Part shown: positions 1 through 40,430 of the stretch, piece by piece | Layout: each line of letters opens with the position of its first letter | Position numbering within the stretch: the first letter of the stretch is position 1 | Source of the DNA: a virus | Strand: one strand, 5' to 3' | DNA: 40,430 nt | Virus record (IMG/VR): IMGVR_UViG_3300025297_000002 | Position numbers and translations under genes: made by a program | Notes under the pieces: generated by a model | Databases searched by the model: none | Told to the model about the DNA's origin: nothing | Seen by the model: the letters and a program-made list of their open reading frames with translations, nothing else

Positions 1-127
1 CCTGCACACCAGCCATAGGCCCCGAGCCGCCGAAGCGGTTGCCGAAGCTGCGCAGCATGTTTTGAACCGGCGAGCCCTCGACCACCCTTTCCATCTGCCC
101 CAGCTCCTCGGGCGAGTAGGGATTGAA
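1..127. repeat. Terminal overlap copy 1, identical to 40304..40430
   Basis: Read directly: cctgcacaccagccatagg...gagtagggattgaa occurs at both window ends and lies inside a CDS. Confidence 0.95.
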
Positions 128-1324
128 GCGGCCGGGCTGGGTCGACTTGTCGACCACCGAGCGGATGTTTTGCCTGATCGGGTTGTCGATGTTGGTTCCC
201 GAGGCGGTGCTGTCTGAGCGCCTCGTCGCCTTGTCGAGCCGCCAGCCGATATCACCGGCCGTGTTTGCGGTGCGCCAGAGCCGGCGCGCCTCGGCCCACA
301 TCGGGCCGACTTGATCGCCTGGGATATTCGACAGCGCCGGCTGTTGGTTGCTCACGAAACCGTCGATGCCGTTCATGATCATGCCGGCCACGCGGCGCAC
401 GTTCGGGTCGGGATTGGTTGCGTTGCCCGAGGCTTGCGAGCGGATCATCTGGAGCGTTTCCAGGCTCACCGGCTGGCCGGCGAGATCGCGCAAGCGCCGC
501 ACCACGCCATTGTCGAGCACGGCATGCGCGCCCTGGGGGTCATAGCCGTTCTGGTTAAGGTGCCCGATGATGCTGTTGGTCAGCGCGGTCGATTGGTTGT
601 TGTCATAGGCCACGCCCGCGTTGTCGAGCTGCCGGTAAATGGCGCGCGCCTGATTTTGCAGCTCCTCCGGTGCCGGGCCACGATTGGCGAGGCGCTCGGC
701 GCGGCGCGCGCGGATGCTCGACGGCAACGCCCGGCCGGCCATGCCCAGGAGGCTATGCAGGCCAGCACCGACGAGGCCGCCCACGCCAGCACCGATTGCG
801 CCGCCCTTGGCCGCGCTTTCGAGGTCGTCCGAGTTTTCGGCCGCGCCTTGGATGCCGCCTTGAATGCCGGCATTCTTCGCCGCCTGCCAAAGCGTGTTTT
901 GCACGGCCGAGCGCGCCGGGCCGCCCGACAAGAGGCCGCCAGCCACGCCGGCAGCAGTGCCGCCCCAGCCCGAATTTTCGCGGGCCTGATCCATGAAATC
1001 TTGATAGCTGCCGGTGCCGGCTTTCCAGCCCTCACTAAAGCTTTGCGGTTGATTGCCTGGGTCGACGCCCAGCGCACCCTTGATCATGCCGCCCAGGCCC
1101 TCGGCGAGGCCAGCAGTCGGCTTTTGCAGGCCGAGGGTGAAGGCGTCGGAAAACACATCCTTTGCGCCGCCGGCACCGAGCGCGCCGCGCGCGATCTTGC
1201 GCAAGCGCTGCGCGCGGATTTCCTCGGGCGTCGGCTCGGCCGGCACGAGGTCATCGAATGCGCCCTTGGGGCCGCCGGTCTTGGCGACGCTGCCGGGAAT
1301 GAGATCGTCGAAAGCTCCAGCCAT
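1..1324 (-). CDS. Gly/Ala-rich internal virion (ejection) protein, N-terminal part of a 548-aa ORF that continues at 39981..40303 through the circular junction
   Basis: ATG at 1322-1324 overlaps the upstream stop (TGATG). My translation begins MAGAFDDLIPGSVAKTGG. The frame stays open to nt 1 and is in phase with ORF 39981..40397. The ORF track misses it because it runs off the window. Confidence 0.75.
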   Translation of the reverse strand, partial: MAGAFDDLIPGSVAKTGGPKGAFDDLVPAEPTPEEIRAQRLRKIARGALGAGGAKDVFSDAFTLGLQKPTAGLAEGLGGMIKGALGVDPGNQPQSFSEGWKAGTGSYQDFMDQARENSGWGGTAAGVAGGLLSGGPARSAVQNTLWQAAKNAGIQGGIQGAAENSDDLESAAKGGAIGAGVGGLVGAGLHSLLGMAGRALPSSIRARRAERLANRGPAPEELQNQARAIYRQLDNAGVAYDNNQSTALTNSIIGHLNQNGYDPQGAHAVLDNGVVRRLRDLAGQPVSLETLQMIRSQASGNATNPDPNVRRVAGMIMNGIDGFVSNQQPALSNIPGDQVGPMWAEARRLWRTANTAGDIGWRLDKATRRSDSTASGTNIDNPIRQNIRSVVDKSTQPGRFNPYSPEELGQMERVVEGSPVQNMLRSFGNRFGGSGPMAGVQ

Positions 1325-2610
1325 CACAGTTTACTCGGATCAATGCCTTTCTCGACGAGGCGCTTTTTCACAAGCGCGGGGTCGGCGCGGGCCGCGATGG
1401 CATCGCGGGCCTGCTGCAACAGCGCCGCTTCTTCCTCGGGCGCGGGCTTTACCGCCGCCGCGTCCTGGGGAAGGTCGCCGCCCAGGTCTTTGATGCGCTG
1501 GCCCTGCAATTCGTTGAACGAGCGCGCCCTGGCGAGCATCGTGTCGATCTGCCGGGCCTTGATGGCGGGGTCGATGCTCGGGTCGTTCATGATCTCGATG
1601 AAGCGGGCCATTTCGGTGTCGGTGGTCGCGCCCTTGAGGGTTTGCGACATCGCCTTGATGGCCTCGCCGGTCATGATCGAATTGTATTCTTTCGTCCGGT
1701 CGGCCGCCGCCTTCTCGGCCTCGCCGGTCATGCCAGCGTTGCCGGCATAGGTGCGCATGCCGGCGGTGTATCCGGTGTTGATGCCCTGTTTCAGGAGGTC
1801 GCCGGCATGCTCCAGTTGGCCGATGGTCGAGCGGGTGTTGATGTACTCGTCTTGCTGGCCCCAAAGGGCTTTGCGGTCGGCGTTGACGCCGGCCGGCGTC
1901 GGGATGGCGTTCGCCTTCTTGATCGCCTCGTCGCGCAGCGCCTGGGCCTCGGGCGTGTTCGGGTCGCCATAGGCACCGTTTTTGAAATCCAGATTGATCT
2001 CGCCCACGGTCGATTTCGGCACGGCGGCGGCGGCAGCTCGGGCGGCCTCGGCCTGCTGGCGCGCGAAGTCTTGCGACCGCTCTTGCTGGCCCGCCTGGAA
2101 AGTCTGCGACTTGTCGGTCTGGCCGCTCTGGAAAGCCTCCTGTTCCTTGCGCGCGGCCTCGGCCCGCTGTGCAGCGGCGGCAGTGTCCGACACTGACCAC
2201 TCGCGATCTTGCGAGCGCTCGGCGTTGTGCTGGGCGAGCTGGGCCGCTTCGCGCCGCGCCTGGATAGACTGGGCCATGAGTTTGAGGCCGAGGTCGGGGT
2301 CGAGCGAAAAGGCCTGCCCGAGCTGATCTTGCGACGGGCCGGCGGTCGGATCGATGCCGCCGATGATTTGGGCGAGCTGGTGGCGGGCGTCGGCCATCTG
2401 GCCTTGAACGCTGCGCTGCTGCAATGCGTTGGCGAGCTTCTCGCCGACATAGGCGGCACCCTGCCAGGGCGATTGCATGTTGCGGTTTGCGCTGATGCCG
2501 CCGGCCGCCTCGGCGAGTGCCTTCTGGCGCGCCATGAGGGCGTCGAGCGTCATATCGGGCGCGTCGCCGGTCGGGGTGCCGGCGCTGGTGAAAGAGGCGA
2601 TGCGGGCCAT
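1324..2610 (-). CDS. Internal virion / ejection protein (428 aa, Q/A-rich coiled-coil-like)
   Basis: Track ORF. TAATG overlap with the upstream gene. Sits between the SLT protein and the next ejection protein. Confidence 0.6.
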   Translation of the reverse strand: MARIASFTSAGTPTGDAPDMTLDALMARQKALAEAAGGISANRNMQSPWQGAAYVGEKLANALQQRSVQGQMADARHQLAQIIGGIDPTAGPSQDQLGQAFSLDPDLGLKLMAQSIQARREAAQLAQHNAERSQDREWSVSDTAAAAQRAEAARKEQEAFQSGQTDKSQTFQAGQQERSQDFARQQAEAARAAAAAVPKSTVGEINLDFKNGAYGDPNTPEAQALRDEAIKKANAIPTPAGVNADRKALWGQQDEYINTRSTIGQLEHAGDLLKQGINTGYTAGMRTYAGNAGMTGEAEKAAADRTKEYNSIMTGEAIKAMSQTLKGATTDTEMARFIEIMNDPSIDPAIKARQIDTMLARARSFNELQGQRIKDLGGDLPQDAAAVKPAPEEEAALLQQARDAIAARADPALVKKRLVEKGIDPSKL

Positions 2611-3455
2611 TAGAACAGCCTCCCGCTGTTGAGGCGCTGAATTGCCAGGGCGAGCAACTGGCGCTGTTGGTCGGCGGCCTGGGGGTCGATTGGCGATACT
2701 GGCGCGGGGGCGTCGAGGCGCGCCGCCGCGACCGGCGCGGAGTGCATGGCACCACCACCGCCACCACCGCCCGAGCTGTAGGCGTCGCCCATCGCCGACA
2801 GGCCTTCGCCCAGGGCGGAGAGCAAACCTTTCTTCTTTGGCGCTGCCGGGGCCGCTCCAGGCGTTCCGGCTTGCCCGGCCATGGTCGAGGCCAGGGCGTT
2901 GCGCCCGCCCGCCAGAGGCGGCTGCATGGCCGGATTAACAGGGTCCGAACCGTAGCCGCCGCCTGCGGCCTCGACAGGGCCTTGCGGGCGCGTCGAGTAG
3001 CCGGCCGGCACAATGCGCTCGTCGCCCTTCGGGCCATCCATGACGGGCGGCGCGCCGCCGTAGGGTGCGGGCGCATCGCCGGGGCGGCGGCTGATGCCTT
3101 CGAAGCCGGTAATCCCCTTGGCCTTCGCGCCGTACCATTGGCCCCAGCCCTTTTGCGAGGCCTCGTTAAGGGCGTAGTCGACGCCGCCCTGCCAATTCTC
3201 GCGCGGATCGATGCCGGCGGCGAGCGCGCGGTCACCCAGGCCGGCCCCGGTGCCGCTGATGTAGAGCTGAAACGGGCCGAACGAATTTTCGAGCGCGCCG
3301 AAGGTCCGCAATTGGCTGCGCGGGGCCTTCCCCTCGCCATGACGGAAGGGGTTGAAAAGCCCGCCCTCGCCGGTCGCAACCGTCACCGCGACATCGGGGT
3401 CGACGCCGTAGAGGGGTGCGCGCTGGCGGATATAGGCTTCAACCGGGCTGACCAT
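2610..3455 (-). CDS. Internal virion protein with a soluble lytic transglycosylase (SLT)-like domain
   Basis: N-terminus ...VATGEGGL...ENSFGPFQLY...YAL.. resembles the SLT catalytic Glu and GLMQ-type motifs. GGAGG RBS. Same position as T7 gp16 / P22 ejection proteins. Confidence 0.75.
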   Translation of the reverse strand: MVSPVEAYIRQRAPLYGVDPDVAVTVATGEGGLFNPFRHGEGKAPRSQLRTFGALENSFGPFQLYISGTGAGLGDRALAAGIDPRENWQGGVDYALNEASQKGWGQWYGAKAKGITGFEGISRRPGDAPAPYGGAPPVMDGPKGDERIVPAGYSTRPQGPVEAAGGGYGSDPVNPAMQPPLAGGRNALASTMAGQAGTPGAAPAAPKKKGLLSALGEGLSAMGDAYSSGGGGGGGAMHSAPVAAARLDAPAPVSPIDPQAADQQRQLLALAIQRLNSGRLF

Positions 3456-3458
3456 GGC

Positions 3459-3803
3459 CTAACGACCTCCCCAGCCGCCACCGCCGGCCGAGCCGCCGCG
3501 ACCACCGGCCGAGCCCTCGCCGCCGCGCATGGCCTGGGCGAGCTTATTGCGGTCGGGTTTGGCCGCCGGTGGCGCTGCCGCCTGCTGCGGCGGTGCCTGG
3601 ACGCCGATGCTCGGGCGGTTCTGATACATCTGATCGATGGCCGCCAGCATGTCGGGCGTGAGCCCAGTCGACGGCGTCGAGGGGTCGCCCAGGAAGTTGA
3701 TAAAGCTCGGCTTGAACGGCACCGACGAGCCGTAAGGCGCGACGTTTGGCGGCGTCGGAACGGCCGGCTGTTCGTAGTTGCTGCTGCCACCGCTAGAGCC
3801 CAT
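3459..3803 (-). CDS. Small Gly/Pro-rich virion-module protein (114 aa)
   Basis: Track ORF, AGGAG RBS, tightly packed in the ejection-protein block. Confidence 0.55.
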   Translation of the reverse strand: MGSSGGSSNYEQPAVPTPPNVAPYGSSVPFKPSFINFLGDPSTPSTGLTPDMLAAIDQMYQNRPSIGVQAPPQQAAAPPAAKPDRNKLAQAMRGGEGSAGGRGGSAGGGGWGGR

Positions 3804-3815
3804 GGTCGCGATCTC

Positions 3816-4745
3816 CTACAGGAACGGCAAGGCGCTAAGGAACGAGCCGCCCAGGCCGAAAATGCCCTGGTTGGTCGCGTTGGCCGCTTGCACTTGGTTC
3901 TGGTAATTCTGGCTGATGTAGTCGCCGACAGGGGCCGCGTTGATGCCCTGGCGCGAAAACGGCGAGAATTGCGGGATGGTGACTTGGCCCATGCCCATCA
4001 GCGCCGCGATCTCGTTCGGCAGCTCGGCGCGCAAGGCCGTGTCGCTCTGTTGCTGGGCCTGCCGAAGCTGGTTGCCGAAGCCGGCATAATCCGCGCCCAT
4101 CTGATACTTTTGCAGGGCGGCCTGGTTATAGGCGTTTTGGGCCGCGCGGCTCTCATCGCCGGAAGCCAGATAGGCCTGATTGGTGGCGTCGGTGAGCGCC
4201 CGCTGGCGGGTGTCGTCGACCGACGAATATTGCGCCGAGCCGGGGGTGAGGCCGCGCGCGGCGAGCTGCGCATCCTGGGCCGCGTTCTGCTTGCCCGAGG
4301 TTTCGAGATAGCGGCTCATCATCGCTTGCTGGACGGCGTTCCGGTCGGTCGGGGCCTGATCCTGGCGCACCTCGCCGGGGGCCTGGGCCATCTGCCACGA
4401 TTGCCACTTGCTCGGGTCGAGCTGGGTCTTGAACATATCGGCGAGCTGCGACGAGGCAGTCACCGCCGCTTGCCCGGCGTTGCCCTTGGCCTGGGTTTCC
4501 AGGCCGAGCAATTTCATTTGATCGGGCGACAGCGACGTGGTGCGCGTGTAGCGCGGCACATATTGCGGCTTGCCCTTGGCGTCATAAACGACCTCGTAGC
4601 CGGAATTTTGATAGTTCACCGAGCCGTAGGGATTGACCTCATTCGGGTTGTTGATGATGCCCGAGGCCGCAGACGCGCCCAGGTCGGAAGCCTGTTGCGC
4701 GGCGGCCTGATCGTAGGGATTGGGCGGCTTAGGAGTGGAGGCCAT
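3816..4745 (-). CDS. Q/A-rich virion-module protein (309 aa)
   Basis: Internal ATG at 4745 (MASTPKPPNPYD...) with a GGAGAA RBS. The upstream 65 codons of the track ORF are Arg/Ser-rich and overlap the GNAT gene. Confidence 0.6.
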   Translation of the reverse strand: MASTPKPPNPYDQAAAQQASDLGASAASGIINNPNEVNPYGSVNYQNSGYEVVYDAKGKPQYVPRYTRTTSLSPDQMKLLGLETQAKGNAGQAAVTASSQLADMFKTQLDPSKWQSWQMAQAPGEVRQDQAPTDRNAVQQAMMSRYLETSGKQNAAQDAQLAARGLTPGSAQYSSVDDTRQRALTDATNQAYLASGDESRAAQNAYNQAALQKYQMGADYAGFGNQLRQAQQQSDTALRAELPNEIAALMGMGQVTIPQFSPFSRQGINAAPVGDYISQNYQNQVQAANATNQGIFGLGGSFLSALPFL

Positions 4746-5220
4746 AGGACGCTTCTCCGAGGGGGAAGGGCGCGGGGGCCGGCTGAGGTCGGACGCCGGG
4801 CAAAAACCGGCAATCCTCGCGCAGCATGCCGAACATGAGCGCGTCGCGGTGCCCTTCGACGCCCTTGCGGATGAAACCCTCGTAAACGAAGCCGAGCCGG
4901 CGCATTTGCGCGATGGCGCGGTGGTTGTCGGGGGCGACAAGCGCCGTCACGCGGACAGCCCGCGAAAACAGCGCCGTGAAGATCGTGCGCAGCAGGCGCT
5001 TTGACATGAAGCGCTGATCGGCGATGGCGCACGAGAAATGAACGTCGAACCACGTCTTGAACTCGCAAGCGAGCACGCCCATCAGCGAACCGTCGTCGCG
5101 GCGCTGGGTGATGCAAAACCAATGCGGCTTGTCGAAATCGATGCGGCGATAATCGATGCCGGTTTCTTCCGACAGGAAGTCGACCGCGCCGGCGTCGAGG
5201 GGCGAGAAATCCGGCTTCAT
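4729..5220 (-). CDS. GNAT-family N-acetyltransferase (163 aa) embedded in the tail/ejection module
   Basis: ATGA overlap with the upstream stop at 5217-5220. C-terminal ...VTALVAPDNHRAIAQMRRLGFVYEGFIRKG... is a typical GNAT acetyl-CoA-binding core. Confidence 0.75.
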   Translation of the reverse strand: MKPDFSPLDAGAVDFLSEETGIDYRRIDFDKPHWFCITQRRDDGSLMGVLACEFKTWFDVHFSCAIADQRFMSKRLLRTIFTALFSRAVRVTALVAPDNHRAIAQMRRLGFVYEGFIRKGVEGHRDALMFGMLREDCRFLPGVRPQPAPAPFPLGEASYGLHS

Positions 5221-6818
5221 CCGAAAATGCTCCCTGTTTCGAAAAGCACATCCCAGCCCGACAGGGCGAACTCGGCGTTTTGGATTGAGGCCAGGGTGCG
5301 CGGCGCGCCCACGCTGCCGAGGCGCGCGACGCCCGACCAATTGGTGTGAACGTCAACGCCGGCCGCCCAGGCGTCGACATCCCAGGTCGCCAAATCCCAG
5401 GTCGCGCCGGTGTCGGCGAACGTCACATCCGGTTGATTGGTCGGCGGGCTGAGATCGTAATCCACCTTCATGTCGACGAAGGGTCGCGGGGTGCCGTTCG
5501 ATTGGATGTACGGCCGAACCATCTTGAATTGCTTGACGGCCGGGGTGCCGTAATTCTGCCAAGCGGGCTGCACGTCGACGTTGATAGGGTTGCCGTTGTC
5601 GTTAAGGAACGACGCGGCCATTTCGTAAACCTTGCCGTCATCCGAGCCGAAAAAAACGCGCTGGTTTTGCCAGCCCCAGCACCGCGACGGAATGGCGCTC
5701 CAGCTCGCCCACTGGCCGCCCGGCATGTTGCGCACGAGCTGGCGATAGTTGTTCGGTGAGCCCTGGGGCGTGTTGCAGTAAATCCGACCATCAGAGGGGT
5801 TTAGGAAGGCTTCCCAGCCCGCGCGGCTGCGATAGGCGGCGGCGGCAAGAAACTCGCTCACGATGTTCTTGTCGGTGTTGCCGAGCTGCTCGGTTTCGGC
5901 GCGCATCAGCGTCGACATCGGCACGAGGCCGGTCGAGATCAGGACATACAAATCGCCGCCATAGTTCACCACCGAGTGCTTTGACATCGGACTATCGAAG
6001 CGGAACACGCCCGACAGGCTCATGTCGGTGTCGGGGTCGATGCCCTGCCAAATGGCGCACTCGCCGTTGCTCGTGAAAATGGCGAGCTGGTCGTTGAGAT
6101 TGACCGCGCCGTCCGTGGTCCAAGTCATCATGGCGCGGATGGTGCCGCCGCGCTTGAAGACGGCATTGAGCGGAAGATATTTGACCTCACCCGCCTTCTG
6201 CTGGAGCGGGAGGTAATAGACGGCCAGATTTGCGCCGTCCGCGAACCAAAGCCGGTTGAGGTGCGACAGCACGATCTGGAATTGATCGGGCACAATCCAG
6301 GGGTTGCCAGCCGGCGCGGTCACGGCCTCCTGCACGAGCCCGCCGTTGGTGCCATCCCAGCTCCAAACGCCATTCGCGCCATTGACCATGATCGTGTAAT
6401 CGGTCGACGACAGATTAGCGAAAGAGGTCCACGACCAATCATTGAGCGTGAAGCCGGGGCCGCCCAGGTTGGTGCCGTCGAGCGTGATCAGCTTGCCGTC
6501 GATGGCCGCCGCCATGCGTTGCGGGCTACCGTAGAAAGGCACGAGCGTCTCGACCGCTTTTGCTGGGTTGCTGTAGGCCCAGGTCTGGCCGTAGCCAGGG
6601 CGGCAACGGATAAGGCTCTGTTCGACCACAAAGTTGTCGAGCACCACCGCCGTTAGCGGGTCGCCGGGCGTCAGCTTGGACGATGCCGACAAGCCCTTAA
6701 GCGGCGCGCTGATGTGGCGCACGGCGGCTTGCGAGCCCGGCGGTTTCACCCGCAACGGCTTCGCAAGCGAAAGGTATCGGCTGGGCAACATCCTCACTGG
6801 ACGCGGCCCCCCTGCCAT
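5217..6818 (-). CDS. Tail tube / nozzle-like protein (533 aa; position of T7 gp12 / P22 gp10)
   Basis: Large beta-rich, W/G/N/D-rich protein directly after the adaptor-position gene. Alternative ATG at 6791. Confidence 0.55.
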   Translation of the reverse strand: MAGGPRPVRMLPSRYLSLAKPLRVKPPGSQAAVRHISAPLKGLSASSKLTPGDPLTAVVLDNFVVEQSLIRCRPGYGQTWAYSNPAKAVETLVPFYGSPQRMAAAIDGKLITLDGTNLGGPGFTLNDWSWTSFANLSSTDYTIMVNGANGVWSWDGTNGGLVQEAVTAPAGNPWIVPDQFQIVLSHLNRLWFADGANLAVYYLPLQQKAGEVKYLPLNAVFKRGGTIRAMMTWTTDGAVNLNDQLAIFTSNGECAIWQGIDPDTDMSLSGVFRFDSPMSKHSVVNYGGDLYVLISTGLVPMSTLMRAETEQLGNTDKNIVSEFLAAAAYRSRAGWEAFLNPSDGRIYCNTPQGSPNNYRQLVRNMPGGQWASWSAIPSRCWGWQNQRVFFGSDDGKVYEMAASFLNDNGNPINVDVQPAWQNYGTPAVKQFKMVRPYIQSNGTPRPFVDMKVDYDLSPPTNQPDVTFADTGATWDLATWDVDAWAAGVDVHTNWSGVARLGSVGAPRTLASIQNAEFALSGWDVLFETGSIFG

Positions 6819-7273
6819 CCGTTAATCCAGCCCTGGGGCGTCGCGCCGTACTCGCCAGAGCCGGCCGCCGCGTCGAGGTCGAGCAAGCGGCCATTGACGC
6901 GCGCGGCGGCCTTGTTGAGCCGCGAAACGAAGTCGCGCAGCTCCTCGCCGAACTCCAGGCCCTTGGCTTTCAGGAAACGGTATTTGAGCCCGTCGATTGC
7001 CAGCCTGGGCTCAAAGGCGATCATGTCGCTGTCGGCGGTGATGGCGTCTTTGGGCGCGAGCGTCGAGCCGTCGAGCAACCAATAGCCGTCGCCCAGGGTG
7101 ACCTTGTATGGTTCCTCGTTGAGCACCTCGTCGGCCACGAGCGACAGCAGCGCCAGCATCTGCGCGATGTCCTGGTCGTTGCTGCCCACGGCCGACGAGA
7201 TCGGGCGTTGCGAAATGCCGATCTCTTGCGACGCTTGGCTGATGGCATCTTTGACCGAGATCAGCGCCGGCAT
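6794..7273 (-). CDS. Head-to-tail adaptor-position protein (159 aa; position of P22 gp4 / T7 gp11)
   Basis: Track ORF. The call rests on gene order (capsid, unknown gene, this gene, nozzle) only. Confidence 0.45.
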   Translation of the reverse strand: MPALISVKDAISQASQEIGISQRPISSAVGSNDQDIAQMLALLSLVADEVLNEEPYKVTLGDGYWLLDGSTLAPKDAITADSDMIAFEPRLAIDGLKYRFLKAKGLEFGEELRDFVSRLNKAAARVNGRLLDLDAAAGSGEYGATPQGWINGWQGGRVQ

Positions 7274-7274
7274 G

Positions 7275-7820
7275 TTAGGCCACCCGCTGCTTTAGCGAAT
7301 TGATCATGCTGTTCTGAGCCGAGACGGTCGCCTGTAGCTCCTTCACTTGCTCTTTCAGCACCTCGATTTGCGCGTCGCGGTCGCGCACCTCGGCCTCGAA
7401 TTTTCCGACATTGGCGCTCATGGCGATCATCGCGCGGGCGCGGTCGGCCAGCTCGACGAGATCGCCCGGCATCGCCGTATCGCGGCGGCCGGCATACTTG
7501 GCGAGCTGTTCAACGGTGTTGATGTCGCGGTCGGCGAGCATCTTGAATTGCGACACGCTCACCACCGGCCAGAGCGCCAGGGGAAAGCCGGCCTCGCCGG
7601 GTTGCTGGAGGCGCGCGCCCTGCTCTTTCACGAAAAGCTGATAGGGGCCGGGATAGTCGTCGAAATCCTGCTGGGTGGCCTCGTATTCGACTTGCGTCAG
7701 AGGCGGCACCGATTTGACGATGCGCACGGTCGGCTTGTAGCGCGGCAAGCCGTCGTCGCCGGTGCCATCGGCGGCCCATCCTTCTTTGAACCGGATAAGG
7801 GCCTGGGTTTCTTCTGCCAT
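7275..7820 (-). CDS. Hypothetical virion-module protein with a C-terminal coiled coil (181 aa)
   Basis: Track ORF immediately after the capsid hairpin. C-terminus ...EAEVRDRDAQIEVLKEQVKELQATV... Confidence 0.55.
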   Translation of the reverse strand: MAEETQALIRFKEGWAADGTGDDGLPRYKPTVRIVKSVPPLTQVEYEATQQDFDDYPGPYQLFVKEQGARLQQPGEAGFPLALWPVVSVSQFKMLADRDINTVEQLAKYAGRRDTAMPGDLVELADRARAMIAMSANVGKFEAEVRDRDAQIEVLKEQVKELQATVSAQNSMINSLKQRVA

Positions 7821-7845
7821 GGGGTTTTGCTCCTTTGTGTTGTTC

Positions 7846-7887
7846 GGGCGCGGCGGCAGTCCAAAGGAAGAAACCGCCGCCGCGCCC
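7846..7887 (-). promoter_or_regulatory. Perfect 12-bp GC stem-loop just downstream of the major capsid gene (attenuator / mRNA stabiliser candidate)
   Basis: GGGCGCGGCGGC (7846-57) pairs with GCCGCCGCGCCC (7876-87) around an 18-nt loop. No U-run follows on the transcribed strand. Confidence 0.55.
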
Positions 7888-7909
7888 GCACCGCCTGGGT
7901 GGAGGCGGA

Positions 7910-8863
7910 TTAGGTGCCCGAGATCAGGATGCGGCCCTGGAGGGCGCGATTGGACAGCGTCAGAGCGCCCATGAAGGCGATATGGCGGGTCACTGCATCC
8001 ATGTCGGGGGACTGATCGGGAAGGTCGAGCGGCTGGAAATTCCGGCCCCGGTAAATCTCGAACTTCATGTATTTCGTGTTGATCATGTAGCCGCCGACGA
8101 GGCCGGTTGCTGCACCGTCAAACACGATGGCCGCCTGCTTGTATTTCAGCGTCTCGAAACCGAGCGCGCCGAGGCGGGCGTCGGCATAGCGCTGGTTTTC
8201 CTGCAAGCCGCTTTCGTAGGTCGAATAGACCTCGGTGTCGGCGACGATCAGGTCAGGGTGCTCGGTGCCGCGAACGAGCTTCATCCAAAGCGCGTTCATG
8301 CCGGCTTTGAGGGCCGGATATTGCAGGCCGGTGGCGCGCACGACGTTCTGAAATTGGTTTTTCCAGAAGGTCCACGTCGCGGCGTCGATGCCGCCCACGG
8401 TGCCCAGGCCGTCATCGGTGATGAAGGCTTTGAGGCCGGCGAAGGACTTCGCCACCGTGCCGTCGCCATAGACGGCCTTGGTGATGTTGTTCTTCATGGT
8501 CGACTGGGCGTTGTCGAGCTTGCCCTCCAGCAAGTTGAGGATGCGCTCGCGGCCACGGTTCTTTGCGAGATCGGGGCCGGAAAGCGTCACGGAAGCAACC
8601 GCGTTGGCCGGCGCATAGTCGGCTTCCGAGATCGTCTCCTTGAGGGCGCGCGACAGGAGGTCGGTGCCGCTATACCACGCAAAGGTTTCCTCGGCGTAGG
8701 CGAGCGGGCAGGCGATTGCCTTGCCGCCATCGATGACGCGGACGCGGTCACCCTGGCGCAGAAGCGCGGTGATCGCATTGGAGTTTGAGACGTTGTCGGC
8801 AAACTCCTGATGGTAGTTGTTGATGGTGGTCGCCACCAACTGGGTTACGGTAGGTTCGGCCAT
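7910..8863 (-). CDS. Major capsid protein (317 aa)
   Basis: ATG at 8863 with a GGAG RBS (the track start at 8878 is TTG). Follows the scaffold gene. Composition and motifs (...VTQLVATTINNYHQEF...GGYMINTKYMKFEI...) resemble podovirus HK97-fold coat proteins. Confidence 0.75.
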   Translation of the reverse strand: MAEPTVTQLVATTINNYHQEFADNVSNSNAITALLRQGDRVRVIDGGKAIACPLAYAEETFAWYSGTDLLSRALKETISEADYAPANAVASVTLSGPDLAKNRGRERILNLLEGKLDNAQSTMKNNITKAVYGDGTVAKSFAGLKAFITDDGLGTVGGIDAATWTFWKNQFQNVVRATGLQYPALKAGMNALWMKLVRGTEHPDLIVADTEVYSTYESGLQENQRYADARLGALGFETLKYKQAAIVFDGAATGLVGGYMINTKYMKFEIYRGRNFQPLDLPDQSPDMDAVTRHIAFMGALTLSNRALQGRILISGT

Positions 8864-8907
8864 GACGGGCTCCAACAAGTGAAGGAAGCCCGCGCGGGGT
8901 CATCCCT

Positions 8908-10080
8908 TCACATGCCGGCCTCATCGGCGGCGGCCTCAATCGTGGCACGTAGGCCCTTCGGCTTGCCGTCTCCCGCTGGCCGCGACACTGGCGAGGTCAC
9001 GCCCCGCACGTTGCCGCGCACTGCCAGCTTGGCCCGTTCATTCGATCTCTGCTGTTCGGCGGTCTGGCGATCAGCCGCGATGAGCTTCGAACGAATATCC
9101 GGGGTCGCCCAAACGGCCATGTCGTAGGCTTCCTGCAAATCCCGCTGGGGATTGGCGCGGTAAAGCTCGATCATGGTCGGCAGCACGGCGTCGAAATGCG
9201 GATGCTTGGGGTTGCCCTGTGCATCCTTCTCGTCCGCGAAGCTGTCGATTGACCATCGGGTGACCTTAAGCACTTCCTGCTGTTGGCGCTCGGCAACGGA
9301 ATTTGCCATCCGCTGCATTTCGCCCCGCAGGGCCTGCATTTGCGATTGAGTTTGGCCGATGTGGTCGGCGAAATAACGGATGGCAGGGTCTTTGAGGTCA
9401 TCTTCGGAAAGCTGACCCTGGAGGCCTTGCCGGCTCGCGCCGCCGGCCGCTGGGTCCAGGCCCATACGCTGCGCCAATTCCATCAGCAGTTGCTGGCGTA
9501 CCTGGGGGTTAGGGTCCATGGCCCGCCGGTGGAAACCCGCCCACTGTCCGATTGCTTCGAACGGCGATATGCGGGCCTGCTGCAATGACCCACTGATGAG
9601 CGGGTCACCGAAAATCGGCGCAAGCGACTGAGTAAACTGGACTGCTGTCGCTGCGGCTTGCGTCTTCGCCTGATAGTCCCGCTCCATTTCGCTGTGCCGG
9701 CGCAACAGGAATTGCTGTCCTGCCGGGTCGAGCTTTGCGAAAGTTTGGCGGTCCTGCTCGGGCCAATGTTGCGGCGGCTGATTGCTCCCTGGGGCTGGAT
9801 CGGCCGGCTTCGCGTCATCGGACGCTTTAGGATCGGTTTGCGGGGCTGGATCGTTAGATTGCTCACCCGGCTTCGGCTGCTGATCTGCGGCAGTGAAGCG
9901 GCCCCTATTATCTCTCGCTCGCTCGTCTTGTCCAGGGGTTGCTGGCTTATCGTCGCCGGCCTCTGCGTCGGCGCTGTCGATGGCGTCGTCATAGGCGGCT
10001 TCTGCGATCTCGCGCAGCGACTGGCGGGGAGTTTCAGGCTCCTGGGATGCCGCCCCATTTGAAGTCGTCGGATCGGGCAT
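8908..10080 (-). CDS. Scaffolding protein (390 aa; acidic low-complexity N-terminus, helical Q/R-rich body)
   Basis: ATG at 10080 with an AGGAAA RBS. Lies between portal and capsid. Composition is typical of scaffolds. Confidence 0.6.
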   Translation of the reverse strand: MPDPTTSNGAASQEPETPRQSLREIAEAAYDDAIDSADAEAGDDKPATPGQDERARDNRGRFTAADQQPKPGEQSNDPAPQTDPKASDDAKPADPAPGSNQPPQHWPEQDRQTFAKLDPAGQQFLLRRHSEMERDYQAKTQAAATAVQFTQSLAPIFGDPLISGSLQQARISPFEAIGQWAGFHRRAMDPNPQVRQQLLMELAQRMGLDPAAGGASRQGLQGQLSEDDLKDPAIRYFADHIGQTQSQMQALRGEMQRMANSVAERQQQEVLKVTRWSIDSFADEKDAQGNPKHPHFDAVLPTMIELYRANPQRDLQEAYDMAVWATPDIRSKLIAADRQTAEQQRSNERAKLAVRGNVRGVTSPVSRPAGDGKPKGLRATIEAAADEAGM

Positions 10081-10336
10081 TTTTCGTTTCCTTTGATTTC
10101 GAGGCGCGGCCCCTCGTCGGTGCGGGCAAGTCGCGCGGGTCGACCGCACCGGCGGCGGCCATGTCCCTGTCGCGTTCGCGCCAGGATGAAATTTCTTTGC
10201 CGGTCACCGGGCTTTCGAATGGTTCCATCCGAGAAAGCATCGGTGCGGGAAAGGTCGAGCGGGTCCGGTTATGAGCCGCCCGCTCGACCTCCTCTTTCGG
10301 GTGGAGGGCACCGTCCCGAAAAACGTAAACCGCCAT
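10034..10336 (-). CDS. Hypothetical small protein (100 aa)
   Basis: Track ORF with a TGATG junction to the upstream gene. Overlaps the scaffold start by 47 nt. Confidence 0.5.
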   Translation of the reverse strand: MAVYVFRDGALHPKEEVERAAHNRTRSTFPAPMLSRMEPFESPVTGKEISSWRERDRDMAAAGAVDPRDLPAPTRGRASKSKETKNARSDDFKWGGIPGA

Positions 10337-10524
10337 CAGCTCGCGCCGCGCTTCTCACGCGGCAGGCTGAATTGGCCGACATAGCCGCGCTTGTTGACCT
10401 TCTGCGGTTTCTTGACCTTGGTTCCGGGCTTGGTCGAGCCCTTCACGAATTGCGCGTTGTCGTTCTTCATGGCCGCGCTCGGGTCTGAGCCGGGAACATC
10501 CATGAACGGGATCGCCTTCGCCAT
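10336..10524 (-). CDS. Hypothetical small basic protein (62 aa)
   Basis: Track ORF with a TAATG junction. Confidence 0.5.
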   Translation of the reverse strand: MAKAIPFMDVPGSDPSAAMKNDNAQFVKGSTKPGTKVKKPQKVNKRGYVGQFSLPREKRGAS

Positions 10525-10790
10525 TATTTCGCCTCCAGCGCGGCCTTGCGCGCATACATCAGCGCCGTTTCGAGGTGCGTTGCGGCGATGCTCATGCGGC
10601 GTGAGCCGAACACATGATCCTGATGCTCGCCGGGCATGGTCGAGCCCTCGGCGTCATGCATTGCCGAGCGCAGCGCCTCGCCCGCCTCGGTGATGCGGGC
10701 AAGGTGCGTTTTCTGGTTTTCGGTGAGCGGCTGGCCCGTCTCGTAATTGACGGGCACAGCGCCGAGTACAGGGGCGTCACGCGGTCCCAT
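10524..10790 (-). CDS. Hypothetical small helical protein (88 aa)
   Basis: Internal ATG at 10790 (MGPRDAPVLG...). The C-terminal ...SRRMSIAATHLETALMYARKAALEAK pattern recurs in small phage proteins. Confidence 0.5.
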   Translation of the reverse strand: MGPRDAPVLGAVPVNYETGQPLTENQKTHLARITEAGEALRSAMHDAEGSTMPGEHQDHVFGSRRMSIAATHLETALMYARKAALEAK

Positions 10791-10983
10791 TTTTGGCCGC
10801 CTCGATTTCTTCCGGGGTTGCCTCGCGTTCGGAGATTTCGAACACCGTGGGGCCGCTGCCGTGCGCAATACCGAAAGAGCGCTGGACGTTTGAGCCTGGG
10901 CCAACCGTCACGGCATCTTCGCCATTGCGCTTGACGCTCGACACATAGTTGCCGTTGGTGGCGACAATGACGGTCGTGGTCAT
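10777..10983 (-). CDS. Hypothetical small protein (68 aa)
   Basis: Track ORF with an ATGA junction at 10980-83. Confidence 0.5.
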   Translation of the reverse strand: MTTTVIVATNGNYVSSVKRNGEDAVTVGPGSNVQRSFGIAHGSGPTVFEISEREATPEEIEAAKNGTA

Positions 10984-11177
10984 GGTGCGGCCCGCCGGAA
11001 GCCGTGGGCGGCTTCGAAGTCGTCTTCGGGATCATGCGGCTTGCCCTCGGGATAGGGGTCGCCGGCACCGATTCCAAGATCTTCGATGGTGGTTGCCGGG
11101 GCAGGCTGCACCGCTGGGCTGACAGGGTCGGCGGCGGCGCGCTTGGCGGGCTGGGTTTCGGTTTTCTTGTCGGTCAT
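10980..11177 (-). CDS. Hypothetical small acidic protein (65 aa)
   Basis: Track ORF with an AGGAGC RBS, directly after the portal stop. Confidence 0.5.
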   Translation of the reverse strand: MTDKKTETQPAKRAAADPVSPAVQPAPATTIEDLGIGAGDPYPEGKPHDPEDDFEAAHGFRRAAP

Positions 11178-11190
11178 TGGTCGTTTGCTC

Positions 11191-13581
11191 CTACATCATC
11201 GGGGGAGGCCGCAGGGGCGGCACAGGAAGGCCGCCAGCACCATTCGGGGCCGGTGGCGGGCCAGGAGGCCGAGCGCCTGCTGGCGGGCCTCCTGGGGGCT
11301 GTGGGCCACTGGCCGGGCTGGGTGCTCCTGCCGGCGGGGGCGCGCCGGGTGGCCCGACCGGCGGCGGTGGCAGGGGAGGCATTGCAGCTTGCATGGCGGC
11401 GGCTGCGCTGATCTGTTCTTGAAAGTCGTTGATCAGCTCGACAACGCCCCTGGAATAGCGCACCGGGTGGAGCGCCATTTTCAACATTTCCAGCCCGAGT
11501 TGGATCACTTGGTTAGGTGGCAGCATTTGCGTCATGAGCATGCCCTGGACGCCCTGCATGACGAGCTGCACCGATTGCATCACCATCGCCATGCCCTGCT
11601 GCTCGGCTTGCTCGTCGGGGGTGACGGTGCTGTCGGCCTCGATGTCGATTGCGCAAGTGCGTTGGAAGTCCGACCGAAGGATTGCCAACACCTCGGGCGT
11701 GACATCCTCGCCAGTCATTGCCGACAGCGTTTCGGCGTCGAAATTGGTGGCGATGATCTCGCCCTTGAGGCGCAAGAGGTCGCGAACGAAATTCCCGGCC
11801 TGCTGCTTTGCGTCCTCCAGGCGCGACACGCCCATTGAGCCCTTGATGCGCTGGGCGGTGGCCGTCTCTGAGGCCTTGGTCGCGCCGCGCATGATGTCGG
11901 AAATGCCCATGACCTCGTAAATCGCCTGCTTGGTCTGCTCACGGGCGAGGTAGAGCTTGTCGAGCGCGGTCATGAAGTCGACGACGGGCATCATCCAAAT
12001 GTGCGCCGACAGCCCGCCGGTGATCATGTCGACGCCCTCGACCGGGATCATCTTCTGATCGTCGGCGGTCAGGATGTCTTGGATTTCGCGCGACGCGGAG
12101 TTGTAAGCGCCGCGCACCTTGATCTGTTTTGTGAGGTTCGAAATGCGCAAGCTGACCTCGTCGAGGTCGGCGGCGAGGCGCGCATAAAGATCGTAATACG
12201 GGCGCGGAATGCGGGTGTCGGTCGTGGTGACGGCCAGCATGGGAACCGGGATCGGGAAAAAGCCCTCCAGGCCCAGGCTGTCAGGGTCGACGCGAAACAC
12301 GATGCCGGAAGCGTCGCGGCATAGCCAAATCACCCGGCGTTGCTGGCGGTCCCAAATCTCCCAAAGCATCGCCTTCTTGATTTTGCCGCCCAGCTTGTTG
12401 GCCGACAGCATCGACTGGCCGCCGCCTGGGGGCGATTTGGCAGCGCTCTCGTCGGTCCATTTGAAGAGATCGGCCAACTTGCCTTCGGCGGCCATGCGGT
12501 CGTATTCGGGCGAGCCGGCAAACTCGGTTTCGAGGTCTTGCTGGGTGAACAGATGCCGGAAGGCAATCCAGTTCATATCGGAGGCGGCGCGCACCGGGTC
12601 GCAAAGAAAATCCTCCCAGTAAACATATTCGTCGTCGACCTCCTCCCAAACCTTGATTTCCTGGGTTTGGGCGTCGCCGGTTTCCATGTTCGGCAGCGGC
12701 GTCACGCCGTCGCCGGCAAGCACCGGCACGGTCTTCATTTGCGGCTTCCAACGGACGCGCACGACGCCGCGCCCAGGCAGCAGCAAATCCTTGATCGCCA
12801 TCTTGACGGCCTCGTGCGAGTGCTCATCGTCGACCACGATTTCGAGCGCCTTTTCCATCACCGAGGCGGCGGTTTCGATGTCGCCCTGTTTCGGCCGCCC
12901 TGGGGCTGGCCTGGGGCCGGGCGGCGGCGGTGGCGGCATGGCGGTGCTGGACAAGAGCCCGGCGAGGCCCTGGGGCGGGCCAGGAGGCGGCACCACGATA
13001 GGCGCGCCATCCGGCGGGGGAATAGGGCCGCCCATAGCATCCGGCGCGCCCTCGGGCGCTCCCAAGGCCGGGGCTACGGGCGGCGGGCCGGGCGGCGCTG
13101 CAACGGGAGGCGCGGCCGGCGGTGCGCCAGCGACGGGGGAAAGCGGCCCCGGTGGCGGCATAGGAGGCCCGCCCAGGGGAGGAGCGCCGGGCGGGCCGGG
13201 CGGCATCATCGGGGGCATGGCCGGCGGTGGTGCCACTTTCACGAAACGTGAACGCACTACAGGCTGCGGCGGCTTCTGATAGATCGCCGGCAGCATAACC
13301 TCGGTGTTGGCGTAAAGGATGTTGAAGGTGATCGGCCCAGGCGCGAAGCGGGCCGCTTTCTGGTTCCGGGTTTCGTTCCGGTAAATCTGCACGATGTCGC
13401 GCGACCGCTTGCGCCAATCCTGCTCGGCCCGCTCGGCGTCGTCGAGGCAGTCGAGCCAATAGCTCTTGTCGACGCCGTCAACCGACATCGGGTCGGGCTC
13501 GTTTCCGGCCGGCTGCTGATCGGGCTTGCCGGTGTTGTTCGACGGCACCGAGGGCGGATTGAGATTGTAATCCTGGGCCAT
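11191..13581 (-). CDS. Portal protein (796 aa) with a ~114-aa proline-rich insertion and a ~63-aa proline-rich C-terminal tail
   Basis: Directly follows terL (TGATG junction). N-terminus ...FNILYANTEVMLPAIY... and body ...VRVRWKP...WEDFL... resemble podovirus portals. Size and position fit. Confidence 0.8.
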   Translation of the reverse strand: MAQDYNLNPPSVPSNNTGKPDQQPAGNEPDPMSVDGVDKSYWLDCLDDAERAEQDWRKRSRDIVQIYRNETRNQKAARFAPGPITFNILYANTEVMLPAIYQKPPQPVVRSRFVKVAPPPAMPPMMPPGPPGAPPLGGPPMPPPGPLSPVAGAPPAAPPVAAPPGPPPVAPALGAPEGAPDAMGGPIPPPDGAPIVVPPPGPPQGLAGLLSSTAMPPPPPPGPRPAPGRPKQGDIETAASVMEKALEIVVDDEHSHEAVKMAIKDLLLPGRGVVRVRWKPQMKTVPVLAGDGVTPLPNMETGDAQTQEIKVWEEVDDEYVYWEDFLCDPVRAASDMNWIAFRHLFTQQDLETEFAGSPEYDRMAAEGKLADLFKWTDESAAKSPPGGGQSMLSANKLGGKIKKAMLWEIWDRQQRRVIWLCRDASGIVFRVDPDSLGLEGFFPIPVPMLAVTTTDTRIPRPYYDLYARLAADLDEVSLRISNLTKQIKVRGAYNSASREIQDILTADDQKMIPVEGVDMITGGLSAHIWMMPVVDFMTALDKLYLAREQTKQAIYEVMGISDIMRGATKASETATAQRIKGSMGVSRLEDAKQQAGNFVRDLLRLKGEIIATNFDAETLSAMTGEDVTPEVLAILRSDFQRTCAIDIEADSTVTPDEQAEQQGMAMVMQSVQLVMQGVQGMLMTQMLPPNQVIQLGLEMLKMALHPVRYSRGVVELINDFQEQISAAAAMQAAMPPLPPPPVGPPGAPPPAGAPSPASGPQPPGGPPAGARPPGPPPAPNGAGGLPVPPLRPPPMM
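12892..13233 (-). repeat. Low-complexity proline-rich coding insert within the portal (residues ~117-230)
   Basis: APPPAMPPMMPPGPPGAPPLGGPPMPPPGP...PPPPPPGPRPAPGRP. The antisense frames give spurious Gly-rich ORFs in the track. Confidence 0.85.
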
Positions 13582-15068
13582 CAGTTCAACTCGTGCAGCT
13601 TGAAGGCGTTCGCGATGAGGTACGGATTGCGTTCCTCTCGGGTCGCGGCGATGGCGCGGTAGGGCCTCGACAGGCAGGCGTAGCGGGCATCGTCAACGGC
13701 GTGATCTTCGGCGTCGGTGTCGAGGTCTTCGGGCCGGTGCGCGTCGTGCTGCATCATCGGCAGGGTGCGGATGAGATCGCGGCAATCCTCGGTGAAGAAA
13801 ATCATCGGCTCGCCGTCCGCGTTGCCGACGAGGCGGGCGCGCAACTGATCCCAGCCGCCCATGCGCTTATCGCGGCTCGTGCGTTGATTGTCAGCGCGCC
13901 GGAAGATCGCCCCAGCTCGGCCCAAAACCTCGCCAATCGACGGGCCAGAGATCACCGCGAAGGCGGCCGGGTCGAGCACGCCGTAAGCGATGCGTTCGCG
14001 CTGGCCGTCGATGGTTTCACGGGAAACGATGCCAGCGCCCACGACCTCGGCCGGCAGCTTCAAGCCGACGTTCGGCTTGCCGCGTTCCATGCCGTACCAC
14101 TCGCGATATCGGACAATCGCGCCGCGCGGCAGCAGGCGGCCGGCGTGCTCGGTGTCGTCCTGCACGACGGTCCACCACCCGACCGAAAACGGCTTGGCAG
14201 AGCCCCAGTCCATCGACCGGAAGCGGGTCCACCAATTCGGGATTTGCAGGCGCGGGATGATGTGTCGGGCGGTCGAAAACTCGCCGAAGAAAGCGCCCTC
14301 GATGACGTTCCAATCGCCCTCCAGCCACGCCCGCACCAATTCGGACGAGCCCGAGGCTTTCAGCTTGTTGACGTAGCCAGGATCGTTTTCCAGTAGCTTC
14401 GGATTGTCGGCGAGGCGCGACGGAATGAAGATGCGAACGAGGCCGTTTTCAGGGTCTTTGAACGGGGCATAGGGGCCGATATCGATGGCCCAGGCCTTCA
14501 CCCAGTTATGGCCGGGGCCGCCTGGGTTGCACGTCGCGCGAAACTGGCACGGAATGCCGAGGGTCGAGCGAAGCGTTGCCAGGAGCTTCATGATCGGCCC
14601 AGGCATCGCGTATTGCGTCAGCTCCTCGACGTAGACGCGGGTCAAGCTCCAGCCCTGGTAATTCTGCGCGTCCTGGTCGCTTTCGAGGTAGGCGCACGTA
14701 AGCCGGCCGCCGTTCGCCATCTGGAAATAGCCGCCCTTTTCCTTCCATTGGGCGGCAGCGCCAAACATCTGCATGGCGGTTTGAATGGTGTCGCGGAGGT
14801 CTTCGCGGGTCTTGCGCACCATGAGGCCACGAGCGCCCGAGCCGTAGGTTTCCGAGTGTATCCACCATTCGCCGAGCGAACCGTGGGTCTTGCCGCCACC
14901 GCGAGCGCCGCCGAAAATCACGATGTCGGCCGGGCAGTCGACGAAGGCCTGTTGCGGCCCGGCCTGGGGCACAAAGCCGATCTCGACCATCCGCTGTTGC
15001 CGCACATGGAAGGTATCCGGCTTAGGCGGCGGCAACGGTTTGACGGTCGGCTGCGCGGCGTCCTTCAT
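13581..15068 (-). CDS. terL: Terminase large subunit (495 aa)
   Basis: ATGA overlap with the terS stop at 15065-68. Walker A-like GGARGGGKTHG. Nuclease-half motifs ...SMDWG...VLDPA. Confidence 0.9.
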   Translation of the reverse strand: MKDAAQPTVKPLPPPKPDTFHVRQQRMVEIGFVPQAGPQQAFVDCPADIVIFGGARGGGKTHGSLGEWWIHSETYGSGARGLMVRKTREDLRDTIQTAMQMFGAAAQWKEKGGYFQMANGGRLTCAYLESDQDAQNYQGWSLTRVYVEELTQYAMPGPIMKLLATLRSTLGIPCQFRATCNPGGPGHNWVKAWAIDIGPYAPFKDPENGLVRIFIPSRLADNPKLLENDPGYVNKLKASGSSELVRAWLEGDWNVIEGAFFGEFSTARHIIPRLQIPNWWTRFRSMDWGSAKPFSVGWWTVVQDDTEHAGRLLPRGAIVRYREWYGMERGKPNVGLKLPAEVVGAGIVSRETIDGQRERIAYGVLDPAAFAVISGPSIGEVLGRAGAIFRRADNQRTSRDKRMGGWDQLRARLVGNADGEPMIFFTEDCRDLIRTLPMMQHDAHRPEDLDTDAEDHAVDDARYACLSRPYRAIAATREERNPYLIANAFKLHELN

Positions 15069-15517
15069 TGCAGCGGCTCGCCAGGAAGACGCGGCACAAA
15101 TTTCTCGCGCCACTCATCCATCGTCATTTGCCGCTGTTCGGTCGGCTCACGCGCCGGCTTGCGCACGGTCGCGTCGACCTCGGCCTTGTCGACGATGAGG
15201 CCCAACAGCTTGGCCTTTGCCAGGACGGCACCAACACCGGCGGCCGGGTGCTTCATGCGCTTGGCGAGCTTGGCGAAATCATCCAGCTCGGCGACGAGCT
15301 GATCGACCGTCACGCCGATGCGGCGGGCTTGGTTGTCCTGCAATTCGGCGATGCGCGCCGCGATCTCGGGCTTGCGCGCCAGGGTGCCAGCATTCGAGCG
15401 AACATCGTTCGGCTTGCCCTTGGCGTAACCGGCGTAAATGTAGGCGTCATGGTTGCTCTTGCCCTTGGCGACGGCCTGGGCAAAGCGCTCGTGGCGTGGG
15501 TGCGGTAGGAGCGGCAT
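15065..15517 (-). CDS. terS: Terminase small subunit (150 aa)
   Basis: N-terminus PRHERFAQAVAKGKSNHDAYIYAGY... is typical of Terminase_2-type small subunits. Immediately upstream of terL. Confidence 0.75.
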   Translation of the reverse strand: MPLLPHPRHERFAQAVAKGKSNHDAYIYAGYAKGKPNDVRSNAGTLARKPEIAARIAELQDNQARRIGVTVDQLVAELDDFAKLAKRMKHPAAGVGAVLAKAKLLGLIVDKAEVDATVRKPAREPTEQRQMTMDEWREKFVPRLPGEPLQ

Positions 15518-15669
15518 CCTGGCCCCTGCTTTTGAAGGCTGATTGCGCCTTCATAGACCAAAACGCCGGGTTTTTAAAATAGCTCCTAAGCCGGATTGCG
15601 TGTCATCCGGCGATTACTTTCCTATTCAAGTATAACTGCCAGCAGGGATGATTGGCGGGGTGCTGTAGC
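15518..15669 (-). promoter_or_regulatory. AT-rich non-coding gap upstream of terS with two hairpins (pac-site / internal late promoter candidate)
   Basis: On the minus strand: GCCGGA-N10-TCCGGC, then an AT-rich stretch ATTTTAAAAA, then TGAAGGC-N7-GCCTTCA just before the terS RBS. Confidence 0.3.
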
Positions 15670-15855
15670 TCAATGCTCGGTGGCTATGGTGCGTTCAAAG
15701 CATGGCAGGCAGATTTTTTTCGTGTCCTGGGGCATGTAGGGCCGGATACGAACGGTCTGCCCGCACTTGTGGCAAACGCCGAAAGCGTCGTCATCGAAAT
15801 AGGCCCTGCCCAGGGTCACCGGCATGCAAACGACAATCGTCTCATCGTCGCTCAT
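15670..15855 (-). CDS. Small Zn-ribbon-like protein (61 aa)
   Basis: ATGA junction at 15852-55. Cys/His pairs in ...GVCHKCG...ICLPCF. Confidence 0.6.
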   Translation of the reverse strand: MSDDETIVVCMPVTLGRAYFDDDAFGVCHKCGQTVRIRPYMPQDTKKICLPCFERTIATEH

Positions 15856-16073
15856 AGCCAAGTTTCAACAATCTTGGGGTCGTCGGTCGGGTGCCGGTCG
15901 AGCTTCACAAGCCCTTGCTGGGCGAAATGTTCGCGCAGCGCGTCGAGCGAAACGCTCGCCAGGACATGCGCGGTCGGCTTGTCGTTGATGAACAGCCGCG
16001 CGGCGTAGGTGTCGGGGAAATCGGCCGGGTGATCGTAAATCGTCCAGATAGGCAGGCCCTGGGGCTCGGTCAT
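15852..16073 (-). CDS. Hypothetical protein (73 aa; PIWTIYDHPADFP-type)
   Basis: Track ORF with an ATGA junction. Confidence 0.6.
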   Translation of the reverse strand: MTEPQGLPIWTIYDHPADFPDTYAARLFINDKPTAHVLASVSLDALREHFAQQGLVKLDRHPTDDPKIVETWL

Positions 16074-16330
16074 TGGAGCTTCCGTTTGCAGGCCACCTTG
16101 AGCGACCGGGGATCATCGGGGCGGCCGGCGGTGGTCACCACCGAGCGCAAGCCACAATCCAGGCACTCGACAACGAAGTGCCCGCACCGCTTGGCAGGAT
16201 AGGGCAACGGCGTCGAGCATGCCGGTTCAACGCCGGCCGAGGCGTCAATGTCGACGCCCTCGGGGAACGCCGGATTAGGCCGATTTTGCGGCCAGCGGTT
16301 GCCGTCGACCCATTCGATTTTTGCCCTCAT
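16070..16330 (-). CDS. Hypothetical Cys-containing protein (86 aa)
   Basis: ATG at 16330 forms an ATGA junction with the upstream stop. The track start at 16342 is TTG. Confidence 0.55.
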   Translation of the reverse strand: MRAKIEWVDGNRWPQNRPNPAFPEGVDIDASAGVEPACSTPLPYPAKRCGHFVVECLDCGLRSVVTTAGRPDDPRSLKVACKRKLQ

Positions 16331-16506
16331 AGGCCCCACCAATTTTTCGCCACCACGACGCCGAAGACGATGCCGGCGAGATAGACCACGGCAGCGCAGA
16401 GGTACAATTCGCGCTCGATATAGGTCACGCGCTTATGCAGGCGCTCGACGCGGCGCATCCGGTTCTCAAGCTCGGCCTGGGCCAGCGCCAGCTCGGCCTC
16501 GGTCAT
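16327..16506 (-). CDS. Small membrane protein (59 aa): N-terminal coiled coil, C-terminal TM helix
   Basis: ATG at 16506 (MTEAELALAQ...) forms an ATGA junction. C-terminus LCAAVVYLAGIVFGVVVAKNWW. Confidence 0.55.
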   Translation of the reverse strand: MTEAELALAQAELENRMRRVERLHKRVTYIERELYLCAAVVYLAGIVFGVVVAKNWWGL

Positions 16507-16610
16507 TTCCGGCGCTCCAGGCGCTCGACGCGGCGGGTGAGCTTGTAGAGCCAAACGGCATTGGCGAGGCCGCTCACGGCGAGCAAGAGCAGCAACAGCG
16601 TTGTTATCAT
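16503..16610 (-). CDS. Micro-ORF (35 aa): N-terminal TM helix plus a basic tail (MITTLLLLLLAVSGLANAVWLYKLTRRVERLERRK)
   Basis: My own translation; below the 60-aa track cutoff. ATGA junctions at both ends. Confidence 0.5.
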   Translation of the reverse strand: MITTLLLLLLAVSGLANAVWLYKLTRRVERLERRK

Positions 16611-16687
16611 CGCCGGATCACCGGGGCCGCCGTTTGAGCGAGTTTGCCGGCCTTCACGAGCACCGGCTTGATGTAGGGTTTTTTCAT
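16607..16687 (-). CDS. Micro-ORF (26 aa): MKKPYIKPVLVKAGKLAQTAAPVIRR
   Basis: My own translation. GGAGG lies 8 nt upstream of the ATG. ATGA junction to the next micro-ORF. First ORF after the terminator. Confidence 0.45.
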   Translation of the reverse strand: MKKPYIKPVLVKAGKLAQTAAPVIRR

Positions 16688-16700
16688 GGGTCGAGCCTCC

Positions 16701-16740
16701 AAAAAAGGGGCGCGGCTCAATCGGCAGAAAGACCGCGCCC
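16701..16740 (-). terminator. Intrinsic terminator preceding the late operon
   Basis: Minus strand: GGGCGCGG-(17 nt loop)-CCGCGCCC followed by CTTTTTT. Confidence 0.6.
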
Positions 16741-16747
16741 AGGTGTC

Positions 16748-16916
16748 ACCGGGTTAGAAACGTTGCCCCGGTAAGAGGTCGCGACGGCGAGGCCGTGGGG
16801 CAAGGAGGGGGGTCCAAGTCGCCCCGTCTCCTCGCCGTCGCTTCGCCCACTGATCGGCCCCAACGTCCCGGCGTTTTTCCTTGGGGGGACTGGCCGCCGG
16901 GAAATCTCCCGATCAG
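16748..16916 (-). ncRNA. Structured non-coding leader / candidate cis-regulatory RNA (three hairpin domains)
   Basis: No ATG on either strand. Stems: 16850-57/16909-16 enclosing 16867-73/16895-901; a perfect 12-bp stem 16781-92/16830-41; and 16748-53/16767-72. Confidence 0.4.
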
Positions 16917-17149
16917 TTGGCGATTTTGGGCTCTGAGGGCCATTCCAGGCCGCCATCAGAGCGCTTTGGTATGCGTTGCGCCGCCTGGACGTAGCCGCCG
17001 TAGAAAGCGACGTTGTAACGCTCCCGGCAGCTCGTGTTGGCGCACTCAATGTTGATCGAAATCCCGCCCTGTGGCCCGATGACAAAACCGCGCCGCGAGC
17101 ATGTCGGACAGTTGCCCCGATTTAGGTCTGACAGCTCGCTTTCCTTCAT
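16913..17149 (-). CDS. Zn-ribbon protein (78 aa)
   Basis: CPTC...C..SC motifs. ATGA junction. Last gene before the structured leader. Confidence 0.6.
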   Translation of the reverse strand: MKESELSDLNRGNCPTCSRRGFVIGPQGGISINIECANTSCRERYNVAFYGGYVQAAQRIPKRSDGGLEWPSEPKIAN

Positions 17150-17649
17150 TGGCGTGTCGGCCTCGAATATCGGCCCTCGTCGTCCCTGTGAACGTCATTG
17201 GACTTCTGGAGGTAGTAGAGCGCGTTCTGGAGGTCTTTCCGCGCCTTGCCGATTGGGATGCCGAAATAGTTGCCCAGCTCACTTGCCGTCATCGGCTCGG
17301 CGTCGGCCTCGTCGAGTAGAGCCTTGACCTTTTCGCGCCACCCTGCCCGAGCGCTCATGTTGCGGGGCTTTTTTTCCTTCTTTCGGCCGGTCGGCCCCTT
17401 CTCGGCCGGCGGGCCGTCCTCGGTGGTCTTTCGCACGATCAGCACCGGCTTTGCATGCGAGCCGTTCATGAGCGTCGAGGGCGGCGGCTCGTGCCTGGAA
17501 TGGGCGGCCATCTGGTCGGCCTCGTCGAGGCTCATGAGCACTCGCCGGGTGTCCTCCAGGCGGGCTATCTCGACTTGTAGCGCGGCGATCTGCTGCCGGC
17601 GCTGGGTGATCTCGCCATCAAGGCGTCTAAGGGTTGCTTGGTTGCTCAT
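17146..17649 (-). CDS. Coiled-coil plus C-terminal winged-helix-like protein (167 aa), putative regulator
   Basis: N-terminal heptads (LRRLDGEITQRRQQIAALQVEIARLE). C-terminus ...MTASELGNYFGIPIGKARKDLQNALYYLQK. Confidence 0.5.
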   Translation of the reverse strand: MSNQATLRRLDGEITQRRQQIAALQVEIARLEDTRRVLMSLDEADQMAAHSRHEPPPSTLMNGSHAKPVLIVRKTTEDGPPAEKGPTGRKKEKKPRNMSARAGWREKVKALLDEADAEPMTASELGNYFGIPIGKARKDLQNALYYLQKSNDVHRDDEGRYSRPTRQ

Positions 17650-17978
17650 CGCTTTCTCCTGGGGGCCACGGCACCGGCCCTGATCACCGTTTCGTAGCCG
17701 AGCGCGCCGAGTGTTCCGGCGATTGTCGAGAAACGGGGAAAGCGGGTCTTGCCACCGGCAAGGTTCGACGCTGTCGAGGGGCTCATTGCCGCCGCACTCG
17801 CAACGTCCTTGTACTTTAGTCCAGACTGCTTAAGCAGGCCGGCGGTGAATTGAACGTAGTCGCCGCTGTCGATGAAATGAAACTCGCCTGGAGTATCCGA
17901 AGCATCGCGGCCTCGGGTTGTGGCAGCATCTTCAACTACAGGGCGGCGGCGACGCATCGATCTAGCGTCTCGGGACAT
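17646..17978 (-). CDS. HTH (XRE-like) DNA-binding protein, paralogue A (110 aa)
   Basis: ...YKDVASAAAMSPSTASNLAGGKTRFPRFSTIAGTLGALGYE. ATG at 17978 (the track start at 17981 is TTG). Confidence 0.6.
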   Translation of the reverse strand: MSRDARSMRRRRPVVEDAATTRGRDASDTPGEFHFIDSGDYVQFTAGLLKQSGLKYKDVASAAAMSPSTASNLAGGKTRFPRFSTIAGTLGALGYETVIRAGAVAPRRKR

Positions 17979-18247
17979 CAAACACGCTCCTGGGCGTACA
18001 TATCCCAGCCGAGCGCGCCCAGTATGCGGATGATCGTTCTTAGGCGGGGGTGCTGGGTGGCCCCGGATGCGATGTTGCCGACTGTCACGGCGCTAACATC
18101 GGCATCGACGGCGATCTTCTGATAGTTCGCGCCGGCTCGCCAGATTTCAGACTGCACTAGGGCTACAGTCTTAGGACCATCGTCTATCTTAATGATCCGA
18201 CCTTTGTTGACGCTTAGTACATTAGAACGTGCTGAAGTTGCTGTCAT
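17978..18247 (-). CDS. HTH (XRE-like) DNA-binding protein, paralogue B (89 aa)
   Basis: ...YQKIAVDADVSAVTVGNIASGATQHPRLRTIIRILGALGWD aligns with paralogue A. GAGGG RBS. Confidence 0.6.
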   Translation of the reverse strand: MTATSARSNVLSVNKGRIIKIDDGPKTVALVQSEIWRAGANYQKIAVDADVSAVTVGNIASGATQHPRLRTIIRILGALGWDMYAQERV

Positions 18248-18321
18248 CGTTGCTTACCCTCTGTTGGCTTTCCTCATACCCGCCGCCGCCCACGTTCCCA
18301 AATCAACCGGCGAACGGCAGC

Positions 18322-18349
18322 AAACTAACTAAACGTGGTTGCGAGTCAA
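18322..18349 (-). promoter_or_regulatory. Candidate promoter TTGACT-N16-TAGTTT, with an AACGTGGTTGC motif filling the spacer
   Basis: AT-rich 147-nt gap after the endolysin. Hexamers read on the minus strand. The motif is shared with the attP region. Confidence 0.35.
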
Positions 18350-18394
18350 CCTTTTGAAGTCCGGGTTAATTTAGTCCACAACAAACCGTTAAAA

Positions 18395-19102
18395 TCAGGC
18401 CGCCAACGCTTTGCCATTGATCAAAACATTCACTCGGGCATCTGCTGGGGCGGAAATTGAAATGCTGATCTCGGGTCCAACAGATTTGGCGGGGTCGTCG
18501 GTCGCGGGCGACAGAAACCTACGGCAGGCATCATCCGAGCCGTTGAAGCGGTTGCTGTCGACGCCGGCAGCGATGCCGGGCACGGTGGCCTTGTCGGTCC
18601 ATTGCCAGAGCGACCACACCGGCCACGTTGCTTTCGGCCAGCTCGGGCCTTTGGCGCTCGTGTAGTGCGCAATCCAGAGCGACGTGAAGTCGGCCAGGAG
18701 CTGTTCACGGTCATTGCCGAGATCGCTCTTGAGCTTGCCGCCGCCGTAAACCGTGATCTGGAGATTGAACGGCTGGCGCACGAGCGCTTGCACGGCGTCG
18801 ACTAGGTCGGCCAGGGTGCAAGCCTCGTCCTCGTAATCGATCACCACGCGCTCGCCCTTCACCGGGTGCAGCACGTCGAGGAAATTCAGCATCTGCTGCT
18901 CGGCTTGGCCGTGCTTGAGAAAGTGGTAGCCGACGACAGCCAGGCCGGCGGCCTGGGCGCGCTCGCGACGCGGTGCAAAGGTCGGGTCGATGTAGCCGGT
19001 GCCCTCGGTCGCTTTCAGGATCACGCCGACGAGGCCGGCGCTTCTGAGCCGCACGAAATCGGGCTCGGGATTGTGGTGCGATAGGTCGATGACGGGGTCC
19101 AT
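18395..19102 (-). CDS. Endolysin, GH25 muramidase family (235 aa)
   Basis: VIDLSHHN...GVILKATEG..YIDP...GYHF...D.E... is the typical GH25 (Glyco_hydro_25) layout. GGAGG RBS. Confidence 0.8.
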   Translation of the reverse strand: MDPVIDLSHHNPEPDFVRLRSAGLVGVILKATEGTGYIDPTFAPRRERAQAAGLAVVGYHFLKHGQAEQQMLNFLDVLHPVKGERVVIDYEDEACTLADLVDAVQALVRQPFNLQITVYGGGKLKSDLGNDREQLLADFTSLWIAHYTSAKGPSWPKATWPVWSLWQWTDKATVPGIAAGVDSNRFNGSDDACRRFLSPATDDPAKSVGPEISISISAPADARVNVLINGKALAA

Positions 19103-19111
19103 TCGTGCCTC

Positions 19112-19666
19112 CTACTGCGGCGTTGAGCTGGCGATTTCAGAGTTGGGGATTTCCTCGCCCTGCTGTTGCGAGGCCGTGAAAGCGAAATCCATCAGCAAGT
19201 CCGACACGGTGCCGCCGCGCCCAAACTTGAGATTGGAGATCAGGCCGAAGTCGTGCAGCGCGCCGCAACCGGGGCACTTGGGCGACATGATCAGCGCGCC
19301 ATAAAGGCCCAGGCTGCGCGCCTTGGAGAGCACCGCATGCACGGCGGCTTGCGTCTCGGGCGAGCCGGAGATTTGGTGGTCCCGGTCGGCGACCATGCAA
19401 GGCTCACGGTGCGCGGTCTTGACGCTCACCGAGCCGCCCAGGCGGTCGGTTTCAGCGCCAGCGATCACGAAAGCATGCTGGAGCAACGCCGCGCCGCTCT
19501 CGGCCATCCTCTCGCCGTCTTCGAAGGTCGACAGCCACTTGCCGACGATCTCGGTCAAGGCGGTTGAGATCACCGGCATGCTTTCGCCCAGCGGACCCTC
19601 GGCGCGGAAAAGATCGCCGATTTTGTTGGTGAGCGCTTGGATGCGCTGATGTTCTTGCTCGGTCAT
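19112..19666 (-). CDS. Hypothetical protein (184 aa)
   Basis: Track ORF with an ATGA junction. Confidence 0.55.
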   Translation of the reverse strand: MTEQEHQRIQALTNKIGDLFRAEGPLGESMPVISTALTEIVGKWLSTFEDGERMAESGAALLQHAFVIAGAETDRLGGSVSVKTAHREPCMVADRDHQISGSPETQAAVHAVLSKARSLGLYGALIMSPKCPGCGALHDFGLISNLKFGRGGTVSDLLMDFAFTASQQQGEEIPNSEIASSTPQ

Positions 19667-19854
19667 GGTTCACCCTCTCGTTGCTTCACTTCGGTTGCCC
19701 GCCAGCCCTTGCCGACGAAATAGGCCCGTAGCCAGTCCTCGCCTTTGCCGATGGCCCATTTCAAGATCGGCGCGGCCTCGGTGCATCGCCCGTCGACCAT
19801 CACCAGGGCGGCGACGAAATGCGGGGCCACCACCCGGATTAGGCGCTCGCTCAC
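19663..19854 (-). CDS. Hypothetical protein (63 aa, GTG start)
   Basis: GTGA junction with the upstream stop at 19851-54. VSERLIRVVAPHFVAALVMVDGRCTEAAPILKW... The rest of the track ORF upstream is Arg-rich and overlaps the TM protein gene. Confidence 0.5.
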   Translation of the reverse strand: MSERLIRVVAPHFVAALVMVDGRCTEAAPILKWAIGKGEDWLRAYFVGKGWRATEVKQREGEP

Positions 19855-20039
19855 GGCATCTTTGCCCTGATCGCGATGATGAGCACGAGCAAGGTGATCG
19901 CCGAGCCGGCGCAAGCGCCCACGGCGAGGCCGAAGACGAAGCCGGTGCGCCACGCTTCCATCATCGCCTTGCGCAGGCCAGCGGCCAGCTCGTGGCGCGG
20001 CGGCGGTTCGTAATCTGGCGGTGCCATGTGGCGGGTCAC
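19851..20039 (-). CDS. Small membrane protein (62 aa, one TM helix)
   Basis: FVFGLAVGACAGSAITLLVLIIAI. GTGA junction (alternative ATG at 20027). Confidence 0.55.
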   Translation of the reverse strand: MTRHMAPPDYEPPPRHELAAGLRKAMMEAWRTGFVFGLAVGACAGSAITLLVLIIAIRAKMP

Positions 20040-20233
20040 GGTTTGCCCTCCTGTTTCCCACGGTTGACGATGTCGGCGACGCTTCCGACGACGCCAGGGC
20101 GACGTTGCCGGCGTAGCGTCGTGATTTCTTCGATGAGGCCCTCAAGCAAGTCGAGCCGTATCCAAACGTTGGTTTCGGCGCACGTCTTGGCGCGCACGGC
20201 CTGGGCGCGGTCGAGGATGTCAGTCATCGTCAT
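20036..20233 (-). CDS. Hypothetical protein (65 aa)
   Basis: ATG at 20233 (MTMTDILDRAQ...). The upstream part of the track ORF is Arg/Ser-rich and overlaps a better ORF. Confidence 0.5.
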   Translation of the reverse strand: MTMTDILDRAQAVRAKTCAETNVWIRLDLLEGLIEEITTLRRQRRPGVVGSVADIVNRGKQEGKP

Positions 20234-20447
20234 CACCCAGGGCGGCCAGCTTTTGCTCGGATGCCTGCTTGTAGGCCTCGACCGTTTCGATTTGGGCCTT
20301 AAGCGTCGCCATCGCCGAGCGGAAGCCGGCGAGTTGCCGGTTGAAGCCATCGACATCAGCGCGCAGAAGGTTGCGCAACACTCGCCGGTCGAGGGCCTGG
20401 GTGGTGTCCAGGCCCATTTCGGTGAAATCGATCTTGCCGTCGCTCAT
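20220..20447 (-). CDS. Hypothetical coiled-coil protein (75 aa)
   Basis: Track ORF with an ATGA junction. Confidence 0.55.
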   Translation of the reverse strand: MSDGKIDFTEMGLDTTQALDRRVLRNLLRADVDGFNRQLAGFRSAMATLKAQIETVEAYKQASEQKLAALGDDDD

Positions 20448-20620
20448 GGCCGCGTCTCGTCCACCCGGCGCACGACCTCGGTCACGGCGTTGATGAGCCG
20501 TTCCCGTTTCGCCGCCGGAACGTCTTGCGCATCGCCGCGCCAGAGGCGGCCGAGCATCATCAGATAATCCTCGCCGGCCTGCATCAGCTCGGCGGCGGCG
20601 TCGCGGTCCTCGGGTTTCAT
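20444..20620 (-). CDS. Hypothetical protein (58 aa)
   Basis: ATG at 20620 forms an ATGA junction (MKPEDRDAAAELMQ...). Confidence 0.5.
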   Translation of the reverse strand: MKPEDRDAAAELMQAGEDYLMMLGRLWRGDAQDVPAAKRERLINAVTEVVRRVDETRP

Positions 20621-21297
20621 GCTCGTGCCTCCTGGGGCTTGGTCGACGGGCGGTCGGGCCAGTCGAGATCGGGAAGGATGTCGAGGAAGTCGGCGATCTT
20701 GCGCTCGCACTCGGCCTGTCCGATTGGACCGTCGAGCTTCGCCGCGTTGCGCAAGAGCGGCAGGCCCTTGTCGATGGCCTCGTAAACCTCGGCCCGCGTC
20801 GCCCGCTTGCCCTTGGCCCAAAACTCGACCGTCTCGAAAGGGCCGATCTCGAATAGGATGCCGTTGTGGACGCGCTTCACGCCGTAGCCGCGCGTCGTCC
20901 AGAGCGCGGTTGCACCCGGATTGTGCGCCAGCATGACGCCCGGTGCTTCCTTCATCGGCACGTCGATGTAGCCGTCATGCGTGGTCACCCGGCGCATCCT
21001 GGGCCGTGTCAAAAACGGGCAATACTTGGCCGAAAACTCGGCGCAATCCTTGTGGCAGGGCGGCTCGGCCGTGATCTTGTTGACGCAACACATCGGGCCG
21101 ATGACGAAGGTTTTATATTTCCCGAGCTTCTCGCCGCACACCCAGCACTTGTCTTGCCGGATGGCCTGGGCGAGCTTCTGAGGGTCCATCACCGGGAACA
21201 GCGGCTTGTCGCCGTCCCAGGCCACAAACCACGGGATTGGAAAGCCGCGCTTGTCGTGCGGCAGCTTGGCAATGCGCCCATGCTCCTCGAATTTCAT
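20617..21297 (-). CDS. Conserved-looking Cys-rich (likely metal-binding) phage protein (226 aa)
   Basis: ...FPIPWFVAW...CWVCGEKL...PMCCVNKITAEPPCHKDCAEFSAKYCPF... Confidence 0.6.
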   Translation of the reverse strand: MKFEEHGRIAKLPHDKRGFPIPWFVAWDGDKPLFPVMDPQKLAQAIRQDKCWVCGEKLGKYKTFVIGPMCCVNKITAEPPCHKDCAEFSAKYCPFLTRPRMRRVTTHDGYIDVPMKEAPGVMLAHNPGATALWTTRGYGVKRVHNGILFEIGPFETVEFWAKGKRATRAEVYEAIDKGLPLLRNAAKLDGPIGQAECERKIADFLDILPDLDWPDRPSTKPQEARA

Positions 21298-21560
21298 TGC
21301 ACCGCCTCCTTCACAAAGCCGGCGTTTTGGGCGTCAACGCCGCCGTCGTTCATGCAGCGCACGAAATAGTCGACGAGATTGTCAGCGGCCCGTTTCAGGC
21401 CTTGGCGCAGCTCATCGTCGAGGTTCATCGCGTCGAGGATTTCGGCCGCCGTCACGCCCTCGGGTCGGCCGCTGTCGTCATCGTCGAGCGCCTCGATCAT
21501 GATCAGGATCAGCTCGGCTTGCTCCAGCTTCACCACGCCGGTTTTCGGTGCTTCGCTCAT
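21294..21560 (-). CDS. Hypothetical acidic protein (88 aa)
   Basis: ATG at 21560 with GGAG 8 nt upstream and a TGATG junction. Alternative ATG at 21572. Confidence 0.5.
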   Translation of the reverse strand: MSEAPKTGVVKLEQAELILIMIEALDDDDSGRPEGVTAAEILDAMNLDDELRQGLKRAADNLVDYFVRCMNDGGVDAQNAGFVKEAVQ

Positions 21561-21898
21561 CACAGGCTCCATGGGCTCGGGCCGGTCGCCTTTTTCGGGG
21601 CCGGCTTGTTCAACTCGGCGGCCTTGGCTTCCTCGGCCTGCCGGCGCTTTTCGATGATGTCGACCCCATGCTTGAAAAACGGGATGCCCTTCGGGCCGTT
21701 GAGCATCTTCACGACATCGAAAAGGCCTTTCGTGTCGCCGGTTTCGCATGCCGCCAGCGCCGCGCCGGCCAGCAACAGAAACTCGGCTTTCAGGATCACG
21801 ACAAAGCGCGCCTCTTGCTCGGGTGTCAGCTTGCCGCTGCCCCCGGCGTCGAAAACCGCCGCGATCTGCTCGGGTGTCAATTTCGGTTTGTCGTTCAT
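21560..21898 (-). CDS. Hypothetical protein (112 aa)
   Basis: Track ORF with protein-like composition. The competing 203-aa track ORF is Arg/Gly-rich. Confidence 0.55.
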   Translation of the reverse strand: MNDKPKLTPEQIAAVFDAGGSGKLTPEQEARFVVILKAEFLLLAGAALAACETGDTKGLFDVVKMLNGPKGIPFFKHGVDIIEKRRQAEEAKAAELNKPAPKKATGPSPWSL

Positions 21899-21922
21899 CT
21901 GGCATGCCCTCCAGTGTTCAAA

Positions 21923-22141
21923 TCAGGTGGTGGTTTTCTCGCCGAAGCCCTTCGCGAGCTGGTCGCCCGAAAAGATGTGCAGCAGGCCCGAGGGGCGCGC
22001 CAACGGCGGCATGCCCTCAAACGCGATCATCTCGACCACGTATCGGATGTCGCCTTGCATGGTGCGGAACACCGCCAGCACCATGCCGGGGAATTTGTAG
22101 CCGCGCGGCTTATGCACGGCGTCGCCCTCGGAAAACCTCAT
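21923..22141 (-). CDS. Hypothetical protein (72 aa)
   Basis: Track ORF with an ATGA junction. Confidence 0.55.
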   Translation of the reverse strand: MRFSEGDAVHKPRGYKFPGMVLAVFRTMQGDIRYVVEMIAFEGMPPLARPSGLLHIFSGDQLAKGFGEKTTT

Positions 22142-22320
22142 GGCGCGGCCTCACCGAAACCGCTCCAGCGCTCGGCGTCGTCCAGCTCGCGGATCAGCCA
22201 TTCGATGGCCTCGGCCGCCTTGCCCGACAGCGTCAACTCACGCGGGGTGCCGTGCTGCGCTTCCATCTTCGCTCGTCCCCTCAAGGCCTGGGCGATCTCC
22301 TCGCACTCGCCCAGCGTCAT
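22138..22320 (-). CDS. Hypothetical protein (60 aa)
   Basis: Track ORF with ATGA junctions on both sides. Confidence 0.55.
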   Translation of the reverse strand: MTLGECEEIAQALRGRAKMEAQHGTPRELTLSGKAAEAIEWLIRELDDAERWSGFGEAAP

Positions 22321-22745
22321 GACACGCGCCGCCGCAAATATGCGATGAGGTGCGCGACGCCAGCATGTGCGGTGTCGATCTCATGCGCAAGGTGGTTTAT
22401 GACGGGCAGCAGAGCATTTGTCCGCTGCACTGGCCGAACTTGCTCCTGTGGCACATTCTCGCCCGTCACTTCCGCAACCAGCTCTGCTATCTCACGTTGC
22501 AAGTGGTAGGCATTATCCGCAACTTGTGCGAGCACTTCTCTCGGGCTGAGAGCGCGCTGGGCTGGGGGGTCCCATTTCAGGGGGCGGGGGTGGCCTGCCG
22601 AAGATGCCGGCGGGGGGATGGCGGCGGCCGGCTCGGTCGAGGGCGGCGGCGAGCGTGGCGCGAGGTTACGCGCGAGGGTTTTGCTGATGTCGCTCATCAG
22701 CTCGTCGAGGTCATCATGCTGGGGCTTTTGCTGGGGGCTGTTCAT
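22317..22745 (-). CDS. Hypothetical protein (142 aa)
   Basis: ATG at 22745 with an AGGAGA RBS. Confidence 0.55.
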   Translation of the reverse strand: MNSPQQKPQHDDLDELMSDISKTLARNLAPRSPPPSTEPAAAIPPPASSAGHPRPLKWDPPAQRALSPREVLAQVADNAYHLQREIAELVAEVTGENVPQEQVRPVQRTNALLPVINHLAHEIDTAHAGVAHLIAYLRRRVS

Positions 22746-22755
22746 GTGCTTTCTC

Positions 22756-22989
22756 CTATCGCCTTGATTTCCTTGCATCTTCCTTGCCATCCTGGCGGAC
22801 AAGGTCACCGCCTGGGGGTTGTGTTCGCAGCGACTTCGGCACGTATCGCGGGCGCTCGTCGGCTCGGTGTTCGATCACCACATCAGCGCCTCCCGGCGGC
22901 GCGCGGGCTGGAGCACGGGCCTTTCTCCCCTCATTGCCGAAAGGGTCGGTTCGATCAGCAAGCTTTGGAAATGAAGGCGACGTGCCCAT
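22756..22989 (-). CDS. Possible small ORF (77 aa)
   Basis: GAGGTGG lies about 9 nt upstream of the ATG and the ORF fills the gap. Composition is only moderately protein-like. Confidence 0.3.
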   Translation of the reverse strand: MGTSPSFPKLADRTDPFGNEGRKARAPARAPPGGADVVIEHRADERPRYVPKSLRTQPPGGDLVRQDGKEDARKSRR

Positions 22990-23047
22990 CAGAGCGCCAC
23001 CTCAAAGGGATCGATGCAGGGCACCGTTTTTTTGCCGTGCTCATCCA

Positions 23048-23227
23048 TCAGCGCCAGATGCCGTGTTGCTGATACCACTCGCGCCAGCGCAACCACGTTG
23101 CGGGATCATCGATCTTGCTGATGAGCAACGGCTTTGCGCCTTGCGCCAGCATGCGATTGACCGCTTCGGCGTAGCGCTTGCCCTGGGCTCTGGAGCGGTG
23201 GAACGGATCACCCTTTGCGATTGGCAT
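23048..23227 (-). CDS. Hypothetical protein (59 aa)
   Basis: ATG at 23227 with a GGAGA RBS (MPIAKGDPFHRSRAQ...WLRWREWYQQHGIWR). Confidence 0.5.
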   Translation of the reverse strand: MPIAKGDPFHRSRAQGKRYAEAVNRMLAQGAKPLLISKIDDPATWLRWREWYQQHGIWR

Positions 23228-23957
23228 TGTCGTCTCCCCTGGTGAGATCGCGAACGAGATCGGAAAGGCTCGGCGGCTTGCCGCCTGGACGCTTGAGCCC
23301 ATCGGCGACGAGGCGGCGTTGCAGCTCGGGATTTTCGGCTGGCGGCGGCTCATCGTCGGCCGTCGCGCGCGGAGGAAGCGCAGCAGCGTCAACGATGTGC
23401 GGTGACGGGCCGCTGCGCTCCGTTTGGCCGGCTGCGCGGCCCGTCACTGGATACGAAGTATCCTCTGAGCTATGTGCTATAGCGCGACCTTGGTTGCCCT
23501 GCGCGGGCTCGCTTTTGGGCGGCCTGTTTGGGCGTCCGGTTTGGTGCCCGGCCTGGGCGCGTTTCTTGCCCTCCAGCTTTGCAGTGACCGGCGCTGATTT
23601 CGCTTCATATTCCGCCTCGGTCATGCCGAGATTGGCAATTCGCGTTGCCCTGAGATCGGCCGCTTTCGTCAACTCTTTCTGCAACCGATTTTGCGTGAAT
23701 GCTCTTGGCACGAGGGGGGCTTGGAAGTCGCTTAGAAGTGGCACGATCTCGCTTTTGTAGCGCGACCTCCAAACCCTCACGTCGAGCCCCAGGCGACGAG
23801 CGATGATCCTGTCATCGGCCGCAATCCAGCCGCCCGAAACCCACATCACGCCGAGCAACAGCAGATAGACGCCCTGGGCCTCGGTCGACATCGCTTGCAC
23901 CCGCGCATCGCCGAAGAAATCGGGCCAGAACAGTTTCATGTAAGGCAGCTTGGACAT
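23208..23957 (-). CDS. DUF1376 (YdaU-like) replication-associated protein (249 aa)
   Basis: N-terminus LPYMKLFWPDFFGDARVQAMSTEAQGVYLLLLGVMW matches the DUF1376 signature as I remember it. The C-terminus is disordered. Confidence 0.65.
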   Translation of the reverse strand: MSKLPYMKLFWPDFFGDARVQAMSTEAQGVYLLLLGVMWVSGGWIAADDRIIARRLGLDVRVWRSRYKSEIVPLLSDFQAPLVPRAFTQNRLQKELTKAADLRATRIANLGMTEAEYEAKSAPVTAKLEGKKRAQAGHQTGRPNRPPKSEPAQGNQGRAIAHSSEDTSYPVTGRAAGQTERSGPSPHIVDAAALPPRATADDEPPPAENPELQRRLVADGLKRPGGKPPSLSDLVRDLTRGDDNANRKG

Positions 23958-24703
23958 CAGCGCTTGCCCTGGGTTTGGGCGCGCAGCTCGGCCGCAATGC
24001 CATCCATCTTTTCGATGCGCTCCAACAGCCGCCGGTGGCCGTTGCGATAGCCTTCCATTTTGCGGGCCAGCTCGTGCTGAAACATGGTGCCGCTTTCGAG
24101 GTCTTTCTGTGCCATGCCGATGACGGTTGTCAGCTCGCCGATCTCGCGCTTGACCGCGACTTGCTCGGCCAGGAACAAGGCCAGCCCAGGCTCATCGCCA
24201 GAGCCGCCGAAATCGCGCTCGCGGATGGTCTTCACCCAGTCGAGCGGCACGCTCAAATCTTCCGCGATCTTCTGATCGCTCCAGCCCAGCGCATAGCTTG
24301 AGCTGCTGTCCTGCCAATGGTCCTCTATCGTGCGCGACAATAGGCGGCCATCCTCGCGCGACATTTCGCGCGATACCTCGGGCGAGGCCTGGGGCTTTGC
24401 TTTCTGAATTTCCGTCATGATCTGATCCACCCTTTTGACCACCTCGCCAAATGCCGTTGCTCGGCCTCGTGCCGCATTGCGTCGGCATGCCGGGCAGCGG
24501 TCGCGCTCACGGTTCTTGCCGATGAGCCAGCCGTGGCGCTCGAAAAACACCTCGTTATCGATGTTGCCGCGCCCGGAATTGTCGCTGTAGTTGCCGCACG
24601 AGCCGCATGTGATCCTGGCGGCAAAGGTGCTCTTGCCCTCGCCGTCCTGATGGCGCACCACCGGAAACTCGACACGCTTTTTCCACCCAGCCAATCGAGC
24701 CAT
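23957..24703 (-). CDS. Zn-ribbon + HTH + coiled-coil protein (248 aa), putative replication/regulatory factor
   Basis: ATG at 24703 (TAATG junction). CGSCG...CPAC. ...WSDQKIAEDLSVPLDWVKTIRE is HTH-like. Confidence 0.5.
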   Translation of the reverse strand: MARLAGWKKRVEFPVVRHQDGEGKSTFAARITCGSCGNYSDNSGRGNIDNEVFFERHGWLIGKNRERDRCPACRRNAARGRATAFGEVVKRVDQIMTEIQKAKPQASPEVSREMSREDGRLLSRTIEDHWQDSSSSYALGWSDQKIAEDLSVPLDWVKTIRERDFGGSGDEPGLALFLAEQVAVKREIGELTTVIGMAQKDLESGTMFQHELARKMEGYRNGHRRLLERIEKMDGIAAELRAQTQGKR

Positions 24704-25104
24704 TATCCGCGCCCTCTCGTCACCGTTGCCCGCTCTTGGATTGCGCCCCAGGCGATGAGCTGGGCGAACGCCGCATCCACACCGCGCACGAGCGCCGCCG
24801 GGATGCCTCGGGCCTTCATCGCGTCGAGGAATTTGAGCTGCTCGTCGCGCACTGTTCCGGTGGTCGTTTTCAGCTCCAGAACATGCAGCAGGCCATTCGG
24901 CGAGATCAGCAGGAAATCGCTCCAGCCGCGTTGCAGGCCCATGCGCCAGAGCCGCGCGCCGGTCGCGCCGGTGCGATACTCGCCGGCCGGGAAATGCGTC
25001 CAGAACCACCCAGGATTGACCGCGACGCGCAAGAGATCAGCCACCGCCACGGTGATGGCATATTCGCTCGCATCGGCGAGGCGCACGAGATCGCGGGCGC
25101 TCAT
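24703..25104 (-). CDS. VRR-NUC domain nuclease (133 aa)
   Basis: ...GWSDFLLISPNGLLHVLELKTTTGTVRDEQLKFLD... fits the PD-(D/E)xK core of VRR-NUC. Confidence 0.7.
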   Translation of the reverse strand: MSARDLVRLADASEYAITVAVADLLRVAVNPGWFWTHFPAGEYRTGATGARLWRMGLQRGWSDFLLISPNGLLHVLELKTTTGTVRDEQLKFLDAMKARGIPAALVRGVDAAFAQLIAWGAIQERATVTRGRG

Positions 25105-25394
25105 GGCTTGGCCTTCTCACGACGCTTGCGGGCTTGGCCGCCCCAGTCGCGATTGTCGTTCTCGGCCGGCGGCCAGCCGCACCATGCGTTTGGGTCGACC
25201 ACGCCGCGCGTTGCCGCTGCGATGCGCATCAGCACGTCACGGCTCGGCCAGGGCGGGCCATCGGCGATCAGTTGCGACAGATAGGCCTCGGAAACGCCGA
25301 TGATCCTGGCAAAGTCGCGTTGGCTTGGTGCGCCTTCCTGGGCCAGGAAAGCGCGCAAGGGATTGTAATCGACGCGCGGTCGGCGCTCGCCCAT
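25101..25394 (-). CDS. Cro-like HTH regulator (97 aa), first gene of the minus-strand early operon
   Basis: ...SQRDFARIIGVSEAYLSQLIAD... Divergent from the CI-like gene. Confidence 0.6.
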   Translation of the reverse strand: MGERRPRVDYNPLRAFLAQEGAPSQRDFARIIGVSEAYLSQLIADGPPWPSRDVLMRIAAATRGVVDPNAWCGWPPAENDNRDWGGQARKRREKAKP

Positions 25395-25410
25395 GGTCGT
25401 GCCTCAAATG

Positions 25411-25423
25411 TGAATGCGGTTGA
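25411..25423. promoter_or_regulatory. Operator-like site TGAATGCGGTTGA just downstream of the Cro-side promoter
   Basis: Matches 11 of 13 positions of the reverse complement of the site at 25504-16. Confidence 0.35.
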
Positions 25424-25431
25424 TGCCAGGA

Positions 25432-25459
25432 ACGTTACACTGTGTTTCGGCCGCGTCAA
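25432..25459 (-). promoter_or_regulatory. Candidate early promoter (Cro side): TTGACG-N16-TAACGT
   Basis: Read on the minus strand. Both hexamers and the spacing are identical to the plus-strand promoter at 26310-37. Confidence 0.5.
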
Positions 25460-25500
25460 ACAGCACCCGCAACGCTGCTTAAGGCCTCACCGTCTAATCA

Positions 25501-25517
25501 CGTTCAACAGCGTTCAA
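25501..25517. promoter_or_regulatory. Operator-like direct repeat CGTTCAA-cag-CGTTCAA
   Basis: Seen directly. Lies between the divergent CI and Cro promoter candidates. Confidence 0.4.
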
Positions 25518-25662
25518 ATCTGTGCAATTGCCGAATGACCCTGTTTTACGATATTCTCCTTAACGACCCTGCATTTGCATGGTTCGGTGTCGCTGGGAAA
25601 AATGGGGATTAAATTTTTTTTGGCGGCACTGTGGACAACGGCCTAACGAGGGGGGTTCCTCA

Positions 25663-26127
25663 ATGGCAAAGTCAGAAATGGAAGACGAAACGACACACGC
25701 GCGCGCCAAGCATGATGTCGTCCATTACATAAGAGAATGGCGCACTCACCGAGGCCTGACGGTTGACGGCCTGGGCGAGGCGGCCGGGATATCCGGCTCA
25801 ATGGTGTCGCAACTCGAAAGAGGGCGCACGACTTACACGCAAACCACCCTGCAAAAGATAGCGGAAGCATTGAATGTACAGCCTTGGAAGCTATTGGCCG
25901 CCGGCCCCGATGAAGATCAAAGATTGTGGACTGTAGTTCTTCAATCCAGCTTGCCAGAGATCGGCCTGGACCTCGACGAGGCTGGGAAAAACATCGTCTC
26001 GATGCTGATTTCTAACAATTACCGCGCAGCAATTCGGTCGGCCTGTTCGATCTTCGGCAAGGGCATCGTGCCCGATTTCGACGCCGACGAGTTCACTTTC
26101 AAATGGGAAGGCGGGCCGGGCGGTTAA
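25663..26127 (+). CDS. CI-like XRE-family repressor (154 aa)
   Basis: ATG at 25663 with a GAGGGGGG RBS. ...REWRTHRGLTVDGLGEAAGISGSMVSQLERGRTTYTQTTLQKIAEAL. No S24 peptidase motif seen. Confidence 0.7.
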   Translation: MAKSEMEDETTHARAKHDVVHYIREWRTHRGLTVDGLGEAAGISGSMVSQLERGRTTYTQTTLQKIAEALNVQPWKLLAAGPDEDQRLWTVVLQSSLPEIGLDLDEAGKNIVSMLISNNYRAAIRSACSIFGKGIVPDFDADEFTFKWEGGPGG

Positions 26128-26157
26128 AACTCGAATCACTTTCGAGGTATCGATGAG

Positions 26158-26187
26158 CGGCCCCGTCAAGCGGGGCCGTTCGCTTTT
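26158..26187 (+). terminator. Intrinsic terminator after the repressor gene
   Basis: CGGCCCCG-tcaag-CGGGGCCG followed by TTCGCTTTT. Confidence 0.65.
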
Positions 26188-26309
26188 CCAGGCGCGGCAA
26201 GGCTTTGCGACATTTTCGCCCTGTTGAAAACCCTGTGAACAACTTTGAACACTGAGGCCGAAAAGCGCAACGACGCTTAAGGCGCGGTCGCCGTTTGTTC
26301 TCCTGACCG

Positions 26310-26337
26310 TTGACGCAATCGGACCGTCGATTAACGT
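26310..26337 (+). promoter_or_regulatory. Candidate early promoter (recombination side): TTGACG-N16-TAACGT
   Basis: Same hexamers and spacing as the Cro-side promoter. The track's TTG 'start' at 26310 is actually this -35 hexamer. Confidence 0.5.
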
Positions 26338-26350
26338 TCAATGCGTTCAT
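26335..26350. promoter_or_regulatory. Operator-like direct repeat CGTTCAA-tg-CGTTCAT overlapping the -10/+1 of the plus-strand promoter
   Basis: Seen directly. Related to the repeat at 25501-17. Confidence 0.4.
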
Positions 26351-26399
26351 GCCACCCGCTATCAGGTTGCGCGTTTGGCGGGTTGCTGGAGGGCTCACA

Positions 26400-27317
26400 G
26401 TGGTCGAAGTGTTCGATATACCCGACAGGGAAACGTGGCTGCGTTGGCGCACTGCTGACCTCACCGCGTCGGACGTTGGAGCTGCTGCCGGCGTCGACCG
26501 TCACAAGTCGGCGCTGGCCCTCTATGCCGAGAAAACCGGGCTGTTGATGCCCCAGGGCGATAACCCTGCAATGCGTCGCGGTCGCTGGCTTGAGCCGGCG
26601 GTGATGGCGGCCCTGGCCGAGGAGCGCCCCGACTGGGCCGTGCGGCCCGTGGGCAAGTATTACCGCGACGCCGAAAACCGGCTGGCGGCGACGCCCGATT
26701 TCATGGCTGTGACCGACGAGCCCGGCTTGACCAACATTCAAGCCAAGGTCGTTGCAGCGCCCGTATATGCCCGCGACTGGGCCGAGGGGCCGCCGCTGGC
26801 CTATCAGCTCCAGACGCTCACCGAAGGCCTGCTGATGGACGCCGCGCGGTCCTATGTGGCCGCCCTGGTCGTGTCGACCTACACCGCCGAGCTGCGCTTG
26901 CATCGCATCGACCGACACGCGGCGGCCGAGGCAAAGGTGCTCGACATCGCCAAGACGTTTTGGCTGCACGTCGAGCGTCAACAGCCGCCGCCCGTCGATG
27001 CCTCCCATGACGGCGAGCTGATCGCGGCGATGTATCCCGAAGCCAAGCGCGAAGCGGTGGTCGACCTCACCGGCGACAACATGCTGGCGACGCTGCTGCC
27101 CGAGCTGGTGACGCTCAAGCGCGGCATGAGCATCGACCGCAAGCGCGCCGAGGAAATCGAAACCGAGATCAAGGCCAAGATCGGCGAGGCCGAGCGCGCC
27201 CTGGTGCCGGGCTTTGACATCACTTGGAAGTCGCAAAAGCGCAAGGCCTACACGGTGCCGGAAAAGAGCTACCGCGTCTTGCGCGTGGTCGATCTCGACG
27301 AGGAGGAAGCGGCATGA
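26400..27317 (+). CDS. YqaJ-like (lambda Exo-type) recombination exonuclease (305 aa)
   Basis: GTG at 26400, 6 nt after GGAGGG. ...RETWLRWRTADLTASDVGAAAG...ALYAEKTG...GRWLEPAV...TPDFM... fits YqaJ. Alternative starts at 26349 or 26310. Confidence 0.75.
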   Translation: MVEVFDIPDRETWLRWRTADLTASDVGAAAGVDRHKSALALYAEKTGLLMPQGDNPAMRRGRWLEPAVMAALAEERPDWAVRPVGKYYRDAENRLAATPDFMAVTDEPGLTNIQAKVVAAPVYARDWAEGPPLAYQLQTLTEGLLMDAARSYVAALVVSTYTAELRLHRIDRHAAAEAKVLDIAKTFWLHVERQQPPPVDASHDGELIAAMYPEAKREAVVDLTGDNMLATLLPELVTLKRGMSIDRKRAEEIETEIKAKIGEAERALVPGFDITWKSQKRKAYTVPEKSYRVLRVVDLDEEEAA

Positions 27318-27592
27318 CGATAGACCCTAATCGCCTGGGCGATGCCCCGATTGATCCGAGCGTCGCGGCGCTCATGCAAAGCTTGGCGCGCGGCGTTGAC
27401 GAGGTGCTCAACGGTGCCGGTCACAGGCACACCGGCTTTGTGCTGCTGGCCTTCCCGCTCAACACCGAGGAAGGCCGCGCCAACTACATTTCCAACGTCC
27501 AGCGGCCCCAGGTCGTGCAGTTGCTGCGCGCCCAGCTCGCCCGCTTCGAAGCCCAGGAGAAAGAGGCCCATGGAAACGCAAACCAGAGCTGA
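27314..27592 (+). CDS. Hypothetical protein (92 aa)
   Basis: ATGA junction with the exonuclease stop. Confidence 0.55.
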   Translation: MTIDPNRLGDAPIDPSVAALMQSLARGVDEVLNGAGHRHTGFVLLAFPLNTEEGRANYISNVQRPQVVQLLRAQLARFEAQEKEAHGNANQS

Positions 27593-28808
27593 CCGACAGG
27601 CGGCGCTCGACCAATTCGCCCAGGCGGCGACGAGCAAGGGTGAGCTGGCGACGATCTCGCCGGCTGTCACGCGGCACGACGTTTACGGTGCCCAGCCCGT
27701 CGCGGTGTATCGCGACGATGCGCGGGTCCTCCAGCAAATCAAGGTGCTGGCCGCCGCCATGGGCGAGGAATGGTATTACCGCTACCCAGTGCGCAATAAG
27801 CGCGAAAACCGCACCGACTACATCGAAGGCCCGAGCATCAAACTCGCCAACGATCTGGCGCGCATCTATGGCAACTGCGAGGTCGATTGCCGCGCCCAGG
27901 ACATGGGCTCGGCCTATCTGTTCCATGCGCGCTTCCTCGACCTCGAAACCGGCTTTGCGCTCACCCGCCCGTTTCAGCAGCGCAAGGGCGCGGCAAAGAT
28001 CGGCGGCGACGATGATCAGCGCCGCGAAGATGCGACGTTTCAAATCGGCGTGTCGAAGGCGATGCGCAACGTGGTCGTGAACGCGCTGCAAACCTATTCC
28101 GACTACGCCATGGCCGAGGCGAAAAACTCCCTGGTCGACCGCATCGGCCGTGACCTCGCTAAATGGCGTGATCGCACCATTGAGCGCGTCGGGCAGCATG
28201 TCGAAATTGCGCGCGTCGAGGCCGTCGTGGGCCGCAAGGCCAACGAATGGCTTGCGCCCGATGTCGCCCGCGTTATCGCCATGGGCAAGGCCTGCGATGA
28301 CGGCTTTGCATCCTGGCAAGAAACGTTCCCGCCACTGTCGACCGGCAGCTCGGGAAGGACCACGAAAGAGGCGCTCGACGGCTTTGCTGATGAGCGCTCA
28401 ATGGTAGGCAGTGGCGCACCGTCGCACGTCACCACTGCCGAGGCCGCCGGTGCTGCGGAAATGATCCCCTCAACTGAGGCAGCACCGGCGGCCGAACATT
28501 ACGCGGAACACCTTGGCGTTCCGGCCGGCGAGACGGTCGACAAGGAAACCGGCGAGATCACCACGCAAAAGACCGAGGCCGAGGTGCGCGACATGCAGCG
28601 CAAGGCCATCGACATGGTGATGCGCCTCGCCGGCAATCCCCAGCTCACGCTCGACGAGAAAATGCAGGAGCTGGACGCCATCGGCCCGGCCCTCGACGAC
28701 TTGCCCGAGCAATTCGTGAAAACCGCCGTGCAGACTGCCGCCAAGGTGGCGCAAGGCAAGATGAAAGCGGCCGATGCCCGGCCCTACCTTGAAGGATTGA
28801 TCAAGTGA
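27570..28808 (+). CDS. Putative single-strand annealing protein, Rad52-like N-terminal domain (412 aa)
   Basis: ATG at 27570 with an AGGAGAAAGAGG RBS. ...DYIEGPSIKLANDLARIYGN... resembles the Rad52 motif YIEG..(I/V)..LAN...G. Partnered with the YqaJ exonuclease. Confidence 0.5.
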   Translation: METQTRADRQAALDQFAQAATSKGELATISPAVTRHDVYGAQPVAVYRDDARVLQQIKVLAAAMGEEWYYRYPVRNKRENRTDYIEGPSIKLANDLARIYGNCEVDCRAQDMGSAYLFHARFLDLETGFALTRPFQQRKGAAKIGGDDDQRREDATFQIGVSKAMRNVVVNALQTYSDYAMAEAKNSLVDRIGRDLAKWRDRTIERVGQHVEIARVEAVVGRKANEWLAPDVARVIAMGKACDDGFASWQETFPPLSTGSSGRTTKEALDGFADERSMVGSGAPSHVTTAEAAGAAEMIPSTEAAPAAEHYAEHLGVPAGETVDKETGEITTQKTEAEVRDMQRKAIDMVMRLAGNPQLTLDEKMQELDAIGPALDDLPEQFVKTAVQTAAKVAQGKMKAADARPYLEGLIK

Positions 28809-29110
28809 GCGATGCACTGACCGAAAATGAAACCATCACCACCGGCATCATGCCCTCGCATTTGCGCCCGGTGCCGGATGCCGATCCGAAGCGCAAGAAA
28901 TTCGAAAAGCTGGCGTCGGCCCGCGTCAAGCGCGCGATCAAGGCAATCCGCATCGTGGCCGGCATGGGTGGCAAAAACCGCTATGCCTATTCGTTCAGCT
29001 CGGCCGATGTCGACAAGATCGCCCAGGCCCTCGACGAGGAAGTGACCACGCTGCGCGAAAAGATGATCGCGCCCGGCCGCCAGATGGATATCGAGTTCGA
29101 TTTCAAGTGA
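28805..29110 (+). CDS. Hypothetical protein (101 aa)
   Basis: GTGA junction. Track ORF. Confidence 0.5.
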   Translation: MSDALTENETITTGIMPSHLRPVPDADPKRKKFEKLASARVKRAIKAIRIVAGMGGKNRYAYSFSSADVDKIAQALDEEVTTLREKMIAPGRQMDIEFDFK

Positions 29111-29217
29111 CCAGGGAAGCCCCAGGACGCGCGTTTGCGTCGGCGGGGCCAGTGATACCTCGGGGCGCGCTCGTCGCGCTCCTAGAGCCCGCCACGGGCC
29201 AATCCAGGGGAAAGACG

Positions 29218-29478
29218 ATGACGGCCGACGAAATCACGCTGCCGCGCTATGTGACCATCACCTATTTCTTGACCCAAATGCTGGGCCGGAAGTCGCGCGG
29301 CACCTATTACAACCATATCGATGATCCGGGCTGGCCCCAGCGCGTCATGATCGGCGGCAAGCCGATGCTGAATTACGATGATTGCGCCTCCTACATCCGC
29401 CGCCAGGATCAGCTCGGCCGTGCGCCGAAGGAAAAGCCGAAGCGCCCACGCGGTCGCCCTCGCAAGGCGCGGCGCTGA
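29218..29478 (+). CDS. AlpA/excisionase-like HTH protein (86 aa) with a basic tail
   Basis: ATG at 29218 with an AGGGGAAAG RBS. ...ITLPRYVTITYFLTQMLGRKSRGTYYNHIDDPGWPQRVMIGGKPML... Confidence 0.5.
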   Translation: MTADEITLPRYVTITYFLTQMLGRKSRGTYYNHIDDPGWPQRVMIGGKPMLNYDDCASYIRRQDQLGRAPKEKPKRPRGRPRKARR

Positions 29479-29837
29479 TGCGCACGCCCGACGAAATCGC
29501 CCTCGACCTTTTCGCGTCCAGGGAAGCGCGCGACGAGGGCTTTGCAGCAGTCTCGGGCCGTGAGCCGTGGATCAAAAGCAAGGTCGGGTGGATGGCGGTC
29601 GCGATGGTCAAGGTTTCCAGCCTGCCGCCCGACTGGACCGGCACCGGCGAGGATATCCGAGTGCATTGCATGCGCCAGGGCGCGCCGATGCCTCACCATT
29701 CGAATGCCTGGGGTGGCCTGATCAATTCGTGCATCAAGGCCGGCCTACTGCATAAGACCGGCCAGCATGGGCAGATGCGCGCCGTCCGAAGCCATGCGAG
29801 ATCGACGCCGATCTACAGCCGCCGGCCGGGCCAATAA
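29478..29837 (+). CDS. Hypothetical protein (119 aa)
   Basis: TGATG junction (MRTPDEIALDLFASREARDEGF...). Confidence 0.55.
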   Translation: MRTPDEIALDLFASREARDEGFAAVSGREPWIKSKVGWMAVAMVKVSSLPPDWTGTGEDIRVHCMRQGAPMPHHSNAWGGLINSCIKAGLLHKTGQHGQMRAVRSHARSTPIYSRRPGQ

Positions 29838-29990
29838 CAGTTTGTCGACGATGCCGGGCAACCGGCGCGGGGCAGTGGGTCGCTCCCACAAAGCAGCGGC
29901 TTCCGAGTAGTAGGGCACCGCCAGGAGATAGGCCCCTGGAAGGAGGCCCCGGAAATCGTCCTTCATGTGAAGCTGTCGTCGACAGGGAAA

Positions 29991-30016
29991 GGGCCGCTCT
30001 CGGGCGGCCCTTTTCT
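29991..30016. terminator. Bidirectional terminator between the convergent plus-strand early operon and the integrase operon
   Basis: GGGCCGC-tctcgg-GCGGCCC flanked by an A-run and TTTT. Confidence 0.6.
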
Positions 30017-30203
30017 ACTTCTGCACCACCACGGCAAGGAACCGAATATGATCGGCCTCTTGCTTGTCGAGGATTTTGCGGTGGCTTCGACCCAGGCCGC
30101 GCGACTGCCAAACCGTGGCCCAGTTGTCGGTCGAAAAGAACACGCGCCCGTCGACCATTTCGAGCGTCTCGCGTTTTGGCTTCGGTGCCGTGCTGCGCTT
30201 CAT
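30015..30203 (-). CDS. Hypothetical protein (62 aa), last gene of the integrase operon
   Basis: ATGA junction at 30200-03. Confidence 0.5.
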   Translation of the reverse strand: MKRSTAPKPKRETLEMVDGRVFFSTDNWATVWQSRGLGRSHRKILDKQEADHIRFLAVVVQK

Positions 30204-30724
30204 GCGAACAGCCCCCCGAGCACTTCCATTTTTTCGGCGGCCGAGTGCTCATGTTCGGCGATGCCGCCCCGGTGCTCAATCCACCGGCCGCCGGTGAGCG
30301 ACGGCGGAAAGAGCGTGAAGCCTTCCGAGCTGCCATAGCGGATGATTGCCGCCATGCCCTTCTCGCCGCCGTAGCGGTCGAGGAAGGCGCGCAGCGCTGG
30401 GTCGCGGTGCGCGTCGGGGTGGCGAGGGTCGACCCACACTTGCAAGACGCCGATGGTCTGGCGCTCGCCGGTGTCCGAAACGGCGGTCACGTAATCCGGC
30501 ATCACGTCGACAACGTAGTGCGACACATCCGGCCGGCTCATGGCCTCGGTGCCGTCGCCCACAAGCCACATGCACGACCAAAGGCGGCAGCTCGCCGGCC
30601 GCCGGGGATATATCCGGCACCCGGTGTGACGCTGATGCTGGCACCGCTGGCCGGCCGCCTTGTTAAGCTCGGCCTGGGGCAGCAGCTTGCAACAAAGGGT
30701 GCAGTTTCCACACTTCCGGCTCAT
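30200..30724 (-). CDS. YkgJ-family Cys-cluster (CxxCxxCC Zn/Fe-chelating) protein (174 aa)
   Basis: MSRKCGNCTLCCKLL...CQHQ...GCRIYPRRPASCRLWSC. ATGA junction. Confidence 0.65.
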   Translation of the reverse strand: MSRKCGNCTLCCKLLPQAELNKAAGQRCQHQRHTGCRIYPRRPASCRLWSCMWLVGDGTEAMSRPDVSHYVVDVMPDYVTAVSDTGERQTIGVLQVWVDPRHPDAHRDPALRAFLDRYGGEKGMAAIIRYGSSEGFTLFPPSLTGGRWIEHRGGIAEHEHSAAEKMEVLGGLFA

Positions 30725-30942
30725 GCTTTCACCTTGACGCCCTTCCATAGGGCGGCCTCGGCCTTTTCCAGCTCGTCCTGCGCGCTTTTGATGAGCGCCA
30801 GGACCATTTCGGGCGAGGAGTTGGACGTGGCCTGTAGGTGCGCCTGCCCGGCGATTTGAAACGCCGCCTTTAGGTGGCGCTCCAGCTCGACAAGCCGGCG
30901 CTTCTGGCGGGCCTGTCGCAATTCTTTGTGGATCATGCTCAT
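30721..30942 (-). CDS. Hypothetical helical protein (73 aa)
   Basis: Track ORF with an ATGA junction. Confidence 0.5.
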   Translation of the reverse strand: MSMIHKELRQARQKRRLVELERHLKAAFQIAGQAHLQATSNSSPEMVLALIKSAQDELEKAEAALWKGVKVKA

Positions 30943-31310
30943 GCCAGCGCCTCCAGCTCCTCGCGAGGATATAGCCGCGCGATCTCGTCGGCGCGCAAGG
31001 CGTCGAGCGGCACGATCTCGGTGCCGTTGCGGAAAACGAGCACGGTGCGCTTGCCGTCATACATGCCTTTGAAGTCGCGATGTGTGCGCCGCCAGATGGC
31101 TTTCTCGCCCTCACTGCGTTCGATGAAATGCGGCTTGAGGCCGGCGGCGCGAAGCGCTGCAATGCTTTCCTCGGCAGAGTGGACCGGGATGCCTGCCATC
31201 TTCACGTCGCCGCGCGTCAACAGCACGGTGCCGAGCGCTTTTGTGATGGCCTCGGCGTCCTTGCCGAAGGCCTCCAGAAAATCACCGCTGCGCTGCAAAA
31301 TTACGATCAT
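30939..31310 (-). CDS. Stand-alone MutS domain I (mismatch-binding domain)-like protein (123 aa)
   Basis: ATG at 31310 with an AGGAAG RBS. IVILQRSGDFLEAFGKDAEAITKALGTVLLTRGD..VKMAGIPVHSAEESIAALRAAG parallels E. coli MutS [51 protein letters not shown] and retains the Phe-x-Glu motif. Confidence 0.6.
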   Translation of the reverse strand: MIVILQRSGDFLEAFGKDAEAITKALGTVLLTRGDVKMAGIPVHSAEESIAALRAAGLKPHFIERSEGEKAIWRRTHRDFKGMYDGKRTVLVFRNGTEIVPLDALRADEIARLYPREELEALA

Positions 31311-31560
31311 GGTTTTCTTCCTTTGTTGCCATGAGGTCGGGGTCGATCTCGATTTCGTCGATGCCGTAGTTTTCGGCGACCAAGCGCCCGGCCTGGGTCG
31401 CCAGGGCTCGGCCGATGTCGCCACCGCAAACCATCGCCATGCACTTCTCATGACCTCTTTGCGGCCCTCGGGCGAGGATCAGGGACACGGTCCAGCCGTG
31501 CCCCCAATCTTCTCTCACCCGGCGGATGATCACCTTTTCGGTGATGGTGACGGCGTCCAT
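31282..31560 (-). CDS. Hypothetical protein (92 aa)
   Basis: TAATG junction with the integrase stop. Overlaps the next gene by 29 nt. Confidence 0.5.
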   Translation of the reverse strand: MDAVTITEKVIIRRVREDWGHGWTVSLILARGPQRGHEKCMAMVCGGDIGRALATQAGRLVAENYGIDEIEIDPDLMATKEENHDRNFAAQR

Positions 31561-32840
31561 TACGCCGCCGCCTTCAATTCGATGACATTCGAGCTGGTCG
31601 CAAACTCGCCCCAGGCCTGGAGGAGCGACCGGCGCGCGTCGAGCATTTCGTCGCGGTCATAGGCGCGCTGCACCTTGGTCCCGATGACGTGGCCCAGGGC
31701 CAGCTCGGCGGCCTTCTCGTCGAGCTTCCGAGCCGAAACCCAGGTGCGGAACGTGGCGCGCATGCCGTGCGGCGTGGCCTTGCCGCCCAGGCCCAGGCCG
31801 CCCTTTGCAACCGGGTCGATCAGCTTGTCGCGCAGCGCGCCCTCGTTCACCGGCTTTTCGCCGCCCAGGCCCCAAAACACGAAATCCGACAGCGCCGACT
31901 TGTGGCAGCTTTCGAGCACCGCCACGGCGGCATCCGACAGCGGCACGATATGCTCGCCGTTCTGCGCGTCGCCGTTGTCGCTCTTGTTGCGCTCGGCCGG
32001 CACGACCCAGGTCCGCGACTTGAGGTCAATTTCCGACCACCGAGCACCGCGCGCCGCATCGGTGCGAACGGCGGTGAGCGTGGCGAAAGCCAGGGCCTTG
32101 GCCGCGTTGCCATTCTTCGGGCCGATCAGCTTGCGGATCACGGCCGGCAGCTCGGCATAGGGCAGCGAGGCCTGCTTGCGCTTGGCGGCGGTGTCGCGCT
32201 TGCCCAGGAGCTGTTCGATATGGGCATCGAAGCGAGCCGGGTTCGGGCCGACATGCAGGCCGCGAGCAATGGCGAGATCAAGCACGGTTTCGACGCGAAC
32301 GCGAACGCGCTCGGCGGTGACATGGATGTCGTTCCAAATCGGCTTGAGCACCTTGACCACGTCATCGGTCGTGATGGTCGAGGCGCGCTTGATCAGCAGC
32401 GAACCGGCGTGGTTCTTGAGCGAATTGCGCCACTCGTCTTCCTGCTGGCACTTGCCGCCCTTGACCTTCCAATCGCTGCGCTTGGTGCCGTCGCCCTTCT
32501 CGCGCTTAATGACCTCGTCGAGCAACTCGGCGAACGTCACCGAGCCGGCCAGGGCGGCGCGCTTGGCGGCAATCTTGGCCTCGACCGGGTCGACGCCCTG
32601 CGACAGCGACAGGCGGGCGGCATCGGCGCGCAAGCGGGCCTCGGTAATGCCGACAGCGAAGGCCGCGCCAGCGCCGGTGTAAGAGCCCAGGCCCAACTCA
32701 CGCTGCTTGCCATTGGCGGCGCGATAGATGAAAAGCCAGGACTTCGCGCCGGTGGCCGACACGAGGAGATAAAGGTTGCGCCCGTCGCTGTAGCGGCCGG
32801 CCTTGAGGTTGCCATTGATGAATGCGGTGGTGAGCTTCAT
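31560..32840 (-). CDS. int: Tyrosine recombinase / phage integrase with a DUF4102-type N-terminal arm-binding domain (426 aa)
   Basis: N-terminus ...GRYSDGRNLYLLVSATGAKSWLFIY...GKQRELGLGSY. C-terminus ...HGMRATFRTW...LGHV...AYDR. Confidence 0.9.
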   Translation of the reverse strand: MKLTTAFINGNLKAGRYSDGRNLYLLVSATGAKSWLFIYRAANGKQRELGLGSYTGAGAAFAVGITEARLRADAARLSLSQGVDPVEAKIAAKRAALAGSVTFAELLDEVIKREKGDGTKRSDWKVKGGKCQQEDEWRNSLKNHAGSLLIKRASTITTDDVVKVLKPIWNDIHVTAERVRVRVETVLDLAIARGLHVGPNPARFDAHIEQLLGKRDTAAKRKQASLPYAELPAVIRKLIGPKNGNAAKALAFATLTAVRTDAARGARWSEIDLKSRTWVVPAERNKSDNGDAQNGEHIVPLSDAAVAVLESCHKSALSDFVFWGLGGEKPVNEGALRDKLIDPVAKGGLGLGGKATPHGMRATFRTWVSARKLDEKAAELALGHVIGTKVQRAYDRDEMLDARRSLLQAWGEFATSSNVIELKAAA

Positions 32841-32946
32841 AATCCCGTTCCTCTGTTCCCAGCGGTGCCCCCAGCAGAAAAGGGCCGCTTTCGTGAACAG
32901 ATTTAAACGGGGTTGTACGCAAATGCAAGAGGAACGCCGGAAAACC

Positions 32947-32968
32947 GGCTATTTTTTAACGGAGTTGC
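32947..32968 (+). repeat. Motif copy GGCTATTTTTTAACGGAGTTGC
   Basis: 19 of 22 positions identical to 33106-27. Confidence 0.7.
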
Positions 32969-33105
32969 ACCCTGATGAACCACCCCCGGCGGAGGAGATG
33001 TCCGCCGGGGAGGACGAGGGGGCATAATTTACCGCCTTGGTTTCGTTGCACTTTTCACCGATAATCCGTTTATTCGACATGCCTGCCCCCAGCGTTTACC
33101 ACAGC

Positions 33106-33127
33106 GGCGATTTTTTAACGTGGTTGC
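33106..33127 (+). repeat. Motif copy GGCGATTTTTTAACGTGGTTGC
   Basis: Direct repeat of 32947-68, 159 bp apart. The core AACGTGGTTGC recurs at 18332-42. Confidence 0.7.
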
Positions 33128-33153
33128 CTTCTCTCACGAATCGAAGCGACGTT

Positions 33154-33615
33154 TCAAGGCTGCGATGGCACCCGAGGCGGTGAGTTTTCCATGCGCTGGA
33201 GGGTTTGATTGGTGAGCGCAATCTGTGTCGAGATCGCCGAAAGCTGGGTGCGCATGTCGGCGAATTGGTTGCTGTAGCTCTCGGTCACGCGGCTGATGCG
33301 GTTGTCGGTGGTTTCATATTCCTTCTCCACCTGGGCCAGCCGATATTCAAACTCGGTCATTTTGAACAAGGTCGTGTCGATGCCTTTGATGCGCTCGCTG
33401 AGTGCGGCGAAGTTGCCGCGCATGTCGGCCACGAGATCGCGGTGCGCCGTCTCGTGTTGCGTGCGCCAATCTTCCAAATCGCCAACTCGCGACTGCGTCG
33501 TGCCCCAGGCGATGCCGACGAGCACGAACGTTCCCAGGAAGCCAGCGACCGAGATCACCGTGTTGAGGTTGATCGACTTTAGGTCGATGCTGCCGTCAGC
33601 CATGGCGACGTTCAC
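33154..33615 (-). CDS. N-terminal TM + long coiled-coil protein (i-spanin-like or exclusion protein, ~150 aa)
   Basis: ...VISVAGFLGTFVLVGIAWG followed by heptad-rich sequence. GTGA junction at 33612-15 (alternative ATG at 33603). Confidence 0.5.
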   Translation of the reverse strand: MNVAMADGSIDLKSINLNTVISVAGFLGTFVLVGIAWGTTQSRVGDLEDWRTQHETAHRDLVADMRGNFAALSERIKGIDTTLFKMTEFEYRLAQVEKEYETTDNRISRVTESYSNQFADMRTQLSAISTQIALTNQTLQRMENSPPRVPSQP

Positions 33616-33785
33616 GACGGCTTATTGGCCGGGAAAAGGAACGTGGTCACCGCCGCCAGAAGGACGGTCACCGCGCCCTGAATTTCCGGCGTCGCCAGCT
33701 CGGCGGGCAGGCCGTATTTCGACACGAGCACGCCGACGACGCCGCCGACGAGCGAGCCGTAAAACTTCGAATAATTGCCAAGCAT
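33612..33785 (-). CDS. Small hydrophobic holin-like membrane protein (57 aa)
   Basis: My own translation: MLGNYSKFYGSLVGGVVGVLVSKYGLPAELATPEIQGAVTVLLAAVTTFLFPANKPS. AGGAGG lies 5 nt upstream. Below the track cutoff in this frame. Confidence 0.5.
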   Translation of the reverse strand: MLGNYSKFYGSLVGGVVGVLVSKYGLPAELATPEIQGAVTVLLAAVTTFLFPANKPS

Positions 33786-33794
33786 GATGGCCTC

Positions 33795-34124
33795 CTACTG
33801 TTGAGCCTTTTTGGCCTTGGCCTCTTTCAGGGCTTGCGAAATGACGATGTAGGCGTTGGCCGCCGCGACGAGCACGGTGGTCGAGGTGGCATGCGAGGGG
33901 TCCGCACAAACCGGCTGGAGCAACGCCCAGGCCTGGGCCTCTCGGTCGATGGTCTTCTGCGACACTGCCCCGGTGGCGGCGACAGCGATAAAGCTCTCGT
34001 GCAGCGGCGTGGCGGCGGCGCAGAGCTGGGGCGCGGACTTCTGGATTGCCGCATCGATGTCGGTGACGGTTTGGCACCCAGCGAGCGCCAGGGCGCACAC
34101 CACGGCGACGATAAGTTTTTGCAT
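33795..34124 (-). CDS. Lipoprotein (109 aa; lipobox LALAGC)
   Basis: MQKLIVAVVCALALAGCQT... AGGAGAGGG RBS. Several further Cys residues. Confidence 0.65.
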   Translation of the reverse strand: MQKLIVAVVCALALAGCQTVTDIDAAIQKSAPQLCAAATPLHESFIAVAATGAVSQKTIDREAQAWALLQPVCADPSHATSTTVLVAAANAYIVISQALKEAKAKKAQQ

Positions 34125-34133
34125 TTCCCTCTC

Positions 34134-35213
34134 CTATGCCCAGTAGGTGGTGAGCTGGATAACCGGCCAGCTCGTGCCGGCCTTGGGTCCGAACAGTGAG
34201 CCGGTCGCGGTGTTGACATAAAAGTCACCATCGACGCCGGTGCTGCCGGTCGGGTCGACCGTGCCCGAAAGCAGATTGATGGCATCCGCGCCGGCCGGGC
34301 CGGTCGGTCCCGTCGCGCCGGTAGCGCCGGTCGCGCCAACGTCGCCGCGCGGGATCACGAAATTGATGGTCTGATTTGGCGCGGTGCCGGTGATGGTCGC
34401 ACTGGCGGCCGAGCCCGGCGCGCCAGTGGTGACCGTGCCGACAGTGAGCGTGTTTGCCGGGCCAGTCGCGCCAGTGGGGCCGATAGGCCCAGTGGGGCCG
34501 GTAGGTCCGGTCGGACCAATAGGGCCGGTCGGTCCCGTCGCGCCAATGGGGCCAGTCGGCCCGATGACGCCCTGCACACCCTGGATGCCCTGCACACCCT
34601 GGATACCTTGAACGCCCTGGATGCCCTGGTCGCCCTGGGGGATCATGAAACTGAGCGCCTGCATGGGGCTGTCGCCGGTGATCGTGACCTCGGCATCGCT
34701 GCCCGCCGGCCCCGTCTCGACGCTGGCGATAGACAGGACGTTGGCCGGGCCAGGGTTGCCTTGGATGCCCTGCTCGCCCTGCGGACCTTGGGGGCCGATG
34801 ATGGTCGGAATAGCCATCGGCGCAAGCGGGCCGTTGGTGAGATAGGCGCTGCCCTGGGTCGCCAGGACGCCGGTCGCAATGAGCCCGACCGGCACCGGCG
34901 GATCATCGGGATTTGGCGCGGCGATGCGCTCATAAATCTCGACCGAGTAGCCGCGAAGATCACCGAGGGCCGGCCCCGGCACGGTCACCATGGCGGTGCC
35001 GGCGGCGGCGTCGACCGTCTCGAAATCGTAGGCATAGCGCCCGCCGAAGCTGCGCGGCATCAGCACGAGCTGGGGCATCAGCTCGCCAGGGTCGACAGCG
35101 GCACCCAGCGGTGACAGGAACGCCAGCGTCAAATCCATTTCGACGCCGAGCGGGGTCCGCACCGACAGCTTGGCGGGCTCGACTGGATTGAGAAAAACGT
35201 TCCTGCTGATCAC
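34134..35213 (-). CDS. Collagen-like repeat tail fibre protein (359 aa)
   Basis: Three G-X-Y blocks (34746-96, 34458-634, 34290-343). GTG start at 35213 after AAGAGGG (the track start at 35297 overlaps the upstream gene by 70 nt). Confidence 0.8.
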   Translation of the reverse strand: MISRNVFLNPVEPAKLSVRTPLGVEMDLTLAFLSPLGAAVDPGELMPQLVLMPRSFGGRYAYDFETVDAAAGTAMVTVPGPALGDLRGYSVEIYERIAAPNPDDPPVPVGLIATGVLATQGSAYLTNGPLAPMAIPTIIGPQGPQGEQGIQGNPGPANVLSIASVETGPAGSDAEVTITGDSPMQALSFMIPQGDQGIQGVQGIQGVQGIQGVQGVIGPTGPIGATGPTGPIGPTGPTGPTGPIGPTGATGPANTLTVGTVTTGAPGSAASATITGTAPNQTINFVIPRGDVGATGATGATGPTGPAGADAINLLSGTVDPTGSTGVDGDFYVNTATGSLFGPKAGTSWPVIQLTTYWA

Positions 35214-35226
35214 GACAAAGCCCTCT

Positions 35227-35550
35227 TTAGGCTGCGTTGGCAAAGGCGGCGGCACGAGCGCCCCAAATCGAGGCCAGCACAAACTCGATGTCGCCATCGG
35301 GCACGGCGTCGCCGCCGTTGGCCTCGATGTTCTGCGAAATCGTGGCGTTCGACGCCACGAGGTGGAGGGCCAGCAGCAGGGCCTTGTCCTGGCCCGTCAT
35401 GACCAATCCGGCATAGTGGAGGCGGTTGGCATGGTCGGGCGTTGCAGGGTCTTCTGCTGCGACTTGCTGGGCCACCTTGAGGGCGAGGAACGCGACGCGG
35501 GTGTAAAACGTCGGGGTGCTTGCGGCAGCAATGATGTCCTTAGTTGCCAT
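35227..35550 (-). CDS. Hypothetical tail-fibre-module protein (107 aa)
   Basis: Track ORF, tightly packed. Confidence 0.55.
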   Translation of the reverse strand: MATKDIIAAASTPTFYTRVAFLALKVAQQVAAEDPATPDHANRLHYAGLVMTGQDKALLLALHLVASNATISQNIEANGGDAVPDGDIEFVLASIWGARAAAFANAA

Positions 35551-35863
35551 TGTAGATTTCTCCGAGGGTTGGGCCGCCGAAAAGGTCGTCGGGGGCGCTG
35601 AGGATTTGCTGGTCGATTTGGGCGTCGTCGATTGGCGCGGCGGTGTAGACCATCGTCGGAACGCCCTCGATCAACTCAAGCGTCGAGGTGTAATTGCCGG
35701 CCGGCGGGTCAGGCACGACGATGGTTGCGAGCCGGTAGTTTTCGAACGTCCAGCCATCCAGGGCCGGCGAAACTTGCACAAGGATTTCCGGGATATTGAG
35801 GGTGCCACCCTCGGGCACGGCGGCATTCACGATTTCGGTGTCGTCTTTGATCAGGGCGAGCAT
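35540..35863 (-). CDS. Hypothetical tail-fibre-module protein (107 aa)
   Basis: ATG at 35863 forms a TAATG junction (MLALIKDDTEIVN...). Confidence 0.55.
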   Translation of the reverse strand: MLALIKDDTEIVNAAVPEGGTLNIPEILVQVSPALDGWTFENYRLATIVVPDPPAGNYTSTLELIEGVPTMVYTAAPIDDAQIDQQILSAPDDLFGGPTLGEIYNGN

Positions 35864-36678
35864 TAGAAGCCACTCCAGCGCTTGAGAAACCGGGCGCGCA
35901 GCGCATCGCATTCGGCTTGGGTGAGTATCCGGTCGAACATGGCGAAGCCGTAGAGCCGGCGGCCGGCGGTCATCGCCGTTGAGCCGTCTGAGGTCAGGCC
36001 GAGCCGTGCGGCCAAGCTCGCGTTTGAGGCGCTGGGCGTGAAAGAGCTTGTGCCGGTGCTAATCTCATAGGTCGAGTTGCAGTAAAAGGCGGCGTCGCGG
36101 CTGGTGTTCGAGGTGATTTTTCGGCCCCAGCCATAGAGTTGGATGACATTATTTGCACCGGCGACGCTCGATTGTCCGTTGACTTGCTGCGAGCCGTTGC
36201 CCACGACCGATTGCGGAAAGAGGCCGGGCGCGTGCATGAGGCCGATGCCAACGGTGGTGTTGCCGATCACGCCGGTATGGGTGTTGAAGCCCGCGCCATA
36301 GCCGGTGGTCGTGAAGCACAGTTCAAGGGCCATCCATTGGGCACCGATCTTGTGCAGGCTGTTCAAAAAGGTGTCGTTCGCACCCGAGGCGAGCGAAAAG
36401 CCTTGGCCGCCCGCGCTGCTCCAATATTCGTTGGCGCTCATGTCGCCCACGGTGCCGACAAACGACGGGCCGCTGGCAACCGGCGAGGCGGCCGAGCCCA
36501 GCGTGAAATGATAGCCGTTGCCGCTGACATCGAACCACGTCGAGCCGCTGCCCGGCCAACTGTTGCGGTCGCCGGGGTCGAGGCAGATTTTCAGGTTTGC
36601 CAAAAGCCCGGCACCCTTGATCAGGTTTTTGAGCCTCAAGTTTGGGCGCGACGTATAGGGCATCAGCGGCAGCGGCAT
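35863..36678 (-). CDS. LamG / concanavalin-A-like lectin-fold protein (271 aa), probable receptor-binding accessory
   Basis: ATG at 36678 (TGATG junction). ...WFDVSGNGYHFTLG...RLYGFAMFDRILTQAECDALRARF... is typical of phage LamG-like proteins. Confidence 0.55.
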   Translation of the reverse strand: MPLPLMPYTSRPNLRLKNLIKGAGLLANLKICLDPGDRNSWPGSGSTWFDVSGNGYHFTLGSAASPVASGPSFVGTVGDMSANEYWSSAGGQGFSLASGANDTFLNSLHKIGAQWMALELCFTTTGYGAGFNTHTGVIGNTTVGIGLMHAPGLFPQSVVGNGSQQVNGQSSVAGANNVIQLYGWGRKITSNTSRDAAFYCNSTYEISTGTSSFTPSASNASLAARLGLTSDGSTAMTAGRRLYGFAMFDRILTQAECDALRARFLKRWSGF

Positions 36679-37796
36679 CACGCCACCTGCTGAATGTTGA
36701 TCGTGCGGATGCCGCCGAAATGGACAATGCTGCAAAGGAAGCCCGCGCCGTTGGTTGTGGTGAGCGGGTCGCCGGTGATCGCATTCCAGCCCGAAAAAGT
36801 GATCACGCCGGCCGTGGCGCTGTTCGAAAGCCAAACAACCAGCGTGTAGGCTTTGGAAGCATCGCTATCGATAGCCCAGGTGAACGCGCCGCCGTTGGTC
36901 ACCATGCGGAAATTGCCATCGGCAGCGGTCGGCGCGTAGGTGCCGCTCGACTTGGTGCCGTCGTTGGTGAAAACGGACATCATCGCGCCCGCGCTGGTCA
37001 GCGTGATATCGCCCGTGAAAGCCTGCGCGCCCGACCAAGTGTAAGCGCCGGTGAAGGTGCCCGAGGCGAGGCCCTCGTGCATGATCCGGTAGGCGTTTGC
37101 GCCCATCGACCACCCGCCGACTTTCAGAATGTTGTCGGTGTCGAGGCCGAAATTGACCGCAAAGGCAGTGAGGCGGTTGAACGAAATAAAAGCCGCCGCG
37201 CCGGCATTGGTCGGGGCATTGACGACAAGGGCGGTGCCCGTATTGCCGCCGCTCTGTCCGATGGCCCCGACCGTCGACAGCGTGATGTTCATAATTGAAT
37301 TGAAGGTCTGTCCGGCGGTCCAGGTCTGCGCCGCCTCCAGTCGGCCGTAGGTGTAGGTTGCGCCGTTGATGCGGTGCTTGAGGCCGGCGTTGCCAGGATC
37401 AGGCCAGATGTCGCCATTTGCCGGCGTCGTGGGCGCGGCGGTGGCATTCGGGAAATTCACCGGCGGGGTGCCAGCAACGCCGGTCGGCAGCGTCACTTTG
37501 CCGGTGAAGGTCGGGCTTGCCAGGGGTGCCTTGAGCGCGTCGGCGGTGTCGACGTAGGTCTTGCTCGCCGCGTCGGTCGGATTGGTCGGTGCGCCCAGGT
37601 TGACGAGCTTTTTCCCGTTCATCGGGATGTTGGCCGTGGGCTGGGTCTGGCCGTCTTTGGTGATCGTGTTCGACAGGCCGGCGGCGATGTCGTCGTCGTT
37701 CTGGTCGTGACGGTCGGCGCGGATTTTGATCGCCGCCGCCGCGTCGTTGGTCCAGTCCATCACTCGGTTGAAATTGCCGCTGCCGTCGAAGGGCAT
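36678..37796 (-). CDS. Tail fibre protein (372 aa)
   Basis: N-terminus MPFDGSGNFNRVMDWTNDAAAAIKIRADRHDQNDDDIAAGLSNTITKDGQT...NGKKLVNLG..TNPTDAASKTYVD is the classic fibre N-terminal pattern. GGAGG RBS. Confidence 0.8.
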   Translation of the reverse strand: MPFDGSGNFNRVMDWTNDAAAAIKIRADRHDQNDDDIAAGLSNTITKDGQTQPTANIPMNGKKLVNLGAPTNPTDAASKTYVDTADALKAPLASPTFTGKVTLPTGVAGTPPVNFPNATAAPTTPANGDIWPDPGNAGLKHRINGATYTYGRLEAAQTWTAGQTFNSIMNITLSTVGAIGQSGGNTGTALVVNAPTNAGAAAFISFNRLTAFAVNFGLDTDNILKVGGWSMGANAYRIMHEGLASGTFTGAYTWSGAQAFTGDITLTSAGAMMSVFTNDGTKSSGTYAPTAADGNFRMVTNGGAFTWAIDSDASKAYTLVVWLSNSATAGVITFSGWNAITGDPLTTTNGAGFLCSIVHFGGIRTINIQQVA

Positions 37797-37805
37797 AGCC
37801 GCCTC

Positions 37806-39848
37806 CTATTTGTCCTGCTGTGCCGAACCGGCGAGCCCCAGGGCCGAAGCCAGGGCCGCCAGCGTGGCGACTTGTTGCGCTCGGTAGCTCATCGGCATGC
37901 CGCCTTCCCTGGTCGCCCAAGGGGGCAGCAAACCGGCCTTCTGATCGGCGTAGGTCGTGTCGCGCGGATTGGCGCGGTTCGCGTCGCCGTAAGGCCCGAA
38001 ATTCACCCAGGAGTTTTGTCCGCGCGTCTCGGTCGTGAGCGCCGGAACAGCGTCGGGCGAGAAAAGGCGCTTATGCGCCTGCCATGCATTTTCCTCGCCG
38101 CGCGCACCGAAGTTAGCACCTTCCATGCCGTGGCCGAAATAGTCATGCACGGCCCGGAATGCATCGTTGACGAGCATGTCGTGGCCGCCGTGGTTGATGC
38201 CGGTCGGGGCGAGCATCGGATTGTCGGCGGCCGAGGCGTTGACCGAGCCGAAACCTTGCTCGGTCGGGAACACCGAAAGATGGTTGTTTGCCCTGAGATC
38301 GGCGAGCGCATCGCGCGGGCCGCCTGGGTATGGGTCGGGCGCTCCAGGCTTCAAGAAATCGATCTTGGCCCCGCTGTCGAGCATGGCCTGCCATTGCTTC
38401 ATCGTCTCGTCGGCGAGGGCCTGATAGGAAGCGGCAACGCGCGGGTCGGCCGGGTCGTGCGGCATGCGGTCATAGGCCTGGGCGATGTAGCGGCCCCGGC
38501 GCGGGCTCACCTCGGCATAGGCGGGCTGGCGCTTTAGATCGATGCCGGCGCGGCGCGCATATTCCTCGGCCGCCGCGTTGACGGCCGGCACCGGCCCCTC
38601 GACGTGCGGCGGCGCGCCTTTGAGCGGGCCGAAGTCCATAGCCTCGCCACCGGCGGGCGCGGCCGGCCGTCGCACGATCTGGAAAAGGTCTGGCACGTCC
38701 TGGGTTTCCCAGGGCGGAATTTCGCGGCGCTGTTCGGGCGTGAAATCCTGCCGGGCCTGGACATTGCGCGCCTCGACCTCGCCGGCAAGGTGCTGGTAAC
38801 CGGCGCGCGGCCCCTTCACGTCGATTGCATTGAGCGCCTGATGGCGCAAAGCCTCGTCCTCGGGATTGGCCTTGCTCCATTCGTCATAAGCCGCCTGGAG
38901 CGCGGCGAGCCGGTCGCGGCCCTCGACGCCCTCAAGCCCTTCAAGGTTCGGACCATATTTCGCATCGACAAAGGCGCGACGATTGCCGGCGATGGCGCGG
39001 TGAATGTCGGCCGCGCGCTGGCCCACTTCGCGAGCCTGGGGAACGAGCGTGTTGTCTGCCGGATTGCCGCCGCGCGGGAAGCCCTCGGCGCGCTGCGCGG
39101 CGTGTTGCAGCTCGTGCAGGCCAATGTCGCGCACATCGGCAATGTCCTTGCCGGCGGCCTGGAGGGTGTTGCTCGGCGCGTCGAACATGCCGCCGCGAAA
39201 GGTCGGGTCAAGCGAAACGCTGGCGTCGATCTCACGCAACTGCGGGTGGCTGGCGTACAGCTCGGGATGATTGATCACGCCGGCCGCCTTGCCGGTGTAC
39301 CCAAGGAGGTCGCCATCGTCGGCCGGCTGTTTGATGGTGCGGGCGGCCGGGTCGCTCACCTTGGCTGGGGTGTCGTCGATCTCATATTTCCAATCGCCGT
39401 GCTGCTTGAACCACCCGGTTTTTTGCAGCACGTCCTTTCGGCTTGCGCCGCCCTCGGCCATCGACTTGGCGAGCTGGAGCGCCTCACGGTCGGCGAGCTT
39501 CGAAGCGGCACCCAGGAAGATGGCTTTCATGCCGGTGCCGACATCAGGAACGACACCCACGGCGTTAAGGCCGGCCCCGACATAGTCGCCGTGCTTGAGA
39601 TTGCGGGCGGCGTCCTCCGCTGCAATGGCCGTTCCGGTGCCGGGGAAGGCCCCCAGGAGCGTCATGCTGTCCCGCCGGGCCTCGTCATACGGCTTGCCCG
39701 AGATCGCGTTTGCAGCGCCTCCCATGAGGTCCGCAAGGCGGTCCCGCCAACTCGGGTTGTAATTTTCCGCATAGGTGCCGGTCGGCGAGGGCGGCGGCTC
39801 GGCCTGCCCTGCTTTCCACTTCCTAATGAGGTCATACTTATCTGCCAT
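37806..39848 (-). CDS. Large two-part virion-module protein (680 aa) with a zincin-like HExxH motif and a His-rich C-terminal domain; polyvalent/ejected effector candidate
   Basis: HELQH at 39102-16 followed by ...AEGFPRGG...GEVEARN. C-terminal ...NDAFRAVHDYFGHGMEGANFGARGEENAW... Lies between an ejection protein and the tail fibre. Confidence 0.6.
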   Translation of the reverse strand: MADKYDLIRKWKAGQAEPPPSPTGTYAENYNPSWRDRLADLMGGAANAISGKPYDEARRDSMTLLGAFPGTGTAIAAEDAARNLKHGDYVGAGLNAVGVVPDVGTGMKAIFLGAASKLADREALQLAKSMAEGGASRKDVLQKTGWFKQHGDWKYEIDDTPAKVSDPAARTIKQPADDGDLLGYTGKAAGVINHPELYASHPQLREIDASVSLDPTFRGGMFDAPSNTLQAAGKDIADVRDIGLHELQHAAQRAEGFPRGGNPADNTLVPQAREVGQRAADIHRAIAGNRRAFVDAKYGPNLEGLEGVEGRDRLAALQAAYDEWSKANPEDEALRHQALNAIDVKGPRAGYQHLAGEVEARNVQARQDFTPEQRREIPPWETQDVPDLFQIVRRPAAPAGGEAMDFGPLKGAPPHVEGPVPAVNAAAEEYARRAGIDLKRQPAYAEVSPRRGRYIAQAYDRMPHDPADPRVAASYQALADETMKQWQAMLDSGAKIDFLKPGAPDPYPGGPRDALADLRANNHLSVFPTEQGFGSVNASAADNPMLAPTGINHGGHDMLVNDAFRAVHDYFGHGMEGANFGARGEENAWQAHKRLFSPDAVPALTTETRGQNSWVNFGPYGDANRANPRDTTYADQKAGLLPPWATREGGMPMSYRAQQVATLAALASALGLAGSAQQDK

Positions 39849-39876
39849 TGAAGCGTCGCTTCACTTCGCCTATATT
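39848..39876 (+). promoter_or_regulatory. Near-consensus sigma-70-type promoter TTGAAG-N17-TATATT, antisense to the late operon, overlapped by the palindrome TGAAGCGTCGCTTCA (39849-63)
   Basis: Read directly. It sits in a 132-nt gap in an otherwise gap-free operon. Confidence 0.5.
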
Positions 39877-39903
39877 CGGGGTCGGTTTTGAAAGGGGTCC
39901 ACC

Positions 39904-39984
39904 ATGCTTGCCTTTGTCGGTTTCGTTGCAGTCCTCCTTGGCTTCATCGCGCTTAACCTCGCCATCGACGCCATCTTCGGTTAA
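39904..39984 (+). CDS. 26-aa hydrophobic peptide MLAFVGFVAVLLGFIALNLAIDAIFG (single TM helix)
   Basis: My own translation. AAAGGGG RBS 6 nt upstream of the ATG. Followed by GGCCGC-N10-GCGGCC-TTT (39996-40020). Confidence 0.4.
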   Translation: MLAFVGFVAVLLGFIALNLAIDAIFG

Positions 39985-40430
39985 TTGAACATGCCGGCCG
40001 CTCCCGCACCGGCGGCCTTTCCCGCCTCGCGCTCCAGCGATTGCTGCATCATGAGCCGCGCGAGCTGCGCCCTCGTCGGCACCATCTGAAACGGCATTGC
40101 CGGTTGACGGGCGAGTGAGCCCGTCGAGATCAGCCGCACCAAGTCATCGCCCGCATCTTCCGACATCCGATCAGCGGCCATCCTGGCGGCTTTGCCGGCC
40201 CCGTAGAGCGCGCCCGAGCCGCCCAGGCCGACAAGTGCCGCCGTGGTCGGTTCTGCCCCGTGTAGGAGCGCGCCCAGGCCGCCAGCGCTGCCCAGGATGT
40301 TGCCCTGCACACCAGCCATAGGCCCCGAGCCGCCGAAGCGGTTGCCGAAGCTGCGCAGCATGTTTTGAACCGGCGAGCCCTCGACCACCCTTTCCATCTG
40401 CCCCAGCTCCTCGGGCGAGTAGGGATTGAA
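39981..40430 (-). CDS. C-terminal part of the 548-aa Gly-rich ejection protein whose start is at 1324 (wraps through the circular junction)
   Basis: In phase with 1..1324 once the 127-nt overlap is collapsed: (1324+323)/3 = 549 codons. The track ORF 39981..40397 is only the piece after an internal Met. Confidence 0.75.
   Translation of the reverse strand, partial: FNPYSPEELGQMERVVEGSPVQNMLRSFGNRFGGSGPMAGVQGNILGSAGGLGALLHGAEPTTAALVGLGGSGALYGAGKAARMAADRMSEDAGDDLVRLISTGSLARQPAMPFQMVPTRAQLARLMMQQSLEREAGKAAGAGAAGMFN
40304..40430. repeat. Terminal overlap copy 2, identical to 1..127
   Basis: Exact 127-nt match to the window start. Its position inside a CDS argues for assembly circularisation rather than physical genome ends. 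Confidence 0.95.

Follow-up and report, generated by a model that had tools for sequence, protein, structure and literature searches.

Three conserved hairpins and a terminator form a non-coding RNA between the regulator and late genes of a temperate phage from metagenomes

RNA elements acting on terminators and the present locus

The put elements of phage HK022 (putL and putR) are cis-acting RNAs that render RNA polymerase terminator-resistant (PMC9378689). Structured, orientation-specific leaders of 100–450 nt, cis-acting on downstream terminators, are represented by conAn2 of pLS20 (with the protein ConAn1), canT of Tn916 and EAR of B. subtilis (PMC8191782, PMC11658703). In put, conAn2 and canT, the RNA modifies the polymerase and is effective at a distance (PMC9378689, PMC8191782, PMC11658703). 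BrrG is a Q-like GTA regulator of Alphaproteobacteria (Bartonella) (10.1101/2024.11.20.624540). Small RNAs with C-rich loops that bind Shine-Dalgarno (SD) sequences are a known class (PMC2790875, PMC3961350).

The element described here lies in a stretch of 40,430 nucleotides (IMG/VR record IMGVR_UViG_3300025297_000002), hereafter the window. The window constitutes a complete, circular phage genome of about 40 kb; its first 127 bases recur at the end as a terminal overlap. The G + C content is about 63%. The phage is temperate, with a tyrosine integrase gene (31560–32840) and a cI-like XRE repressor gene on the plus strand. The minus strand carries nearly all other genes. The group to which the phage belongs is rare, and the phage of the window is known only from metagenomes. 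The element is a non-coding minus-strand RNA of about 215 bases, located between regulator and late genes and composed of three conserved hairpins (HP1, HP2 and HP3) and a terminator. It has two modules: M1, formed by HP1 and HP2 (16921–16781), and M2, formed by HP3 and the intrinsic terminator (16772–16701). RNAs that make polymerase ignore terminators are known only from a few mobile elements (put, EAR, conAn2, canT), and none is known from high-GC alphaproteobacteria-like temperate phages.

As with HK022 put, two adjacent conserved stem-loops are located in a temperate phage transcript with a terminator downstream, and no antiterminator protein can be recognised. An effect at a distance, as in put, would explain why ORFs are tolerated between M1 and M2. 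The put element, however, is about 70 nt long and made of two simple stem-loops, whereas M1 has 132–147 nt, with a nested, possibly pseudoknotted HP1 and a two-tier HP2. Two copies of put are located downstream of early promoters; M1 is present in one copy, at the early/late boundary. Judged by size, sequence and copy number, M1 falls outside the put family. With conAn the likeness is the pairing of an RNA with a small protein encoded just upstream, a role that the gene for the Zn-ribbon protein or that for the 167-aa protein could have here. conAn2, canT and EAR differ in belonging to Gram-positive conjugative elements with several terminators along long operons; the present locus has a single terminator in a high-GC phage, with no sequence or protein homology to them and no match to EAR in Rfam.

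The gene order resembles that of the lambdoid Q/qut/tR' (6S RNA) and BrrG systems, in which the last regulatory gene is followed by a short terminated leader and then by the late genes. Q depends on a sigma-70 promoter that contains a Q-binding element, together with a pause site shortly upstream of the terminator; by a crude consensus scan, none was found here. Q also requires a protein of the Q fold. None was found among the upstream proteins, and the remark of the initial annotation that no Q-like gene is recognisable agrees with searches of Pfam, PHROGs and NCBIfam and of the PDB by sequence and by fold. The leader RNA of Q systems, moreover, has no conserved structure, unlike the present one. 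Staphylococcal Rsa RNAs and the alphaproteobacterial CCUCCUCCC 'cuckoo' RNAs also have hairpins that expose conserved C-rich loops (PMC2790875, PMC3961350), but the Rfam models CcsR1 and mmgR score at chance level here (E ~5). As in C-rich-loop RNAs, pairing by a loop is the mode of action of the P1 c4 and P4 CI immunity RNAs, which are excised from an operon transcript and pair through a loop to ribosome-binding or leader sequences. Unlike all of these, the locus has no known processing site, and statistical support for its proposed cI target is weak.

Structure and conservation of the element

Four stems had been placed in this region by the initial annotation. Every coordinate matched the sequence, and all four elements are present in the minimum free energy (MFE) fold of the minus strand of 16688–16920 (−122.2 kcal/mol, z = −4.73, none of 200 shuffles equally stable). 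The plus strand of the same region is less exceptional than the minus strand (z = −2.91). The stretch is, as had also been remarked, free of ATG on either strand: 229 bases contain 0 ATG/CAT vs 4.7 expected, and just 11 of the 4021 genomic windows of this size (0.3%) lack ATG.

HP1 (16921–16847, minus strand) consists of an outer stem, an inner stem and a C-run loop. In the outer stem, CUGAUCGG (16916–16909) pairs with CCGAUCAG (16857–16850); the UGA of the Zn-ribbon gene is located in the 5' arm, and one pair covaries, U-A to C-G. The inner stem (16901–16895 with 16873–16867) differs in sequence among lineages A, E, B, C and D, with 6–9 bp always formed. Its versions are CCCGGCG/CGCCGGG, CCGGCC/GGCCGG, CGGGGCG/CGCCUCG, GCGGGGUG/CGCCCUGC and GCGGGGCCG/CGGCCUCGC. 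The C-run of the loop is CCCCCCAA (16888–16881). The 3' strand GUUGGGG (16864–16858) is invariant. GUUGGGGCC, on the 3' side of HP1, hardly varies and is able to pair with the loop C-run as a pseudoknot. Such a pseudoknot (CCCCAA/UUGGGG) had been suggested earlier: the pairing is possible in every lineage (3–6 bp), but covariation neither supports nor rejects it because the GGGG strand never varies.

HP2 (16841–16781, minus strand) consists of a lower stem, an internal loop, an upper stem and an apical loop. The lower stem has 12 bp (16841–16830 with 16792–16781). Above a 4x4 internal loop, an upper stem of 7 bp is also formed (16825–16819 with 16803–16797; 6–8 bp across lineages). Folded alone, HP2 has z = −6.34. 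The apical loop UGGACCCCCCUCC, of 13 nt, is nearly invariant and is the most conserved sequence of the element; it resembles the 3' end of 16S rRNA. The loop core UUGGACCCCCCUCCUU (16817–16802) is identical in six of the seven distinct variants, the exception being L170, with CCGCC. In five pairs of HP2 both partners have changed, and HP2 retains a G-U pair that would become a mismatch on the opposite strand. Masking of the ribosome-binding site (RBS) of the next ORF in cis by the HP2 loop was rejected: the downstream SD sequences differ by lineage, with only 4–5 nt pairable by inspection.

HP3 (16772–16748, minus strand) is a small hairpin located 5–6 nt upstream of the terminator, with the stem 16772–16767 paired to 16753–16748. 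The hairpin is present in all six lineages with altered stems (CCGGG/CCCGG, CAGGG/CCCUG, GCGCGAGG/CCUUGUGC). The loop reads GCAACGUUUCUAA in lineages A (window included), B and D; lineage C has AUAAGUUUCUGA, and in lineage E (L173) the loop is reduced to GCUAA. Since lineage E keeps only GCUAA, the loop sequence is dispensable. A sequence-specific site or seed in this loop was rejected on the same ground and because matches to its complement in the genome are no better than chance.

The intrinsic terminator (16740–16701, minus strand) has the arms GGGCGCGG (16740–16733) and CCGCGCCC (16715–16708), separated by 17 unpaired-or-loop bases and followed by C and U6 (16706–16701). The stem has 8 perfect G-C pairs at its base and 10–12 pairs in the predicted fold. 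All six lineages have an intrinsic terminator here, formed by a GC stem of 10–12 bp, which differs in sequence each time and covaries, and U4–U7; in all six it is directly upstream of the next ORF or gene block. A consensus terminator scan, which admits loops of ≤8 bases only, missed this terminator for that reason alone. In a scan allowing larger loops, no other clean intrinsic terminator came up anywhere along the minus strand of the genome. The RBS GGAGG (16700–16696) of the 26-aa micro-ORF, thought earlier to follow about 6 nt past the terminator, in fact adjoins the U-tract directly.

Relatives were collected by contig look-ups and by pattern scans of viral, genome and metagenome collections with the HP2 and HP3 loops. 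The element occurs in six diverged lineages of one rare metagenomic phage group, in which the Zn-ribbon proteins are 78–99% identical. Lineage A includes the window, L001, L033 and L170; lineage B, L002–L005 and L171; lineage C, L006–L008, L032 and L167–L169; lineage D, L039 and L181; lineage E, L173. The pattern scans gave mostly chance matches; the new true copies were only L032, L033, L039 and L181, and the matches L018–L031, L034–L038 and L040–L162 are unrelated to the element. The scan of the genome collection with both loop patterns gave no true match. No match was obtained by blastn of the region against 50,697 phage records of GenBank, and no second copy of M1 was found in the complete genome with the covariance model R1.

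Every lineage folds alike. M1 is 132–147 nt long and begins at the Zn-ribbon stop codon in all lineages. In the M1 alignment, 99.2% of cells are paired and 6 pairs are changed on both sides. None of 500 shuffles was as good, and with slid partners pairing drops to 31–55%. At the DNA level, conservation of M1 (73–85%) is on a par with that of adjacent coding sequence (77–84%) and exceeds that of the 167-aa gene (72–75%). Retained G-U pairs, which on the opposite strand would be mismatched, indicate selection on the minus-strand RNA. The spacer between M1 and M2 varies: it is absent in A and D, a micro-ORF in B and E, and an unrelated ORF of 71 aa in C. The spacer ORFs have 30–71 codons, and their stop codons all fall in the HP3 loop. 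Rather than a single indivisible leader, the element is a pair of separable modules, HP1 with HP2 and HP3 with the terminator, with an ORF between them in three lineages.

The view of the region as a non-coding structured RNA held up: the structure is specific to the minus strand, compensatory changes occur in relatives, and these contain no conserved coding frame, with indels that are not multiples of three. A protein-coding gene was rejected (no ATG; 1- and 2-nt indels scattered among close relatives). In the window, the frame past the Zn-ribbon UGA is open, by inspection, until a UAA in the HP3 loop. Extension of, or read-through from, the Zn-ribbon gene is ruled out by 1–2-nt indels in close relatives and by an in-frame stop in L039. 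No tRNA or tmRNA was found. The whole window has 0 matches at the gathering thresholds of Rfam 15, ribozymes, riboswitches and EAR included; in 16400–17200 the best match has E = 0.23 (eukaryotic miRNA models), every score being far under threshold. The element is a new RNA motif, conserved and supported by covariation, with no counterpart in Rfam.

Gene neighbourhood and transcription

The minus-strand gene order begins with a GH25 lysin (19102–18395), followed by two small HTH proteins, the 167-aa protein (17649–17146) and the Zn-ribbon protein (17149–16913). A gap of 225 nt separates the Zn-ribbon gene from a 26-aa micro-ORF and several small ORFs, after which come an AT-rich gap of 150 nt, terS, terL and the portal gene. 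Neighbouring regulator genes share 4 nt with one another, which makes the 225-nt gap unusual. M2 is located exactly where the early/regulatory genes give way to the block leading to terS, terL and the structural genes.

The Zn-ribbon protein has 78 aa, and the UGA stop of its gene (16915–16913) is within the 5' outer arm of HP1. The gene accompanies M1 in every close relative. Its homologues at 52–62% identity are found in other gene contexts, where M1 is absent, and only 13 clusters occur among 5.8 billion proteins. The structure model (pLDDT 88.7) has no significant match in a PDB fold search. The 167-aa protein is kept in all M1-bearing lineages. It is predicted to consist of a coiled coil, a K/R-rich disordered linker and a generic winged-HTH-like C-terminus; a PDB fold search with its model, of low confidence, gave nothing significant. 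The arginine-rich N-terminus SRDARSMRRRRP of the 111-aa HTH protein is conserved in lineages A, B and E. In lineage C an unrelated gene takes the place of the gene for this protein, and both M1 and M2 are retained.

A candidate promoter of the regulator operon, TTGACT (18349–18344)-N16-TAGTTT (18327–18322), is visible by inspection on the minus strand upstream of the first HTH gene. It is kept in three lineages and was not called by the consensus promoter scan. A transcript starting there would cross four regulator genes, then HP1, HP2 and HP3, and then the terminator. Given the conservation of this candidate, the leader is most simply taken as the downstream end of the regulator-operon transcript. 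By the crude consensus-match scan, no sigma-70-like promoter was called in 14000–20000, including the interval from the terminator to the downstream genes.

The 26-aa micro-ORF (MKKPYIKPVLVKAGK..., 16687–16607, minus strand) is the first ORF after the terminator. Its peptide is conserved through synonymous changes. In L002 and L173 it is located between HP2 and HP3, whereas in lineage A, unlike B and E, the micro-ORF comes after the terminator. The AT-rich non-coding block at 15518–15669, just upstream of terS, is highly conserved and could carry a separate late promoter or a packaging site. The initial statement that all genes of the late operon depend on read-through is therefore too strong.

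Antitermination and other readings of the element

M1 is tentatively read as the RNA half, acting in cis, of a switch for antitermination at M2, a reading held at less than even confidence. Transcription from the candidate promoter at about 18349–18322 would run on past the genes of the regulator operon into the leader. Once transcribed, M1 would fold on the nascent RNA and bind the elongating RNA polymerase, either alone or with the 78-aa Zn-ribbon protein or the 167-aa coiled-coil/winged-HTH protein; joint action is the more probable. The polymerase carrying M1 would become resistant to M2 and read through it. Early transcripts would stop at M2 and yield proteins, and later transcripts would pass, with late expression following the accumulation of the regulator-operon products. 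HK022 put, pLS20 conAn and Tn916 canT follow the same logic (PMC9378689, PMC8191782, PMC11658703). We infer both the influence of M1 on termination and the involvement of a protein partner.

Such an antitermination leader fits best because there is a single terminator at the boundary, no promoter-like site after it, and upstream a constrained RNA that tolerates intervening ORFs. Structure, strand, positions, conservation, covariation, the conserved terminator and the lack of a called promoter or of a second minus-strand terminator are all observed. As in the functional class of antitermination leaders, a conserved, orientation-specific RNA is located in the same transcription unit as an intrinsic terminator and upstream of it. 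The tolerance of an ORF of 30–71 codons between M1 and M2 fits a polymerase-modifying RNA that acts at a distance. Several points weigh on the other side. The phage is known from metagenomes only. With only one terminator to overcome, processivity would be unneeded. If the RNA acted alone, all transcripts reaching M2 would already carry M1, and there is no evident logic without a protein or timing step. No upstream protein resembles a known antiterminator or matches an annotated family in Pfam, PHROGs, NCBIfam, PDB sequence or PDB fold searches. Compared with put, M1 is about double in size, has no sequence in common and is present in a single copy per genome. A riboswitch-type mechanism, with alternative pairing of M1 to the terminator, is unlikely: ORFs of 30–71 codons intervene in three lineages, the terminator arms vary and the M1 loops are constant.

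The nearly invariant C-rich loop of HP2, similar to the 16S rRNA 3' end, would be expected of a base-pairing seed and so counts against antitermination. On the corresponding rival reading, an option already raised in the initial annotation, M1 would be a discrete small RNA, whether or not M2 forms its 3' end, that comes from the 3' portion of the regulator-operon transcript and has C-rich anti-SD seeds: the loops of HP2 (UGGACCCCCCUCC) and HP1 (CCCCCC/CCCCUC) would block translation of targets, the best of which in the phage is the RBS of the cI-like gene. This is judged unlikely. The HP2 loop is indeed the most conserved sequence, the HP1 loops are C-rich in every lineage, and the order HP1-HP2-HP3-terminator in lineages A and D is a typical small-RNA layout; an ORF separates M1 from the terminator in three lineages, however, the loop of L170 reads CCGCC, and neither an own promoter nor a processing site was found. 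As to the target, the loop pairs over 11 contiguous positions with GAGGGGGGUUC in the SD region of the cI-like gene (ATG at 25663; −23.8 kcal/mol), which ranks best of 153 sense-strand translation-start regions, but composition-matched shuffled loops equal this match in 32 of 400 trials (8%). Loop and cI site are both conserved in L173, on one contig, and the site also in L174. Both are invariant and hence give no covariation, and the conservation of the site is unspecific since the whole upstream region of cI is conserved at 86%. That M1 is released from this transcript and its HP2 loop, as a mimic of the 16S rRNA 3' end, pairs with the unusual G6 SD of the cI-like mRNA (25646–25658), shutting off repressor synthesis, is quite doubtful. 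If true, the leader at the early/late terminator would contain an RNA anti-repressor that acts once the middle operon fires and locks in lytic development. Also judged unlikely is that M2 is the plain terminator of the regulator operon and M1 a 3'UTR or intercistronic element of mRNA fate, with late genes transcribed from a promoter near terS. M1 could then be an RNase III-type site, an exonuclease barrier or an autoregulatory binding site of the Zn-ribbon or 167-aa protein. T7 and lambda have RNase III processing sites, and HP2, with its lower stem, internal loop and upper stem (about 20 bp stacked), is shaped like such phage signals. HP1 overlaps the Zn-ribbon stop codon and accompanies that gene in every case. 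The ORF that, in lineages B, C and E, ends in HP3 just before the terminator resembles an ordinary gene end, a point also against antitermination. The strongly conserved AT-rich block before terS could hold an independent late promoter, in which case M2 would be an ordinary operon end. Yet a processing or stability hairpin needs neither a nearly invariant 13-nt apical loop nor an invariant GUUGGGG strand; this reading would leave no promoter for the five or six small genes that separate M2 from the AT-rich block, and no sigma-70-like promoter is called in 14000–20000.

Two further readings are less probable. In phage lambda, protein N binds boxB, and boxA has a consensus sequence. A nut-like site, at which a small basic protein would bind a nascent hairpin and recruit Nus factors through a boxA-like sequence so that polymerase passes M2, is very unlikely here. 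The arginine-rich N-terminus of the 111-aa HTH protein would suit such a role and a terminator follows, but lineage C keeps M1 and M2 with another gene in place of that protein. The boxA-like CGCUCUUUC, directly after HP2, is found in L002 only; its window counterpart is CCUCUUAC, and the sequence is not conserved. Nor is the HP3 loop conserved, and HP1 and HP2 far exceed boxB hairpins in size. That the inverted repeats are a double-stranded DNA site (operator, packaging or origin) or chance GC-rich palindromes is highly improbable. The region is GC-rich, and a DNA site for a symmetric protein would likewise keep inverted repeats. The stems, however, are nested, with loops of 15–36 bases; G-U pairs are kept where the other strand gives A-C mismatches, the HP1 inner stem is wholly rewritten with pairing retained, and the fold (z = −4.7, no shuffle as stable) is conserved in six lineages.

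The concept of antitermination is already known, and the clade is small. Under either the antitermination or the small-RNA reading, the element is a new conserved RNA motif, with a narrow known range of six lineages, all metagenomic. It provides a compact, covariation-supported candidate at the sole early/late terminator of a complete phage genome, and through a small reporter construct the timing of late genes in this phage group becomes directly testable. If M1 instead acts as a small RNA on the repressor RBS, the lysis-lysogeny decision of these phages would have an extra RNA layer.

Small reading frames and stop codons around the leader terminator

Conserved micro-ORF, located at 16607–16687 in the window and at ~845–940 in contig L173 (minus strand in both), and at 3386–3492 in contig L002. 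The encoded peptide, KKPY[IV]KP.LVK.GK...AAGHP, is 26–35 aa in length and conserved, with synonymous changes in the DNA. We take its N-terminus to resemble RiPP or lasso leader motifs. In lineage A, which includes the window, the micro-ORF lies 3' of the terminator; lineages B and E have it in the interval from hairpin HP2 to hairpin HP3, and lineages C and D lack it. With its position varying in this way and two lineages without it, it behaves like a small mobile cassette. Immediately 3' of it in the window is a 35-aa ORF (16503–16610, minus strand) with a hydrophobic N-terminus (MITTLLLLLLAVSGLANAVW...), which is not present in L001, whose neighbouring genes are 99% identical. The comparison indicates a very recent insertion or deletion.

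ORFs inserted between M1 (hairpins HP1 and HP2, after the Zn-ribbon gene stop) and M2 (HP3 and the intrinsic terminator) are of two unrelated kinds. In all three lineages having such an ORF, its stop codon is held in the HP3 loop (~3490 in L002, ~845 in L173, ~6777 in L032), 12–20 nt upstream of the terminator stem. The arrangement may represent ordinary gene-end compaction or a coupling of translation to termination at the terminator.

A 16-mer identical to the C-rich HP2 loop occurs at 4092–4107 of L018, an unrelated low-GC phage contig, where it makes up the 3' arm of a plain GGGGGGAGGGGUC/GGACCCCCCUCC hairpin that precedes a terminase-like region. The match is due to chance and does not mark a homologue.

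Regulator operon and repressor start

The regulator operon probably has its promoter and operator at 18322–18380 (minus strand). The promoter-like TTGACT-N16-TAGTTT is kept in three lineages, along with a conserved block 5' of it, GGACUAAAUUAA.CCGGACUUCAAA. The 111-aa HTH protein (17646–17981, minus strand) has an arginine-rich N-terminus, SRDARSMRRRRP, that recalls N-type RNA-binding motifs. Lineages A, B and E keep this N-terminus, but in lineage C an unrelated gene stands in place of the HTH gene.

The probable start codon of the cI-like (XRE) repressor, on the plus strand, is ATG 25663 rather than the first ATG of the ORF (25579). Its Shine-Dalgarno sequence, GAGGGGGG, is unusual (Shine-Dalgarno/start region 25646–25665). 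G6 runs are scarce on the sense strands of the genome; a 62-aa ORF at 30203 (minus strand) has another, 9 nt 5' of its ATG.

Second terminator, block upstream of terS and genome closure

The sole clean intrinsic terminator in the genome besides that of M2 is GGGCCGCUCUCGGGCGGCCC followed by UUUU (~29970–30011, plus strand), which closes the plus-strand repressor/recombination operon. Directly upstream of the terminase gene terS is an AT-rich non-coding block (15518–15669, minus strand), which hardly differs between lineages A and B and whose conservation exceeds that of the flanking genes. A CCGGAU...AUCCGG hairpin lies within it, as does a UAUUUUAAAAA run, and the block is a candidate for a late promoter or for a cos/pac site.

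The window is a circularly closed assembly and a complete phage genome of ~40.3 kb, since its first 127 bases (1–127) recur exactly at its end (40304–40430); the late operon therefore spans the window ends.

Follow-up and report, generated by a model that had tools for sequence, protein, structure and literature searches.

Within the integrase operon of the 40,430-nucleotide stretch of viral DNA that we analysed (the window) lies a gene for a 123-amino-acid protein that joins a truncated core of MutS domain I, its mismatch-contacting wedge intact, to a second conserved module common to proteins of rhizobial plasmids. We tentatively regard this protein as a small, non-catalytic, two-module binder of DNA structure that would be one of the tools with which mobile elements establish themselves and counter defences, and would not be a piece of host repair. 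With the same reserve, we place it in a mobile-element radiation of MutS-I domains. It probably attaches to distorted DNA and does not repair it.

The open reading frame, TGA stop included, occupies positions 30939-31310 of the minus strand (Table 1) and its translation is identical to the one quoted in a first-pass annotation made from the DNA letters. Together with a Shine-Dalgarno motif 6 nt before the ATG, this bears out the claim made there of a real 123-codon gene. A longer in-frame version of the ORF extends to 31451; we rejected it as the gene because every homologue begins M-[IK]-V-I-L-Q, which places the start at 31310. The gene had also been correctly described as co-oriented with the integrase gene int: on one and the same strand, the int stop overlaps the orf92 start at 31560, the ATG of the MutS-I gene (as we will call it) lies 29 nt inside orf92 and, in an ATGA at 30939-30942, its TGA overlaps the ATG of orf73. 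Given these overlapping frames the MutS-I gene is likely translationally coupled to its neighbours and, with expression tied to int in this way, the protein would be made during integration or excision and possibly in lysogens. A scan of 29700-33400 for promoters and terminators gave no excess over shuffled background. In related phages the homologues of orf92 lie upstream of the MutS-I gene in some cases and downstream in others, and orf92 had no family match in searches that included Pfam, PHROG, NCBIfam and PADLOC.

Table 1. Coordinates of the MutS-I gene, its modules and the neighbouring genes in the window.
Feature	Positions	Strand	Basis
Two-module protein gene (MutS-I core plus C-terminal domain), stop included	30939..31310	-	ORF and translation; Pfam MutS_I E 8.9e-10; homologues; dN/dS
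N-module, residues 1-63, truncated MutS domain I core	31122..31310	-	Pfam profile; Foldseek; predicted secondary structure
F11-L12-E13 codons (TTT CTG GAG), equivalent to the E. coli MutS Phe36-x-Glu38 mismatch wedge	31272..31280	-	Sequence read directly
C-module, residues 64-123, independent domain of ~55 aa	30942..31121	-	Separate matches in many small proteins; plasmid DUF1419 homology
Shine-Dalgarno AGGAAG, 6 nt before ATG of MutS-I gene	31317..31322	-	Sequence read directly
int, tyrosine integrase (P4-type arm-binding domain), first gene of operon	31560..32840	-	Pfam Arm-DNA-bind_3, Phage_int_M, Phage_integrase; phrog_1
orf92, small conserved gene overlapping int and MutS-I gene	31282..31560	-	ORF
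orf73, ATGA overlap with MutS-I gene	30721..30942	-	ORF; conserved in L006, L024, L025
orf182, N-terminal CxxCxxCC motif, phrog_9155	30200..30748	-	74-76% identical in L006 and L025
orf62, final gene of int operon	30015..30203	-	ORF
YqaJ/RecE-like exonuclease, 305 aa, convergent operon (context)	26400..27317	+	Pfam YqaJ E 3e-11; phrog_434 E 3.8e-49
412-aa exonuclease partner, "Rad52-like" in the first-pass annotation (context)	27570..28808	+	phrog_3657, family without assigned function

The N-module is recognisable as MutS domain I both by sequence and by predicted fold. The Pfam profile MutS_I (PF01624) matches residues 3-72 at 39.2 bits (E 8.9e-10; gathering cut-off 20.6 bits) and is the sole significant Pfam match of the protein. 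The NCBIfam MutS equivalog models match residues 3-65 only, at 37.8 bits (cut-off 480) and 30.3 bits (cut-off 642), and PDB MutS chains match residues 4-58 in a sequence search. In an AlphaFold2 model with a mean pLDDT of 90.4 the N-module runs strand-strand-helix-strand-strand-helix-strand. With this predicted structure as the query, all top Foldseek matches in the PDB were domain I of MutS or MSH3, those of E. coli and Taq MutS included, and the superpositions span 54-66 columns at 0.8-1.2 Å rmsd and 33-41% identity. The profile search and the superposition, both proposed in the first-pass annotation as checks on its assignment, thus support the MutS domain I identity. The predicted fold core is the same as in the bacterial domain (E. 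coli 1E3M, Thermus aquaticus 1EWQ), with the motifs GDF-x-E-x-F, DA, LT-x-RG and MAGIP-x-H in common. The packing between the two halves of the protein is uncertain because the other four AlphaFold2 models scored 70 down to 42.

The Phe-x-Glu motif, said in the first-pass annotation to be retained as F-L-E, is indeed present at 31272-31280, where the model places it at the tip of the first hairpin. G9, F11, L12 and E13 are invariant across 17 family members, and Phe-x-Glu is also invariant in nine mini MutS-I proteins. One island variant, L015, is a full-length gene that has lost both Phe and Glu (GDCLQAF, with C-L-Q in place of F-L-E) and has a GTG start preceded by the same Shine-Dalgarno motif; since it keeps the C-module, the wedge appears dispensable for whatever this copy does. 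Across eight genes dN/dS is 0.29 in the N half and 0.27 in the C half, and therefore both halves are under purifying selection.

The name "orphan domain I" does not fit the protein. Residues 3-72 align to positions 18-92 of the 113 in the MutS_I profile, so that the canonical domain is incomplete (positions 1-17 and 93-113, corresponding to the N-terminal helix and last strands, are missing), and this truncated core is fused to a second conserved module at residues ~64-117. What stands of that description is the list of missing parts: no connector, lever, clamp, ABC ATPase or dimerisation helix-turn-helix was found in the 123 residues by Pfam or NCBIfam. The phage protein thus differs from MutS in what it lacks as well as in its foreign C-terminal domain, and with the MutS domains missing neither an ATP-driven clamp nor recruitment of MutL is possible. 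A domain cut at both ends relative to the Pfam model, with some island copies degenerate, could suggest a functionless, decaying fragment of a captured mutS. That idea, already disfavoured, is hardly credible given the purifying selection on both halves, the conserved start codon, Shine-Dalgarno motif and reading-frame overlaps, the existence of sixteen distinct homologues in two kinds of element and the fused second conserved domain. It is also at odds with rhizobial MutS being only ~36% identical to residues 3-67, which argues against recent capture from the host.

The 16 homologues are 61-90% identical to the window protein, and the family is confined to Mesorhizobium phages and satellite-like islands. 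The MutS-I gene is the first or second after int in all four phage contexts examined; in the islands (five contexts) it lies 14-96 nt after a resolvase gene or 735 nt from a divergent one. The best N-module matches outside the family are MutS_I domains in proteins that also carry DarA_N, DarA_C, InPase, LPD38 or ART-PolyVal, and these relatives (P0019, P0033, P0075 and P0088) keep Phe-x-Glu. On sequence grounds, the N-module has its nearest relatives in these Dar-type polyvalent MutS-I domains and in phage mini MutS-I proteins; host MutS is not among them. The mini proteins consist of MutS-I only (BFVD entries of 74-153 aa), and the contig that encodes one of them, P0080, is phage-like and also bears genes for DNA hypermodification, with a faint ArdC-N gene at a distance of 5 kb. 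Wider searches added little: megablast of 29000-34000 against cultured phages gave no match, a tblastn search with the protein in 50,697 phage records gave no two-domain homologue (the matches being mutS genes, DNA likely derived from host mutS and a few unannotated records), and a scan of IMG/VR with family patterns gave no relative. A scan of GTDB genomes returned one Mesorhizobium locus and distant N-terminal matches in unrelated MAGs; one of the MAG matches, L018, proved on reading to be a canonical MutS N-terminus. In PHROGs the protein weakly matches an 853-position family without assigned function.

The C-module was overlooked in the first-pass annotation. In a search of 1.84 billion proteins the N- and C-modules match separately, and the C-module is predicted (AlphaFold2 pLDDT 88) to comprise a helix, three strands and two helices; its sequence motif is W-x-x-T-H-x-D-[FY]-[KR]-G ... 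R-x-G-T ... L-x-x-L-[TR]-x-x-E-I. It has no Pfam or PHROG family, and comparison with PDB folds gave nothing significant (best E 1.2, with a faint chromodomain, Tudor or Sso7d-like resemblance only). That it might be the missing C-terminal part of MutS domain I was rejected at an hhalign probability of 0.2%. Homology links it to residues 124-192 of the DUF1419 proteins of plasmids (hhalign probability 98%, E 2e-13; BLASTP E 3e-4), whose Pfam model (PF07215) covers residues 1-112; it is thus their unmodelled C-terminus, and it is C-terminal in DUF6908 proteins as well. The window protein has no DUF1419 match in Pfam at E<=10, and our literature search found no paper on DUF1419. By tblastn, the C-module consensus is found on 323 plasmids, mostly rhizobial, of which 207 are conjugative.

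The DUF1419 proteins (200 aa, from rhizobial and agrobacterial conjugative plasmids) share with the phage protein the C-terminal domain, the host order and residence on mobile elements, but their head is DUF1419 and not MutS-I, and their genes lie without an adjoining recombinase in a primase-like/DUF3085/methylase-helicase cluster (Toprim/DUF3991, DUF1419 plus C-module, DUF3085, methylase-SNF2 helicase). On one plasmid a C-module gene is directly upstream of ssb-parA-korB, and on another an anti-restriction gene is near the C-module gene; as clues to function, such contexts are guilt by association. The C-module also stands alone in many small, mostly basic proteins (median pI 9.5), which occur in phage-like and other mobile-element contigs.

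Its fusion to unrelated N-terminal domains and its solo occurrence could mean that function resides in the C-module: it would dock onto, or oligomerise with, a host or element partner, and MutS-I would be one of several interchangeable heads (MutS-I, DUF1419, DUF6908 and others) bringing different cargo to that partner. The protein could even act for a prophage or satellite in excluding other phages. Consistent with this, the C-module is conserved in P0190, where the wedge has decayed, and in P0189, where most of the N-module is lost, and the island cargo beside the gene includes type I restriction-modification, PIN and HigB genes. We nevertheless consider it distinctly unlikely, since the N half is under purifying selection equal to that on the C half, the wedge is invariant in 17 members, the partner is still only putative, and PADLOC gave no match for the protein or for its neighbours in the operon and in the islands.

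The first-pass annotation had linked the protein to a phage recombination system of an exonuclease and a Rad52-like partner. The YqaJ/RecE-like exonuclease was confirmed; the 412-aa partner matches only phrog_3657, and sequence searches of Pfam, NCBIfam and the PDB brought up neither Rad52 nor RecT nor Erf for it. The proposal built on this system was that the MutS-I protein caps mismatches in heteroduplex intermediates or poisons host MutS/MutL, raising homeologous recombination and recombination mediated by the exonuclease and annealing protein and perhaps turning lysogens into mutators. It draws on the invariant Phe-x-Glu, on the presence of the exonuclease and its partner gene in the phage, and on the absence of MutL-recruiting or ATPase parts, by which binding could only block repair and not trigger it. 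There is also a precedent, itself a hypothesis, in the small MutS-like Msl proteins found with some diversity-generating retroelements (DGRs; PMC5758913), and host mutS has been reported to lower DGR retrohoming 5-10-fold (bioRxiv 10.1101/2024.11.15.621889).

The tie to the recombination system is nonetheless weak. The MutS-I gene sits outside the exonuclease operon, in the int operon convergent with it; a sister phage, L013, shares the YqaJ exonuclease module but has only a C-module protein, without the MutS-I part; in satellite-like islands with the gene, the 7-10 kb examined to either side contain no annotated exonuclease or annealing-protein gene; and the L015 variant has lost Phe and Glu. 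Besides the lack of an annealing-protein signal in the partner, a monomeric core without clamp domains would need to out-compete MutS, and even for Msl an anti-repair activity remains a hypothesis. Among the titles listed by our literature search, none concerned a phage-encoded MutS inhibitor. Furthermore, the nearest N-module relatives are counter-defence polyvalent proteins, which points to a theme other than recombination. For these reasons we think the proposal as a whole unlikely; mismatch capping in itself is possible, without specific support, and a mutator phenotype in lysogens is pure conjecture. A more pointed version, which we hold to be quite improbable, is that the protein blocks mismatch repair independently of ATP by substrate competition: a wedge stabilised by the C-module on recombination or integration intermediates would leave host MutS unable to load and so promote mosaic recombination of diverged phages and satellites.

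The position of the gene beside recombinases in phages and islands alike might also indicate an architectural or directionality accessory for site-specific recombination, one that bends or kinks att or res DNA for the neighbouring integrase or resolvase. MutS domain I kinks DNA at its wedge (structures 1E3M and 1EWQ), and Pfam, PHROG and NCBIfam showed neither a Xis nor an HTH_17 gene in the int operon of the window. Excisionases and directionality factors are likewise encoded next to recombinases, as the MutS-I gene is in four phage and five island contexts, but the excisionase fold is absent: Pfam finds no Xis, HTH_17 or winged-helix domain, the fold search matches MutS only and the C-module has no significant match. 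In addition, three of the five island types carry their own HTH_17 gene adjoining int, L024 has a faint HTH_17 gene at the operon end, and in the L022 island the resolvase is on the opposite strand with a 199-aa gene intervening. L013 has a similar integrase and no MutS-I gene, and the wide plasmid spread of the C-module is unrelated to recombinases. We therefore regard a role of this kind as very improbable.

MutS-I domains have been described before in polyvalent proteins of mobile elements, as a class for which DNA binding and delivery along with the invading DNA were proposed (Iyer, Burroughs, Anand, de Souza, Aravind 2017, PMC5512222). Like the window protein these domains retain Phe-x-Glu and presumably bind DNA without catalysis, but they lie within proteins of 760-4200 aa beside DarA, ART, helicase and LPD domains, whereas here the domain belongs to a free 123-aa protein. 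Their reported sources are Bacteroidetes and Firmicutes, and they are described as the sole MutS-I domains apart from those of MutS (PMC5512222); the present one comes from an alphaproteobacterial temperate phage and has a different partner domain. A polyvalent protein is a large polypeptide that combines between two and fifteen conflict-related domains, whereas this protein has two small non-catalytic modules, and from its sequence we regard it as an unbundled relative of that group, not a member. The N-terminal ssDNA-binding domain of ArdC offers a functional analogy only, as a non-catalytic DNA binder by which mobile elements protect incoming DNA. It co-occurs in ~80% of MutS-I-bearing polyvalent proteins (PMC5512222), but no sequence or fold relationship to the window protein was detected by Pfam or Foldseek.

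The Msl proteins of DGRs are small mobile-element proteins (112-283 aa) that share homology with the part of MutS recognising mismatches and have no ATPase (Wu et al. 2018, PMC5758913; Macadangdang et al. 2024 preprint). The likeness to the window protein, drawn from descriptions and not from sequence, lies in small size, a MutS domain I-like part, the missing ATPase and a suspected interaction with heteroduplexes or mismatch repair. A DGR setting of the Msl type was rejected for the window because there is no reverse transcriptase: no long ORF with a YxDD motif was found in the window, and no RT Pfam family in the 20 kb around the gene.

If the protein is, as we tentatively favour, a non-catalytic binder of DNA structure, the wedge would recognise local distortion (mismatches, unpaired bases, kinks, single-strand/double-strand junctions), and the C-module would supply a second contact, whether to DNA, to itself by oligomerisation or to a partner protein. 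The protein would then work by occupying such distortions in the DNA of its own element during establishment, integration or recombination of the phage or satellite. Sites held in this way may be shielded from host nucleases, restriction enzymes or mismatch repair, and the protein would give no repair signal. Full MutS relies for DNA binding also on its clamp domains and on dimerisation, and as these are absent here the 63-residue core may bind DNA weakly. The domain identity, the conservation of the wedge and the purifying selection on both halves suggest such an occupancy role, as, by analogy, may the plasmid clusters in which the C-module accompanies primase-like, ssb, methylase-helicase and anti-restriction genes. 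Against it are the near-neutral charge of the window protein (pI 6.9), the placement of the gene behind int and not in an obvious immediate-early operon, the lack of any match to PADLOC or anti-defence families, and the one island lineage that lost Phe and Glu and kept the C-module.

MutS domain I is textbook repair machinery, and its reuse by mobile elements has so far been noted by computation only, in polyvalent proteins and the Msl proteins of DGRs. Our literature search found no report of an experimental test of any stand-alone MutS-I protein, and the three papers it returned for isolated MutS domain I did not use the term "isolated domain". The locus described here provides a compact, 123-residue example under selection, with an intact wedge and in the defined context of a temperate phage and likely satellites in Mesorhizobium, and it exposes a second, unmodelled domain common on rhizobial and agrobacterial conjugative plasmids. 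Should the blocking of mismatch repair by substrate competition prove true, the same logic would explain the DGR Msl proteins and many phage mini MutS-I proteins, and would offer a portable tool for switching off mismatch repair locally during recombineering. If the protein does shield DNA from mismatch repair or nucleases, it would represent a counter-surveillance factor of a new class and might aid recombineering; failing that, hundreds of plasmid genes would still gain an annotation once the C-module is defined.

The first-pass annotation had placed the MutS-I gene exactly: an open reading frame (ORF) of 123 codons followed by TGA runs from 31310 to 30939 on the minus strand, and its translation is identical to the sequence quoted there. 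A ribosome-binding site (AGGAAG) lies 6 nt 5' of the ATG. A longer in-frame ORF extending up to 31451 was rejected as the gene because all 16 close homologues (16/16) begin at a common M-[IK]-V-I-L-Q. G+C content of the window is ~64% and spurious ORFs are abundant. The MutS-I ORF is enriched in third-position G+C, as is typical for genes of the window, and eight genes taken from different contigs gave pairwise dN/dS values of 0.29 (residues 1-63) and 0.27 (residues 64-118). This is a real gene under selection, and it is extremely improbable that we are dealing with a decaying fragment.

The assignment to MutS domain I was borne out for the N-terminal half of the protein (N-module). Pfam MutS_I matched at 39.2 bits (cut-off 20.6, E 8.9e-10), with residues 3-72 aligned to profile positions 18-92 of 113, and the NCBIfam MutS equivalogs and PDB MutS chains match the N-terminal stretch only. 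As had also been claimed, no other MutS domain is present, and domain I is itself truncated, without the canonical N-terminal helix and final strands. The best AlphaFold2 model, for which the family alignment served as input, reaches a pLDDT of 90.4 on average; the remaining four models are far poorer and the packing of the two halves is therefore uncertain. All top Foldseek PDB matches of this predicted model are domain I of MutS or MSH3, with 54-66 columns aligned at 0.8-1.2 Å and 33-41% identity for E. coli MutS chains and 1.9-2.0 Å for Taq MutS. The Phe-x-Glu motif (the wedge) is indeed retained: F11-L12-E13 corresponds in alignment to Phe36-x-Glu38 of E. coli MutS, and all 17 sequences of the family share it without variation. 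Since rhizobial MutS is only ~36% identical to residues 3-67, the N-module is not a recent host capture.

In describing an orphan domain I, the first-pass annotation overlooked a second module of ~55 residues (~64-117), here the C-module. Searching the family profile against 1.84 billion representative proteins returned two separate kinds of protein, matching either residues ~3-65 or residues ~64-117. Many proteins 57-100 aa long carry the C-module (W-x-x-T-H-x-D-[FY]-[KR]-G ... R-x-G-T ... L-x-x-L-T-D-x-E-I) by itself, and in larger proteins it follows unrelated N-terminal sequence as the C-terminus; neither Pfam nor PHROG has a family for it. Modelled alone (pLDDT 88) it is predicted to comprise a helix, three strands and two helices, a fold with no significant PDB neighbour. 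It does not represent the C-terminal portion that MutS domain I lacks here (hhalign probability 0.2%).

A tblastn search with the C-module consensus matched 323 plasmids, 207 of them conjugative (Agrobacterium 119, Rhizobium 44, Bradyrhizobium 38, Mesorhizobium 17), and among the plasmid matches listed the majority are annotated as "DUF1419 domain-containing protein". In these 200-aa plasmid proteins Pfam DUF1419 covers residues 1-112 and the C-module corresponds to the unmodelled residues 124-192 (hhalign probability 98%, E 2e-13); the Pfam model, ending at residue 112, misses the C-terminal domain. Both rhizobial plasmids examined share a four-gene cluster containing such a protein and DUF3085, which according to a 2026 paper (PMC12826799) shows the strongest enrichment of any Pfam family in broad-host-range plasmids. 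A C-module protein of 71 aa is encoded immediately 5' of ssb-parA-korB on an Iodobacter plasmid, and on a Tenderia plasmid the C-module is fused to DUF6908 with an anti-restriction gene nearby. Stand-alone C-modules are mostly basic (median pI 9.5); the whole window protein is neutral. The C-module is an independent, widespread and unmodelled domain, and its recognition is new.

Coordinates of features in the window and in comparison loci
Feature	Location	Strand	Description
int	31560-32840	-	first in operon order
Wedge F11-L12-E13	31272-31280	-	within the MutS-I gene
orf182	30200-30748	-	starts with CGNCTLCC (CxxCxxCC); sole match phrog_9155, unknown function
412-aa gene	27570-28808	+	3' of YqaJ/RecE-like exonuclease gene; phrog_3657, unknown function
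680-aa protein	37806-39848	-	Pfam LPD23 (large polyvalent protein-associated domain); near tail-fibre gene
Non-coding gap, 313 bp	32841-33153		between upstream small unannotated genes and int; tail-fibre gene beyond these
GCCGG-AAAA-CCGGC hairpin, then T-run	32936-32949	+	within the 313-bp gap
Four-gene cluster, Agrobacterium plasmid	L030 5521-12850		DUF3991+Toprim, DUF1419/C-module, DUF3085, 1700-aa Eco57I-type methylase/SNF2 helicase
Four-gene cluster, Mesorhizobium plasmid	L031 5389-12823		same gene order
Island homologue	L015 6935-7306		full length, 123 aa; GTG start at 6935, AGGAAGG upstream
Thymidine-hypermodification-type cluster, phage-like contig	L033 10555-15371		adjacent Tet_JBP, ADDT, PALP enzyme, Ploopntkinase3 and ParB_N

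Bases 1-127 of the window are an exact direct repeat of 40304-40430 (127 bp), so that the assembly is circular and the window represents an entire temperate-phage genome of ~40.3 kb. It encodes a large terminase, portal, major head protein, tail fibre and endolysin, together with CI-like and Cro-like regulators, a P4-type integrase and a YqaJ/RecE-like exonuclease, and its LPD23 protein means that it also has a polyvalent-type protein. The same MutS-I gene occurs on Ga0077121_10001070, a JGI soil or rhizosphere-type metagenome contig. The stated co-orientation with int holds: the minus-strand operon reads int, orf92, MutS-I gene, orf73, orf182, orf62 with overlapping stop and start codons, and is convergent with the plus-strand CI/exonuclease/412-aa operon. 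The 313-bp gap is likely the attP and int-promoter region; no att core was identified within it. This layout recurs in related phage contigs, with the order of the small genes changed; in related phages orf182 is 74-76% identical and the 412-aa gene is always kept next to the exonuclease gene (386-412 aa).

The only non-phage context of the MutS-I gene is Mesorhizobium chromosomal islands resembling phage satellites (L002-L005, L009, L015, L022-L023; five island types), and all named close homologues of the protein are from Mesorhizobium. The islands are ordered int, primase-helicase (AAA_25 or DUF5906), small terminase (Terminase_2), resolvase, MutS-I gene, with an HTH_17 gene in three of the five types; one island has a divergent resolvase, with a 199-aa gene coupled upstream. 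A role as recombinase accessory factor, suggested by such neighbours, is improbable. In four of the five, cargo follows the MutS-I gene (type I restriction-modification, PIN or HigB), and the islands look like defence-carrying phage satellites sharing genes with the window's phage group. The homologue in island L015, annotated as the 101-aa P0190 and probably mis-started, reads GDCLQAF, so that the wedge is C-L-Q with Phe and Glu both lost, and has MVRIP-x-R (MVRIPIR) in place of MAGIP-x-H; its C-module is well conserved. A model centred on the C-module, with the protein as an adaptor or exclusion factor, is nevertheless rather unlikely.

The best N-module matches outside the family are not canonical MutS, and some are MutS_I domains within large proteins: a 761-aa protein combining InPase, DarA_N and MutS_I, a 4169-aa protein with LPD38 and a Strawberry-notch-type helicase, and a 3131-aa protein with ART-PolyVal. 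The metagenomic P0019 (1329 aa) has an unusual multi-wedge architecture, with three to four tandem MutS_I domains plus DarA_C (Pfam MutS_I 158 bits over three stretches). These large relatives fit the MutS-I class of polyvalent proteins of phages and conjugative elements, often found with ArdC-N and proposed to bind DNA delivered into the recipient cell (Iyer et al. 2017, PMC5512222). There are also many MutS-I-only proteins of 63-170 aa, with Phe-x-Glu kept in all 28 inspected, and predicted phage proteins of this MutS-I-only kind are present in BFVD (74, 84 and 153 aa). One such mini protein, P0080, is 47% identical to the window N-module; it is surrounded by small early genes on a phage-like contig of 119 kb (L033), which also has DNA-hypermodification genes (Tet/JBP, ADDT, P-loop kinase) and, 5 kb away, a faint ArdC-N gene.

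The MutS-I protein has nothing to clamp DNA, hydrolyse ATP or call MutL, and the wedge-bearing core is present. Its partner domain is typical of plasmid clusters with primase-like, ssb, methylase-helicase and anti-restriction genes, and the elements encoding it must establish and recombine within the host. Both modules independently point to the counter-defence/establishment toolkit of mobile elements. The simplest mechanism would be occupancy, in which the protein binds distorted DNA and hides it from host enzymes, and we tentatively regard a mobile-element DNA-structure binder of this kind as a reasonable possibility. The first-pass annotation proposed more specifically that the enzyme evaded is mismatch repair, in aid of the phage's exonuclease and a Rad52-like partner. 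This has some support: the wedge is intact, Msl proteins of diversity-generating retroelements (DGRs) offer a hypothesis-level precedent (PMC5758913), and host mutS suppresses DGR retrohoming 5-10-fold (bioRxiv 10.1101/2024.11.15.621889). However, the MutS-I gene and the recombination module are in different operons; a sister phage with the same exonuclease module (L013) lacks the MutS-I part and encodes, in a related small-gene cluster, just a C-module protein of 65 aa; the satellites carry the gene with no exonuclease gene seen in the flanks examined; and the L015 lineage is without the wedge. Nor did Pfam, NCBIfam or PDB reveal any similarity of the 412-aa protein to Rad52/Redβ/Erf, RecT or Sak4; it could represent an annealing protein not yet described, or something different. 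Because this context leaves the gene untied to the recombination module, and the two modules point to counter-defence/establishment, we place occupancy above the anti-repair proposal, which seems unlikely.

Small mobile-element MutS-I proteins are already known computationally, as polyvalent-protein domains, Msl and auto-annotated virome proteins, and the present one is not categorically new. What is new is the way a helix-less MutS-I core is joined to the C-terminal module of DUF1419 proteins, and the confinement of this architecture to Mesorhizobium phages and their satellite-like islands, where a recombinase gene is always adjacent. The identification itself is robust and makes this protein a tractable test case for an attractive but hypothetical and already anticipated idea.

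Follow-up and report, generated by a model that had tools for sequence, protein, structure and literature searches.

What is encoded in the 132-nt gap that separates two late virion genes in the virus IMGVR_UViG_3300025297_000002? The stretch of DNA analysed, 40,430 nucleotides long and referred to here as the window, is a circularly permuted contig (40,303 bp with a 127-nt terminal overlap). On one side of the gap lies a minus-strand gene (37806..39848) for a 680-aa virion protein, a putative tail or ejection protein with an LPD23 domain and a conserved C-terminal domain. No close relative was found among cultured phages, in which the 680-aa protein is matched by its C-terminal domain only, the matches being cyanophage and Octadecabacter phage proteins annotated as "lysin" or "polyvalent". 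On the other side, also on the minus strand, is the 3′ part of a converging 548-aa late gene (39981..40430), the remainder of which lies at 1324..1 because of the circular permutation. An earlier reading, hereafter the sequence-only reading, had taken this fragment for a 138-aa gene, when it is really the C terminus of the 548-aa protein wrapping round the contig ends. Nor is the gap necessarily the only sizeable one in the structural operon, as had been claimed, since a rough ORF map shows possible gaps of 276 to 1041 nt elsewhere in the virion-gene block. The GC content of the gap is 0.553 compared to 0.641 for the genome, and is likewise 4 to 11 points lower in seven relatives, a difference that the promoter and the T-rich codons for hydrophobic residues could by themselves yield. 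Judging from its predicted integrase (31560-32840) and HTH repressor-like gene (25579-26127), the phage is temperate.

In and just beyond the gap, the plus strand holds the promoter, palindrome, ribosome binding site, ORF and hairpin listed by the sequence-only reading, each of which we confirmed at its coordinates. A consensus scan found the -35 hexamer TTGAAG at 39848-39853; its first base (39848) also belongs to the minus-strand start codon of the 680-aa gene, being the complement of the A of that ATG. After a spacer of 17 nt comes the -10 hexamer TATATT (39871-39876; CTATAT at 39870-39875), and then a G-rich CGGGGTC. The start codon of the 680-aa gene is thereby embedded in the cassette promoter. 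Promoter geometry only (5 to 9 nt past the -10 hexamer) places the predicted transcription start at 39881..39885, from which a leader of ~20 nt is deduced. A Shine-Dalgarno (SD)-like element, AAAGGGG (39891-39897), is situated 6 nt 5′ of ATG 39904, the first codon of an ORF (39904..39984, stop included) for a 26-aa single-helix peptide, MLAFVGFVAVLLGFIALNLAIDAIFG. Its KD17max is 2.78, and only 0.3% of background ORFs reach at least 2.75. The peptide ends in ...NLAIDAIFG, with one acidic and one aromatic residue, and its TAA (39982-39984) overlaps the TAA of the converging gene (39981-39983).

The promoter had been described as strong and striking. Its hexamers are present, but within the window alone such sites occur at chance frequency (5 sigma-70-like matches in the whole window versus about 5.9 expected). 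The unit exceeds chance because it is conserved in relatives. CCATTG-N20-TATATT was found at the same place in ~12 phage lineages, of which eight came to light through protein homology alone (L001, L023, L045, L047, L048, L052, L053, and L059). In 14/14 aligned relatives (8 by protein homology only) the TTG is unchanged and keeps its position, where it overlaps the tail/ejection start codon; TATATT and the 17-nt spacer likewise do not vary in 14/14 lineages, and all cassette-bearing relatives share the architecture CCATTG-N20-TATATT-(S/R)GGG. Promoter conservation in L063, L064, L066, and L069 is circular, because these loci were found with a DNA pattern that contained the promoter. An 18-base DNA pattern gave 18 matches in genome contigs where roughly 17 were expected; with their mixed GC content and unrelated flanks these were set aside as chance and revealed no host genome, and set aside likewise were the matches in L024, L065, and L073-L086.

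What follows the promoter in the relatives is more variable. The exact peptide was found on six contigs, and the 26-aa ORF was called as a gene by IMG in L070. L023 has a 27-aa homologue, and related peptides of 27 to 36 aa are present in L063, L064, L066, L072, and L053, ending in FGD, FPD, or FPHADD. Over all relatives the cargo ranges from 26- to 36-aa transmembrane (TM) peptides to 40- to 77-aa membrane proteins and operons of one to three genes, with cassettes that reach 270 to 520 nt and carry clear protein genes. Besides the 26-aa ORF of L070, independent gene callers annotated opposite-strand ORFs of 40, 42, 68, 76 plus 73, 77 plus 31, and 69 aa. In 12 distinct lineages the first ORF starts 24 to 36 nt past the -10 hexamer, usually with a clear SD-like element 5′ of it; such elements (AAGGGGGAAA, GGAG, AAGGAG, AAGGAA, CAGGAG, and AAAGGA) were seen in most lineages ~5 to 10 nt 5′ of the start, the one in L066 being weak, and the AAAGGGG of the window is conserved in L023. 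The hydrophobic 17-mer of the first ORF has a KD of at least 1.8 in 12/12 lineages and of at least 2.2 in all but one, whereas 3.3% and 1.8% of background ORFs (n = 338) attain these respective values. The claim of the sequence-only reading that this is a self-contained opposite-strand expression unit for a single-pass hydrophobic peptide is supported by the combination of promoter, SD-like element, and TM ORF in ~12 related lineages.

Divergence is faster in the short peptides than in the flanking sequence, yet length and second codon positions are conserved. Between L063 and L064 the peptide ORF differs by 46%, the promoter plus leader by 1.7%, and the flanks by 8 to 20%; the two ORFs are identical in length, with 17/5/15 differing sites at codon positions 1/2/3. 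The window and L023 differ by 35% in the peptide core compared to 23 to 33% at 4-fold sites of the flanking genes, and their codon-position differences (7/5/6) have no bias and include no synonymous changes. This pair is weak on its own, because in a neutral-mutation simulation the ORF stayed open and hydrophobic in 12% of trials. L001 and L047 have just two differences, both synonymous. No template repeat of the peptide region was found in the window, and a diversity-generating retroelement was hence rejected as the source of the hypervariability.

These divergence data bear on whether the antisense RNA, or transcription itself, might be the functional output, the promoter firing into the late operon in lysogens and blocking virion read-through with the peptide ORFs being incidental. 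Such a role would suit a locus in which conservation is highest in the promoter and leader (1.7% divergence in L063/L064) and lowest in the ORF (46%), in which the -35 hexamer coincides with the first codon of the tail gene, and in which, there being no terminator, transcription would run antisense into the 548-aa gene. It would not account, however, for the recurrence of an SD-like element, start codon, and TM ORF in 12/12 lineages despite unrelated sequences, where chance would supply ~2 to 3% per ORF, nor for the preferential retention of second codon positions, the unchanged ORF length at 46% divergence, or the clear protein genes in the 270- to 520-nt cassettes of relatives. We therefore regard this explanation as unlikely.

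Nor does the late strand readily explain the gap. A 34-aa minus-strand ORF (39974..39870) is open in L023 too, with conserved ends, and the perfect 15-bp dyad TGAAGCG-T-CGCTTCA (39849-39863), which takes in the -35 hexamer and some of the spacer, occupies positions -15 to -1 of the AUG of the tail gene when viewed on the minus strand. There it would fold as a hairpin directly 5′ of that AUG, as part of a tail-gene 5′ leader that could account for the gap, and the dyad-less L048 and L052 carry the SD of the tail gene at this site instead (GGAGGG and GGGGAG). However, the 34-aa ORF has no SD and is open as a by-product, because its third codon positions are shared with the peptide ORF, and it was rejected as the explanation of the gap when its start, its frame relative to a conserved TATAGG, and its stop proved to be lost in five relatives (L063, L064, L066, L001, and L045). 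Read in this frame, the L063/L064 differences leave the first position conserved and the second free, which is atypical for coding sequence. On the minus strand there is no good reading of TATATT, which never varies and always lies 17 nt from TTG, and the longer cassettes are clearly plus-strand coding. A minus-strand origin of the gap is accordingly very unlikely.

The relatives also include genomes in which the slot is empty. In L055 there is no gap, promoter, or ORF, and the stop and start of the flanking genes overlap; L059 has a 69-aa antisense gene at the slot that L055 lacks. The upstream proteins of L055 and L059 are 41% identical over their full length, and both downstream proteins are homologues of the tail gene of the window. 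L056-58 and L060-62 are also without the gap. From these comparisons, the cassette appears to be an insertion between genes that are adjacent in related phages, as expected of a moron, and its predicted promoter would give it the transcriptional autonomy of such elements. We therefore consider it reasonably probable that the unit is a moron-type cassette, i.e., extra opposite-strand DNA that separates two late virion genes in a temperate phage. Across the relatives its conserved housekeeping-type promoter is a fixed socket joined to the tail/ejection start codon, and the cargo behind it is exchangeable.

The moron prototype is HK97 gene 15 (Juhala et al. 2000; Cumby et al. 2012; reviewed in PMC3594210). 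As in HK97, extra DNA lies within the tail/ejection module of a temperate genome, between virion genes that a related phage has side by side, has its own promoter (a predicted one here), and encodes a small predicted inner-membrane product. Its GC content is also below that of its surroundings, as in HK97, although here the promoter and the T-rich codons could give the same result. Unlike the HK97 moron, the cassette runs on the strand opposite to the late operon, and its -35 hexamer lies on the start codon of the neighbour; its 26-aa cargo is unrelated to gp15/YebO (no Pfam match), and a single promoter socket serves many unrelated cargoes. It also has no recognisable terminator. The stem-loop GGCCGC-N10-GCGGCC-TTT is present on the plus strand at 39996-40020, as the sequence-only reading had noted, but a terminator role does not hold up: it was not called by the terminator scan, is absent from the minimum-free-energy fold, and has just TTT 3′ of it. 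It lies inside the converging 548-aa coding sequence and is probably nonfunctional, its conservation in L023 being explained by the protein encoded there on the opposite strand. The scan found no terminator-like site 3′ of the ORF, which leaves the cassette without one of the classical moron features, and the transcript has less structure than shuffled sequences (z = +1.4).

Could the peptide be a toxin? The sequence-only reading had likened it to type I toxins (Ibs, ShoB, or TisB class), in which case it would depolarise the membrane, with the late mRNA or an undetected sRNA as antitoxin, in an addiction or abortive infection system. As in Ibs/Sib, ShoB/OhsC, TisB/IstR, Hok/Sok, BsrG/SR4, and YonT/SR6, the last two of which are prophage examples, there is a hydrophobic one-TM peptide of <70 aa, a mobile-element context, and a potential complementary RNA. 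The size and hydrophobicity of the peptide fit type I toxins, which are characteristically <70 aa with one TM region and a short polar or aromatic C terminus (PMC2887945); its own C terminus is less pronounced than the charged or bulky clusters described for them. The late transcript crossing the gap would be fully complementary to its mRNA, and L001-type relatives hold the SD inside a 6-bp leader hairpin. However, Pfam, PHROGs, and PADLOC, with low sensitivity for a 26-aa query, gave no match to the peptide or its relatives at E ≤ 0.1, including to toxin families (Ibs, ShoB, TisB, Hok, Ldr/Fst, etc.), and the cassette matched no Rfam family. Unlike the known systems, the locus has no dedicated sRNA gene, antisense promoter, or RNA structure: the minus strand is without a promoter-like site over 33000-40430, and RNA read from that strand across the gap is less stably folded than its shuffles (z = +1.39). 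The leader in the window, at ~20 nt, is short and unstructured, leaving the SD accessible, and the locus is packed tightly between its neighbours, whereas typical type I loci are isolated (PMC2887945). With the late mRNA as sole antidote, the toxin would moreover be unopposed in the lysogen. The variable, non-toxin-like cargo found in the slot in relatives (68- to 77-aa two-TM and tail-anchored proteins, with a sister promoter serving a soluble 66-aa protein) is better suited to a general moron slot. Assignment of the peptide to the type I class was thus not supported, and a toxin-antitoxin function is quite improbable.

An accessory lysis or holin-like peptide expressed late is another conceivable function for small TM proteins, and some of the tail-anchored coiled-coil proteins of relatives weakly resemble CCDC90/DUF1640 (E = 5e-4, below the Pfam cut-off). 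Known holins, however, are well above 26 aa. The endolysin gene (18395-19102) and its neighbours are on the late strand, ~19 kb from the cassette on the circular genome (~21 kb in window coordinates); this distance indicates that the cassette is not the lysis cassette, and the cassette itself is antisense to the late operon behind a housekeeping-type promoter. A lysis role therefore seems highly improbable. The peptide also recalls the MgrB, AcrZ, KdpF, and SgrT class of single-helix inner-membrane proteins of 20 to 50 aa, which bind larger membrane proteins and are often unannotated. It resembles these in being a small single-helix protein missed by many annotations; they are encoded on the chromosome, keep their sequence, and are linked to specific partner operons, whereas the peptides described here are phage-borne, hypervariable, and located in a moron slot.

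If the unit is a moron-type cassette, host RNA polymerase would transcribe it in the lysogen, because it would be independent of the late programme, and the peptide would enter the inner membrane. Cassette transcription would converge on the late gene upstream at its 3′ end and stop with no intrinsic terminator of its own; in the lytic phase, the promoter would be occluded by late transcription running through it. The temperate nature of the phage makes lysogen expression and an exclusion-type role plausible, and the likeliest role, which we put forward tentatively, would be superinfection exclusion or membrane-level modulation that hinders the ejection of incoming phage DNA, comparable to that of HK97 gp15, a small exclusion protein of the inner membrane whose moron gene lies within the tail operon (PMC3594210). 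On this account the hypervariability would reflect an arms race. The cassette products have no family match in Pfam, PHROGs, or PADLOC to characterised exclusion proteins (HK97 gp15/YebO, T4 Imm, and P22 SieA), and the resemblance is one of functional analogy, not membership, based on the predicted TM helix, the temperate context, the site beside putative tail/ejection genes, and the hypervariability.

The palindrome, which the sequence-only reading took for an operator, may be an accessory control element of the cassette. Perfect inverted repeats with 7-bp arms are no more frequent in the window than in Markov shuffles (20 versus 22 ± 6), and the dyad is unique within the window. Across lineages, an in-register inverted repeat is kept in ~8/14, and pairing is observed in 75% of cells versus 62% when shuffled (0/500 as high) and 26 to 44% when slid. 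TTGAAGC-N3-GCTTCA recurs at a second antisense promoter in L059/L068, another lineage. A CI-type operator was considered for the dyad, but the immunity region has no second copy at ≤2 mismatches. A more far-reaching proposal, which we hold to be doubtful, is that the 26- to 36-aa peptides constitute an undescribed hypervariable family of single-helix phage micropeptides with a C-terminal (D/N)-x-x-F-(G/P), housed in the conserved promoter socket and under diversifying selection through binding to the membrane-inserting ejection proteins of related incoming phages, and that the TGAAGC-N3-GCTTCA dyad serves as a common operator or switch by which several antisense morons are coordinated with late transcription.

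Phage annotation largely misses proteins of <50 aa, and the moron literature predicts that prophages hide such unrecognised genes (PMC3594210). The locus provides a clean comparative case, with a fixed promoter socket in a late operon and exchangeable small membrane cargo, some of the peptides diverging several-fold faster than their flanks while still hydrophobic and of equal length. Should the peptide prove to have no phenotype, the locus would still illustrate a convergent promoter placed on the start codon of its neighbour. If the products are exclusion factors, they would offer a minimal, easily synthesised system for the block of phage DNA entry by a single helix, and a rule for searching metagenomic phages, namely, a conserved antisense promoter followed by an SD and a TM micro-ORF. 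If the hypervariable-family reading is true, they would be the smallest known class of superinfection-exclusion factors.

Re-reading of the window sequence placed every element of the antisense unit. On the plus strand, these are a −35 hexamer, TTGAAG (39848-53), a 17-nt spacer, a −10 hexamer, TATATT (39871-76), an SD-like AAAGGGG (39891-97) 6 nt upstream of ATG 39904, and a 26-codon ORF encoding MLAFVGFVAVLLGFIALNLAIDAIFG, whose TAA overlaps that of the converging gene. The −35 shares its base 39848 with the start codon of the 680-aa gene on the minus strand, a perfect dyad (TGAAGCG-T-CGCTTCA) occupies 39849-63, and a stem-loop, GGCCGC-N10-GCGGCC-TTT, lies at 39996-40020. With its preceding C the −10 reads CTATAT and, like the 17-nt spacer, resembles the rhizobial housekeeping consensus CTTGAC-N17-CTATAT. 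Judged within this one window, the signals are not statistically unusual: three consensus scans gave 5 sigma-70-like sites against ~5.9 expected, and perfect inverted repeats with 7-bp arms number 20, where Markov shuffles give 22 ± 6. The promoter, described as striking in the sequence-only reading, and the palindrome are present but not more frequent than chance. The hairpin thought to close the unit also exists but was not terminator-like in a terminator scan and is unused in the minimum-energy fold; the predicted cassette transcript has less structure than its shuffled versions (z = +1.4). GC content in the gap is 55%, compared to 64% for the genome, and falls 4 to 11 points below that of the locus in seven relatives.

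The window is a complete contig of 40,303 bp, circular or circularly permuted, since its first and last 127 nt (1-127 and 40304-40430) overlap as identical sequence. The converging gene, taken for a separate 138-aa gene, is the C terminus of a 548-aa late protein encoded across the contig junction (1324..1 plus 40430..39981), of which the ORF listing gives only the last 138 codons. PHROG searches show that the phage is temperate, detecting an integrase (31560-32840), an HTH repressor-like gene (25579-26127), and a RecE-like exonuclease, together with an endolysin (18395-19102), terminase (13581-15517), portal (11191-13581), and major head protein (7910-8878). The 90% cluster of the integrase holds 45- to 52-aa fragments with the IMG name [quoted passage not shown] which may be a misannotation or a hint at the integration site. 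The late block, made up of minus-strand virion genes, runs from a 428-aa protein through the 548-aa protein, the gap, and the 680-aa protein to collagen-like tail fibers. Contrary to what had been stated, sizeable gaps are not confined to the 132-nt one, since a rough ORF map shows other apparent late-region gaps of 300 to 1000 nt (3456-3815, 10150-11190, and 35551-35862); the last is probably coding because a minus-strand frame is open throughout 35540-35870. The 680-aa protein carries an LPD23 (large-polyvalent-protein) domain, and its C-terminal domain has >1,000 metagenomic homologues. Relatives' versions are shorter (about 380 to 485 aa), the window having an extra middle module of ~300 aa that includes LPD23 (38650-39550, residues ~100 to 400); the version in one relative's locus, L023, appears to fuse the N-terminal 100 aa straight onto the C-terminal domain.

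No close relative was found among cultured phages. Metagenomic relatives (contigs with L handles) were retrieved by protein homology to the flanking genes (L001, L023, L045-L053, L055-L062, and L070) or by the promoter DNA pattern (L063, L064, L066, L067, L069, and L072). Eight cassette-bearing lineages were retrieved without use of the promoter sequence, and for those eight its conservation is therefore not circular. L067 and L070 are 97 to 98% identical to the window with an identical peptide, the 26-aa ORF being annotated as a gene by the IMG pipeline in L070; in the protein collection, 6 contigs carry the exact peptide.

Wherever a relative has a gap here, its architecture is the same: CCATTG, in which CAT is the tail gene start codon and TTG the beginning of the −35 hexamer, then 20 bases, TATATT, a G-rich stretch, an SD-like element (weak in L066 but clear in most of the lineages), and a start codon 24 to 36 nt downstream of the −10. 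What follows differs: 27 aa in L023 (MLELLGFVLVLVLFVVGNFAIDAIFPN), 27 aa each in L063 and L064, 32 in L072, 36 in L066, 40 in L045, 42 in L001/L047, 68 with two transmembrane (TM) helices in L048, 69 in L059, 76 + 73 in L052, 77 + 31 in L053, and in L069 an operon with three or more small ORFs, of which the first two are tail-anchored. In all lineages the first ORF reaches a Kyte-Doolittle mean of ≥1.8 over a 17-residue window, and ≥2.2 in all but one, values attained by 3.3% and 1.8%, respectively, of 338 background ORFs of 24 to 90 aa from the window. Independent gene callers annotated opposite-strand ORFs in the relatives' gaps, and the short peptides have a loose C-terminal motif, (D/N)-x-x-F-(G/P), in common. 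The synteny check in related phages thus bears out the predicted expression unit for a membrane micropeptide, as promoter, SD-like element, and hydrophobic first ORF recur in the gap-bearing relatives. What the comparison shows is a conserved socket of promoter and SD that takes exchangeable membrane-protein cargo and is inserted antisense within the late operon of a temperate phage. A role for the RNA alone, or for transcriptional interference, is difficult to square with the TM ORF that every lineage has. In L045, a further antisense TM peptide of 41 aa, MFFLGLGIGFVVGIVACIGGIQAFAWWVDRGFEVALKVPKP, lies between two tail-fiber genes (4755-4880, minus strand of the locus); the Logan gene caller annotated it, and 3 contigs carry it.

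A minus-strand 34-aa ORF (39974..39870), without an SD and with third codon positions common to the peptide ORF, is open in the window and in L023. A conserved small ORF on that strand had been named as an alternative explanation of the gap, but L063, L064, L066, L001, and L045 do not conserve the start, frame, and stop of the 34-aa ORF. L063 (4217-4400) and L064 (~2830-3000, minus strand) come from one metagenome (Ga0193743) and are almost identical in promoter and flanks. Their peptide ORFs, equal in length, diverge by 46% in nucleotides, compared to 1.7% in promoter and leader, 7.7% in the tail gene, and 20% in the downstream gene, reflecting either coexisting alleles or a replaced peptide. 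Differences by codon position are 17/5/15, a sparing of second positions predicted by plus-strand selection for hydrophobicity and that would be atypical for the other strand. The window-L023 comparison is less informative: 18 differences (7/5/6, none synonymous), a peptide core 35% divergent versus 23 to 33% at 4-fold sites of the flanking genes, and an open hydrophobic ORF retained in 12% of neutral simulations. Between L001 and L047, the sole differences are at two synonymous sites. No template repeat indicating a diversity-generating retroelement was found in the window, and such an origin of the variability was discarded.

The dyad is unique in the window, with no copy at ≤2 mismatches in the immunity region. 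Matches with ≤2 mismatches number 5 in the window versus 1.8 expected; one, CGAAGCGACGTTTCA (33142-33156, 2 mismatches), lies right at the stop codon of the final gene in the tail module (33154-33615), has no convincing promoter nearby, and is rated at chance level. The in-register repeat is kept in about 8 of 14 lineages, across which 75% of dyad cells are paired compared to 62% in shuffles (0/500 as high) and 26 to 44% with partners slid. L072 shows one clean double change (TGCAG/CTGCA), while similar dyads are displaced by 2 and 5 nt in L053 and L066; L048 and L052 have none, and there the other strand shows an SD for the tail gene. In the L059/L068 lineage, TTGAAGC-N3-GCTTCA again overlaps the −35 of a second antisense promoter (TTGAAG-N17-TAATGT), 2.9 kb downstream and ahead of a 66-aa soluble protein ORF (MVKHRIDWNGTQ...); this cassette is at L059 5360-5440, with the dyad (TGAAGC-GTG-GCTTCA) at 5398-5412 and at L068 600-614. 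The dyad is thus an accessory that recurs at these antisense promoters, and its second occurrence suggests a control element common to several antisense morons. It may act as a DNA operator or as a late-mRNA hairpin upstream of the next late gene.

The insert is polymorphic. In L055 there is no gap, the upstream gene's stop overlapping the tail gene start with no promoter at the junction; its upstream protein and the one in L059, which bears the cassette, share 41% identity over their full length, and the search with the window's tail gene recovered the downstream proteins of both as homologues. The gap is also missing in L056-58 and L060-62. Insertion between genes that adjoin in a relative, a predicted promoter of its own, and perhaps the lower GC, which a promoter and T-rich hydrophobic codons could also explain, agree with the traits that define morons (PMC3594210); a dedicated terminator was looked for and not found. 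No cassette product has a match in Pfam, PHROGs, or PADLOC. The cargo appears to be a new, unannotated family, carried by an element of a kind already known.

Host RNA polymerase would transcribe the cassette in the lysogen, converging on the 548-aa gene and ending without an intrinsic terminator, and the peptide would insert into the inner membrane; in lytic growth, late transcription would occlude the promoter. The type I toxin class proposed by the sequence-only reading, with the late mRNA as antisense, does not hold on the testable points: no dedicated sRNA promoter or structure and no peptide homology were found, and the short, exposed leader and tight packing between genes go against the criteria for such loci (PMC2887945). 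Moreover, a toxin whose sole antidote was the late mRNA would act unchecked in the lysogen. The cassette is unlikely to serve in lysis, as it lies far from the endolysin and runs antisense. The likeliest role would be superinfection exclusion or some other modulation at the membrane, by analogy with HK97 gp15, a tail-operon moron (PMC3594210); this would fit both the hypervariability and the location next to putative tail/ejection genes. Overall, the original finding is real and its anatomy correct, its interpretation half right: the cassette is best read as a membrane-micropeptide expression unit, plausibly for exclusion, and as a moron rather than a type I toxin module.
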